Below, one piece after another: positions 1 to 64,000 of a stretch of 64,000 nt of DNA. The translations under genes and the position numbers were made by a program. The stretch's first letter is position 1. Every line of letters begins with the position of its first letter. Source of the DNA: Marsupella aquatica (Eukaryota > Plantae > Marchantiophyta); contig OZ316899.1 in the NCBI GenBank assembly GCA_973895155.1, forward strand, positions 10,290,287 to 10,354,286, given 5' to 3'. Below the pieces are notes generated by a model, which saw nothing but the letters and a program-made list of their open reading frames with translations, had not been told where the DNA came from and did no database searches.

Positions 1-565
1 GAGGCCGAGACTGAGACTGAGATTGAAGCTAAGCCTAAGCCTAAGTCTGAGTCTGCGTTGGTGCGGGTACGGGTATGGGGTCCACTGGGCTGGCGCCGGC
101 GGTTGCGGGTCTAGTTCCCATGAAGCTTTGCAGGTGCTGGTAGAAGTTCTCCAAAGCAAGTGCGGACGACCTTGTTGAACGGGTAGTGCTGGACTCGCTG
201 TTGATGATAGCCCAAACCTGAGTAGGGATGTGGTCGAAGTGATGTCATTGCAAGTCAATCGTACCCGGGATATTGAAGACCTCGTCCGGAAGTCGAAGCA
301 ATGCTTCCCATAAACCAATATATTTGTCTCCATTGAAGAAGTACCCAGATACCTCTGCTGGTCGGTAAAGCTCGCTCTGAGACGGGTAGTCAAAGTTAAG
401 GATGTAGTGGTGTCGTCCTGCTAGGCGGATGGCTCTCTCGTACTCGCATTTGATTTCGTATCGGCGCGGGTTGGCGTGTTTCAATGAGTCGGCCAAGTGT
501 CTTCTGGTAGATAGGAACTGCGTCCAGAATCGAATGGCCAAACTGGAGAGGATCGTGTGCGACAT
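1..565 (-). pseudogene. N-terminal domain of the LTR-encoded accessory protein (family D)
   Basis: ORF 245-565 (…AIRFWTQFL…NPRRY…FFNGDKYIGLWEALLRLPDEVFNIPGTIDLQ) aligns with 62174-62473. The frame continues past a CGA>TGA-type stop into a Pro/Gln-rich tract. Confidence 0.7.
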
Positions 566-665
566 TCAGAGGAGATAGTAGTGGCGACTAAGAGAGAACG
601 AGAGAGCTGGGGTCGAAGCTGGCGCGTGGACTGATGGACTGGTGCACTACAAAGGGTCGGCTCCC

Positions 666-673
666 TTTTTATA
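666..673 (-). promoter_or_regulatory. TATA box in the 5' part of the LTR, upstream of the LTR ORF
   Basis: GGTATAAAAAGGG; the equivalent motif occurs at ~51813(+) (GGGTATAAAAGGCAAG) and ~62550(-). Confidence 0.55.
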
Positions 674-1034
674 CCTTGAGGGCTTGTCGATCCCCCGACA
701 TCTCCTTGTTGCCTATAGGCTGAACCGTTCACGCTTGTAGTGTACCGGCCACTCCGCCGGTCTGAGTCACCGCGTGTCAGTGGACGCCTCCCGAAGTTTG
801 TTATACGGACCCGAGGGAGGGCCCCCCCCCCACGCTCGTAACTCGGGCATGCAAATGGCGACGTGCCGCCAGCCCGAACATGAATTCCCCTTATTGACTA
901 ATGATTTCCTACTCATAATGGCTACCTAAATACTGTCGTTATGCTAATCATAGCGGCCTAAGATACCCCTAATGCGTGTGCTAAGCACGGTTTAGACCGA
1001 ATTACTCATTACTTGCCGTACCGGCGGCGTCACA

Positions 1035-1761
1035 AATCTGCCTTCAAAAAACGACAATGGCCCATGTATATGACTTTCTGCAGGGCTCTGGAGTACTCAC
1101 TGGTGACATTGTGCCCACAAATAGTATAAGCACAATATCCTTTTGTTGTTTGGCCTGATATCATCCCATGGGCTGGGTAGTCAGCTATAGTCAAAATGAC
1201 GATGGCTCTAAGGATGAATGGGTTTAACCTCCCAAGCCTCTATAGGACATCATATGTGAGAACTCCTTCCTCCCAAAGCTTTCTCAATTCCTCCACTAGG
1301 GGAGCCAGAAACACATCTATGTTGGCAGATACAGCATTGTCTGGCCCTGGTATCAGTAGGACCATCTAAACAAAAAATTGTTTTGTAGTCATCCAAGGAG
1401 GAAGGTTATAATTCAAAATAGTTACATGCCAGAACAAAAATTTGTTGTTCTTGTCTCCAAATGGGTTTACCCCATCCAATGACAGCCCAAGTTTGACATT
1501 CCTTGGCTCAGCAGCAAATTCAGGATACATCTCATCTCTGAGTTTCCACTGCCTTGAATTTGCAGCATGTCGTTGTAGCCCATCAACACTTTTCTTGTCA
1601 GTTGCCCAAGTCATCATCTTCAAGATGGCATGGCTTCTGAACATCCGCTGAAGTTTGGGAATGAGTGGAAAATGACAAAGTACCTTGGCGGGAACCATAG
1701 ACTTTCCTGAGTTCCGATACCTGTGCTTTCCACACTTAGGGCATGTCAACGATTTGCACAC
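1035..1761 (-). pseudogene. CACTA/En-Spm TnpD (Transposase_21-type) fragment
   Basis: CPKCGKHRY…PAKVLCHFPLIPKLQRMF…LGLSLDGVNPFG…NYNLPPWM…LIPGP; a close paralogue of the transposase at 37.6-38.3 kb. Confidence 0.9.
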
Positions 1762-2808
1762 CAGAAGTACAAGGTCTAAATTTCCAGGTTGAGAGGCTCA
1801 GAAAGACGGCTAAGGATCAGGCCACCCAGAGCGAGAAGGCCTTGGCAGAAGCCCAAAGGAAGTATGACAAGTTACTCGACCGGTTGGAGGCCATGCGTGA
1901 GAAGCATGATGACGCCATGTGCACAGCGGCCAATGATCACCTAAACCGAGTTCAACAGATACGCAAGGAGCTTCAGGAGGAGCTAACCAGGACAAAGTAG
2001 GCATGGACGGACGAGGTCACAAAACTGGAAGGCATCAACGACTCCTTGAAAGCAGCCATAATAAGCAAGAGTTGGAGATCGTGCAGATCTTAAATGAGGA
2101 GCTGAAGATGGCCAGGTCCGAGATACAACGGCTTAACAATGAAGTTGAAGATGTATCTCAGGAATTGGAGGAGGCCAGGGATAAGATGCTCGGGTTGCAG
2201 AAGCGTGCCGACAATCAAACGGAGAAATTGAAGAAGTATGCCAAAACGGGATATGGGTCACCAACTGAAAGGCTTCCCGTCAGTAGTATGGTAGGCGGAA
2301 ATACAGTGAAGCCAAAGCCAAAGCCGAGCTCACTGTTGTCAAGCGTGACTGGGGGCAAAGCCATGCAGTTGGTAGCAGATTTGGCAAAGACGTTCATGGG
2401 GCCAGGCGATAATAAAGTTAAGCCCCTTAAAGCCACTCCGGAGGAAGTCGAGAGCATGGCCGCTCACATTTGTGGTACTGTGGCCCTGAAGGCAGCTGTG
2501 GTAGAGGTAAGTACTGCGGATCAACTTGGAGCTGCGGTAACAGGTTCAGACAATGGTACTGCTTTATGGACGCCCAAAACGTGAAGCCGTGGGTTATTGA
2601 GACCGAGCGCATCGGGGAGCAGGCTTGGATTGAGGAAGTTAAGGCAAAAGCTCTCCAAGCCGTTTCCCAGGAGGATGTCAATGCAGCAGCCAATGTCGGG
2701 GCCAACAAACCAGAACCCGAAGTCGAGGAAGCCGAAGGGGTCAAGCCGGAGCCGATGGCAAGAGAAGGTGCAGAGTCGGAAAATTCGGACTTAGCCCCGG
2801 TCATCTGA
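1762..2808 (+). pseudogene. C-terminal coiled-coil part of the family-B LTR-encoded protein
   Basis: ORFs 1743-2000, 2003-2584 and 2470-2808 match 25964-27543. Confidence 0.8.
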
Positions 2809-3712
2809 CAATTAAGGAGGGCCAGTCATTGGTTGGAAGGAGGACGTGGCGGCAGGAGAAGGGCTTGGGCCAGAAGGGCGCGGCCGTTGTAGGATGGGAC
2901 AGGGCAAGTAGTGCCCTGTCGGCTTAGGTAGTATTAGATGCTTGGTTCACACAGGGTTCCGGGCTAGTCAAGTGTTTTAGGTGATAGTTTTTTTGTAGGT
3001 CGCGGTGGAAGGCCGTGAGTTGTGGTAAGGATTTCCGCCTTTTCCCCTGAACGCGTTGCAAGGATAAAAACCTGGGCAGTGTGGCCCGGGGGGCTTTTTC
3101 TTAGTCAAGGCTTTAGTGTAAATCTGTATTGTTGGGAGCACAGGAAGCTCTTGGCTAAATTTAGACCGCAGGGTATCAGTAAACCACCAGTTCCCTTGGA
3201 TTTCTGAGCAATTGTTTGAATTGAGTTGGCCTCGTTGCATAGTTTGCAGATTCTTGCCATCCAAGAAGTTGAGTGTTATGATATCTGTTGCTTGATTGAT
3301 TTAAGTCAGATAGGGTGAACTGTTGAGCAAAATACAATTGCATTGTCTTGATTGGAGACTGCCCAATCAAACTCTGAGAGAAAAGTGAGGATTGAGAGTG
3401 TTTAGTCGGTGAAGTGTGGGTTGAGTTAGTCTAAAAAAGACCTTCAACCGGCTTAAGAAATTAAGCCGTAGGGGTACATTCCGAGGGCGGAATACAAATA
3501 TACTTGAAGAAGTTAAAGAGGAATTAGGTGTCTCAGTTGTGCACAATTCACAAGCCTAGTGAAAGAATTGGTCCGGTAAGTGTGGATCAAAGGAGAGGAT
3601 CGCGTTTCCAAACCAAATAGCTGCCAAAGGGCAAGAGGACGGACATAAACGAGTGGTTTATGATCGACTGAGGGTAGTTCTTTGGGTTAGAGGTCTTGGA
3701 AAACGCGCCACA
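1762..3712 (+). repeat. 5' LTR of element B (3' ~1.95 kb only)
   Basis: Near-identical to 26496-28452; ends …CGCGCCACA followed by the PBS. Confidence 0.92.
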
Positions 3713-3716
3713 TTTT

Positions 3717-3734
3717 TGGCGCTAGATGGAGGGG
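3717..3734 (+). promoter_or_regulatory. Primer binding site of element B
   Basis: TGGCGCTAGATGGAGGGG begins 4 nt after the LTR-terminal CA and is identical to the element A site. The cognate tRNA was not identified. Confidence 0.8.
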
Positions 3735-3838
3735 GCATTCTTACTTGTGAATTGTTTGTTGCGCAGTGTTAGGTGATGAACAAATTCACACCACGAGAAG
3801 AGCGAGCAACACTGAGGGAAGAAGCGTAGTTGCAGCAA

Positions 3839-4839
3839 ATGGCAAGGTGGAGGGAGACCAAGAGGGTGAAGACTGCAATCGGCAATGGCGGTTCACAAAG
3901 TGCATTTGGAGTGGAACTAGAGAACAAGGGAGGGGATCTGTTGAGTAGTAACGCGCCCAGTACCCAACCCAGTTCACCAGTGCAAGAGATGGGTGAGCCG
4001 GATCCACAATTTGGTGGGCGAGCAGCACCACGGCTCAGTCAGAGATCACGAATCCATTACAAAGCATTTCATGGTAAACATGAGGAGGATCCGGATGACT
4101 GGCTTGAGGAGTTTGATGGGACTGCAACTGCTAATGGAGAGTCCGCTATCAAGATGCAGATCTTACCCGGGTTGTTTAAGGGTGAGGCTCGACCATGGTA
4201 CTCCAATTTGGAACCAGGGGAGCAGAATGAATGGGTCACCTTCAAGCAGTTGTTTGTCAAGGAATTCCGTCCCATTGGGACGTCTGAATTGCAATGTTGA
4301 AGCTAGGACGGCTTCAATTCAAGGAGAACAAGTCTTTCCGGAATTCTTGCAGCGATTCCACAAATTGGTGCGACAAACCAAGACCAATGCATCAGACGAA
4401 ATGCAGTTGCAGTGGTTGGTTAATGCTCTAACTCAAAAAAGATGAGTTTCGTGATTCGGAAGGGGAATCAGGAGTCTTTAGCGAAGGTGATTCGTGATAT
4501 TCAGCTCTACATCAATGCAGATATCATGAGCAGGAAAAAACACTATAAGTCTGAGGATTCATCTTCAGAGGAGGAATCCGGCAAGAAAAAGGCCAAGAAG
4601 AAGCGATCCAAGAAAGCCAAGGAGAGTAGTAGCTCTGAGAGTGATACCAGTAAGAGTGAAACATCTTTCAGCTCGGAGGATGGTGACAGGAGTAAGAAAA
4701 AGAAAATCACAAAAAAAGGGTTGCAGAAAAGGTGAAAACCAAGTTGGATCCCAAGAAGGCATCTTCGGATCAGTTGACAGCTATCACGGAGCAGTTGAAG
4801 GCATTATTAGCCAACGCAAAGCCGGTGAAGAAGGAGCCA
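3839..4839 (+). pseudogene. gag: Element B gag, N-terminal part (capsid/Retrotrans_gag domain plus Ser/Lys-rich linker), frameshifted
   Basis: YKAFHGKHEEDPDDWLEEF…FKGEARPWY…WVTFKQLFVKEF; interrupted at 4840 by element A. Confidence 0.85.
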
Positions 4840-7800
4840 TGTAGTGCGTCCCATGGCTCCCCAAACCCAAGAAAACCCCCTTGCTCAAGCCGATTCCCGC
4901 AGGTTTCATCCTTGGCGAGGCCGTTTCTGTGGCTTAGCGGCATGGGACGCTGCTAACTCTCCTTCAATTACTATTAACATTTTACACACATATACTAGAC
5001 AGATCCTTCATCGGGTCATGAGATACTTAGCCGGCCTATTCTAGGCCCTCCCTTGTATTCCTCTCCTGGTCTTCCATTAGGTATGTTTGGATTCCGCCGC
5101 CGGAATGATCCCCAATTGGCTTGGTTAAGCCGCTAAGACCTCTCTCAGCTCAACACATCCAACTCTCACTCCCTTGCTACTTCCCTTCATTGATGTGGGC
5201 ACTCTTCACACAAGTTAATGCGACGCACAAATAGCAAAATGACTCCTTCTGACTGAGTTATACCATGCACTTGCCATACAAACAGTACATCTCATACACA
5301 AGCTCTGCGAACTAAGCCGTGAGGCCAACTCTATTCAGTTCTTAGGCATGAGGAAACATGAATATACACAAGGGTCACTGTATAACTAACCGAGAGCTTC
5401 TCTTACTACTTGATCCCAGCCCTGCTGGTGCAACTAAAAACTTGCTAAAGAAGAGGCCCTGGACTCCCCGCTGCCCAGGTATTTATCCTGGCAGCGGATC
5501 TGTCCAGAACTTCGTTGCATAAGCTTAATCTATCCTACCTGTAATCTACCTAACTGTACATTGAGGCAGGAGCACAAGTGTTGCTCCTACCAGTGGATCC
5601 GCCATCCCACTAATCTAAGTGTCAGGGCCGTCTCCTGGTCTTGATCCTAATCCTAAACTTGGAGATCTGAGCCCACCCTGCCCACTCACGCCTCCTACCT
5701 CCACGTCCGCCCTTCCTTAAAGGAACGGCGCCCTTGCACCGTCATGACACCGGTGGCGGATCCTCAATGGACGCCCCCAACGCTTCCCCCGCAGCCACTG
5801 CCGTCGGTCCGTCCTTTGACAGATTACCTGCCCCGGACCAAGTCAACTCTTCATCAGCTTGACTGGGTCCACCCTCGGCTTTGGCCCTAGCATCAGTCAC
5901 GGCCTTCGATACGGCTTCGGCCTTCCCGACATGTTCTAGTGGAGGATCCGGTACCTCGGCTTCATCAATAGCTATCCCGGCCTTGGCCTTGCCATCCCCA
6001 CCTTCTTCAACAGGTGGATCTACTGCCGTAATCATGCCGGAGGTTGGTGTCGGGTTGACCTCCTGGGTCACAACGGCTTGGTAAGCCGTATAACTCCCAG
6101 ACCCAGAAGGTTACTGCTTCTTTTTCTTCCCTGTTTCGGTAGCTGGTCCCTTCCCCTTGCTACCTACCTCCGGCACCAGGGCGTGTGTCTCGGCATGTCT
6201 TTCAGCCAGTACCCCTCATAGTAACGGAGTTCCCACAATTGGAGTTGGACCAGATGAAGCTAAGCACTTAAATACTGTGGCCTGTTTCTTCAGCTGCTCC
6301 GTTTGGTTGTCGGCCCGCCGCTGTAAGTTCTTCATCTTCCTGGTGATTTCCTCCAACTCCTTCTGGGCTTCCTCCAGGTCCTTCCATCCCTCTTGCAGCT
6401 CCCTTCTGGCTTCTTCCAATTCCAATTTTAAGGTAGCCCTCTCCTCCTGGGTTGCTCTTAGCTCCTTGTTGAGCTCCGCTACAACCTCAGACTCCATCTT
6501 ATTCATCTTGGCATAAGTCTGGTCAAGCTGGTCGTCCTTCTCATGCATGTCAGCCTTGAAGCTGGCCGTCAGGGATGCAAGCTCCTGCTGCAGCGCAATA
6601 ATCCCTTGATAGGATTTCCCTAACTCGGCCTCCTTCTGCTCAAGGGCTCCGCGGATATCCTCGAGCTCTCCTTTCAACGTCCTCTCCCTTCTCTGAGTCT
6701 CCGCCATGGCCCGGTTGTTGGCGGTTATGTGGGCCTCCTCTGCGTCCCTCAGCTCCTGCTTCCACTTTTCCGGCCCTGTCCTTGACCGCGCTGGCCAACT
6801 CTTCTTAGGTCTGAGTCAGTTTATCCTTGATAATCTGATTGCCAGACTGAGCGGCATCCAATTGTCCTTGCATGATATTTAGCTCATGCCGCTTAATCCG
6901 CAGCTCATCTTGGGCTTTCTTAGTCGCCTGCAGGTCTTCCACCTCAGCTTCCATCTCCCTAAGCCGCCGGATGACCTTGTCCTTCTTGCTTCTCTCCAAA
7001 GCCACCGCTTCTTCTAATCGGTGCTTCTCCAACATCTCCCTTTGGAAAAAAGGTCCCTGCTCCACCTCCTCCCCAAAGATGTTGAGCGCCAGGTCCCCAC
7101 CATCTCCCCGTACTCCATGGCTCTATCTTTAGCATAGGTGGAGTAAGTAGAAGTCATCGGCATCAACCACCTCGGCCATCATCCGGGCAGTGAGATAGAA
7201 ATCCTTCCCATACACCCTCGTGGAATTGGTCTCGGGTTCCCATGATCCCACGAATTCTAATAAGTCTGAGTCCGGCACCTCCGGCTTCAGCCATGGTAAT
7301 CTTACGAAGGCTTCCAAGCCGGATCCGGCCATGAAGCCCTGGTACTTCTTGGTCTGCATGGCCATAAAGCATGCATCCTCCTCCCATGCAAAATGTAATT
7401 GCACTTCCTCTAGTAGGGTCCCCACCCAGCCTTTCGAGGGGTCATCCTTTGTTGGAATGGCATTGATGGGATCGACCTCCTCCTCTTTGGCTTCTCCTTG
7501 CCTCCTGTTCTGCTGCTCTGCTGGCTTCCTTGGTGCCGCCGACCTCGTTCTTTTTGCCGGGGTGGCCTCTTTGTTGTTGTTTCCTTTCCTCTTCATCTCG
7601 GCTGCCGTGGATGTTTCTCCTAGCACAGTTGCCTTTGTCCACCCCTCCATGTTACCCTTCAATTCCCAGTGCGCATCGTTGTAGCGGTTGACGGCTTCCC
7701 GAATGCCGACGATTCTGTCTTCGCAAAACAGAAGGTCATCAAGCTGATTGGCAGTAGGAGTCCACAAGAACTTGGCCTTGATGAGTTCTCCTCCTAAGAA

Positions 7801-8325
7801 GGCAGACTTCTGCAGCTCCCACAATCGAGCGAGCTCCTGACGTTCTCGAGCTGCTCTCTCTGATTCTTTGTCCTCGTAAGTCTTAATGTACTCAGTTGCC
7901 CGTTCGAACAGGCATCCCCAAAAATGTGCCGCTTGATTGACGTTGCTCATACCCTCCTTGACTTGATCATTGGTATCTGCTCCCGCACCGAGTGCTTGCC
8001 TAAGCAGCTGACAGTAGTTGGCCTTCCATAGTCGTCTGCCCAGTTCGTGCTTGCCAATGAGCCACCATTCCTTGCAAGTGGTCCTTACCCCTCTCCTCCT
8101 CTGGTCTTTCCTCCCGTTGGTTACCCCTAGCCGCCGATGCTTAGCGCACCCTAACCCTAATCGTGTTCTCTCCCCTGGCGTCCTTACCTCCGGCCACGGC
8201 CCGGGTTCCATAGTCACCCTTAATTGTTTATATTTTCCTTGTTTTTTTACTATACTAATGTGTTTATAGGGTACACCTCCGTTTCCCCACTTAACTGGCC
8301 TAGTGATTCCTGGCTAGGCATCACA
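4840..8325 (-). repeat. 3' LTR of element A (3486 bp, ~1.2 kb internal deletion)
   Basis: Starts TGTGATGCC right after the PPT; homologous to 14009-16221 and 39685-44389. Confidence 0.93.
5742..7950 (-). pseudogene. LTR-encoded accessory protein (family A), deleted and frameshifted copy
   Basis: ORFs 7129-8217, 6805-7065, 6216-6707 and 5742-6071 are colinear with 40590-44338. Confidence 0.8.
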
Positions 8326-9439
8326 TAGCTTCCCACTTAATTGTGAAGCGTCCTCGCGAACAACTTCATCTTTGTCCATATAGTATTTTTTGAGGCGGTC
8401 GTAATGGATGCGAACTGGGTACACCTCTCCAGTAATGTTGGCCAATTGTACAGAGCCATTAGAGAACTTCATTGATACCCTGAAAGGTCCTAACCAGCGA
8501 GTGTAAAGTTTCCCCGGAAACCTACTATACCTACTATCATAAAGTAATACAAGATCTCCTGTGTGAATACTAACTAGTTTCAACCTTTTATCATACTGCT
8601 ACTTCATGGTATTCTGTCTATATTCTACTCTCTCGGCTTAAATCATTCTTGCCTCCTCTAAAGCTTCTAACCTATGTTCTCGCTCCTTTAGGCTTTCCTC
8701 CTCTGAGGTTCTCTCCTCAATTGTAACTTGAAATGTAGGAATCTCAAGTTGCATGGGTACCAGGGCTTCCTGTCCAAAGGTTAAGAAAAAGGGTGTATGA
8801 CCGGTAGTGGATTTATAGGCTAAATTGTAAGCAAAAACAACAGCAAACAATTTATCATCCCAATCGAGTTTGTTCCGAGCTACGGTTTTGTTCAATATCT
8901 TTCCTATAATTCCATTTGCTCGTTCTGTCAACCCATTTGCCTTTGGGTGGTAGGGAGTAGTAGGCCTATGTCTAACTAAATACTGCTCATTTAAATGACT
9001 AATTATATCATTCAGAAAATGGGTTCCTCTATCACTAACTAATTCTAGGGGTGCGCCATACCTGGTGAAGATCTGCTCATACATGAATCGAGCCGTAGTA
9101 ATTGCATCATCCTTCGTTGTCGGCCTGGCCTCTACCCACTTAGTTGCATAATCCGTGGCCAGGATTATGTACTTGTTTTTTCGAGGATGGGTCAATGGTT
9201 TCAGAGGTCCCAAGTAGTCAATACCCCATTTCTCAAATGGTGCCAGAGGTAGAATAGGGTGGATGTCTTGTGGACGCCCTTGGTCCTCCCGCTCGTTGAC
9301 ATGGGTCGCATTGTTTGATAAACTGATAGACATCCTTGTGCAAAGTGGGCCACCAGTAACCGGCATTTAATATCTTTTTAGACGTGGTTGCTGGAGCAAA
9401 ATGTCCTCGGGCTTCCTCCCCATGCATAGCCCATAGGAC
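8314..9439 (-). pseudogene. pol: Integrase of element A
   Basis: HHCC zinc finger (MHGEEARGHF…CDPCQR), core (WGIDYLGP…SDRGTHF…NGLTER) and WLGPF C-terminal module; frameshifted. Confidence 0.93.
8326..8355 (-). promoter_or_regulatory. Polypurine tract region of A
   Basis: GAGGACGCTTCACAATTAAGTGGGAAGCTA|TGTGATG, a typical gypsy GAGGAC…TTAAG.GGG motif. Confidence 0.75.
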
Positions 9440-11060
9440 TCATTTTACCTCTCCTTTTTCCAAACACCTTTGAATCGTGCCGCTGATTCCATACTTGTGT
9501 AGGATGCCCTTAATGCACTGATACTGTCTGACCTTCCCTAGAAAGACTACGGCTTGCTCTTTGTTTAGCCCTGGCTGTAATCTGGATGTGCTGAGAAATT
9601 GTAAAATCTCAGGGTACCATGTATCAGCTATTTCCACAATGAATAGCTTCTTGTCGGGAAATTGATCATCGATGCAATCCATGGCAGGTTCACCTGTGAT
9701 CCTTGAAAAGAAGTCGGCATTGGCGTGTAGGTTTCCTGGCTTGATTTTTAGCTCGTAGTCAAACTCCTGTAATAGCAAAATCCATCTTGCTACCCTACCT
9801 GTAAGGTCCAGCTTATTTACTAGGTACTTCAAACTTTCATGATCGGTATGAAAGATTACCTTGTACCCCAGTAAATAATGCCTAAACTTTTTATAGGAAT
9901 AAATGACTCCTAATGCTTCTCTTTCTGTGGTGGAGTAATTGCGTTCGGCATCGTCAAGTTGGCGGCTTGCAAAGTATATGGGATGGTCCCTTCCTTTCTC
10001 ATCCAACTGACTTAGTACTAAGCCGATACAGAAGCCTGAGACATGAAAATCCTTGTTCCAGTCTGGTGCTATCATGACTGGGGCCTCTACTAACATTTGC
10101 TTCAATTCTACTACTGCTGTTACTTGTTCTGGTGTGGGTTCAAAGTCTGCACCTGCTTTGAGCATGTTGGTTAATGGTAAAGCTAGTTTGGAAAAGTCCT
10201 TGATGAACCGGCGATAATAGCCAATGCACCCCAAGAAGGATCTCACATCCTTTATGTTCTTAGGTTGCATGATATCTAGCCATACTGCTAGCTTACCCTT
10301 ATCAATCTCAATGCCCTTCTTTGATACCTTGTGACCTAGTAGCACACCCTCTGTTACTCCAAAGAAACATTTATCGGGGTGTAACTTGAGACCTACCTCT
10401 CTGCATCTCATGAAGGTTTTCCTGAGGTATTTAGCATGTTTTGATGCCTTCCCAAACACTGCAAAGTCATCAATGAAGATTTCCATGAATTTTCTCAAGT
10501 AGTCGTGGAAAATGTTCACCATTAATCGTTGGAACATTGCTGGTGCGTTACAGAGTCCAAACGGCATACGATTGAAGACATAGATCCCCCATTCCGTGAT
10601 GAAGGCCGTCTTGATTTGGTCCTCCTGTCTAATCCTGATTTGGTCATAACCAGAGTATCCATCCATGAATGAGTATAGTTCATCACTGGCTACCATGTCT
10701 AGTACCATATCAGTAAAGGGTAAAGAAAAATGGTCTTTTAACGTAGCCTCATTCAACTTCCTGTAATCCTGACAAACCCGGATCTTTGGTTTACCATCGG
10801 GTCCAACTTTCTTGGGAACTATCACAATTGGAGACACCCAGTCTGAGTGTAGGACTGGATCAGAGTGATGAATCCGGCTTCTACTAGCTTGTCGATTTTA
10901 GTTTTTACCATCAAAGAATACTTAGGGTTCATCCGTCGAATCAGTTGTCGAAATGATTTGGCCCCTAACATGAGATCGATTCGGTGTTCTCCTAGTTTTG
11001 GGTCTACTCCTTCAGATCTTGGTGACTCCATGCGAACACATCCTGAAATTCAATTAGTAA
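9440..11060 (-). pseudogene. pol: Reverse transcriptase + RNase H of element A
   Basis: SPIVIVPKK, RVCQDYRKLN, FMDGYSGY, MPFGLCNAPA, IFIDDF, YSTTEREAL, TDH, ARWILLLQEFD. Confidence 0.95.
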
Positions 11061-11482
11061 TTCACTGATCTCCTTCTCAAGCTCAGGTGTTAGGTCCCTC
11101 CCTAAGTTCAGTTCCCTTCCTTCTCCTAAGTCGAGCTTCCGGTATTGCCGTGCTTGGATCATATTAATCTGCTTCTTCAAATTTGGGTCCAACTCGGCCT
11201 CCAGCCTTTCCAGTCTCATACCTCCATAGACTGGAATCTCGGCAGTACTAGCCGAGCTTGTTGACTTAATTTCTCCCTGGTTCTCAACAGATTGTTCCCT
11301 TGCCGTTCTGCTCGGTTTTGATTTAGTTGTTGGCTTCCCTTCCTGACTCGGTTTTGGATTCTTCCCGTACATGTAATCTATTCCTGCTTTCTGAGGGTCA
11401 GGCCGTCATGCTCTTCCGGCTTCTAGTAGGGCCTCAATTTGCTCTGCCCTTGAGATCGGCTTGTAAGACAATCCCCTTGTAT

Positions 11483-12261
11483 TTAATTTGTTGTCGGGGA
11501 TAGACGGCGTTGTGGATCCTGTCGGCTTTGCCACAACGCCTGAGGAAAATCCACGGTCCCTATTGTAGCTCCCCACTTAACTGTTTCACCCAACTGGTCC
11601 ACCTTTGGTGCTTCCTCCGAGATTGAAGCTAAAAAGGTGGATTCTATGGTAAAGCAGTCCTCGACCTCTTCTTCACCTTCCTCTAAGTCACCTTCCTCTA
11701 AGTCACCTTCCATAGGTTCTTGCCATAATCCGCTGGGGGGTACCTCTGGTCCAAAGACACTTTCTTCGGTTAGGTCAGTGAGGCATTCTAGCCAACGTAC
11801 CTCATCGGCGGATTCCAGTCCACTGTCGTACCCATCTATCTCCCTAATGCTTTTCCTGCGGTCATCCTTGGTGTCCCAGGATACCGTGATAGATGGGGCC
11901 CCAAAGGTGAACTCCTTCTTACCCCAATCCTCTATTACTTTGGCTAGGTACAACCATGGCCTGCCAATTAAAAGCCGGAACGACGTAGGGTTTACCGGCT
12001 TCATTACTACATAGTTAATGCTAAAGAAGATACCTCCTATCTCCGTTTTGATGTCGGTTAACACTCCCGTGGGAATGACTTGATACCCATTGGCCATGTT
12101 TCTCTTCCAGTCATCTCCGGCGTTAGACCCCATCCTTTTGCTGTTGAATCAATCATAATACATACCCCTGATCCTCCATCAATGGGTACTCGCAATAATA
12201 TTTCTCCTTGAATCATTAATGGTAATGTTGGGGCTCCTTGATCTTCTTCTATCATCAGCAC
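11483..12261 (-). pseudogene. pol: Aspartic protease and linker of element A
   Basis: VPIDGGSGVCIM…LLIGRPWL; frameshifted. Confidence 0.85.
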
Positions 12262-12318
12262 ATCGGATTTGGTTGCTACCTTGGGTAATCTCGGCTTGCC
12301 GAGAATCGCCTTCCTTAA

Positions 12319-13770
12319 CTACTTCCGGAAGTACGGGCTATTTTTTAATAGTTGACCTACGGTTGCCGAGACTCTAGATTCTAGCACATCTTTAGCCAGG
12401 TCATAGGGAACTATCGGCTTCTCTTCTGGCGGTGTCTTCATCTTGGCTTTGACCTGTTTTTCCACGCTGGTTTCAACATCCATTGGATCCTCCGAAGCAA
12501 ACAACGCTTTTGCTCGTTTCACATCCTTGGCTATGGCTTCGGTATTCTCCAGGGTTTCTAATTCTCGCAATTGTTCCTTAACACTAGCCATAATAGAGGG
12601 GTAGAACAACTTAGGGTGATCTCGATTGAAGTCGTTGTCCTGTGAAGGATTGGGCTCACGGGTGGGCTCATGGCTTACCTGTGTTGCCGGCGCCTTTCCT
12701 TCCCCTTCTGTTGATGTTAACAAAGAGTCGATTCTTTCTTCCTTATCCTTCCCTTTATTTTTGGCCAGCCCATCCCACCTTTCCTTCCTTCTGGTAGATC
12801 GAGTAGAGACCCGGTAGCAATCATGATCCAAATCCTCCTCTGAGAAGGTTGATAGGGCCTCGGCCTCATCATCAGATGGTCCAAACTCTGCCTTGGCATC
12901 CGTTTGCCATCCGAGTTTGATGTGGTTGATTTGAACTCCTCCGGGGGTAGTACCTGGTGGCAAGACCTTGACTGGCAAGAGCTTATGGTTTGCGGCCATG
13001 CCTGCCAACCACGTAGGACATTGTCCTAGCAAGTGGCCCTCCTGTCGGCATCCCATACATAGCTGAACTGGTTGTCCATCACCTTGTTTGCGTGCATTCG
13101 GGCATTCTCTAGCAAAATGACCAGGTTGACCACAATTATAGCATGCCGCAAATCTTTGCACATTCGGCCTAGGAGGTACTGATGGATTTTGAATAATCCG
13201 AGGATACATTTCTCCCGGATTGTTCCTTAATCCTGACCAGAGAGATGCAGGTTTGTTGGATAGGTCTCGTGCTCCAATCTCACTGATGCCAAAAACACTA
13301 TTAGCGGCATCCCCTAAAAAGTACTCTACTTCTCCCTGACATGGTCTGACCTCAGCCACATGCCAAACATGACTAGTATTAAGTTTAGGACACGCATCTT
13401 TATGGTGTCCGGTTTTATAACATAAGGCACACCATACAGAGCTATCCTCCTGTACTACCATCTTCTTTGGTTTTACCTCTGCCATTATAGCCTTAAGCTG
13501 CTCGGTAAGGGCTACGATGTTATCTGGTGTTTTAGCCTCTAGCTTAACTTTCATCTTTCCCCTCCTTCTGCCCTTCCTTTTCCTAGTTTTTTCTTCTTCA
13601 GAACTAGAAGATGACTCACTCTTGCTACCTCCACTATCCGAGCTTGAGTTATCACTTCTTGACTTCTTAGAATGTTTCTTTTTCTTATCGTTTTTCTTAT
13701 GGGTTGATCCTTCCTCCGATGAGGAACTCTCAGACTTCTCCTTACCGACCCTTCTTCTTCTCCTTCTCAC
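12319..13770 (-). pseudogene. gag: gag of element A (Ser/Lys tract plus three CCHC knuckles; capsid domain missing)
   Basis: CALCYKTGHHKDAC, CYNCGQPGHFAREC, CMGCRQEGHLLGQC. Confidence 0.88.
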
Positions 13771-13986
13771 TTCTCCTTACCGACCCTTCTTCTGGTATGT
13801 CTTCTTCGATGCCACTTTCAAAGCTACTAGCTCTTTCTGCCCCTCTCAGTCGCTGTGTATCATGCCACCCAGCAAGCTGCTACAAACGAGCTCTCTCCCA
13901 TTGATTCGCTCTTTCCTCTCTCGGCGTAGGTTCAGTCATTACCCACGCTTCCTTCCTAACTTCATATCTCACGGCTTAAGAAATGC

Positions 13987-14004
13987 CCCCTCCATCTAGC
14001 GCCA
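13987..14004 (-). promoter_or_regulatory. Primer binding site of element A
   Basis: TGGCGCTAGATGGAGGGG, 4 nt inside the 5' LTR end. Confidence 0.8.
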
Positions 14005-14008
14005 AAAA

Positions 14009-16221
14009 TGTGGTGCGTCCCATGGCTCCCCAAGCCCCCCAAAACCCCCTTGCTCAAGCCGATTCCCGCAAGTTTTGTCCTTGGCGAGGCCGTTTCCGCG
14101 GTTTAGCGGCATGGGACGCTGCTAACTCTCCTTCAACTACTATTAACATTTTACACACATATACTAGACAGATCCTTCATCGGGTCATGAGATACTTAGC
14201 CGACCTATTCTAGGCCCTCCCTTGTATTCCTCTCTTGGTCTTCCATTAGGTATGTTTGGATTCCGCCGCCGGAATGATCCCCAATTGGCTTGGTTAAGCC
14301 GCTAAGACCTCTCTCAGCTCAACACATCCAACTCTCACTCCCTTGCTACTTCCCTTCATTGATGTGGGCACTCTTCACACAAGTTAATGCGACGCACAAA
14401 TAGCAAAATGACGCCTTCTGACTGAGTTATACCATGCACTTGCCATACAAACAGTACATCTCATACACAAGCTCTGCGAACTAAGCCGTGAGGCCAACTC
14501 TATTCAGTTCTTAGGCATGAGGAAACATGAATATACACAAGGGTCATTGTATAACTAACCGAGAGCTTCTCTTACTACTTGATCCCAGCCCTGCTGGTGC
14601 AACTAAAACTTGCTAAAGAAGAGGCCCTGGACTCCCCGCTGCCCAGGTATTTATCCTGGCAGCGGATCTGTCTAGAACTTCATTGCATAAGCTTAATCTA
14701 TCCTACCTGTAATCTACCTAACTGTACAGCGAGGCAGGAGCACAAGTGTTGCTCCTACCAGTGGATCCGCCATCCCACTAATCTAAGTGTCAGGGCTGTC
14801 TCCTGGTCTTGATCCTAATCCTAAACTTGGAGATCTGAGCCCGCCCTGCCCACTCACGCCTCCTACCTCCACGTCCGCCCTTCCTTAAAGGAACGGCGCC
14901 CTTGCACCGTCACGACACCGGTGGCGGATCCTCAATGGACGCCCCCAACGCTTCCCCCGTAGCCACTGCCGTTGGTCCGTCCTCTGACAGATTACCTGCC
15001 CCGGACCGAGTCAACTCTTCATCGGCTTGACTGGGTCCACCCTCGGCTTCAGCCCCAGCATCGGTCACGGCCTTCGATACGGGAGTGAGATAGAAATCCT
15101 TCCCATACACCCTCGTGGAATTGGTCTCGGGTTCCCATGATCCCACGAATTCTAATAAGTCTGAGTCCGGCACCTCCGGCTTCAGCCATGGTAATCTTAC
15201 GAAGGCTTCCAAGCCGGATCCGGCCATGAAGCCCTGGTACTTCTTGGTCTGCATGGCCGTAAAGCATGCATCCTCCTCCCATGCAAAATGTAATTGCACT
15301 TCCTCTGGTAGGGTCGCCGCCCAGCCTTTCAAGGTGTCATCCTTTGTTGGAATGGCATTGATGGGATCGACCTCCTCCTCTTCGGCTTCTCCCTGCCTCC
15401 TGTTCTGCTGCTCTACTGGCTTCCTTGGTGCCGCCGACCTCGTTCTTTTTGCCGGGGTGGCCTCTTCGTTGTTGTTTCCTTTCCTCTTCATCTTGGCTGC
15501 CGTGGATATTTCTCCTAGCACAGTTGCCTTTGTCCACCCCTCCGTGCTACCCTTCAACTCCCAGTGCGCGTCGTTGCAGCGGTTGATGGCTTCCCAAATG
15601 CCAACGATTTTGTCTTCGCAAAACAGAAGGTCATCAAGCTGATTGGCAGTAGGAGTCCACAAGAACTTGGCCTTGATGAGTTCTCCTCCTAAGAAGGCAG
15701 ACTTCTGCAGCTCCCACAGTCGAGCGAGCTCTTGCCGTTCTCGAGCTGCTCTCTCCGATTCTTCGTCCTTGTAAGTCTTAATGTACTCAGTTGCCCGTTC
15801 GAACAGGCATCCCCAAAAATGTGCCGCTTGATTGACGTTGCTCATACCCTTCTTGACTCGATCGTTGGTATCTGCTCCCGCACCGAGTGCTTGCCTAAGC
15901 AGCTGACAGTAGTTGGCCTTCCGTAGTCGTCTGCCCAGTTTGTGCTTGCCAATGAGCCACCATTCCTTGCGAGCGGTCCTTACCCCTCTCCTCCTCTGGT
16001 CTTTCTTCCTGTTGGTTACCCCTAGCCGCCAATGCTTAGCGCGCCCTAACCCTAATCGTGTTCTCTCCCCCGGCGTCCTTACCTCCGGCCACGGCCCGGG
16101 TTCCATAGTCACCCTTAATTGTTTATATTTTCCTTGTTTTTGTTACTATACTAATGTGTTTATAGGGGACACCTCCGTTTCCCCACTTAACTGGCCTAGT
16201 AATTCCTGGCTAGGCATCACA
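14009..16221 (-). repeat. 5' LTR of element A (2213 bp, ~2.5 kb internal deletion)
   Basis: TGTGATGCC…CGCACCACA; carries an in-frame-deleted LTR ORF at 14910-16112. Confidence 0.93.
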
Positions 16222-16226
16222 AGCCA

Positions 16227-18774
16227 GCCGATGACACCTCAGTATGGTGCGCTCACTGTTATACCACCGGACATCACAAGGATGTCTGTCCAAAGCGTGG
16301 TACAAAGCATGTTTGATTGATAACCGAGGGAACGATAGGAGAGTTGGAGGTGGAGTACATACTTGGAGATGCCGCAGATAGGGTGTTCGGCATTAGTGAG
16401 GCCGGAGCCCGAGATTTGGCTAACCGACCCACTTCTTTGTGGGGAGCATTGAGAACCAATGCAGGGGAGATGTATCCCCGCATCATTCAAAATCCAACTA
16501 CCCCTCCACAACCAAATGTTCAGAGATTTGCAACATGCCACAACTGCGGTCAACCAGGTCACTTCTCCCGGGAGTGCACCAATGCAAGGAAGCAGGCGGA
16601 TGGTCAGCCAGTCAAGCTTTGTATGGGTTGCAAAGGAGAAGGGCATATATTGTCCCAATGCCCTATTTGGTTAGCCGGGATGGTTGCTGTACCTGTCAAA
16701 CCCGCACCAAAGGTATTGCCAGCAGGAACAATGCCAGGAGGAGCCCAGGTAAATCATATTGACTTAGGATGGCGTGAAGAAGCACGAGGGGAATTTGCAC
16801 CTTCTGACGATGAAGCAGACGCCCTGTCCACTTATACCGAAGAAGAGGCTGATGCCGATTGTTACCATGTGTCCACTAGATCCACCAGAAGGAAGCAAAG
16901 GTTGGAGGGAATTATCAAGAACCAGAAGCCGTGGAAGGAAGATGCGTTTGATTCCACGTCTTTGGGTTCTAACGGCAAGGCCCCTGTCAATGAGGACCCG
17001 CAAGTCGTACGTGGTGATCCCAGTCCTTCCCAGGATAGTGATTTTGATCGAACGCATCCCAGTTTATTTTTTCCGACAGTCACGGCTAGTGTGAAGGAGC
17101 AGCTGGTAGAGCTGGAAAAGGACGAGAATGAGGTTGCACTCCAGAAGGATATTAAGAGAGCTGGCAAGCAAATGAAGGAGGAAATTGTTTCCGCTTCAAT
17201 GAAAACAGTGGAGGACAGAAGTGTGTCACCACTGACTTCACCAAGCACACCTCTAGAACCAAAGGAACCAAAATCATTACCAACTCAAGAGAATCCTCTT
17301 AGAGCAATTAAATTACCCCAGGAGGATGACACAGGGAAACAACTGGTGACATACAACTTGGCAAAGGATGTGTTGGAATCACGCGTTACGGCTACTGTGG
17401 GTCAATTATTAAAGAATAGCCCGTATTTTCGGAAGCAGTTAAAAAAAGCCATTGCTGGGAAGCCGAGGCTTCCTAGAGTAGCCACTCGTACGGATGTCAT
17501 GATGATTCATGAGGATAGGGGAGCCCCTTGCTTACCAGTCATCATCAATAAAGAAAAGGTTATGCATGTACCAATCGATGGAGGGTCTGGGGTATGCATA
17601 CTCATTGATTCAACAGCGGCGGCTTGGGGATTCAAACCAAAATTGACAGGAAGGGTGCTGAATATGGCGAATGGCTATCAGATAGTTCCCACTAGCATCC
17701 TTAAAGGAATACGCACAGAGATTGGTGGTATCGCATTCAGCATCAATTACATTGTGATGGAGCCGGTGAACCCTACCTCATTTCGGGTGTTGATAGGATG
17801 ACCCTGGTTGTACCTTGCAAAAGTTGTGGAAAACTGGGGCACAAAATAGTTTACATTCGGAACTCCACCTATTACCATGTCATGGGAGGTAGAGGATGAA
17901 GCAGCCAGGTTAATTCGTGAAGCAGACGGTTATGATACTGGGTTAGAATCTGCTGATGATGTGCGTTGGCTGGAATGCTTATCAGGGGTATCAGAAGTGA
18001 GTGTGTTTGGACCTAACACACCTCCATGCGGACTTTGGATGGGAGACACAGATTCCATGCAGCCAATTGTTCCAGAAATTGAGGAAGAGCCCATTTCAAT
18101 TCCACTAATGTTAGCAAGGAAGAGTCGGATGGAACCTATCATAGAGGAAGGGGATTCAGAATTATAGGAAGTCCCGGCTGACAACTGCTTCGCAATTGAG
18201 GCAGCCTTTTTGGAATCAATTATCATGGATAAAGAAACCGAATCACAGGTTCAAGTGGAGGAACTTGTTCTATCATAGGATCCCAACGCCATGATAGTGG
18301 ATTTTCATCAAGCGCTGTGGCACAGTGGCCGGAGTTGGCAGCGCTGGTTGATGAAAAGGTCACTCCGCTTACAAAGACTCACTCGGCAGACCAGGCAACT
18401 ACGCAGACGAATCAGGAGGCGTTGCAGTCAATCCGAGAAGGGGTACCTGCTGTCACAATAAATAAAGTGAGTTTGGACTCAATTGTTCCAAGCAAACTAA
18501 GGTGTCGGCTGGCTACTAAAAACATGAGGTTGAAAATGATAAAGCTAAAAGGCAAGCCGAGGCCGATCGGATCTACTCCAGTGAAGATCAACACCATCAT
18601 TGAAGAAGTTACTTCTTCCCGAGGGGAGTCAACAGCGGAGGTGATGGAAGCAACCACGGAGCCCAAAATTCCAGTATATGGAGGAATGAGGTTGGACAGG
18701 TTGGAAGCAGACCTAGATTCAACTCTAAAGAAGCAAATCAACATGATTTAATCAAAGCAATATAGGAAGCTCAA
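16227..18774 (+). pseudogene. gag-pol: Element B gag C-terminal part (three CCHC knuckles), protease and linker
   Basis: CAHCYTTGHHKDVC, CHNCGQPGHFSREC, CMGCKGEGHILSQC, VPIDGGSGVCIL; several in-frame stops. Confidence 0.88.
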
Positions 18775-18782
18775 GTTGGGAG

Positions 18783-19094
18783 GGGGTATTTACAAACGAC
18801 AGGAAACAGCAAACAGTAACAGGAAACAGAAACTGGTAACAGGAAAATGAGTGGTAATTTTTTTGAAATTTTTTTTGAAATTTTTTAATTTTTTTTTGGA
18901 AATTTTTTTTTTGCTAGCGCCCAAAGCTAGCCAAAAAATGTTATAATTTAATTTTTTTTGGAAAATTTAACGTTTTAGAAAATATTTTGACATTGTTATT
19001 TTTCCTAGTAACAGTAAATTTTTGCTAGTAACAGGAAAATTTTTACTAGTACCAGTAAACCTGTTTCCTGTTTACTGTCACGCATGCCATATCC
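18783..19094 (+). mobile_element. 312-bp MITE-like insertion (Mutator- or hAT-like), 8-bp TSD GTTGGGAG
   Basis: TSD at 18775-18782 and 19095-19102; imperfect TIRs (GG-N13-GACAG.AAACAG.AAACAG at both ends); T-rich core. Removal restores pol (RKLKLG|EGREVNLGRDL). Confidence 0.8.
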
Positions 19095-19135
19095 GTTGGG
19101 AGAGGGTCGGGAGGTAAATCTGGGTAGGGATCTTG

Positions 19136-21062
19136 CACTAGTACATATTTAGCTGATTTCCGATGCTCAATTTTTGCAAACAATTGGTGTCCGATTCTTT
19201 TAGAATCGGAAATTCCCATTATCACAAAATGGCAATATGCCATACTCTCGGCTTCGGATATCTTCATTTCCGATGTAATTAACAACGGAACCTTTCCAAT
19301 GCGGTAAAAAACGGATCATATCCGTTACAAAATACATCGGATCCCCTAACAAAAAATTTGATTGATATGTCCGATGTTTTTTGTAATGGAAATGATGTAC
19401 GTTTCAATATTGATCGGAAAAGTTCCGTAGTTGATAAGAACGGATATTATATCCGATTGTGGTAAAATGGCAAAGTCCGATGCTGAGAGAATGGGAAAGT
19501 CCAATGCTAGTAGAATGGGAAAGTCCGATGCTAGGAGAATGGGAAAATTTTATTTTGGCAAAACAACAAATTCCTATTGTGTTAGATGGGGCATGTAGTT
19601 GCACCGACATACTCTTCCTAGAAAAGAGGATACAATCATTCTTGCATGTTTGAATGACTTCATACTTGAGGCAAATGGACTTAATTGAATGTTGTTCTTG
19701 CCTCCTTCCAAGACCCCAAAATATTGTTCCCTTTTGGCAATATTTGCTCAACATGCAAAATCAAAAATTTATCATCTAAAAGGAGATTGCTTGTCCCATG
19801 TAGTCTTTGTTGCAAGTCCAACAACAACATAGTTGATGAAAGATGAGACAATCGGGAGCTGCCCTTGACGCCAAGGCTTTGGAAGGACCAAAATATTAAT
19901 CTTCCATAACTAATAAACTATAATGATCTCATGTCAAGTCGGATGGAGGAGGGCTTTACTATTCATGAATGACCCCAAATTTCTATTGATTGCTCCAAGG
20001 GAATGTAAGAGGGTAATCATAATTATAGATCACTCGATGCAAACATGCAATATCATGAAAGAGCAAAACTGGGATTTATTAGTCTAATGCCACACTTTTG
20101 TGGCATAATCACTACATTGCCACTCTTTTTCTTGTATTTATCAGTCTGCCACTCGTTTGAGTCATCGGTTAAGAAAAGTAACTCAGGTTAACTACCTAAG
20201 ATCCGACGTTTGAGATTTCTTTTGGTCTTCCCATTGGACGGTTGTTGCTTCTCTCACGGTTAAATTTTGAACCCTCAGTATAGTTTGCGAAGGGGTGGGT
20301 CGGCTAATCCATTTCTCCTCCCCTCCATTTCTCTGTCACCATAGTCGAGGCGCACTGGCTGCGTCTTTGCTCCACCCTTGCCACTATCGTTGCGTCCTCA
20401 TTTCCCCGGCCCGGGCTGTGTTGTCATTGACCCTGGCTGCCTCTAGCTTGGCTGGGGTTGCATCGTTGCATGTTGCCTATCGGCCTCTCCCGACTCTGCC
20501 CAGCTTAGGTCCAAATTATGGGTCTTAATAAATTTAAAGTGTATAAAATCCCTAAACACTCCAAGTCAAACAATAAAAGTGTTAAGCTTGCATGTACATT
20601 GTGAGGGATAAGAACCACAAAGTTAAGCTCATGTTGGAGGAATAGCAATTGGGATGGGTGACCACTTAGTTGAGGAATGAAGAGTTGAAATGTCAAAGGA
20701 GATGGGCACCTCGCTCGTGGTTGCAAAATGAAAGCAAATATACAAAGGAAGAGATGGGTGACCTGAGCACCCCGCGTCCGCTCCAATGTGTATTGCATTT
20801 TCATTGTTTTGCTCTTTCCCATACTCCCAGGATCGGACTTTCCCATTCTCCCAACATCGGACTTTCCCATTCTCTTAGCATGGGACTTTCCCAGTCTCTT
20901 AGCATCGGACTTTCCGATATAAGTCCGATTGTCGATATCCGATACTTTTATCATGGCATGTTACGATGCCGACAGAATCGGATGTATGGTTTTTTCATAT
21001 TTTGTTCTACAAAGACGTCCGATGTGGTGAGAATCGGAAAAAGGAGGTAAAATGTACTAGTG
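19136..21062. mobile_element. Non-autonomous CACTA element, copy 1 (1927 bp)
   Basis: TIR CACTAGTACAT, TSD TTG, TCCGAT/ATCGGA subterminal motifs, 22-bp tandem repeats near both ends. Confidence 0.95.
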
Positions 21063-21065
21063 TTG

Positions 21066-22580
21066 CTCCCAAAATCAAAAAATAGATCAGTGAGTTACTT
21101 ATGGAATACCAAGATGTTTTTTCTTGGAGTCACCTGGATTTACAAGGAGTGGACCCAAAATTGGGGGAGCATCAGATTGACCTTATGTTGGGAGCCAAAT
21201 CATTTCGGCAACCAATGAGGAGGATGAACCCAAAGTACTCATTGTTGGTAAAGGCCGAGATCGACAAGTTGGTAGAAGCCGGCTTTATTACACCAGTTCT
21301 CCATTTGGACTGGGTGTCTCCTATTGTCATTGTACCCAAGAAGGCAGGACTGGATGGCAAGCCGAAGATAAGGGTGTGCCATGATTATAGAAAGTTAAAT
21401 GACGCCACTTTGAAGGATCATTTTCCGTTACCTTTTACTGATATGGTGCTAGACACTGTAGCTAGCCATGAGTTGTATTCTTTCATGGATGGCTACTCTG
21501 GATATAATCAAATCAGAATCAGGCAAGAGGACCAGATCAAAACCGCTTTTATTACGGAGTGGGGAATTTATGTGTTTAACCGGATGCCTTTCGGATTGTG
21601 TAATGCGCCAGCTATGTTCCAAAGGTTGATGGTTAACATATTTCACGACTACCTAAGGAAATTCCTGGAGATATTCTTCGATGATTTTGCTGTGTTTGGG
21701 AAGGCATCCAAACACGCCAAGTACTTACGAAGAACCTTTGAAAGATGTAGACAGGTGGGATTGAAGCTACATCCAGATAAATGTTTCTTTGGAGTAACCC
21801 AGGGTTCCTGCTTGGTCACAAGGTATCCAAGAAGGGTATCGAAATTGATAAGGGAAAATTAGCCGTGTGGCTCGATATCATGCAGCCCAAGAATATAAAA
21901 GATGTCAGATCTTTCTTGGGTGTATTGGTTACTATCGCAGGTTTATCAAGGATTTTGCCAAGCTAGCACTTCCGTTAACCAACATGCTCAAAACACGTTC
22001 AGATTTTGAAGCAACACCTGAACGGGTTACGGTTGTGATACAGTTGAAGCAAAAGTTGGTTGAAGCACCCATCATGATGGCACCTGATTGGAATAAGGAT
22101 TTTCACGTGTTTGTGGATGTTTCAGGGTTCTGCATTGGCTCCGTTCTAAGTCAGTTAGATGATAAGGGAAAGGACCACCCCATCTATTTTGCAAGCCGAC
22201 AATTAGCTGTAGCCGAGCAGAACTACACGACTATAGAGAGGGAGGCGTTAGGGGTCATTTACTCATGTAAAAAGTTTCGACATTACTTATTGGGGTACCG
22301 TGTGATCTTCCATACAGATCATGAAATTTTGAAGTACTTAGTGAATAAGCCGGATCTGATAGGACGAGTGGCCCGATGGATACTTTTGTTGCAGGAATTC
22401 GATTATGAATTAAGGATTAAACCTGGGAAGTTACACGCGAATGCTGATTTCTTCTCCAGAGTACCAGGTGACCCAGCAACAGATTGCATTGACGACCGTT
22501 TTTTGGATGAGGAATTATTTCAGATCAAGAATTCAAATACTTGGTACCCCGAGATATTGGGATTTTTGAGTACAGCATGA
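21066..22580 (+). pseudogene. pol: RT + RNase H of element B
   Basis: FMDGYSGYNQI, MPFGLCNAPA, FFDDF, FVDVSGFCIG, EREAL; frameshifts near 21800-21920. Confidence 0.95.
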
Positions 22581-23876
22581 CTGAATACGGCATGGACCAA
22601 AGAGCAGAAGGCTGTCTTGTTGCGAAAAGCAGCACGTTATCAGGTCATCAAAGGAGTGTTGCATAGGATGGGAGCATATGGTAATCTCTAGAGATGTTTG
22701 GAAAGGGATGATACCCGGAAGGTAATGGAAGCAATGCACGGCGAGGAGGCCGGAGGTCATTTTGCACCAGTAGTTACCACACGGGAGATATTGGATGTCG
22801 GTTACTAGTGGCCAACCTTACACAAGGATGTTCATCAATTCATTAAGGAGTGTGATCCTTGTCAAAGAGCGGGGGGACCAAGGGCTGCTAGTAGACATCC
22901 ATTGCATCCAGTTTTACCCCTTGCTGCATTTGAAAAGTGGGGGATCAATTACATTGGGCCTCTGAAGCCAAAAACTTATCCTCGGAGGAATAAGTACATC
23001 ATCCTGGCCACTGATTATGCCACCAGATGGGTAGAGGCTAGGCCGACGATGAAAAATGATGTTGTTAGAACTGCTCAATTTTTATACGAGCAAATTTTCA
23101 CCAGGTATGGGGCGCCTCTTGAGCTGGTCAGCGATCGGGGGACTCATTTCCTAAATGATATCGTCGGTCGGCTTAATGAGCAATACTTGGTTTGGCATCG
23201 GCCTACAACTCCTTATCATCCTAAGGCCAATGGGCTTACCGAACGTGCAAATGGAATCATTGGTAAAATACTGAACAAGACGGTATCTGATCACAAGGAT
23301 GACTAGGATGACAAGCTGTACGCTGCTGTTTTTGCTTATAACTTGGCCTACAAGACAACTACGGGACATACACCTTATTTCCTAACGTTTGGGCAGGAGG
23401 CTTTGGTACCAATGGAGTTGGAGGTTCCCACTTATCGAGATACTATATGACAACGTCTGTCGGAAGCCGAGAGTAGGAGAGCAAGGTTGTACCAACTGGA
23501 AGCATTGGAGGAAGCCAGATTAATAGCATCGGAAAGACTGAAGTATCGTCAGACACTGATGAAGCAGCGATATGATAAGAAGTTAAGGCCAATCTGTATT
23601 CAGACTGGAGATCTAGTGTTACTGTATGACAGCATGTATGTAAAATTTCCTGGGAAGCTTTACACTCACTGGTTAGGACCATACAAGGTGGAAATGATGT
23701 TCTCCAATGGGTCAGTCCAACTAGCCAATATCACGGGCGAGATTTATCCCGTAAGAGTACACTATGATAGGCTTAAAAAATACTATATGTATGAGTTTGA
23801 AGATGTTTGCGAGGACGCTTCACAATTAAGTGGGGAGCTATGTGATGCCTTGCCAGGATCACGAAGTAATAACTAA
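22581..23876 (+). pseudogene. pol: Integrase of element B
   Basis: HGEEAGGHF…CDPCQR; SDRGTHF; NGLTER; WLGPY. The frame runs through the PPT into the LTR. Confidence 0.92.
23811..23840 (+). promoter_or_regulatory. Polypurine tract region of B
   Basis: GAGGACGCTTCACAATTAAGTGGGGAGCTA|TGTGATG. Confidence 0.75.
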
Positions 23877-26800
23877 GCCTAAAAAAAATGGCTAAATAAG
23901 GATAGATAGAGAGTATAAGGTAACAATAAAGACCGATGCCGATTTCTACGTGTAGATAATAAAGGAAAGGATCCAATGGTTGAGATCCAACGGATTGGAG
24001 TTATGACCTAATCCATGCTTGATCACAAGGACCCCTAAGTGGCGGCTTTGGAGTAAGGTGACCAATACTCTGCCATTTCGCATTCTTGTGTACACGGTTT
24101 CGACATTGAGGAGCGACTGTCAGTCGAGTGCTAAGGTGGATTGGGAGATTGCGCAAGTTCTTGGCATTTGGTGGAATGAACACGGTAAATCAGGCAGGGA
24201 AGTTTGGGGGTTGTTTGCTTGAAGAAGCAAGGCAGCTGATACCTACGTATGAAGACGTTGAGCCGGAGCGCACAGCCAGAGAACGAGCGGAGCTTGCGCG
24301 ATTGTGGGGAATTCACAAAATGGCATTCGTAGATACGGAGGAGGTGTTGGAAAAGTTCTCGTGGACACCCACCAGTGCGGAGCTTGACAAATTGTTGATC
24401 CGGGAGAATAAGGTCGTGGGGATTAGGGAGGGAATCAAGAATGCAGGGCAGCCACTTTGGGAATTGAAGGGTCACACTACGAAGTGGACGAAGGAAGCCA
24501 TTCTTGGGGAGTATTCAGGCGCTGAAGAGATGAAGCGCAAGGGAGGTTCGGCATCCGCCACTCTAGCAAAGCAAACTAGGTCGGAGAGACCAATCAAGAT
24601 GGAATCCGGGCCAGTTAGAGATCGGGCTGTAGAGGATAAAACCATGACAGTGTGGGCGAACAGGTTACCTGCCGATTTACAATTACAGTTCGCAAGAGAT
24701 GAGGATGAGGTCTTCAGTGCCGTTCAGGATAATAAATATGCAAGATATATGAATGACACTGGGTTGGAGGGCTTTGTCAGGTTGTCTTGGAGGATGGTAG
24801 ACATACCAGATGAGGATCTGTTGGACTTCGTGGGATGCTAGGAGGCTTCTTCCAACACGACGCTGCTGTATGGAAAGGTGTTCGAACTAACACCTGCGCT
24901 TATCGAAGCCGTCTTTGCTTTACCAACAGGAAGGAAGACTAAGGTGGAGTAGAGGAAGACGTTGCCAGATGACCAGTTCAGGTCATTTCCAGGGCCTTCC
25001 ACTAAGAATGGGTTTTTCAGGAATCAATGTACCAACCCGCATATAAGGCAGCTGATTGATTTCCTGAGAGTCACGTTGCATTGTACCTTGCCAAGAGCAG
25101 AAATCGGCAAAGCCCAGGTATTTTTGGTGGAGAATATCGATGCAAGCCGAGACTACAACGGCTATCTCTTAATGCAGTTGAAGAAGGCATTAAATGAAGA
25201 GAAGCAGAGCATTGGGGAGGGAGCGGTATCCAAACTAGGGTACCATCTGCAATTACTTTGCCGATATGCAAGAAGCCAGTGAGTCTTTTGCACCGGTGTT
25301 GCCTATACAGGAGCGGATGCCAATCACTGCACCACTTGAGGAGGTGGAGGAGGACGAGGAGCCTCTAAGCAAACAATGCCACGGGAGGAGGTCGGCAACA
25401 CCGGCAACATGAGAATGGGAGCATTCCCCTATCAAGGAGCCAAAGGTAGTAACATATGATGTAGTGAGAAATCCGTTGCGCCGGCCTACTTGTAATAATC
25501 CATATGCAGGCACCCAATTGGTCGAAAGGAAGATGACTGCCGAAGAGAGAAAGAAATATGACGAGCAAATGGATTCGGAGATAGATGAGGAGGTAAGACG
25601 AAGCCAGGAGAGGCCAGTATTAAGAGCTTCTAACAGAGCCCAAGTGGAGGGACCTATGGAGGAAAGTCAACCAACAGCAGCCCAACAATATTCGGAGGAA
25701 GAGATCGGGGGCTTTGGAGGAGAGGCCAGCATGCTAGGTAGTCAGGTTAATGTGGATGATTACGATGATGACTATGTCGATCACGGGGAGAGGCCGGTAC
25801 CAGGAGTTAGAACGATGGGAAGGTTTTGTAGAAGACTTCCCGCAGTCTTCTATGGCAAGCCGGAGGACCAGAAAACACCAGAATCTCCTCCACCAGATGT
25901 GACGCCATTGGAATTTGACAAGATGAAGGAAGCTGAAGCCGGGCTACAAGAGAGGATTAAGGAGTGGGGGCTGGGAATGCAGAACAGGAATGCCAGCTAC
26001 CAGGAGGAGAGTGGTTGGAAGAAATAAGATGGCTTAGTGAGAGGCAGACCGAACCTCTCACTAACTTCGATAAATTACGGGCAGAGGCTTGGGAGAGACG
26101 ACCTCAATGGCAGATGCCAGTATCACCTGGGAGGTCAAACTACGCAAGAAATCGGGCTAAGGAGTATGGAGACATGTGTGGACTCTTAGCCTTAGAAATC
26201 TTGGGTAACGAGTTGGAATCCGGGCCATTTCTTAGAAAAGAAGTGGCTGATCAAACGAGATTGGAGGAGGCAATGACGTTGGAGTGGTTAAAGAAAGAGG
26301 AGGTAATTGCTCGGCTTCGCTCCATGGAAGCCGAAGTTGCTAAGACAAAGTCTGGTCAACCAACTCAGCAGGATCTCTTGGCTAAGCAGCAGGAATTGGA
26401 GGTGGCAAACAACCAATTGGAAAACTACCAATTGGATAACCAGCAGATCAAGGAAAAATTGACAAAGGTAGAGCTGGAGTTAGCCGATTCAAAAGCAGAA
26501 GTACAGGGTCTAAATTGCCAGGTCGAGAGGCTCAGAAAGACGGCTAAGGATCAGGCCACCCAGAGCGAGAAGGCCTTGGCAGAAGCCCAAAGGAAGTATG
26601 ACAAGTTACTCGACCGGTTGGAGGCCATGCGTGAGAAGCATGATGACGCCATGTGCACAGCGGCCAATGATCACCTAAACCGAGTTCAACAGATACGCAA
26701 GGAGCTCAGGAGGAGCTAGCGAGGACAAAGCAGGCATGGACGGACGAGGTCACAAAACTGGAAGGCATCAACGACTCCTTGAAAGCAGCCATAGATAAGC

Positions 26801-28452
26801 AAGAGTTGGAGATCGTGCAGATCTTAAATGAGGAGCTGAAGATGGCCAGGTCCGAGATACAACGGCTTAACAATGAAGTTGAAGACGTATCTCAGGAATT
26901 GGAGGAGGCTAGGGATAAGATGCTCGGGTTGCAGAAGCGTGTCGACAATCAAACAAAGAAATTGAAGAAGTATGGCAAAGCGGGATATGGGTCACCAACT
27001 GAAAGGCTTCCCGTCAGTAGTATGGTAGGTGGAAATACAGTGAAGCCAAAGCCAAAGCCGAGCTCATTGTTGTCATGCGTGACTGGGGACAAAGCCATGC
27101 AGTTGGTAGCAGATTTGGCAAAGACGTTCATGGGGCCAGGCGATAATAAAGTTAAGCCCCTTAAAGCCACTCCGGAGGAAGTCGAGAGCATGGCCGCTCA
27201 CATTTGTGGTACTGTGGCCCTGAAGGCAGCTGTGGTAGAGGTAAGTACTGCGGATCCACTTGGAGCTGCGGTAACAGGTTCAGACGATGGTACTGCTTCT
27301 ATGGACGCCCAGAACGTGAGGCCGTGGGTTATCGAGACCGAACGCATCGGGGACCAGGCTTGGATTGAGGAAGTTAAGGCAAAAGCTCTCCAAGCCGTTT
27401 CCCAGGAGGATGCCGATGTAGCAGCCGATGCCGGGGCCGACAAACCAGAACCCGAAGTTGAGGAAGCCAAAGGGGTCAAGCCGGAGCCGATGGCAGGAGA
27501 AGGTGCAGAGTTGGAAAATTCGGACTTACCCCCGGTCATCTGACAATTAAGGAGGGCCAGTCATCGGTTGGAAGGAGGACGTGGCGGCAAGAGAAGGGCT
27601 TGGGCCAGAAGGGCACGGCCGTTGTAGGATGGGACAGGGCAAGTAGCACCCTGTCGGCTTAGGTAGTATTAGATGCTCGGTTCACACAGGGTTCCGGGCT
27701 AGTCAAGTTTTTTAGGTGATAGTTTTTTAGTAGGATTATCGCGGTGGAAGGCCGTGAGTTGTGGTTAGGATTTCCGCCTTTTCCCCTGAACGCGCTGCAA
27801 GCATAAAAACCTGGGCAGCGTGGCCCGTGGGGCTTTTTCTTAGTCAAGGCTTTAGTGTAAATCTGTATTGTTGTGAGCACAAGAAGCTCTCGGCTAAATC
27901 TAGACCGCAGGGTATCAGTAAACCACCAGTTCCCTTGGATTTCTGAGCAATTGTTTGAATTGAGTTGGCCTCGTTGCATAGTTCACAGATTCTTGCCATC
28001 CAAGAAGTTGAGTGTTATGATATCTGTTGCTTGATCGATTTAAGTCAGATAGGGTGAACTATTGAGCAAAATACAATCGCATTGTCTTGATTGGAGACTG
28101 CCCAATCAAACTTTGAGAGAAAAGTGAGGATTGAGAGTGTTTAGTCGGTGAAGTGTGGGTTGAGTCAGTCTGCAAAAGACCTTCAGCCGGCTTAAGAAAT
28201 TAAGCCGTAGGGGTACATTCCGGGGGCGGAATACAAATATACCTGAAGAAGTTAAAGAGGAATTAGGTGTCTCAGTTGTGCACAATTCACAAGCCCAATG
28301 AAAGAATCGGTCCGGTAAGTGTAAATCGAAGGAGAGGATTGCATTTCCAAACCGAATAGCTGCCAAAGGGCAAGAGGACGGACATAAACGAGTGGTTTAT
28401 GATCAACTGAGGGTAGTTCTTTGGGTTAGAGGTCTTTGGAAAACGCACCACA
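23841..28452 (+). repeat. 3' LTR of element B (4612 bp)
   Basis: TGTGATGCC…CGCACCACA; its 3' 1.95 kb matches the 5' LTR remnant. Confidence 0.92.
24176..27543 (+). pseudogene. LTR-encoded accessory protein (family B, ~1120 codons, degraded)
   Basis: Six ORF pieces align in order with the family-A LTR protein (e.g. GPSTKNGFF, HCxLPRAEIGKAQV, PESPPPDV, LPGGEW, GPF). Confidence 0.85.
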
Positions 28453-30269
28453 ACTAACTAAAGTCATATTATAGTCATGTATCAACAAGACTAGACTCCA
28501 TGATGGAGTCACCAGTAGTAGAAACCGGGGCAATTTAGACCATACCTTATAGGACTAAGCCCACTAAGTCTTTCTTCCATACTTTAAACGACTCGCATCC
28601 ATTGCCAAGGTTTTGTTAAAGACTATAAAAGACTTCGAATGTTTCCCGGTTTAGTTAAAGACTATGAAAAGTATACTTGCTATTTTGTGAAGGGTGAACA
28701 CTCTACACATCATGGATTTTATTCTTGGAATCCACAATAAAGGTCCACACAAAGACTAGGACACTCGATAGTCTTACAAGGGTTCATCATAAGAGTGTAC
28801 TTCAAAAGGACCAGTCGACGTGCTACATTTTGGTGGCAGTGCTTAAGGAACATGCCTTGTATATATCACCAACGTTAACTAACATTGCACCGTAAAGATC
28901 CATGTAACGGGTACTTTTCATAACTTAGGGTACTTTTGATAGAGGTAATTCCATGAGGGGGGCCCGGAGGGGGGGTTAGGGTGGGGCACAACTGATTTAG
29001 TGGCCTCATACTTGAACAGAGAGGGATTTATTTAAAATTATCCTTTACCCTCACCCAAATGTACTCATTTGTTGCCTAATTAAGTCCACATTGTGCCCCT
29101 ACATCAAGACTCTGGCCAGGACTTATCAAGCCTAACGGCTCAACTCAACAGCAGACAAAGCGGAAGGCAAAGGTGAGTGTTTGTGCACCGTTAGAGTAAC
29201 CGCAAGTACTCTATTACATGCCTTGTTGTTCTCTATTACATGCCTTGTTCTCCCGCCCACTGTTTCCTGCAATTTTCTTTCTTCCAGAAGAGAATGGTGA
29301 TTTCTTCTTCTATCAAACAAAACCCCACCCAACCACCACCCAAGAACGTGGGGTGCACGCGCTTCTTAATCCTCCTCAAACTGGCCCATTGTTCATTGAA
29401 ACCCCACATATTACCCACCGGCACCAAGGGTCCAGTCCCAACCCGTCTTCCGCTTCCCACCATCTTCACTCTCTCGCGCATCTATCTCCTAAACGGCGTC
29501 GCTGGCCCTTAGACACAGAATGCTCCGCTGTGATATCGCCTCCAACTTTTCTAGTGCAGTCTAGGCAATTAGACTGCTTTTGAGAAAACTGCCCTTCTTA
29601 AAAGTGAGCAATACTAATAAACCCCGGTAGGGGCGGAGCTGGGCGGAGCTGTGGGTACTGAGGGAGCTAGGTGTGAGGGTTTGTTACGATGGCCGTGGAC
29701 CTACCGTGGGCTATGGTGGAACACTCTATTGTCTATGATGATTCTAAATCTGCTTGAACTGCAAGTGGATGTGCTTTAAGGCAAACTCGTCGGAGAAATT
29801 AGAATGGGGGGACGGAGTTATCAGTGCTTAGGTTGTGGCATTTTTGAGATTGTCAAGAGTAATCTGTGATCTCATTTCTAAACGGTTTGAGCTCCTCTGA
29901 TGTGCATAGGAATCGGGCTGAGGAAAGCTTTTGGGAGCTATCATTGGAACTAGCTTTCGATCTAATTCTGCTACTTTTGAATTGGTACTTGGGAAGGCTT
30001 TGTATCGTTAAGCACTACAAGATTCACAGGCCAGACCTGCTTGCTAGTATGAGGGGCTTTGAAGGAATGTGCGGCCAGGGCTGATTGAGTATGGATTAAT
30101 TTTGCATTGCCTGAGATACTGAAACTGCCACCCGCTTTGTTTCAGTGTGTTTGGCTGCTTGCTCTTGCAACTTTGGAGCTGGGTGGGTGAGACGGAGGGT
30201 GAGGCGGAGGGTGAGTTGTCTGTATCGCTTACCTTTGCTCAAATTTCCCCTTTGTTGCCTCTCTGGCTT

Positions 30270-30947
30270 TGCTGCTACTGCGGTTGTTGATCTTTGTCCA
30301 CCCACTTGCCTACTCAATCTAGTGAGTACAACTTTGTCTTTGCGTATGTTTTTGCTCTCTTTGTCCCTCCCCTTGAAATTGTGGGCCTTAAAAAGGTCAG
30401 TTGGCTTATGTAGTTTTTCTCCCCTCCGTGCATCTTTCAGCTGATCCGTGGGCTGGACCCCAGGAAGTAGATTTTGGTAGATTTTGTCTCTGCCCCCGGT
30501 CCTCATTTTGTGCAATGTCCGCCTGGCACTTGGTTCTTGATCCCTACATTGTCGTCTGCCGCTTGGCTGCTTGCAAAAGGGATCAAACAGATTGGAGGGG
30601 CTTGGTCTTGACATTCATTTTGGGTTTCAGAGTTTAGGAGGACAGCTTGCACCATCACCGACAAGAATGACCTGCTTGCAGAACAAGAGGGACGAGCACG
30701 AGCTGCTTGCAAAATAGGAGATTAAGGGCGAGCACAAGCTGCTTGCAAAATAGGAGACTGAGGGCAAGCTGCTTCTTTGTTGCTACTCTAGCTGCGCTGC
30801 TACATTGGTTGTTGATCTTCACCCACCCACTTGCCTACTCAATTGACAGAGTACAATTTTGTCTCTACGTCTGTTATTGCTGTCTTTGTCCCTCCCCTTG
30901 AAATTGTGGGCCTTAAAAGGTCAGTAAGTTGGCTTATGTAGTTTTTA
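30270..30947 (+). repeat. Degenerate ~150-bp direct duplication (30270-30420 and 30790-30947) flanking short tandem repeats
   Basis: Both copies share CACCCACTTGCCTACTCAAT and GTCCCTCCCCTTGAAATTGTGGGCCTTAAAA; GCTGCTTGCAAAATAGGAGA occurs twice at 30702-30757. Confidence 0.75.
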
Positions 30948-32752
30948 TGTCCCTCCGCTATGTCAATGCGTGTTTCATTGCATTAGGGCATCAGTCGCCG
31001 TTTGCCTATAACCGGACTGTTCATTCTTTGTCCACTCATTTGATGTAATTCTTCCCGTTGCCGCCCAATGCTATGGCACCCATGCTACAATTTGTGGTTT
31101 TTGTCTAAGCACAAATACTCTCTGTGCCTGGTCTCTGTGTCCCGTCATTTGGATTGATTGTTCAGACGTTTCCTCTTCTCCCAGTCCTTGTCATCCACCA
31201 GCCAAAGCACATTGGATTGTTTTCAAAGGAGGGCTGTGTAGTTCAAACGGTTTGATCTGTGCAATGGATTTGAGCAGATTGGCGGTTGTTAGTTTTCTTC
31301 TTGTAAAACCTGTCTGTCTTTCTTTTCTGCTTTTGGCCATGCTCCTAGCTTCACTTCTTGCTGCAAGCTCAATGTGCTTCAGCTATGGCAATATTCACTT
31401 ACCCTGTCCCAACGCCACTGCCGTGAGCTGCAGGACAGCCAACAGAAGCTGTGTACAGATTGCATGTAAATCAGGGTATTTTATGGTTTGCGGAACAACT
31501 GTCCAAGTATGTTGCAGTGGTCGGTCTTGCGCAACTCAATGAGCCAATTTCATTTTCCCTGTGCACTTCTATTTCTCAGAGAATTCCCTGGTCATGCTCA
31601 TTTGCCCCAGAGTTAGAAAACAAAGAAGAAGAGTTGACTAATTGTAATTCCAATCCATATCCTGATCGGTCAAGGATTGTGAACTACATTGGCCTTGTCA
31701 TCAGCCGAGGTCACCAAATTTTGCTTGGTTTCATTCCTGTGGAGCACTGCTGTGATGGATGAATAGTTTTGTGTTGCCTTGAAGTGGGACATTGGATGAA
31801 TCCCTCATGCCTTGTCTGTTTTCAAAAGCTCACAGTGTTTACCTTCAGCTATGGGCGGTTGACATCTTTTAGCATTCTTTGTGGTGGTGCCTTTGTTGCA
31901 AAGCTCCTGCTCCAACTGCCCATTTATCCTGGTAAGTTGTGCAACCTGGATTCCAGTATAGATTGAAGTATTCTTGTCTTAATTGTGTCTATGTACATAG
32001 TGTCCTTCATTGCAACTGTTGCTTTGACCTGCTGAGTTTCAGCAAATTGAATAAGGCATTCTGCCATCATTCCAATCGACTTAAACAAAAATTGAGCTTC
32101 AATATGAACTGAGAGCGTTTATCCCCTCCCTAGACTGATCAAAGTTTCCTAGCAAAAGTTTATATGTTTTAACTGTCCAAGTGTAGGTTTGACCGTGAAA
32201 GTTCAGGCCGCTACACCAAGTGCTGGTTGGTGGCCTAAGTGCAGGGTGGTAGGTGGAGTACGTTGCCCAGCCCTGTTACTTTTTCATTGTTTGCCTATGG
32301 TGTTGGCATTTTTCTCACACTCATTCTCATCCTGCTATAATTGGCAATTCAACTCTCCTCTAGAATTCAGTCAGAAGGTGAAGTATTAGTAAGACATCAT
32401 TTTCTGCTACTAAGATGTCTTCTTTTGAGCAGCATACACCGGAAGTAAGCAATAGTGGAGGTTTAACTGCATATCAACACATCCAGTGAACTACCTCTCT
32501 GTTGCTCACTGCAGGGTGAGACTTTCACTCTTTCTGGATATTGTAGTTTGTAAGCAAGTTGATTAGGACTGTTTCATGCTATGTTTATACTGTGACCTCT
32601 AGCTGGAACCAGGGGAATGACACAGTGAGTGGGAACTGATAATTTAAGGTTGGTTGTTGTGGGTGAGGCAAGTATAGCTCCTGCTCACCTTGCTGATCGA
32701 AGGTGCTCATCAGAGGATGTGAACACAAGACATCTCCACAAAAGCAGCACTT

Positions 32753-33202
32753 ATGGTGAGGACCCGCAATGCTGAACATGTGCGGCTTGCACGCAAGGCA
32801 GAGATATTGCACCTTGAGTATGTCAGACTTGGGATCCTTCCAGCCCAGTCTGCATGGTACTTTGAGTACCCTGTTGTTGCCAAGAACAACTACAGCCGGC
32901 CTCTACCTACTTCAGTACCCTTCCCAACATCCTTGGTATTCGTGTCTCTTGTACATGACCCACCACAAATTAGGTGCCAAGGGTGTGTGCACAGTTGCCA
33001 ATATGACTGTCCTGCCTGTAGGGTTTCTGGCCCAGAGTTGGATGACCGTTCTCTTGGATGTCGGTTTTTGCACAGAGCACAATGTATCATCTGGAACCAC
33101 TCGCCATCCTGCACTATGCCTGGCGATGTCACTTGTCCTGCCCTCCCAAACCCCACCACCGGTGACTTTGGTGTCTACACATGTTTGGATCACACGCTCT
33201 AG
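32753..33202 (+). CDS. CACTA cargo ORF1: Cys/His-rich putative zinc-finger (PHD-like) protein, 149 aa
   Basis: Uninterrupted ATG-to-stop ORF with CQGC…CQYDCPAC…CRFLHRAQC…YTCLDH. Confidence 0.5.
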   Translation: MVRTRNAEHVRLARKAEILHLEYVRLGILPAQSAWYFEYPVVAKNNYSRPLPTSVPFPTSLVFVSLVHDPPQIRCQGCVHSCQYDCPACRVSGPELDDRSLGCRFLHRAQCIIWNHSPSCTMPGDVTCPALPNPTTGDFGVYTCLDHTL

Positions 33203-33869
33203 AGGACCACTTGTCACACTGCATGCACAGACCATTGACCATTGACCTATAACTTAACACTTTGACTTGAACAGAGAGGATATTTACTTAAAATTTTGAA
33301 TTTTGAGCAATTTTGGGTCCAGGGTTTAGGGTCAATAGTACATAACTTATCCTATTATGGCTGCACTAAGTAGAATATCCTAATTTAAGAGGCTAGCAAG
33401 CTCACTTAAAAGTCTCCTTTCAAAGACTGGAATTAATGGGCCATGTGATAACCTGGAAAAAGTGATTTATGCCTAACTTATTTGTCTCATTCACTATCAT
33501 AGCCTATTTAGGATGTATAAATTACAACCCTGATCACACTGCTTGATGCCAATCCTGTTCCAAAAAAGGCTGTTTTACATGTCACGACTATTGTATGTGA
33601 TTCAAATGCATTAAATCTTGCTGCAGATCTCCTTTGGTGAATCATAGCCACAAAATTGAGGTGTAGGTGGAGCTATTGTACTAGGGGATCAGTTTTTAGT
33701 GTGGGCTCAACAAACCAAAAAGTATGTCTACTCTGCATCTGTGTGTGAACATTTCATTGCAGTAGCAATTGCCACTCTAGTCTATATGCTACACTGTACT
33801 TTTTGTACATTGCTAAATTGTATTGTCTGTGCACTCTGCTAAATTGTACTATCTGTCTCATGCATAGGC

Positions 33870-34548
33870 ATGGCACGCCCTAAAATCCGAGCCAAGAAGC
33901 GGGGATAGAGGTGAGCAACACAGGTGTAGTTGGGCCAAATGGTAGTAACTTCTCTGCATGTCAGATTTTCCGGAAGGCAGCTCATTGTTGTGCCATTTGT
34001 GACGATGGTGGGGCTTAGCCATATGTGAGGGCCCTTGCATGAGGCATTTCCACCTCAACCCGGAGTCTGACCTTGCTGCAGAAAACAACTGTCCAGGGGT
34101 GGGCCTCCCGTCAGCACACCAGGGAGGCTGGATGTGCACTGATTGTTTGGAGAAGCAGGCTAAGTGTGCACAGTGTGGGATGTTGGGGTCTTATGAGGGC
34201 TCTGTTGATGCTCCACCACTTGTTAGGAAATGCCCTGACAGATATTGTGTGAGGTTCTTTTGTTTTTCATGTTTGCCCGATCTTGCCACAGCTTGCCCAC
34301 TTCATAAGTGCAAGGCATGTGGTTAGCACGATGAAGATTTCTGGGTGGACATAGTCCACTGTGTTAGGTGTCCCACCATGTGACACTTTCATTGTTTGAA
34401 GGAGCGTCAAGCAGAAGGCTATGCTTGTGACAGACACATCTATCATCACTCTGCACATGGTGTTGATCGATGGATCTTCTATTGTCATCACCATGCCATA
34501 GATCCTACTTTGCACACTCCCATGAGAGATCACATTTCTTGGCTTTGA
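33870..34548 (+). pseudogene. CACTA cargo ORF2: EDM2-type composite PHD-finger domain
   Basis: Manual translation: CAICDDGG-LAICEGPCMRHFH…CTDC…CAQC…CPLHKCKACG…CVRCPT.HFHCL…IFYCHHHAIDPTLHTPMRDHI. This follows the EDM2 pattern. One frameshift (~34015) and two premature stops; the 5' start is uncertain. Confidence 0.85.
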
Positions 34549-35146
34549 ACCTGAATAATGTACATGCATAGTGCACCTGATGTGGATACCTTGGAGATTG
34601 CAGACATTCCAATTTTGAGAAGAAGGACCTCTGTAGGAGAGGATGCTTAGGCAACAAGTACCCTAAGTTCATTACTTGTTCCTGGGTACATGCCTTCAAA
34701 AACTCCCCTTAAGCCTTCTAGGAACTTTTTTAACTCTGCAATCATTTTGATCACGACTTACATGACACTGCTTAAATTAAATCAGGACTTCTCATTATGA
34801 GCATATAACTTACAAGGCTATTTAATTTGCAAGAATTCCCTTAAAGTGTACCAACATTTTGTATTCTCATTGAATGTCTGCCCATTTACAACATCTGTAT
34901 GTGGCATCACAAAACAATTGCACTTGTCACCTTCAATATTGTGAAGACACATATTCAAACTATGAGGTGCATCCTTGCAGGTGTCTAGTACGTTTGTCCC
35001 AATATTTCTCCTGTTTGGAATTGGAGTAGAGACTCACCAGACGACTGGACTGGACCAAGTTATAAATGCAGCATTTTAGGGGCCCTCCAATTATCAGGTG
35101 AACGCATTATCTTCCGGTCTGCAGTGATTAGGTGGGGTGTGTGTAC

Positions 35147-35994
35147 ATGGCCTCTAGGAAACGTACAAAGGTTGACCACCCGCCTCTATTGGCTGGAATC
35201 AAAGCCATTTTGATTCCTGGCCACTATGGGTTCACCCAAGTGAGTTGGCCAATCGTACAAAAACGATTCTCAGAGTTCCATGGGACTGAAGTCAAGGACA
35301 TCACTCCACAGACTACACATGTTGTTGCGGGGACATTTTTGGATGTGATGAACAAGTGGTCATGGTCCTTCATTGATTCTGCCATTACCAACCAAGGTCT
35401 AAAAGTAGTTGAAGTCTCTTGGCTGACCAATTCTGTTAAACATAGGTGTGTACAGAGTACTGAGCAATATGAGTTGTGGGAGAGTGAGAGGCCACTGCAG
35501 AGGCTTTGGCTGAAAAGGAAGCCTATGAAGCAGCGGCAGAGAAACCCAACTTTGCTTTTGTCCAATATGGACCTGTTGTCAACATAGGACACCATCCTAT
35601 GACTACAGATGCTATATTGAATGAGCATGGCAAGGAGAGAAATACCATTATGAAGGGGTTCAGTGCGGTATTTGCGGAAGAGGGAATTGGGGAGACTAAG
35701 TGCAGACTGTACAAGTCCATAGTTGTTGAGCTAGGTGGGACAGTGGAGGAGAGTCTAACAGAAACCTCCACTCATGTTGTAGGTCTGTCATACATGAAAA
35801 TATGCAGAAAATTCTTTAAGACAATAGTGCATGATTTTGTCATGAACAACAATCTTTGGGTGCTTTCCCCTGATTGGCTTCTGGAATCAGCAATGACAGG
35901 GAAGCAACATAATGCTTGGAACTTTGATATTTTTGAGGCCTGGCCCTCCAAGCTTCAGCGGAGATGTATGCTTAGCAATGGTGGGAGAGAGTGA
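35147..35994 (+). pseudogene. CACTA cargo ORF3: tandem BRCT-domain protein (~280 aa, one frameshift near 35488)
   Basis: Two BRCT signatures: HGTEV…TTHVVA…VVEVSWLTNSV…EQY and LGGTVEESLTETSTHVVG…VLSPDWLLES. Confidence 0.8.
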
Positions 35995-36134
35995 GGAGTA
36001 GGAGTCCCTCATATTTTTGTATAAATCACAATTTTGTAATAAATGTGATCCTTGAACTAACTCATCTTGTCATGGTTGGTCGCAGTTGAAGTTATTGTTG
36101 TTTCCTGCTGCGTGGGGTGTGACTGTGAATCTAC

Positions 36135-36704
36135 TTGCTGGGCTCTGTTTGGCTGAAGACTTTGGTGGGTATGCTGCCTCTTCTAGACCAACAGGCCCTA
36201 TGTAGGGTCCTCCTATGGGTTGCATCGTGCATGGCTATTGCTTGGGCTTACATGTGTGGATTGGTAACCAGACAGAGTGTAGCTCCATCCGAGATAATGC
36301 CTGCAGACCTTGGATGTGTTGTGAATGCTGTGGTGAATGAGGATGCACAGTCCAAAGAGGACATTTACTTTTCAGCAGATGAGTTAGACAAGCACGATGA
36401 TGTAGGTGGTTCCTTGTTGCCTGATTTGGTAAATGATATAGTTCTTACACATGTCTGGCTGAGGGTTCTTGTGGTGTCTGGCGCACAAGATATCTGCAAA
36501 TATAGACTAATTAGTACCCAGTGGAGGGACTTGGTAGCAACATGTGCACCGTGGAGGGCACTGCTGCCACTGCTTGTAGGCACGGATCGAAGACCACCAT
36601 GGCATGAGCAGGGTTTAGACCTTGATGACTTAATGTACATGCCTGAGTACCTCAGGGCTGAGTGGCATCGACAACAGGATTGGTATCCGTATTTGATGTG
36701 GTAG
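36135..36704 (+). CDS. CACTA cargo ORF4: F-box-like protein with a hydrophobic N-terminal segment
   Basis: LLPDLVNDIVLTHVWLRV…ICKYRLISTQWRDLV resembles the F-box consensus LPxLPxDIL..I..L…R.VSK.WR.LV; start codon uncertain. Confidence 0.55.
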   Translation: MLGSVWLKTLVGMLPLLDQQALCRVLLWVASCMAIAWAYMCGLVTRQSVAPSEIMPADLGCVVNAVVNEDAQSKEDIYFSADELDKHDDVGGSLLPDLVNDIVLTHVWLRVLVVSGAQDICKYRLISTQWRDLVATCAPWRALLPLLVGTDRRPPWHEQGLDLDDLMYMPEYLRAEWHRQQDWYPYLMW

Positions 36705-39684
36705 TAAGATGAGGACATCACACCGGTCTCGCACCTAGCACCTGTTTCTATGACTATACATGATTGGACTCTGATATGGTCATGGATGTACGTGCAGAGG
36801 CAGTACATGTGAGGACAGCGGAGGAGTTGACACCCTCAAACATTTAGGAATTTTGTCTCATTCACTTGAGAATAGGTACATGACTCAGGCACCTATATTT
36901 TTTGTTTTTTTGGAGCGTTATGCTACGTCTTTTGGCAAGTACAGTCGGGGGTGAAATCCTTAACAGGGAGTGTATTTTTCACTTGCATAATAAAATGATA
37001 GGGCGTTGAGTGTGTGTGTATAGTGATGGCTCCAAGGTTGCCTCTTCACAACCCATTTAGGATTAGGCATCATGATTCTAAATTGTGGATGCGTGAACAA
37101 GCTCAGGCCGCCCAAGGTAGGAGTAGGAGGATGAGATGCCCATGCACACAGTGCCAAGGATTCAAGTCGTTGAGTTTGAACACTGTGCACCTTCACCTGC
37201 TGCGGCATGAAAGGCACCCTCGGTGGAGGGTTTGGAATGTCCCAGCAGAAGAAGACTCCTCTGATGAAGAGTGGAGAGCTGACTTTGTGGATTCTAATAC
37301 AGCTAGGCATAGAGACTATGTAAAGCAGGACATAGACGGTGTAGAGGATGGTCCTGGGGTACAACATGAGAACGTGGATGACCATGATGGAGATGCAAAG
37401 GCAGTCACTGAGGACGGTGGGATGGATGTCCCAAGAAATGTTCCCAATATATTTGTGACAGAGTTGTTGACCTTCCTGCGCCAAAATGTGTTACCAGATG
37501 GTAATTCAATTCCAAAAAATATGTACAAGGCTAGGAAATTGATGTCTAACCTTGGGCTGAACTATGTGTCTATTGACGCATGCCCTGATGGGTGTGTTCT
37601 CTTTCGCAAAGAGCATGCAGATAAATTGACATGCCCTCATTGTGGTAAGCACAGGTACAAGAATGTAGGGAAATGTACACACCCTGCCAAGGTTCTTTGT
37701 CTTTTTTCTCTCATTCCTATACTACAACGTCTGTTTAGATGCCCTGCCATTTCCAAGCTGATGACATGGACTTCTGATAACAACAGCAGTGATGGCCTTC
37801 AGTGTCACATTGGAGATTCCAACCATTGGAAATTTGTTGATGAGAGGTGGCCACAATTTGCTGTAGAGAAGCGGAACTTTCGATTTGGTCTATCACTGGA
37901 TGGAATAAACCCATTTGGAGACAAAAACAACCGTTATTCATGTTGGCCAGTTACGCTGCTAAATTACAACCTTCCCCCATGGATGACTACAAAGAGGTTT
38001 TTTGTGATGATGGTGCTGCTAATCCCTGGACCAGCTTCTGTGACCGAGCAATTCATAGATATCATGTTGGCTCCAGCAGTGGAAGAGTGGAAGACTTTGT
38101 GGATAGAAGGGGTGTTAACCCATGATGTTCTGAAGGGACTTCTTTGACCCAGCCCCTTTAGACTGCATGCAATTTGTTTGCTGGATATAGCAGATTACCC
38201 AGGCCATGGCATCATATCTAGACGAGTGACAAAGGGCTATGTGGGGTGCACACCATGTGGGAAAAATGTGACAAGTGAGTGGTCGCATGCCCTGCACAGT
38301 ATGAAATTTCAGGGGCACAGAAAGTATCTGCCTGCTGATCATCCTTACAGGCACACACGGTCTCCAATTGCACACTTCAACAACAAAACAGAGCTTTGTG
38401 GCCCACCACAGAGGGTCACCAAAGAGAAAGTCCTGAGGTGAGCAGCCAGGAAGGCTGATTGGGACAAGAGAAGTGCCACTGATCAAGAACCTGAGGATCC
38501 AGTGGTGAAACACGGTGTGAAAAGACAGACCTTGATGGACTTGGAGTTGGAGTACCGGAGGGTAATGTACTTAGCCTTCAGCCCCTGTATGATCTACATT
38601 TAAGATTGGAGCAATGGTGGATTGATGTTGGTTACAATCCTCCTATTTGGTTAATTAGTGTTTCTGTTGTTGAATTCTTTGCTTTGTGGAGTGCAGGAAT
38701 TCAAGCCTAGCAAACACAATGTGGACGTCATGCACATTGAGAAAAATATTTGTGAGAGCTTGCTGAAGTTCTTGTCGGGTGAGAAAGATACAGGAGCAGT
38801 TCGAGCTGATATGCAACAGAAGGGGATTCGCCCTCACCTTTGGTTGAAGCCCCATGCAAGCAATCCCAATGTACTTCTCAAGTTCCAAGCTCCCTATGTG
38901 TGCACACAAGAAGAATGGAAGACATTCTTGTATAGATTGAGCTGTCTGAAAGTGCCCTTTGGCTATGTTGGTGCCTTCAAGAAGCATATTACAAAGAATA
39001 AACTTGGCAGTATGAAAACACATGACTACCATGTGTTGATGCAGCACATTTTGCCCCTATGCCTTAGAGGTCTCATGCAAAAACAGTCCGTAATGTCATT
39101 CTTCGACTGTGCACTGTATTTCGCCGTATATGTGTGAAAGTGTGGGATCCCCAAGGATTGGAGCAGTTGAAGCAGGATGCTGCTTATGTCCTCTGTGACT
39201 TGGAGATATACTTCCCCCCTACTTTCTTTGATGTTTTGACTCATCTCCTAATCCATGTGGTAGAAGAGCTAGGGCAGTATGGGCCAGTCAGTACGAGATG
39301 GATGTACCCTATGGAGCGATACATGAAGTTGTTGAAAGGTCATGTGAGAACATACTATAGGCCAGAGGCTTCCATGGCATTGGGGTACATTAAGGATGAG
39401 ACGTTGGGGTTCCTAACAGAGTACATGGCTGGGTCTGGTGAAGCTATGACAAGAGTTTGGAAATCTGGTGAAGATGATGGAGTGAGTGGCAACATTGTTG
39501 AAGGTGTGGGACGTGCTATGCAGTTGTCTGTTGCGATTCGAGACAAGGCTCATTCATATGTGCTGGCGAACACAGAGCCTATGCAACCATGGTGGAGGTG
39601 AGTGATTGAATTGACTTGCCTTTGTTGTGATGCTTCTTGTCTATTCCAAGGGTGATCTTAGGTTGTCATGTGTTGTTTAGACCT

Positions 39685-42600
39685 TGTGGTGCGTCCCATG
39701 GCTCCCTAAACCCAAGAAACCCCTCTGCACAAGCCGATTCCCGTAGGTTTCGCTCTTGGCAAGGCTGATTTTGCGGCTTAGCGGCATGGGACGCTGCAAA
39801 CTTCCTTCTACTACTATTACTATTAACATTTTACTCACATATACTGGACAGATCCTTCATCGGGTCATGAGATACATAGCCGGCCTATTCTAGGCCTTCC
39901 CTTGTCCTCCTCTCTTGGTTTTCCTTTAGGTATGTTTGGATTCCGCCGCCGGAATGATCCCCAACTGGCTTGGGTAAGCCGCTAAGACCTCTCTTAGCTT
40001 GACATATCCAACTCTTACTACCTTGCTTACTCCCTTCTTGGTTGATGTGGGCAATCTTCAAACAGGTTAATGTGACACGCAAATAGCAAAATGACTCATT
40101 CTGACTGAGTTATACCATGCACTTGCCATACAAACAGTACTTCTCATATACAAGATCTGCGAACTAAGCCGTGAGGCCAACTCTATTCATCTCTTTGGTA
40201 TGAGGAAACATGAATATACACAAGGGTCACAGTATAACTAACCAAGAGCTTCTTTAACTACTTGATCCCAGCCCTGCTGGTGCACTAAAAACTTGCTAAG
40301 GAAGAAGGCCCTGAACTCCCCGCTGCCCAGGTACTTATCCTGGTAGTGGATCCACCTAATTCCTTGCAGCGTAAGCCTAATCTACCTAACTATAATCTAC
40401 CTATGTACAGCGAGGCAGAAGCACAAGTGTTGCTCTTACCAGTGGATCCGCAATCCCACTAAGCTAAGTGTTAGGGCCGCCCCTTGGTCCTGATCCTAAT
40501 TCTAAACTTGGAGATCTGAGCCCGCCCTGCCCACTCACGCCTCCTCCCTCCACGTTCGCCTCCTTAAAAGGAGCGGCCCTCCACCACCATCATGGCAGCG
40601 GTGTCTGGTCCTCAATGGATGCCCCCAACACTTCCTCTGCAGCCACTACCATAGGTCCGTCCTCTGACAGATTACCTACTCCGGACCGAGTCAACTCTCC
40701 ATCGGCCTGACTGGGTCCACCCTCGGCTTCAGCCTCAGCATTGGCCACGGCTTCCCCGGCATGCTCTAGTGGTGGATCCGGTACCCCGGCTTCATCACCG
40801 AGTATCCTGGCCTCGACTTTGCCATCCCCGCCTTCTAGGGCAGTTGGATCCTCTACCGTGACCCTGCCTGAGGTTGGTGTTGGGTTTACCTCCTTGGTCA
40901 CGACGGCTTGAGGAGCCGTATTACTCCTTGACCCAGAAGGTTTCCGCTTCTTCTTCTTCTTCTTTGGTTCGGTAGCTGGCCCCTTCCCCTTGCCACTTAC
41001 CTCCGGCACTGGTGCGAGTGTCTCCGCTTGTCCTTTGCCCAGTACTACTCCTGGCAACTTGGTTGCCGCAATTGGAGTTGGACCTAAGGAAGCCAAGCAT
41101 TTAAATATTGCGGCCTGTTTCTTCAGTCGCTCCGTTTGGTTGTCGGCTTGCCGCTGTAAGTTCTCCATCTTCTTGGTGGTTTCCTCCAACTCCTCCTGCA
41201 ATTCATCCAGGTCCTTGCGCGCCTCTCCCGCTCCTTCTGGGCTCCCTCCAATTCCTTCTTTAAGGTAGCCCTCTCCTCTTGGGTTGCTCTCAGCTCCTTG
41301 TCGAGCTCCGTAACGACTTCAGACTCCATTTTATTCATCTTGGCATAAGTCTGATCAAGCTGGTCGTCTTTCTCATGGAGGTTGGCCTTGAAGCTGGCCG
41401 TCATGATTGCAAGCTCCTGCCGCAGCACAATAATCGCCTGATAGGATTTCCCTAACTTGGCCTCCTTCTCCTCAAGGGCTCCGCGGATATCCTTGAGTTC
41501 CCCCTTCAGCGCCCTTTCCCTTCTCTGAGTTTCCGCCATGGCCCAATTGTTGGCTGCTATGTGGGCCTCCTCTGCGTCTCTCAGCTCTCGCTTCCACTTC
41601 TCCTTCTCCTTGATTGAATCGGCCAACTCACCTTGGGTCCGAGTCAGTTTGTCCTTGATAATCTGATTATCAGACTACACGGTATCCAATTGCCCCTACA
41701 TGATGTTGAGCTCATGCCGCTTAATCCGCAGCTCATCTTGGGCTTTCTTGGCCGCCTTCAGGTCTTCTACCTCGGCTTCCCTTGCCCTAAGCCGATGGAT
41801 GACCTTGTCCTTCTTGCTTCTCTCCAAAGCCACCGCTTCTTCTAATCGGCGCTTCTCCAACATTTCCCTCTGGAAAAAGGGTCCCTGCTCCAAATCCTCC
41901 CCAAAGATGCCGAGCGCAAGTTCCCCACACATCTCCCTGTACTCCATGGCTCGTTCTTTAGCATAGGCGGAGTGAGTAGAAGTCATCGGCATCATCCACC
42001 GCGGCCTTTGTTTCCAAGCCGCCTTGCAAATTTCTTCTATCGTGACTGGCGGGCTGCTTTGTTTTTCTGCAAGCCGCCTGATGTCCTCTGGCCATTCTCC
42101 TCCTGGTAAATCCTTCTCCCTAGCCAGAACTGCCTCTTCTTCCTCCCTGAGTTGTTCCTGAAACTCCTGTGCCGTCTGTTTTATGCCGTCAAAGCTTGGG
42201 GGAGCGACATCTGGTGGGGGAGACTCGGGGCTGCTCTGCTGGGTCGGGTCCCCTCGAACTACTCTTGGAAGTGTGGGGATGAACCTACCACATGTCCTTA
42301 TTCCTAGAACATGATGGTCCGACCCGTAGCCGGAGTCATCATTGTCGTAGCCTTCTACCGCCTCCTCCTTGGCTTGGACTACCGGCTCCCCCCGCTGCTG
42401 TCCTGGTCTTGCCGTGAACACGGCCTCACAGATCACGGGTCTTGGTTCCTCTGGCTTCCACGTTGATCTCAACTTCTCCTTGTCGCGACCAGGAGCTTCG
42501 GGCTGCTTTTCCTTGGCTTCAAGACTTGAAGCTCCTACGTACATTCGGACTCCTGGCTCGTGTTTCGGTCTTCTTCTCTCCTTGACCCCGGTAAAGGGGT

Positions 42601-44389
42601 TTTCCCTGGTAAGTTGGCTAAGGCTGACTTTGGGAGCAGTATTCTGTACCGGTCCCGTTGCCGTTACCGTTCTCCTTTCCTTCTCCAGCAATTTCAGCAG
42701 ATTCTGCATGCCTGGTTGCTGCATTGGCAAGTCCTCCTTCCTCAGCCTAAACACCTGCTCGATTGTAGGACTGTCGGGCTGGGTTGGTTTCTCTGTTGCC
42801 GGCCTCGGTTTTGGAACCTCCTCTGGTGCTCTTGCCTGCAGGGGCAGTACCGGGGCAAATATCTGACTTCGGGCATATTGGCACAACAACGGCATATGAT
42901 AACCAAGCCGGGACACGCTTCCCATGCCGATCACCAACTGTTCCTCCTTCAAGATCTTCTTTAGTTGGGTGAGGAGGTACCCGTTGTAGTCTTGGCTTGG
43001 GTCTGGCCTCTCCGTCAGATACACCTGTGCCTTGCCGATCTCTGCCCTCGGCAAGTTACAATGCATGGTCACCCGCAAGAAATCGATCATTTCTCCTATG
43101 TGCGGGTTGGTGCAGGTGTTTTGGAAGAAGCCATTCTTTGTTGATGGCCCTAGAAACGACTGGAACTCCTTGTCTGGCAAGGTCTTCCTGGTATCTACTT
43201 TGGTCTTATTGCCCATCGGCAAGCCAAACACTTTGGCAATCACCCGGGGAGTGAGATAGAAATCCTTCCCATACACCCTTGTGGAATTGGTCTCGGGCTC
43301 CCATGATCCCATGAATTCTAGTAAGTCTGAATCCGGCACCTCCGGCTTCAGCCATGGCAACTTTACGAAGGCTTCCAAGCCGGATCCAGCCATGAAGCCC
43401 TGGTATTTCCGAGTCTGCATAGCCGTAAAGCATGCATCCTCTTCCCGTACAAAGTGTAATTGTACCTCCTTGGGAAGGGTCGCCGCCCAGCCTTTCCAGG
43501 TGTCATCTCTTGTTGGAACAACATTGACGGGGTTGACCTCCTCCTCTTTGGCTTCCGCCTGCCTCCTGCTTCCCTGCTCTGCTGGTTTCCTGGGTGCCGC
43601 CGACCTCGTTCTTTTTGCAGGGGTGGCTTCTTCGTTGTTGCTCCCTTTCCTCTTCATAGCGGCTGCCGTGGATGTTTCTCCTAGCACGGTTGCCTTTGTC
43701 CACCCCTCCGTGCTACCCTTCAACTCCCAATGTATGTCGTTGCAGCGGTTGATGGCCTCTCGGATGCCGACTATTCTGTCCTCACAAAACAGAAGATCGT
43801 CGAGTTCGTTGGCAGTAGGCGTCCACAAGAATTCAGCTGTAATGAGTTCTCCTCCTAAGAAGGCAGACTTCTGCAGCTCCCATAGTCGAGCAAGCTCCTG
43901 CCGTTCTTGAGCCGCTCTCTCTGATTCTTTGTCCTTGTAGGTCCCAATGTACTCAGTTGCCCGTTCTAACAGGCATCCCCAAAAATGACCAGCTCGATTG
44001 ACGTTGCTCATACCCTTCTTGAGTTGATTGTCGGTATCTGCTTCCACCCCGAATGCTTGCCTGAGCAGCGGACAGTAGTTGGCCTCCCATAGTCGTCCGC
44101 TTGGCTCGTGCTTGCAAATGAGCCGCCATTCCTTGCGCTCGGTTCTTACCCCCCCCCTTGGCTGGTCTTCCTTCCCGTTGGTTACCCATAGCCGCCAGTA
44201 CTTAGCGCGCCCTAACCCTAATCGTGTTCCCTCCCCCGATGTCCTTACTTTCAGCCTCGGCTCGGGTTCCATAGTCACCCTTAATTGTTTATATTTCCCT
44301 GTTTTTGTTACTATACTAAGGTGTTTCCTAGGGTACACTCCTGATTTTACTATTTAAACTGGCCTAATGATTCCTGGCTAGGCATCACA
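39685..44389 (-). mobile_element. Solo LTR of family A (4705 bp) in TnpD intron 2
   Basis: TGTGATGCC…CGCACCACA with TSD GACCT at 39680-39684 and 44390-44394; no gag, pol, PBS or PPT. Confidence 0.96.
40590..44011 (-). CDS. LTR-encoded accessory protein (family A, most intact copy, ~1140 aa; open reading for 880 codons, then two frameshifts)
   Basis: ORFs 41696-44338, 41123-41626 and 40590-41201. Likely start is MSNVN at 44011, by alignment with families B, C and D. Contains a PMD-like motif (LEFMGSWEPETNSTRVYGKDFYLTPRVIAKVFGLPMG), a coiled coil and an NLS-like PKKKKKKRKP. Confidence 0.85.
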
Positions 44390-46103
44390 GACCTAACTAT
44401 GCCTGTACCTCATATTGCAGGGAATATGATATGCAAAAAGCTGCACACTCTAGGCAGCAGGATCCCTTCCCACAGTTTGAGCAGTGGATTCGGGTGGCAA
44501 TTTGAGAGCATAGTAGACATCACCCAAATATGGAGAAGGAGTTGTATCTTCTATCTGTGCCACCACGATTGTCTATTCTGACCTACAAACGGATGACAGC
44601 TTATGGAAATCATTATCGAGTGAGGGATGAGCAAGGTGACCATTGTGTATCATATGATTGTGGTTTGATATCTGTGTTTGAGCAGAGAACCTCTGAAGAA
44701 CAGAGGGGGTGGATGAAGATGGGTTACGTGGGGGAGTTGACAGACATTTGGGTCTTGAATTATGGTAACACAAGTGTCCCTATAATATTGATGAAGGGAG
44801 CATGGGTGAAATCAGAATGGCAGAGGCCAAGGGCCACCATGAAGCGTGATCCTGATGGGTTCTTGTTGGCCAATTTTAGGTCCAGAGTACCAGAATGGTC
44901 TGAGCCTTTTGTTTTCCCTAGCCAAGTTGAACAGGCTTCTTTCTAGATGTGGAGGGGTCACATGACTGGAGGGTGGTATGCCATAGCCAAGCACGGAACA
45001 GGTGGATGGATGGAAGTAAAGTAGAGTTCAGTTTGGACGACCATGCTGCATTCGAGCATCCTAGTCAGGAGACTGTAGTTCCAACTCGGGCAGGGACCGA
45101 CTTCATCCCGTTAACATTGAGAGACATATGATGAACCTGGGGAGATGGAATATGATGAGGTTGATGATGTGCAATAGGCAACAGCTGGCGATTGGCAAGT
45201 ATGAGGTTGAGGATGACTACCTGCACAGAGTCACATAACGGGAATTGCTGCCTGGGATGATGTTTAGGATAGTTGGATATGCATGAAATTGATTGATACT
45301 TTGAATCTAGTGTGCTGATTCTCCCTATTTGGTTGTGGGTGTTGTGCAGAAGCTACGGGGGAAGAGGGTGATGACATGGAGACAGGCATGGGGCTTGGAG
45401 AGTGGGGTGAAGAGGAAAGATTGGATATGGATGGAGATCCAGATGCAGGGGGCTCACAGAAAAATGCACTTGTGCAAGATGCACAGGGCCCTCATCAAGT
45501 GCCAGGTAGGTGGGCAGCTAGAGAGAAATCACATAATCCATACCCTAGAAGGAGCCAAAGTTATTGGCAAGAGACGCCTGATGATTATGATGATGACTAT
45601 GATGGAGCAAAAGATGGATGGGATGAATATGAACACCTAGAGCGTGGTAGAGACGGGTACAGAGGGCAATGGAAAGGTGAGGAGGATGATTGGACAAGTA
45701 AGTGCCTTGTGCTAGTGATTTTGTGATGGTAGTAGAGATTTAGCTCAATATGGACTTATCTGATGTCTAGCTATGGCAAAGAGTTTATCTTACAGGTCCA
45801 TCAGTGTGGCATGTACCTGTTGTTATGCAGACTCTAATTGGGACAATCACAAAAACAACAAAGGCCATCCACGTTCAGATAGGAGGCAATCATTCACAGG
45901 CGGGAGAAACGACACTAATTCATCAAGACAAAGCAATTGGACAGGTGGTCCAGAACCATCTATGCGCCAAGGGAGAGGTAACTTGGTCATTGCAGAATTG
46001 CTTTGAAGTCCAGTGTATATTTGGCAGCAAAATTTACCCTTCATACTTACCTAATGGATCCCGTAAATGTGCAAGGACTCCAGGGAGGTTTGGACAATGC
46101 AAT

Positions 46104-46178
46104 CCAGGCCGTGGGGGGAGATCAGGCCGTGGAGGGATCCCAGGCCGTGGGGGGACACCAGGCCGTGGAGGGACACCT
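46104..46178 (+). repeat. 18-bp tandem repeat encoding (P/S)GRGG
   Basis: CAGGCCGTGG(G/A)GGG occurs four times. Confidence 0.85.
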
Positions 46179-47637
46179 AGTAGCGCTTCAGGGAGTACCA
46201 AGGCAGGAGACAGTAACAAATTTGGTAAAGTAGAAGTGAATTCCGATGGTTGGATAACTCCCACATGTGATGGTAAGAACCGTTGGCATTCTGACCTAAG
46301 AGGAGAAGTATTGCGTTGGTTACATTTGAGCATTATAGAGTTTAGGAGTCAGAACAAAGCTGATTGGGCTGCTATCTGCAAGGACATTCTTGAACGGTGG
46401 GACTATGTTGGTAATGATGGTAAGGGCCCAGTTGAAGATTGCATATCAGATTATGCAATGAGGATTTTGAAACAAGAGAGGCATAGGTTGAAAAGGATGT
46501 GGATAGACAATGGTTCTAACAGGAGAATGCCACCACCCCCATCATTGGAACTGGATCAATGGACACGGTTAATCAAAGGGGTCATGTCGGAGGCTGGACA
46601 TAGCAAGAGTGAACTGATGTCAAATGCTCGAGGCAAAGTGAAACACCTTTCACAAGCTAGGAGAGGAAGTTATGCTCCAGTGAAAGAACAATTGGTAACG
46701 CAGTGACATGCCTGATAGTAAGCCTCAAACTTATCATCTTGCTACCATTATTACATTTTCATTGACAATCAACACTTGGTTTCATTCATATGTATGTTGA
46801 TGTGGACTGCAGAAGAAATTGATAGGTGAAGAACCAACAGCACAAGAAGTGAGAGAGGAGTTCATGAAACAAAGGAGTGAGGTGACAAGTGTGACTTCCA
46901 AACAGGTGATTATCTTGTAATTTTGTATGTTCTGTGACTATTTGGCCTTGAGCATCAGAAAGAAATGTAGTAGGAAGTAAGCAACCAGTTCTTGGGGACA
47001 GTTATCTGAGATATGTAAGCTGTGTTATGACAAGGAACTGTTACAACTCTCACAGAGATGTGTGAACGGTTGAAGTCATTAGAGTGTGGACTCCCTCGAG
47101 TGGAAACAAAATTGGCTGATCGTTTGGATATTGTGGAGGCATCTGTAGCAAACCTTCTTGCATCAGTGGAATCTAATTTCAAGCTTGTGATTGAAAAATT
47201 GGGTGGTTCCCAACCAAACAATGAGGGCAACATTGTACAAAGTGTGCCCTTGTTAACAAAAAAGGGAATTGGCAAATCTGACACAGGTATGGAAATGACA
47301 CCGGCCCATTGTTCATTGTGTCCTATGTTCAAATGTTAGAACTAAGTTTTCATGAATTGAGTGAATGGTTTGAATGCAGGAAGAGTGGAGGCAGAGAAGG
47401 ACCCTGTAATCAGTAAGCAGAAGGGCAAGAAGGTTGCTAAGACAGGTAACCTGCTATGATCCAGTATGAATCATTTGAAAAGTGCATGGAGTTTGTGAAG
47501 CTTAAGCAGGTTGGAGGTAATCTTTTCTGTAAGAACTGGTTGGATCAACTGGGATCTGAAGTGACATCATGATTGATGTATCAGGTGATTCAAAGAGCAA
47601 TAATGAAAAAGATGTGCCCAGTGCCTCAGTGACCATA

Positions 47638-49565
47638 CACTAGTACATATTTAGCTGATTTCCGATGCTCAATTTTTGCAAACAATTGGCGTCCGATTCT
47701 TTTAGAATCGGAAATTCCCATTATCACAAAATGGCAATATGCCATACTCTCGGCTTTGGATATCTTCATTTCCGATGTAATTAACAACGGAACCTTTCCA
47801 ATGTGGTAAAAAACAGATCATATCCGTTACAAAATACATCGGATCCCCTAACAAAAAATTTGATTGATATGTCCGATGTTTTTTGTAACGGAAATGATGT
47901 ACGTTTCAATATTGATCGGAAAATTTCCGTAGTTGATAAGAACGGATATTATATCCGATTGTGGTAAAATGGCAAAGTCCGATGCTGAGAGAATGGGAAA
48001 GTCCGATGCTAGTAGAATGGGAAAGTCCGATGCTGGGAGAATGGGAAATTTTCATTTTGGCAAAACAACAAATTCCTATTGTGTTAGATGGGGCATGTAG
48101 TTGCACCGACATACTCTTCCTAGAAAAGAGGATACAATCATTTTTGCATGTTTGAATGACTTCATACTTGAGGCAAATGGACTTAATTGAATGTTGTTCT
48201 TGCCTCCTTCCAAGACCCCAAAATATTGTTCCCTTTTGGCAATATTTGCTCAACATGCAAAATCAAAAATTTATCATCTAAAAGGAGATTGCTTGTCCCA
48301 TGTAGTCTTTGTTGCAAGTCCAACAACAACATAGTTGATGAAAGATGAGACAATCGGGAGCTGCCCTTGACGCCAAGGCTTTGGAAGGACCAAAATATTA
48401 ATCTTCCATAACTAATAAACTATAATGATCTCATGTCAAGTCGGATGGAGGAGGGCTTTACTATTCATGAATGACCCCAAATTTCTATTGATTGCTCCAA
48501 GGGAATGTAAGAGGGTAATCATAATTATAGATCACTCGATGCAAACATGCAATATCATGAAAGAGCAAAACTGGGATTTATTAGTCTAATGCCACACTTT
48601 TGTGGCATAATCACTACATTGCCACTCTTTTTCTTGTATTTATCAGTCTGCCACTCGTTTGAGTCATCGGTTAAGAAAAGTAACTCAGGTTAACTACCTA
48701 AGATCCGACGTTTGAGATTTCTTTTGGTCTTCCCATTGGACGGTTGTTGCTTCTCTCACGGTTAAATTTTGAACCCTCAGTATAGTTTGCGAAGGGGTGG
48801 GTCGGCTAATCCATTTCTCCTCCCCTCCATTTCTCTGTCACCATAGTCGAGGCGCACTGACTGCGTCTTTGCTCCACCCTTGCCACTATCATTGCGTCCT
48901 CATTTCCCCGGCCCGGGCTGTGTTGTCATTGACCCTAGCTGCCTCTAGCTTGGCTGGGGTTGCATCGTTGCATGTTGCCTATCGGCCTCTCCCGACTCTG
49001 CCCAGCTTAGGTCCAAATTATGGGTCTTAATAAATTTAGAAGTGTATAAAATCCCTAAACACTCCAAGTCAAACAATAAAAGTGTTAAGCTTGCATGTAC
49101 ATTATGAGGGATAAGAACCACAAAGTTAAGCTCATGTTGGAGGAATAGCAATTGGGATGGGTGACCACTTAGTTGAGGAATGAAGAGTTGAAATGTCAAA
49201 GAAGATGGGCACCTCACTCGTGGTTGCAAAATGAAAGTAAATATACAAAGGAAGAGATGGGTGACCTGAGCACCCCTCGTCCGCTCCAATGTGTATCCCA
49301 TTTTCATTGTTTTGCTCTTTCCCATACTCCCAGCATCAGACTTTTCCATTCTCCCAACATCGGACTTTCCCATTCTCTTAGCATCGGACTTTCCCATTCT
49401 TTCAGCATCGGACTTTCCGATATAAGTCCGATTGTCGATATCCGATACTTTTATCATGGCATGTTACGATGCCGACAGAATTGGATGTATGGTTTTTTCA
49501 TATTTTGTTTTACAAAGACGTCCGATGTGGAGAGAATCAGAAAAAGGAGGTAAAATGTACTAGTG
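47638..49565. mobile_element. Non-autonomous CACTA element, copy 2 (1928 bp)
   Basis: TIR CACTAGTACAT, TSD ATA; near-identical to 19136-21062. Confidence 0.95.
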
Positions 49566-51471
49566 ATAGCCAAGGAGGTATCAGGTAAGCTGATGCTTTA
49601 AATTCCTCTATATGAATGTTGAGAAACAATTCAATGGTTAATAGATTCAACCTGAATATTGTGGTGTGTAAATTGATCAGCAGAAGCAGACATGGAGGAT
49701 ATGGCAATGGCAAAGAAGGGGAAGAAGGCTGTTCATAATGGTAAGGAGATAGTGACAACTTTGTGGTTGGTGACATGTACATTTAGCACATGTGATGAGT
49801 GATTGACTTATGTTGGACATGACACTGAATTGTAGTTGATGGAGAGTTGACAGACTCTCAACCAAGCGGGAGCAGGGTGAAGCGACGTTGAAACTTGGGA
49901 GCAACATTGGATGCAAGTAAGATTGTAGATGCTTCAATTGAAACAAGTACAATGTTGGCAGATACTGAGATGATGTCGTAGGGAAATCCTGCTACACAAT
50001 CGGAAGTGTCAAATATGGATGCAAATTCTTTGAAGAAGAGTGTAGCCAATTCTCGATCACCAGCACAAAACACTCATGCCAAAGTCATGACTCGCAACCA
50101 AGGTATGAATAATGTCATGTATAAGCCACCCAGGAAAGCCAAGAAAAACAGCCAAGGTAAGGTGGAGGTGATAGCCACAGCAGAGCCAGTCCATAATCTT
50201 CTATCATGGGAGGATGACTAGCAGGTATGTGTGGGTACAGGCATTTTGCGACCGGATCATGCTAAATTCCATGGCAAAGTGGTCCCGAATGACCATGTAG
50301 TAGTGTTGTTGAATACAATGATTGTATCTGATTGTAATTTGTCATTTCTGAATAGAGACGATGATCCACCTCAAGAAATAATTGCAGATGCAGCCGGATC
50401 TCTTGTGCTCTGGCCATCAGAGTGTGTTAGTCTGCAGTGACTGAATGCAAGTGTAGATAGAATCATGTGAATTGTGTCACATTTTGACATTGCCTTGGAA
50501 AGATCTAAGAAATATCTGTACCAATTTTTCCATTTGGTAAAGAGGATGAAGGAGCTGTTGTGTGTGACATTGATATTTCTGAATTCTGTATGTATGAAAC
50601 AAGTGATTGATGTCAAACTATGGCTCTATGGTGATTGTCTATGATACTTGAATCTGTTTTGTATCATTTTAGTATTAGTGTGTATGGTATAGAGGAATAC
50701 TTTGTGACCTTCTTTGTAGTCTATGATGTTTGAATCTGTGAATTCATATTAGTGTACATGGTATAGAAGATGGCTTTCTGAAACTCTATGTGTTCTAATG
50801 TTAACATGATGAATGGTGAGCTTATAGAGTGAGTTCATTCCAAGTACACAATAAAACATGAATGGAATGTGTTATTTGTGCACAAGAGTGAGTTCATTCC
50901 AAGTAGTATAGTGGGGTCTTCATCACTCATATCCAGTTGACATGAAAGACTTGTACATACCCCACAAAGTGTTTACTTTAGTCGTTTTATAAACCCACAA
51001 AGTATATTTAAAGACTACCCTCCATAACCTTTTTAGTCATTCCGAACGACTCACCATCGCAGCCTATAAAAGACTGAAAATGACTCACCAAATCTACCCA
51101 CACAAAGACTACAATAGACTGAAAATCCAGTCTATTAAACGACTTACAAACCAGTTCTATAAAGGACTCAGTTGATTATAGTAACAAAACATACGACTTG
51201 CAGTCCTGTAAAGGACTGGAGTCATTCCCAATCGTTTCCAAGTCCTATACGGTACTGAATCGTCGTTTAATGGGGTCTAAATACCCCCCGGTTTCTACTA
51301 GTGCACAGATCAATCACAAATGGGTATCAAGCAAGTCGCGATGGGGTGTTCAATAGTGACTTATTTTTTTGGTCTCAAATTTTGCAATTCCAAGGGTCAC
51401 AGCCTGGGTCACTTCACTTGTGTCACAATGAAGTCACATGAGCCAAAAGGAGTCACATATTGCAGTCTCAG

Positions 51472-51904
51472 TGTGACACCGCCAACACGGCTTAACCCGT
51501 GTTATGCATGTACGAAGTAAACTTAGGAGTCCGTAGCTATTAGCATAACTTACAACACAAATTAGCTAGTCATGATGCTTAGGACCGGTTTAGTCAATAA
51601 TGGGCGTTCACGCTTGGGCTGGCGGCGCTACGCCTAACGCACCGCTGGATTAGGGGCACATTATGGTTGTCCACCTTGGATCCGTATAACTGATCCGGAG
51701 GCGGCCCTCTAGCACAACCTAACCCGGACCTGAGGGATGGTTGGTACACTTTGGGCGTGAGGGGTTCGGCCTATCAAAGCAAGAGGAGTCGATTGGTCGA
51801 TGCACCACAAGGGTATAAAAGGCAAGCTCTTCCCCGCCTCTGGGTCACTAGCTCCCTTTGCGCACCAGCTTTGATCCCAGCTCCTCTGTTTCCCCCTTAG
51901 CCAT
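51472..51904 (+). mobile_element. 5' end of a family-C-like LTR, truncated by repeat E
   Basis: TGTGACACCGCC start; colinear with the reverse complement of 62480-62912, including the TATA box. Confidence 0.8.
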
Positions 51905-52948
51905 AGTCGTGGAACTCGACTACCTTAACACTTAGCTATGGCGTCGTTGACTCTGACGCCAAGCTCCCTTATGGTCCAGGCCCGGATAGGCCATCCGGGG
52001 AGGACTTAGCATGGGGAGACTTGTGGGCAATGAGACGTGGCACTGGCAAAGGCAAGGCGCCAACTGAAGTTGATGACACACACTAAGGACTTAGACTAGC
52101 TGAGAGCTGGTCATGTAAAGGGGAAAAGGGTTAGGCTCAAGGTTGAATGTCCGGACCCCCGGACGGACTTTGAGTTCTAAGGGCTTGAGTGAGAGCTCAT
52201 CTTGGGCCCAAGGCCAATGGAGTTGACGCCATGGGCAACGGAAGCTTGGGGCGCGAGTTATGGCCTGATCCGGGTTTGGCCGATTGGGGGTCCAAGCGGC
52301 GATAAGATTTGAGGGCCTAGGCATGAGCACTGGGTTGGCCTGATCACAACGGGCTAAGGCATTCTGCTTGCGGACGCCTAACAAGAAAGTTATGGGCGTT
52401 GCCAGTTGGTGGCGCACCCAGACATGCTGGATAGGATCCGGGTTGTGGCCCAAAAAGTTGAGGACCAAAGTTGGTCTAGGGGTGGCAGGTCTCCAAAAGC
52501 ATATATGAGGAGAGTGGTGCCTCCCTGGGGGCTAAGGGTGAGCCGAAGTCGTGAGCCTCGGCGGTAGCGACACTAAAGGAAAACGCCGAACGGAAATGGC
52601 GATAACTTCCCAACGGGAAGTCCATTGGAAGACTTCTTGGGTGCGTTAAAAATCTCTCAAGGAGGACTACATCCTCCTGAGCTCAGCTAGGTCTGGGGGT
52701 GCCATAGGTTCTTGAGGTTTGCGGGTGTTGTCACGCCCGCTTGTCAAATCCTACCGAAATAGCAGCCAAGTCGCGTTCAGTCTCCCAAGGGAGCTTGCGT
52801 TGGGGAGGCAAGGCCAAGTAGGCACGGAGGTTGAGTTCCAAGGGAACTTGGCCCCTAGACAATCAGCGGGGCGAGAACCGGGAGTCGATTGCTAGAGTCG
52901 GGGCCATTTTGGTCCCGGCGTGTTGGGACAAGCTTTAGGACAAGCTAC
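51905..52948 (+). mobile_element. Repeat E (AGT…ACT LTR-like), 5' two-thirds
   Basis: Starts AGTCGTGGAACTCGAC; inverted homologue of 57838-58888. Confidence 0.8.
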
Positions 52949-54097
52949 AGTGGAGAAGCAATATGGAGGAATCTAGTGGAAATGGTATATTTTAAAACTT
53001 TTTGACTTTACTTGAAGCTTCCCCAAGTCAATTACTTACCCCTTAATACATTTAAGCCTCGAAGGATCATTCTGGAGAAAGTTGAGGAGTTTGGATTTTT
53101 TCCGGAAAAATCGCTTTCAAAGCTCTCCGAAAGAAATTTCTCAGAAAGCTATCCGAAAGAAATTGCTTTGAAAGTTGCAGAATCGGTTTAGACTTTTGGC
53201 AAGAACTTTGACGGACGATTGCAGATCGACCCAATGTCGGTTTGAGGAGAGTTTTAGTGCGTTGGAAAGGTATTTCCAAAGGCTACCATGGGAATTTTAG
53301 TTTGGAGCCAAACCACCAATTTCAAAGTATACCAAATTGATTCTCCGAGATATTCGGCATACATTACTTAAATTGTTTTACCTCACGTTTGCACCTCTTG
53401 AACTTTTCCATTAGTTCATTAGAGTAGGATATAGAGGGACATAGTTTAGTACACCCTTAGGAATTAGATTTAGAGAGTCTTAGTTTCATCTCACCTTTTA
53501 GGACTTTAAATTTAGATAAGAAAAGGTTTGTAGACTTTTAAACCTTTTGGCATCTCAAGCCTTTTGAGGGAGCCTACAATTGGACTCCCAAGACCATTTT
53601 CATTGTCTTTTCCTTTGAATATTAATCTCTGACTATTTTGGGTCTTTCTCTCATGCCAATCTTGGGATTAGGAGAGAAGATTAAACCAGAAGAGATTGTA
53701 CCACACCTATGCATTGAAATCATATCATTTACCTCAGTTTCATGGATGAATGTCATAAGAAACATGGATTTGTAAGAGAAAACTTTGATATCTAGGGAAA
53801 GGAGAATTGTAGTGAGTCATTGGACGGAAAGCCGATCTCTATTTGGGTATGTGGAAGTCTATGATGAGTGAAAATCAAACTACCTATTGATAAGAAGTTA
53901 GACTCTGTGAATTTATTGATCTAAGAGTTTATTGGAGAATCGTTTTAGGATTCTGGAAGAAGAATGAGTAAAGCAATCGCTATAGGATTTTGAACACCAC
54001 AAAACTGGAGTAAAACGCTTCACTTATTCCTTACGGGACCGAATCTTGGTTGGTTTGAGCAAGGTCTTACATAGTTGATGTTGTTCTACTCACCACA
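52949..54097 (+). repeat. 5' LTR of element F (~1.15 kb, AT-rich)
   Basis: Interrupts repeat E; ends …CTCACCACA followed by a PBS; starts AGTGGAG. Confidence 0.7.
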
Positions 54098-54106
54098 TAT
54101 TCTTTT

Positions 54107-54124
54107 TGGCGCCGCTGCCGAGGA
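54107..54124 (+). promoter_or_regulatory. PBS of element F (tRNA-Asp-like, Athila type)
   Basis: TGGCGCCGCTGCCGAGGA versus the Athila-type TGGCGCCGTTGCCGGGGA. Confidence 0.75.
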
Positions 54125-55239
54125 ATAAATCAAAAGCAATTTATGAAGGAGGCCAAGTGAATTGGCCAAAAGAAAGATTGAAGTATAGACAGACAATCAA
54201 TTTCAATATGATAAACTGATTGTACAAGACCAAGGGAGAAATTCACAACAAGAGGAGGATTCAACAGGGAGACAATCGGATTGACTCCTGAAGGAACATA
54301 TGCTTTGTAAGTATGGACGATTCAATGTTGTTTGGCTTTCCTTTTACATTTAAAGTAAAACTTTTCTCAATAGACAACGCTCCTTCAGCCTTAGTTAAGT
54401 TATTGAAAGAAAAGGAAAAAAGGGAGATAGCAAAAGAGGAAATTAAGGGGAAGACCAAGAAATCGCTTAGCAAAGTAAAAGCACCTGCTAGCAAAGGATC
54501 TCCATTACCACCTCTGAATTGAATGGACCTATTGGCCTTAAGGTAAGTAAATATTTTCACTTAACCTTTGTAAATTTTAGTTAGGCTAGAAAAGTAAAGA
54601 GAGAAACCGATTCTTAGCCAAATTAATGGAGAAAGCTTGGTAACAATTGGTTCAGACTGATACATCATTTTCTGTTGTTGTATTTTTCTTTCTTGCTTCC
54701 AATGAAATTAATCAGTTGGGGAGAAAGATCGCTTCCTTAATTTTAGAATTTTGGGATATGGCAAGAATCTTTAGTTTATATGCAGAGATTTCATGAGTAG
54801 GGACATTACCAACCCTTATGAACGAGAAAAGAGATATAATAACCGGGAACAAAAGAAATTGACCCCACCTGAGAAGGTCAAGATCAAACTCAAGTGATAG
54901 AGGTAAGACTAGAATCACGAAGACTAAGCCAGTGCCATATGTTGATCTTACAAGACATAGAAGTGAGAGGTAAATTGAGGAAGATGTGGATAATCTAAAT
55001 AGTCTTAGTGATTTTGAAGAGAGGGAACAATCAGTTTTACCAGAATTGCCTACTGTTGCCAAAAAGGTTCAACATTTAGAAGAGTTGGTGAATCAAGGTG
55101 CGCTTGAGGGAGAAAGGGCTAATCAATTGATAGGAAAGTTAACTTAATCTCTAAAAGATCTCTACTTGCGCCAATTAAGGTAGGAAAGAAATCGTTTGTT
55201 TCATTATCTTTTGGGTCCTCTAGTGTCCATCCTCCTTCC

Positions 55240-56696
55240 ATCATGACATCCTCTACAAGTCTGAAATATACGGTTTTCAAAGGAAGAGGCCAAGATCCAG
55301 ATGATTGGCTGGGCAAAATTTTGTCAACAGCCAAAACCAACAAGGAAAATGCGGATCAAGATCTCTTGCAGATTTTTTAAGGACTCGTAAAAACAAAGCA
55401 CACAAATGGTATACTCTATCCCTTACCCTGGCTATTCAAGGAAGCTGGCCTGATTTGCAAAACGCTTTTAGGAAAGAATTTAGAGAAGCAGGAGCCACTT
55501 CTAGAGTGTTAGCTAGACTTAGGAGAATTTGCATGAGAAAGCAAGGCACATTGAGAACTTATTCTCAGAATGTTAGGAAATTAATTCTAAAGATTAGACC
55601 TCTGCCTAGTGATGAAATGCAAACCGAGTATTTCACAGGAGGATTGCCTAGAGAGATGAATAGATACGTTAGAAGATCACACCCTACCAATTTAGGAGAA
55701 GCTATTGAAGCAGCACAAGAGTTTGTAGATACTGAAATGTCTCAGAGAAAAGAATTGAGAAAAGAGGAGAAGAAAGAAAAGGAGAGAGAGAAAAGAAAAC
55801 AAAGGAAGAAAAGGTCAGGAAATAAAAAAAAAGAAAGAAGTTCTTCTAGTACCTCCTCTTCATCGTCACAATCTAGTTCCTCCTCTTCCTCCTCTTCATC
55901 ATCCTCATCCGATGATGAGTCCACTTGCCATCATAGAGATAAAGGGAAAGTATATCAGCCTACTAATAATGCGCTCAAGTCTCTCACAAGAGTGAAGAAA
56001 ACAATTGATGAATTGAGTGGCAAATTTGATAAGCTTTCAGTCAATTTGGCAGACAATCGCCCAAAGAGGAGGCCTATTCCGGTAAATCGACCCAATGTGT
56101 GGTGTGCTAGATGTGGAGAAAGAGGCCACTACCCAGTGGAGTGCCCACACATGGGGAGGCAAGCTCAATATATTGTGGAAGAATGGGATGAGCCAGCCTA
56201 CTATGCAGAAGAACAAGAAGAGATTGACTGGTACGTGGTCAATAATCCCCCGCCTATGAGAAGGCCAATGGGACCGCCTAGCCCACCAATGGGTTGGAGT
56301 ATGGGTGGAAGTATGATGCCCAGGCCCATGACAATGAGACCTCCTGTCAAACCTCCAATGGAGCCACCCGAAGGCTACCCACCTCGTACACAGAGAATCC
56401 CAAGGACCTGCTACAATTGTGGGGTAGTGGGACATTATACCCCCGAGTGCCCTTACCCAAAGGCACCGTATGCATGTACCCCTATATGTGGGAACTGTGG
56501 AGAAGAGGGCCACCTTCCGATCAAATGCCCCAAACCAGTGCAGCCAAAGTTGATGGTGAAGTATGTGAAGGATTCGGAGAAGAAAGAAACGGCTGAAGTC
56601 CGAATGATATTTTTAGAAGACACACACCTCATAACTGAGGAGCAGGGGAACCCTGAGGAATCGATCTCAGTATATCAAACCACAACCCGAAGCGCT
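55240..56696 (+). pseudogene. gag: gag of element F
   Basis: KYTVFKGRGQDPDDWL, capsid region, poly-Ser, CARCGERGHYPVEC, CYNCGVVGHYTPEC, CGNCGEEGHLPIKC; truncated after VYQTTTRS. Confidence 0.88.
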
Positions 56697-57158
56697 GGTC
56701 GTTGGTGGTGCAAAGATGCACTAGGGTGCTTGCTCAAGGTATTCCGTGGAGGCAATCGGGCACCAGGGGCACTAAGGGCGCCCGACCGGCCAACCCGGAT
56801 CATGCCATAACTCGCGCCCCAAGCATCCGTTGCCCATGGCGTTAACTCCATTGGCCTTGGGCCCAAGAGGAGCTCTCAATCAAGCCCTCAGAACTCAAAG
56901 TCCATCCGGGGGTCCAGACAATCGACCTTGAGCCCGGACCTTTTCCCCTTGACCCGACCAGCACTCGGCTAGTATAAGTCCTTAGTGTATGTCACCAACT
57001 TGGCGCCTTGCCTTTGCTAGTGCCACGTCTCATTGCCCACAAGTCTCCCCATGCTAAGTCCTCCCCAGATGGCCTATTCAAGCTAGGACCATAAGGGAGC
57101 TCGGCGTCGGAGTCATCGATGCCAGAGCTAAGTGTTAAGGTAGTTGAGTTCCGCGACT
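56697..57158. mobile_element. Composite of repeat E fragments: 3' piece (+, ~56697-56779) fused to a 5' piece (-, ~56780-57158)
   Basis: Matches 57440-57525 inverted, then 58503-58888 direct; ends …CCGCGACT. Confidence 0.75.
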
Positions 57159-58953
57159 ATGCCGTTCGGATTATGTAATGCCCCGGCCATGATCCAGAGA
57201 CTCATGATGAACATCTTCCATGACTTCTTGGGAGAGTTCCTAGAGATATTTATTGATGACTTTGCCATATTTGGGACCATCGCCATGCACCCCAAGCATT
57301 TATGCTATACGCTACAACGATGTAGGGAAGTGAATTTAAAGTTGCATCCGGCCAAGTGCTTTTTTGGGGTAGAGGAAGGAGTGTTACTCGGAGTGGTGGA
57401 CCTTGCCACCCAGTGCCCTCACCAATCCCAGCACCCTCGCCTAAGTGCCCTTGGTGCCCGAATGCCTCCACGGAATACCTCGGGCAAGCAACCTAGTGCC
57501 CCTTTGCACCACCAGCGGCACCTCCCATACAAAGCCGCACTTGCTCTCCAACACGACCGCTACTCAACGGTCCTCATTGTTTGCACAAGCAACCAAGTGC
57601 CTCGGTAAATAACCCTTCAAGATCTAGATCTCCCCAAGTCTAGCATCCTAACTCAAGTTCAACAGACATTGGTAAGTAGGTTAGCAATAGGTCCTCCCGA
57701 TGCCATAAGCCGGAACTAGAATGCCCACTTTTTGTCCAGAATAGCTCCTTCCTTGGGCATAGCCCGGGTTCCCCCTTGTACTTATCCATCACCAACTGAC
57801 CGCCCTGCCCCCGGGACATGCTCATGGCCCAAGTAGCGTAGCTTGTCCAAGAGCTTGTCCCAAGCTTGTCCCAACATGTCAGGATCGGAATGGCCCTGAC
57901 TTTAGCAACAAACTCCCGGTTCTCGCCCTACTGATGGTCTAGGGGCCAAGTGCCCTTGTAACTCAACCTCCATTCCTACTTGGCCTTGCCTCCCCTACGC
58001 AAGCTCCCTTAGGAGACTGAACGCGGCTTGGCTGCTGTTTTGGCAGGATTTGGCAAGTGGGCGAGATAACACCCGCACACCTCAAGAACTTATGGTGCCT
58101 ACAGACCCAGATGATCTCAAGAGGATGTACCCGTCCTCAAGATATTTTTTAATGCACCCAAGAAGTCCTCCAACGGACTTCTCGTTGGGAAGATATCGCC
58201 CTTTCCGTTTGGCATTTTCCTTAGTGTCGTGACCGTCGTGGCTCACGACTTCGGCTCGCCCTTAGCCCCCAAGGAGACACCACTCCCCTCATATATGTTT
58301 CTGGAGACCTTCCACCCCCCATCCAGCTTTGGTCCTTAACTTTTTGGTCCCCAACCCGGACCCTATCCCGCATGTCTGGGCGCGCCACCAACCTGCAACG
58401 CCCATAACTTCTAGTTAGGTGTCCGCAAGCGGAGTGCCTTGGCCCGTTGTGATTGGGCCAACCCAGTGCTCATGCCTAGGCCCTCAGATCTCATTGTCGC
58501 TCAGGGCCCCCAATCGGCCAAACTTGGATTGGGCCATAACTCGCGCCCCAAGCGTCCGTTGCCCATGGCGTCAACTCCATTGGCCTTGGGCCCAAGAGGA
58601 ACTCTTACTCAAGCCCTCAGAACTCAAAGTGCATCCGGGGGTCCAGATGGTCAACCTTGAGTCTGGCCCTTTTCCCCTTTGACCCGACCAGCTCTTAGCT
58701 AGTCTAAGTCCTTAGTGTGTGACACCAGCTTGTCGCCTTGCCTTCACTAGCGCCACTTCTCATTGCCCACAAGTCTCCCCATGCTAAGTCCTCCCCGGAT
58801 GACCTATCTGGGCCTGGACCATACGGGAGCTCGATGTCGGTGTCAGCGATGCCAGAGCTAAGTGTTAAGGTAGTCGAGTTCTGTGACTCTCGGGCATCGT
58901 GTGTCAAAATGAGGTATAGAGGTGGATCAGGAGAAGGTTACGGCCTAGATGGC
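57159..58953 (+). pseudogene. pol: Gypsy RT fragment split by repeat E
   Basis: MPFGLCNAPA…IFIDDF…KCFFGVEEGVLLG|HRVSK.GIEVDQEKV. Confidence 0.88.
57392..58888 (-). mobile_element. Complete repeat E (1497 bp), solo-LTR-like with AGT…ACT termini
   Basis: TSD CTCGG at 57387-57391 and 58889-58893; removal restores the RT frame. Confidence 0.88.
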
Positions 58954-61900
58954 GGTGGTGTTCAAAAGGCAGTAAGATTGTTTTGTCACGCCGAAAGCTT
59001 CATCCGTACACAAATTTTGGCTTGGACGGGCATAATCTTCATTAGTTTTGAGGGTTCGGGCAAGGAGGGATGTGTGAACTGAACCTTACTCCCGTAATCT
59101 AGCGCTAATCCTACTTACATAAATATCATGGGTATAGCTTGTGTTCCGCCGCCGAAACATACCTTAAGCCAATAACTGGATTGACCCAGGCTTAAGCCTT
59201 CGCGCTATCCACCTCTGATCCGGATCCAATGATACAGGTGTCCAACCTAGGCTCGCAACCACTATCCGCAGTCGACAACCCGTGCCCAGCTCGGATAGTG
59301 CGTTCTGCCAAGCATTCTTCTACCCGTATACAAGATTCATACATGCAACTGTATTCACAATCATTCAATCTCGGTTTACACGAAGGAAATAGTGGGAAAA
59401 CACTTTAATTCATAATCCGTCATACACATATACACGGTTGACTTGACATCTCTTGAATGAACACGACCAACGGCAGAAAGGCGTACACTACAACGGAGCC
59501 CGGCTCCACACTCACCCAGCGAGCTTAGTCGTACCCTCCCTCCTTGACGCTCTTTTACTCACAAAGGCTGGGACTACTTGCACATCCTACGAATACCCAG
59601 TTCTAAAACTAAAATCCCCCTGCCTCTACCGGGGGGTGGACTAAATACTAAGGGACGGGATCCAGAGCGGCCACGTGCCCGAATCTATGGTATCCGAGAT
59701 TCTAAACTCTGCTAACTGCCAGGCCGTAAAACTGCGTGTCTTATTCTAAGATTCTAAACTACGAAGGTTAGTCGGATAGGACAGCGTTGCCAACTAGTTT
59801 TGGCGCTTGTGCTTATCTTCTGACTTCCCTAATTCTAACTCTATCCTAAACCTACCCCGCCGCTAATGTCTGGCGCGCTTGCCAGACCTGCCCAACTTGG
59901 ATTTGAGCGGCCATCCCACTGCCTCCTAAGCCGGTTGGCGTCCTGCTTGAGCAGCTGGACTTGGTCTAGCAGAGATTTGTTCTCTTGCTTCGTCGTGTCT
60001 GTCTCCTCCACGGCTTCCTGGCATGCCTCTTCCAATTGTTGGGCGTTGCTCGTCAGCTTGTCCACCAATTGGGCCTATTTTGTGGCATCTTCTTGAAGTC
60101 GTGCTACCTCTGCCTTCAGGGCGTCCAGCTTGGCTGCGTCTTGCTGGGCCCGGGCGTTTGCTTCCTCCGCATCTTTTTGCCAGATGACGGCTTGTCCCTT
60201 CAAACCATCAATCTGGGTCCAGAGCCGTGCAATCTCGACATCCCTCCCAATTCCGGCCTATTCTGCCAAGGCTTCTCGGGCCCCAGCTTTGGCCGCTTGC
60301 TCCAATGCGGCCGCTAACTGAGGTCGTAGCAGTTGAAGCTCGGTTTCTCGGGCTGAGGCTTTGTTTTTCAGGTGGGTAGCCTCAACCCAATACCGCTCTA
60401 TCTTCCGCGTAAGCTCAGTCTATGCATGCCCTACTCGTACTACTGCAACCAATTCTTGGTTGACAAAGTAGGCCACCTTTCGTGCCATCAACTCCCCTGT
60501 ATCCCGCGCAATTTGTTGGGAGAAGTCACCCAACAACCCATTCAAAAATGTGCCCGGTGCAAAGAGTTCCAAGTACTCCAGGCTATGCCCACTCGGGTTC
60601 GGGCAAGGACAGACCCCAACTTGCGCGGGGGTTGGAGTGGTGACGTCCAGTCCCTAGACTATGAAGACAGAGGGGGTTGGGTTCTTCGCAAGGGATGGGG
60701 AGTTCTTGTGGACAACCGTGGAGGGTATCGGGGTGTCCTTCGTAATCATAGTCTCAGGCCCGGGGCCGGCTTCCTCCAGCCCGACTTCGATGGTTGCGCT
60801 GGCTTGGTTGATCGAATCCAGGGAATATAACCACATTGTCCGATATAGAAGGAGGGGCCCCATGGCCGCCGGACTTTTGGCCTTGGGTTGGGGTCGCCTT
60901 TCTTGGGCCGGGAATACCCACCGTGATGGGGTTAGCTTGGGCTTGTTGAGCCATGGGAGGTTTTGGTGGTCAAAACAGGCGTACCACTCGATGATTATTT
61001 TGATGTGGTTTGCAAGGTACACCTTTCCACCAAGGTATAAGGTCTTTCTTCGTCGTTCCATCTCCTCGTGGAACTTCTTGACGAAGAAAGAAGCCCACTT
61101 CCTAGGCCGGTAGTTCTCGACCTAGATTACTTGGGCGGAGGATATTTTGCCCCTTGGCTCCATCATGTGAAGGGCGTACCTCTGGAACTCCAACCGCTCC
61201 GCTATCTCCGGGATGAGGCATGTCCTCATCAAGAATCCGTTGTCCAATGCTCCTTCGGCCGGGAAGCTAGAGGACTGATACTTGGCTCCCTTGCCCCCAG
61301 GAGCCCGTGATTCTACCCGGTTTACTCCCTTGGGTAGGCCAAAGATCATCTTGAGCCGTGCCTCACTTAGGGACATCACTCTCCCATGTGCACGGGTTTG
61401 TTGGCGGGCCTCGTCAAAGTTCTGGACAAACTCCGTCATATCCTGCCCATAATACCTGCAAGTATTCCAAGGGAGAGCGGCGAAATGCTCAAACCCTTGG
61501 GTCTTCAGATAGCATGCCTGGTTGGGGTGGAGAATGTTCTTGTGGACATTCTCCCCCATGTGATGCATGTTCAGCTTGGCCACCGCAACTGTGGCCAAGG
61601 GCAGCCCATATATAGCCGCGGGTTCCTTCCTCTTCCTACCCCAAGACTGGTTTTTGGGGTGACTTGTAGAGGGGGACATCTCCCAGTCCTCTCTATCAGG
61701 TGGCAGTGCTACCGCCGTAAGTACTGGCGTTGGGGCCGCCACTGTCATCGCATTGTCCATCGAGGCTGCCGCCTGGGTTTGTTGATGTGTCGAAGCGGTA
61801 CCCAGCCCGGCCCCATAAGAACCTGGTGAATTGTGGATAAGGGGAGGGGCCTCCTTGTCCTCTGAGCTGAGGTTGACCGCATTTACCATGGACTGCACTC

Positions 61901-62912
61901 GAGCAGATGGTGCAATGGGCGGTGGGGAACGGCGAGATGGATGGCGAGGCGGAGTTTGTGCCGGTGCTGGCGAGCTGGTTGGAGCTGGAGGGGGTGCCAT
62001 AGGACTCCAAAATTTAGAAGGGAAGCCAAGGGATGTCAGTATTGAGGGCTCGCCGGACTCGGACTTTGATTAAACCAAAAGTTGGGGTAGGATTGAACTC
62101 GGGCAGTTATATCGTCAAAGTGATGACGTTGGAGATCCACCGTGCCCGGGATCCTGAAGACTTTGTCCGGGAGTCAGACGAGCGCTTCTCCAAAGCCAAG
62201 GTAATTTGGGCCGTCAAAGAAGAATTTGGTGATCTCCTCATTCTGTAAGTACTTGCTCTCAAACGGGAGGCTGAAGTTGTTGTTGTAGTGTGAGTGCGCA
62301 TTGCTATAGATAAGTTGTTCGTACTCTCTCTCGGCTTTGTATCTGCGTGGATTGTGTCCGGCGAGTGATTTCGCAAGATGGCTCCCAATGTGTAGAAATT
62401 GAAACCAAAAACAAATGGCGGAAGTGGACATAATCAAGACCGACATAAGGCGTGGTGTGTATGATCGCTCCAAGGAAAACTAGAGAGTTTGGGATCAAAG
62501 CTGGCACGCGGAGTGAACTAGTGGCCCAAGACGGGGAAGAGCTTGCCTTTTATACTCTTGTAGTGCATCAACCGATTGGTTCCTCCTGCCTGTGATAGAC
62601 CAAGCCCTTTGCGCCCGGGGGGTACTAACCACTCCGCAGGTCCAGGTCAGAGCGTGCCAATGGGCCGTCTCTAGATCTGTTATACAAATCCGAGGCGGAC
62701 CGCCATAACGCGCCCTTAATCCAGCGGTACGTCAGGTGAAGCACCGCCAGCTCAAACACGAATCCCCATTATTACTAAATCCTGTCTTAAACATCATGAC
62801 TAGCTAATTTGTGTCTTTATACTAATAACGACAGGCTACAAAGTCTACTTCCAATGTACGTAACACGGGTTGAGCCATATTACTCATTACCAGCCGTGCG
62901 GGCGGCATCACA
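58954..62912 (-). repeat. 3' LTR of element C (~3.96 kb)
   Basis: Starts TGTGATGCC after the PPT and integrase. The left end is approximate (GGTGGTG instead of TGTGGTG). Confidence 0.75.
59841..62473 (-). pseudogene. LTR-encoded accessory protein (family C, degraded)
   Basis: N-domain at 62174-62473; GFEHFAALPW…EFVQNFD…IFGLPKG…NGFLMRTC…PRGKISSAQV matches families A and B; coiled coil at 59841-60400. Confidence 0.8.
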
Positions 62913-64000
62913 TAGCTCCCTACTTAACTGTGAAATGTCCTCGCAAACATTGCTATTGGTGGTAACATCTTGATGATGGTACTTTTTCACATGATCATAA
63001 CTAACTTGTGTGGGAAATAAGTCTCCAGCGTACGTTGCAAGCTCAATGGATCTGTTTGGGTAAATCTGATTGACAAGGAAAGGTCCCAACTAGCGAGTAT
63101 GTAGCTTCCCAAGAAATTGCATGTACCTGATATTGTACAGAAAGACAGGTTGCCTGTTGCGACGTCGATCTTCCGTAGTCGCTTGTCATGCTGCTTCTTG
63201 GAAACTGCCTGTTGCTTTGCTGCGTGTCGGGCAGCTAGTACCCGGGGCTTCTTCTAATGCTTCAATCTGGTAAGCTCTGTCCGAAGAACTATCGGCCTTG
63301 GATAAGCGATCCCAAATACTCACCCGTGGCGTGTGAATTTCAAACTCGACCGGAACCAACAAGTGTTGTCCGAACACGAGAAAGTACGGATTGTGACTGG
63401 TAGTAGTCTTGTAAACCAAGTTGTACGAGTACACAACAGCGTATAACTTGTCATCCCAATGTGTTTTGTGTGCGGCTACTGTTTTGTTGAGGATTTTCCC
63501 AATGATCCCATTTGCCCTCTCTGTTAGTCCGTTGGCTTTTGGATGGTAAGGGGTGGTCTTGCGGTGCTTGACTAGGTACCATTCCGTGAGGCGCTCTACG
63601 GTTTCATATGAAATGCGTTCCCTGATTGCTGACTAACTCCAAGGGTGGCCCGAAGCGGGTGAAGATTTGTTCATACAAGAACTTGGCGCTGGTAGTGGCA
63701 TCATCCTTTACCGTAGCACAAGCTTCCACCCACTTGGTGGAATAGTCTATGGCTAGCAGGATGTACTTGCACTTGCATCTTCGCGTAACTGGAGTGAAGG
63801 GCCCAATGTAATCAATGCCCCATTTCTTGAATGGTGCTAGTGGAAGTACGGAAGTGAGTGGGTGGTTGTGGGCTTTCCTTGGGGCGCCAGCCCGTTGGCA
63901 TAAATCGCACCCTTTGATAAAGCGTTGTACATCCCGATGTAACGTAGGCCACCAATACCCCAAATCCAAGATCTTACAAGCAGTAGTGATGGCCGCAAAA
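62913..64000 (-). pseudogene. pol: Integrase and PPT of element C (continues beyond the window)
   Basis: GYWWPTLH…CDLCQR…WGIDYIGP…SNQGTHF; GAGGAC…TTAAGTAGGGAGCTA|TG. Confidence 0.92.

Follow-up and report, generated by a model that had tools for sequence, protein, structure and literature searches.

A gene within Ty3/Gypsy LTRs, retained in a solo LTR, with a core domain of predicted VANC21-like fold

A solo LTR that carries a gene

The window, the whole 64,000-nucleotide stretch of DNA that we analysed, contains the Ty3/Gypsy elements A, B and C, one end of a family D copy and, at 39685-44389, a solo LTR (Table 1). This is a single LTR with no internal region and the same target-site duplication (TSD) on both sides, confirming what the first-pass annotation had described as a 4.7-kb TG..CA unit with a perfect 5-bp TSD and neither gag nor pol. 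The insertion lies in a CACTA transposase, with flanks coding for CACTA Transposase_21 and DUF4218, and the joined empty site was present in three of the four DNA runs examined, the best-matching of which may be the source sample. As noted earlier, the unit holds an LTR-borne gene retained at its whole length in a solo LTR.

The earlier reading of an 880-codon ORF stands as to the long frame, which spans 885 codons from stop to stop, a length reached in none of 500 Markov simulations (longest simulated, 363), but not as to the start. Because the 87 codons upstream of ATG 44011 show a dN/dS of 0.9-1.0, we place the start of the gene at this ATG, so that its first unbroken piece is 771 aa. ATG 44272 was considered as a start and ruled out by the dN/dS of ~1 upstream of 44011. 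In the solo copy the frame is interrupted by stops at 41698 and 41677 and shifts near 41230; judged from its sequence, this copy is broken and unable to make the full protein. As to whether intact copies exist, a point on which the earlier claim hinged, the window holds none, and unbroken homologues exist (L004 853 aa, L005 632 aa and L009 641 aa, stop to stop; P0201 906 aa).

Table 1. Coordinates of the solo LTR, its gene and the related elements in the window.
Feature	Position	Strand	Remarks
Family D LTR start (1034), TATA box, N-terminal domain (ATG 565)	1..1034	-	cut at window edge
Element B 5' LTR remnant	1762..3712	+	3' third of gene, then PBS at 3717
Element A 3' LTR	4840..8325	-	gene remnant, internal deletion (solo ~42006-43214)
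Element A internal region	8326..14008	-	PBS, gag (zf-CCHC), RT-RH, INT, PPT
Element A 5' LTR	14009..16221	-	gene remnant, internal deletion (solo ~40751-43247)
Element B 3' LTR	23841..28461	+	begins directly after PPT; decayed gene 24176-27543
TSD GACCT, left	39680..39684	.	
Solo LTR, 4,705 bp, TG..CA	39685..44389	-	
3' non-coding part of solo LTR	39685..40589	-	blocks conserved between families A and B
LTR gene, ~1,140 codons from ATG 44011	40590..44011	-	broken copy
Likely coiled-coil region	41100..41926	-	weak coiled-coil Pfam matches; dN/dS 0.25-0.33
Core domain, ~210 aa, predicted VANC21 (DUF1985)-like fold	42866..43489	-	weak sequence links to PF20167 Transposase_32
Basic patch (KRKG...KRTR), possible nuclear localisation signal	43599..43654	-	inferred by eye
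N-terminal ~100-aa domain, common to families A-D	43715..44011	-	predicted helical, no known family
5' non-coding part of solo LTR	44012..44389	-	open frame, dN/dS ~1
TSD GACCT, right	44390..44394	.	
Element C unit	59841..62912	-	PPT to end of decayed gene

The gag, the RT-RH-INT order, the PBS, the PPT, the TG..CA LTRs and the TSDs place these elements in Ty3/Gypsy. Element A (4840-16221, TSD AGCCA) has two LTRs that are 96-97% alike and are internal-deletion forms of the solo unit, to which they are 85-87% identical; both keep the 5' part of the gene and lack half of the core domain. The remnant at 1762-3712 was assigned to element B because A sits nested in B's gag. The claim that the A and B units begin after the PPT, with the gene inside the LTR, was borne out by gene parts in both A LTRs and at both ends of B. 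The C unit likewise begins, at 62912, with the same PPT motif upstream; its LTR 3' end was not found. The homologous ORFs reported in B and C, and the N-terminal domain in D, were recovered, all of them decayed or partial in the window.

Retrotransposition places all sequence downstream of the PPT in each of the two LTRs, and LTR-LTR recombination leaves a single whole LTR between TSDs. A gene in this position would be copied into both LTRs at each insertion, and recombination would leave a solo LTR that keeps it; its presence in both A LTRs and in the solo LTR upholds the view that it is duplicated with the LTR and survives solo-LTR formation. MMTV sag and HIV nef are U3-encoded retroviral genes with the same properties, since they double along with their LTR and persist when only a solo LTR is left, and their proteins are unrelated to the LTR protein and several times shorter. 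The ORF lies wholly within the LTR, as a U3-encoded gene of the MMTV sag type does, and a U3 position is a candidate one. In the solo LTR, ATATAAAC lies in the 5' non-coding part ~97 nt from the LTR start, and C, D, L007 and L008 have TATA-like boxes ~100-200 nt ahead of the ATG. With boxes in this place, the gene might lie in U3 under a promoter of its own or form part of a very long R.

The earlier argument from protein conservation to selection also held, dN/dS between families of the LTR gene being ~0.2 and not near 1. The value was 0.19-0.22 for solo against A from the ATG, 0.17 for the core of solo against B, and 0.17-0.33 across four domain blocks, with 0.59 in the tail; between element A's two LTRs, which reflects change after insertion, it was 0.99. 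These ratios support purifying selection on the gene before insertion and neutral evolution afterwards. They also bear on a more prosaic account, namely that the unit combines an internal ORF with a short LTR, results from misassembly or represents a captured gene in neutral decay. Such an account would suit the fact that every window copy is broken; however, the TSD brackets the whole unit and an empty site exists, the gene occurs in both A LTRs and beside B's PBS, and neither the dN/dS nor the unbroken homologues fit neutral decay. We consider it largely refuted and very improbable.

Relatives and lineage placement

Related metagenome elements likewise have the gene after the PPT. In the sister clade (L003), a homologous gene is internal, between two PPTs, and L003 was ruled out as an LTR-gene element because the second PPT places its gene internally. 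The proposal that this lineage keeps the gene in the LTR thus holds for families A and B and the solo LTR, but not for the sister clade. The gene may have moved into the LTR from an internal position such as that in L003. An origin by a simple switch to an upstream PPT was rejected because the LTR-gene clade has an LTR-proximal PPT motif directly after pol.

The nearest named full-length relatives of these elements are from Riccia. In an INT tree, rooted at the midpoint and built with no curated references, they formed their own clade with Riccia sequences (100/98), separate from angiosperm sequences; an INT scan of viral contigs gave no match. The PBS is TGGCGCTAGA in A and B and TGGCGCCGCTGCCG in L003, L006 and L008, which we take to be Arg-like and Asp-like, respectively. 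We found neither a match to an additional RNase H (aRH) nor room for one, so placement in the Tat lineages with aRH (TatI-III, Ogre, Retand) does not apply. The catalytic residues of the native RH are intact, complete in B and with a small deletion beside the first aspartate in A. Intact native RH residues without aRH also characterize Tat Z1/Z2, the aRH-less elements of liverworts and other non-flowering plants (PMC10508981; PMC13468544), to which we liken these elements by description; the accessible parts of these accounts mention no accessory or LTR gene.

The 5-bp TSDs (GACCT, AGCCA) and the lack of aRH agree with the REXdb definition of Athila as well. Under that definition an extra ORF also separates pol from the 3' LTR, an arrangement seen only in the sister element L003, whereas in A, B and the solo LTR the gene is inside the LTR; a tRNA-Asp-type PBS is given for 72% of members. 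Membership of Phygy or Selgy, with 4-bp TSDs and no extra ORF, was ruled out by the 5-bp TSDs and the extra ORF.

The core domain and the enriched hexamer

An AF2 model of the core built from 57 sequences (pLDDT 94, pTM 0.90) aligned with VANC21 (9lnk_A) at Z 8.2 and rmsd 4.4 over 208 of 221 residues. Of 48,161 PDB chains, VANC21 alone reached Z>=5, the next stopping at Z 2.1, and the match covers its residues ~289-534 (PDB 9lnj/9lnk; Z 8.2-8.3). Identity between the two is 7-9%, Foldseek alone gave E 3.1, and a Z of 8 is middling. The core is thus predicted to share VANC21's DUF1985-type fold, which by itself shows no function. In the core model, basic columns are conserved at positions 107, 124, 145 and 154. 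VANC21 is described as a DNA-binding anti-silencing protein of the Mutator-like transposon VANDAL21 (Hosaka 2017, PMC5735166). Its DUF1985 is said to resemble the PMD of MAIN/MAIL, and proteins of both the VANC and PMD types to use short motifs and act against silencing, in the text available from these sources (PMC5735166; PMC13547354; bioRxiv 2024.09.27.615353).

Sequence searches found little else. Among the matches listed there was no DUF1985 Pfam match and no sequence match to the VANC21 PDB entry; the plant mobile domain PF10536 had no Pfam match and was absent from the best 25 of 68 families. Pfam searches assigned neither the core nor the N-terminal domain of the window's gene to a family. 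The N-terminal domain, whose model is weak (pLDDT 75 in one of five models), had no Foldseek or Atlas match. A BFVD fold search gave nothing at E<=0.001, its top match being an unnamed entry at E 0.083, TM 0.33. No homologue of the entire ORF emerged from word-indexed protein searches or from an alignment-based search, which covered only lengths of 1,368-3,905 aa and was poorly set. Core-pattern scans of metagenome and viral contigs gave no match, and a PDB sequence search returned only coiled-coil noise.

A fainter trail leads to the Athila 'env-like' families. PF20167 was matched weakly by 3 of 57 members among the matches listed (best E 0.006), and hhalign gave E 0.0026 at a probability of 12%, with a score of 26 against at most 15 in 40 shuffles. 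The ESM Atlas link to these families (0.87-0.88) is a lead only, and a deep core profile found no match to PF20167-bearing polyproteins among 120 scanned. Like the LTR gene, the Athila 'env-like' ORF (PF20167 Transposase_32, PF03078) is an accessory ORF in sense orientation that follows pol in a non-chromovirus lacking aRH, a layout that L003 matches. It differs in that the LTR gene lies 3' of an LTR-abutting PPT, lacks a transmembrane segment (maximum 19-residue hydropathy 1.0-1.15 across three pieces) and has, in A and B, another PBS.

AAGCCG ranked first among hexamers in A (29 vs 6.4 expected) and, separately, in B (27 vs 5.5), with 56 pooled occurrences where 11.9 (order 2) or 24.5 (order 3) were expected; the neighbouring CACTA has none in 6.0 kb. 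It is dispersed over coding and non-coding DNA of both families, and its count exceeded all 500 synonymous shuffles in each of four A/B coding sets. Between solo and A, 10 of 13 sites were kept (5.3 expected), and after insertion 6 of 8 (6.5 expected). In a uniform ~3.3-kb test, a CG-containing hexamer was enriched at corrected p<0.01 in five of eight gene-bearing loci and none of nine without a core match, counts that are not independent because the gene-bearing loci are interrelated and from different hosts; the slices of A, B and C, like L003, L004 and L008, fell short of significance in this test when taken alone. The enriched motif differs between clades, and AAGCCG is absent from the other repeats in the window. 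Family C/D has the gene and lacks a motif that reaches significance (82 of 500 shuffles). In A-C, CG o/e is 0.56-0.73 and in CACTA 0.28, a difference that may reflect a younger age of A-C.

The motif may have nothing to do with the protein, being a host-factor site or the product of context-dependent CG decay, while the gene is functional as an Athila 'env-like' factor in particle movement or as a chaperone. The weak links to PF20167 and PF03078, the env-like position of the L003 gene and the motif-free C/D families are compatible with this, but the protein has no transmembrane segment, the core's predicted fold matches a DNA-binding domain, and the motif is clade-specific and absent from the window's other repeats. 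We judge it improbable.

A possible anti-silencing role

We favour, at a probability of roughly 55%, the explanation that this Ty3/Gypsy accessory gene encodes a protein with a VANC/PMD-type core that likely binds its family's motif (AAGCCG in A and B) and shields its own element from silencing. The protein would enter the nucleus, bind DNA through its core, as the predicted fold suggests, and may oligomerise through its coiled coil; AAGCCG would be the target site of the A/B family protein, and binding there would counteract silencing. A young solo LTR could still provide the factor in trans.

The LTR protein resembles VANC21, as far as the sources consulted describe it, in its predicted core fold, its encoding by a transposon, a coiled coil (for VANC21, PMC13547354) and a short motif enriched in its own element. 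VANC21 binds DNA and removes methylation in trans, and the LTR protein is likened to it by predicted fold and motif enrichment. The counterpart of VANC's short target motif in the cognate element, enriched in A, B and five of eight related loci and not in C/D, is a putative target. VANC is encoded by a VANDAL/Mutator DNA transposon, whereas the LTR gene belongs to a Gypsy retrotransposon and lies within its LTR; VANC is also described, in the text accessible, as dicot-specific, and the LTR gene's host is likely a liverwort. Among PMD proteins, which include MAIN/MAIL1/MAIL2, PMD-A is reported as a Gypsy accessory ORF (Ogre/Gypsy), and PMD-C proteins as using short motifs against Polycomb (PMC5418596; bioRxiv 2024.09.27.615353). 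Unlike the LTR gene, Ogre eORFs are described as internal.

Several observations weigh against anti-silencing. MAIN/MAIL-type PMD proteins are reported to take part in TE silencing too (PMC5418596), the AAGCCG sites are dispersed in coding DNA whereas VANC targets are described as lying in non-coding tandem repeats (PMC5735166), C/D have the gene without a significant motif, and among the window's copies, none of them intact, both A LTRs have lost half of the core domain. The protein might instead bind its element's DNA or RNA at the motif for other ends, such as LTR promoter transactivation, integration guidance, or packaging and nuclear import. What was found on fold, selection and motif would be compatible with this as well, and a regulatory role has been proposed for Retand TRP28 ORFs, according to the accessible text of PMC11963269. 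The nesting of A in B, which have the motif in common, would fit integration targeting; however, one nested pair is weak support and the solo LTR inserted into a motif-free CACTA. As proteins of VANC21-type fold with tested function act on silencing marks, we think such other ends rather unlikely, and keep to an anti-silencing role.

More tentatively, these elements may represent a bryophyte Gypsy anti-silencing system of VANC type, with clade-specific pairs of protein and CG motif, in which one clade's gene moved into the LTR and solo LTRs act as trans-shielding cassettes; VANC, PMD and the Athila 'env-like' domains would then be one ancient DNA-binding fold of transposons, much older than eudicot VANC. 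The literature searched, which included few subscription papers, contained no report of a gene within plant Gypsy LTRs and none of VANC-like retrotransposon factors in bryophytes; earlier mentions may exist in REXdb's table of single elements and in bioRxiv supplements. What the accessory ORFs of plant retrotransposons do is described as a long-standing question (PMC7264820; PMC11963269), and in the literature covered, as far as its text was available, the sequence-specific anti-silencing factors that have been tested are those of DNA transposons. The predicted fold, the candidate 6-bp target and the candidate natural protein/motif pairs (AAGCCG for the A/B family, TCCGGA-type for the L005-L009 type, AAACCG for the L002 type) make the idea directly testable. 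Gene-bearing solo LTRs speak against regarding such remnants as inert, and genes in this position may escape LTR annotation pipelines. Should 'env-like' domains have the VANC/PMD fold, the interpretation of such ORFs as envelope genes would need revisiting.

A gene carried inside the LTR

The gene lies inside the LTR, as the first-pass annotation had proposed: it was seen in both LTRs of element A, at both ends of element B and in the solo LTR, where it is retained. Both LTRs of A correspond to the solo unit with internal deletions; each encodes the first ~255-260 residues of the LTR-gene protein. A is nested within the gag of B, and the unit of element C comes after the same PPT motif as the other window elements. 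The distance between paired LTRs is 0.035 in A and 0.040 in B, and between the solo LTR and A it is 0.15.

Positions of elements and other features in the window
Feature	Position	Observation
Element A	4840-16221	TSD AGCCA; LTRs 4840-8325 and 14009-16221 (window self-comparison)
A-LTR deletions	7155-7177, 15071-15081	Second half of core gone in both; left breakpoints near-identical (solo 43214, 43247), right ones differ (solo 42006, 40751)
B 3' LTR	23841-28461	Directly after PPT
B 5' LTR remnant	1762-3712	Ends at PBS; holds coiled-coil and tail part of gene
D LTR start	1034	N-terminal domain like C's (44% over 90 aa)
Solo LTR	39685-44389 (-)	4,705 bp; TG start, CA end; GACCT at either flank
CACTA transposase region	37002-38144, 39068-39598	Transposase_21, DUF4218; split by solo LTR
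Inverted CACTA transposase fragment	1035-1761	Flanked by the LTR start of D and the truncated 5' LTR of B
BRCT-domain ORF	35488-35994	E 9e-9; upstream of CACTA transposase
1.93-kb repeat	19136-21062, 47638-49565	98% identical; internal inverted arms; one copy nested in B, one in CACTA region
C-family LTR start	51472-52946	TATA box (51814); other sequence instead of gene; either gene-less variant or nested insertion
Sequence replacing gene, inverted	57852-58881, 56781-57161	Recurs from 51472-52946
Further non-chromovirus element	54098-56810	LTR end; PBS TGGCGCCGCTGCCG at 54107, of the type in L003, L006, L008; gag at 55305-56807
TT[C/T]GCG.GGAC..T.CAC	8340-8358, 23808-23825, 62928-62945	Just upstream of LTR-proximal PPT; conserved across the clade, L001 and L003-L009 included; may act in cis in plus-strand priming or packaging

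The TG..CA boundaries, 4.7-kb length and perfect 5-bp TSD claimed for the solo unit were confirmed, and the empty site, with its flanks joined, is present in three of four DNA runs (from two studies, one of which may be the source sample). Its family is abundant, with 7,798-24,141 matching contigs per run and 30/30 bins covered in all four runs. The 880-codon ORF originally described holds as a long frame (885 codons stop to stop vs a maximum of 363 across 500 simulations), with the gene start placed instead at ATG 44011. That the unit is an artefact is very improbable.

Selection and protein architecture

The gene is ~1,140 codons long, and an ATG occurs at the matching place in all four families A-D. 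Two stops (41698, 41677) and a shift of frame near 41230 break the solo copy; the copies of B and C are likewise broken. The selection earlier suggested for the protein was borne out by dN/dS (Nei-Gojobori-type count, kappa 2), which is ~0.2 between families, 0.99 between A's two LTRs and 0.01 for an RT control. From ATG 44011, solo vs A gave 0.19-0.22 (95% intervals within 0.12-0.34), and the 87 codons upstream gave 0.89-1.01. Values were 0.17 for the core (solo vs B), 0.25 and 0.33 for coiled-coil blocks, 0.59 for the tail and 0.37, with a wide interval, for the N-terminal block of C vs D; other frames in between-family domain blocks ranged over 0.9-2.5, save an antisense frame sharing third positions.

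The protein comprises, in order, an N-terminal helical domain, a basic patch, the core (a ~210-aa domain, 42866-43489), a long linker, a likely coiled coil and an acidic tail. Searches by predicted model, fold and sequence matched the N-terminal domain to no known family. A hydropathy scan found no transmembrane stretch in the protein; an env-like role, with the enriched motif described below unrelated to it, is improbable.

The predicted core structure (pLDDT 94, pTM 0.90) gave no significant Foldseek match; the VANC21-DNA complex (9lnj) scored TM 0.46 at E 3.1, with all other listed rows at or below 0.17. VIA-align placed the core on VANC21, the anti-silencing protein of the VANDAL21 transposon, with Z 8.3 (195 aligned, rmsd 4.1; Z>=2 in 1 of 73 chains). 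In an independent wide fold search covering 48,161 chains, VANC21 alone reached Z>=5, with Z 8.2 over 208 aligned residues at rmsd 4.4; the next chain had Z 2.1. Weak sequence leads run from the core to PF20167 and PF03078. In the literature, DUF1985 of VANC is related to the plant mobile domain (PMD) of MAIN/MAIL proteins (PMC13547354, bioRxiv 2024.09.27.615353), and PMD-A is placed in Gypsy elements (PMC5418596). Some other DNA-binding regulatory role for the protein is credible, if unlikely.

Related elements and distribution

An integrase scan recovered 42 related loci on metagenome contigs. Seven carry a long sense ORF with the core domain after pol (E<1e-28 with a deep profile that includes those seven; the best E of a window-only profile was 0.01, for L027), and two further loci, L007 and L008, hold a truncated start of this ORF. 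L004-L009 run from pol to the LTR-proximal PPT motif and then TG. Two whole LTRs occur on none of these contigs; in L006 and L008 the LTR start after the PPT has its inverse at the 5' LTR end, ahead of the PBS, so the gene is inside the LTR there too. L003, by contrast with the lineage-wide LTR location first claimed, has a 745-codon frame between two PPT-like tracts and an LTR of about 1 kb, an internal, Athila-like layout; the LTR location is not common to the whole lineage. L003's post-pol tract is shared by L002, L010, L027 and L030, whose layout is only partly visible. In the integrase tree (76 rows, midpoint root; L023, L027 and L030 below the length cut), nine LTR-gene rows split from three internal-type rows (98/92) inside one clade (100/98). 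We infer that the gene moved from an internal position into the LTR, the direction being suggested by the Athila layout in the available portions of PMC1142308 and PMC7264820.

For window RT-RH, identity is 70-72% with metagenome polyproteins; among named full-coverage hits in the 120 matches listed, it is highest with Riccia sorocarpa proteins, at 50-53%. No aRH is present and the native RH retains its catalytic residues, as described for Tat Z1/Z2 in the part of PMC10508981 available. Membership in Phygy and Selgy is ruled out by the 5-bp TSD.

In a search of 1.84 billion sequences, the core profile matched 70 representatives at E<=0.001; one of the 70 (P0154) looks like a repeat artefact. 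Twenty homologues examined came from Calypogeia fissa (8), Riccia sorocarpa (2) and sources without species name (10), which makes a liverwort the likely host. The N-terminal domain is also in four matches (three significant); P0201, 906 aa long and unbroken, combines both domains with a coiled-coil-like C-terminal region. In P0177 and P0179 (Riccia sorocarpa) the core homologue is joined to a DDE_Tnp_4 fragment; either Harbinger-type DNA transposons may carry the core as well, or the two are gene-model fusions.

Genes in U3 are known from retroviruses. The literature already describes non-chromovirus Gypsy elements with accessory ORFs, the presence of PMD in Ogre and LTRs up to about 5 kb. 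In the accessible literature, which also included PMC6317226, PMC13468544, PMC7466625, PMC11963269 and PMC12844716, nothing was found that describes plant Gypsy LTRs holding a conserved gene, or a retrotransposon in which a VANC-like fold is paired with a matching motif.

Candidate target motif and proposed role

An unbiased hexamer scan ranked AAGCCG first in A, in B and pooled (56 in 21.8 kb; an order-2 model expects 11.9, corrected p 4e-17, and an order-3 model 24.5, corrected p 8e-5), and found no enriched motif in C/D. Elsewhere in the window AAGCCG is absent from 6.0 kb of CACTA, appears once in 28462-36900 and has five sites in 49566-58899. Both strands carry sites, which fall in several frames, and counts exceed 500/500 synonymous shuffles in all four A/B coding sets. 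Ten of 13 sites are kept between solo and A; conservation between LTRs after insertion is at background level only.

The CG motif differs among the related gene-bearing loci: a TCCGGA-type one reaches 3.3-9.7 per kb in L004-L009 vs <=1.0 in the 20 other loci counted, and it is AAACCG in L002 and AGCGCT in L003. TCCGGA is exceptionally dense in L006, L007, L008 and L009, at 6-10 copies per kb across both LTR and gag-pol, and CG o/e there is about 0.9-1.1. A uniform ~3.3-kb test reached p<0.01 in 5/8 gene-bearing loci vs 0/9 without core match (loci not independent) and in 0/6 too short to classify; slices of A, B and C fell short, and solo gave p 0.010. The motif bound by VANC21 is 9 bases long and has accumulated in the transposon that encodes it (PMC5735166). 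AAGCCG is a candidate target in A and B.

A promoter belonging to the gene itself probably lies near the LTR start, where C, D, L007 and L008 have TATA-like boxes; those in A and B are weaker. A conserved block downstream of the gene's stop could be a second promoter, placing the gene in U3; otherwise it would lie in a long R.

Because the plus strand is primed at the PPT, all sequence downstream of it ends up in both LTRs; each insertion therefore carries two gene copies, and LTR-LTR recombination leaves one, as seen here in the solo LTR. From the fold and from VANC and PMD biology, the product would likely enter the nucleus, oligomerise and bind the family motif. We put at roughly 0.55 the probability of this reading, in which the product does so to keep the chromatin of its own family open.
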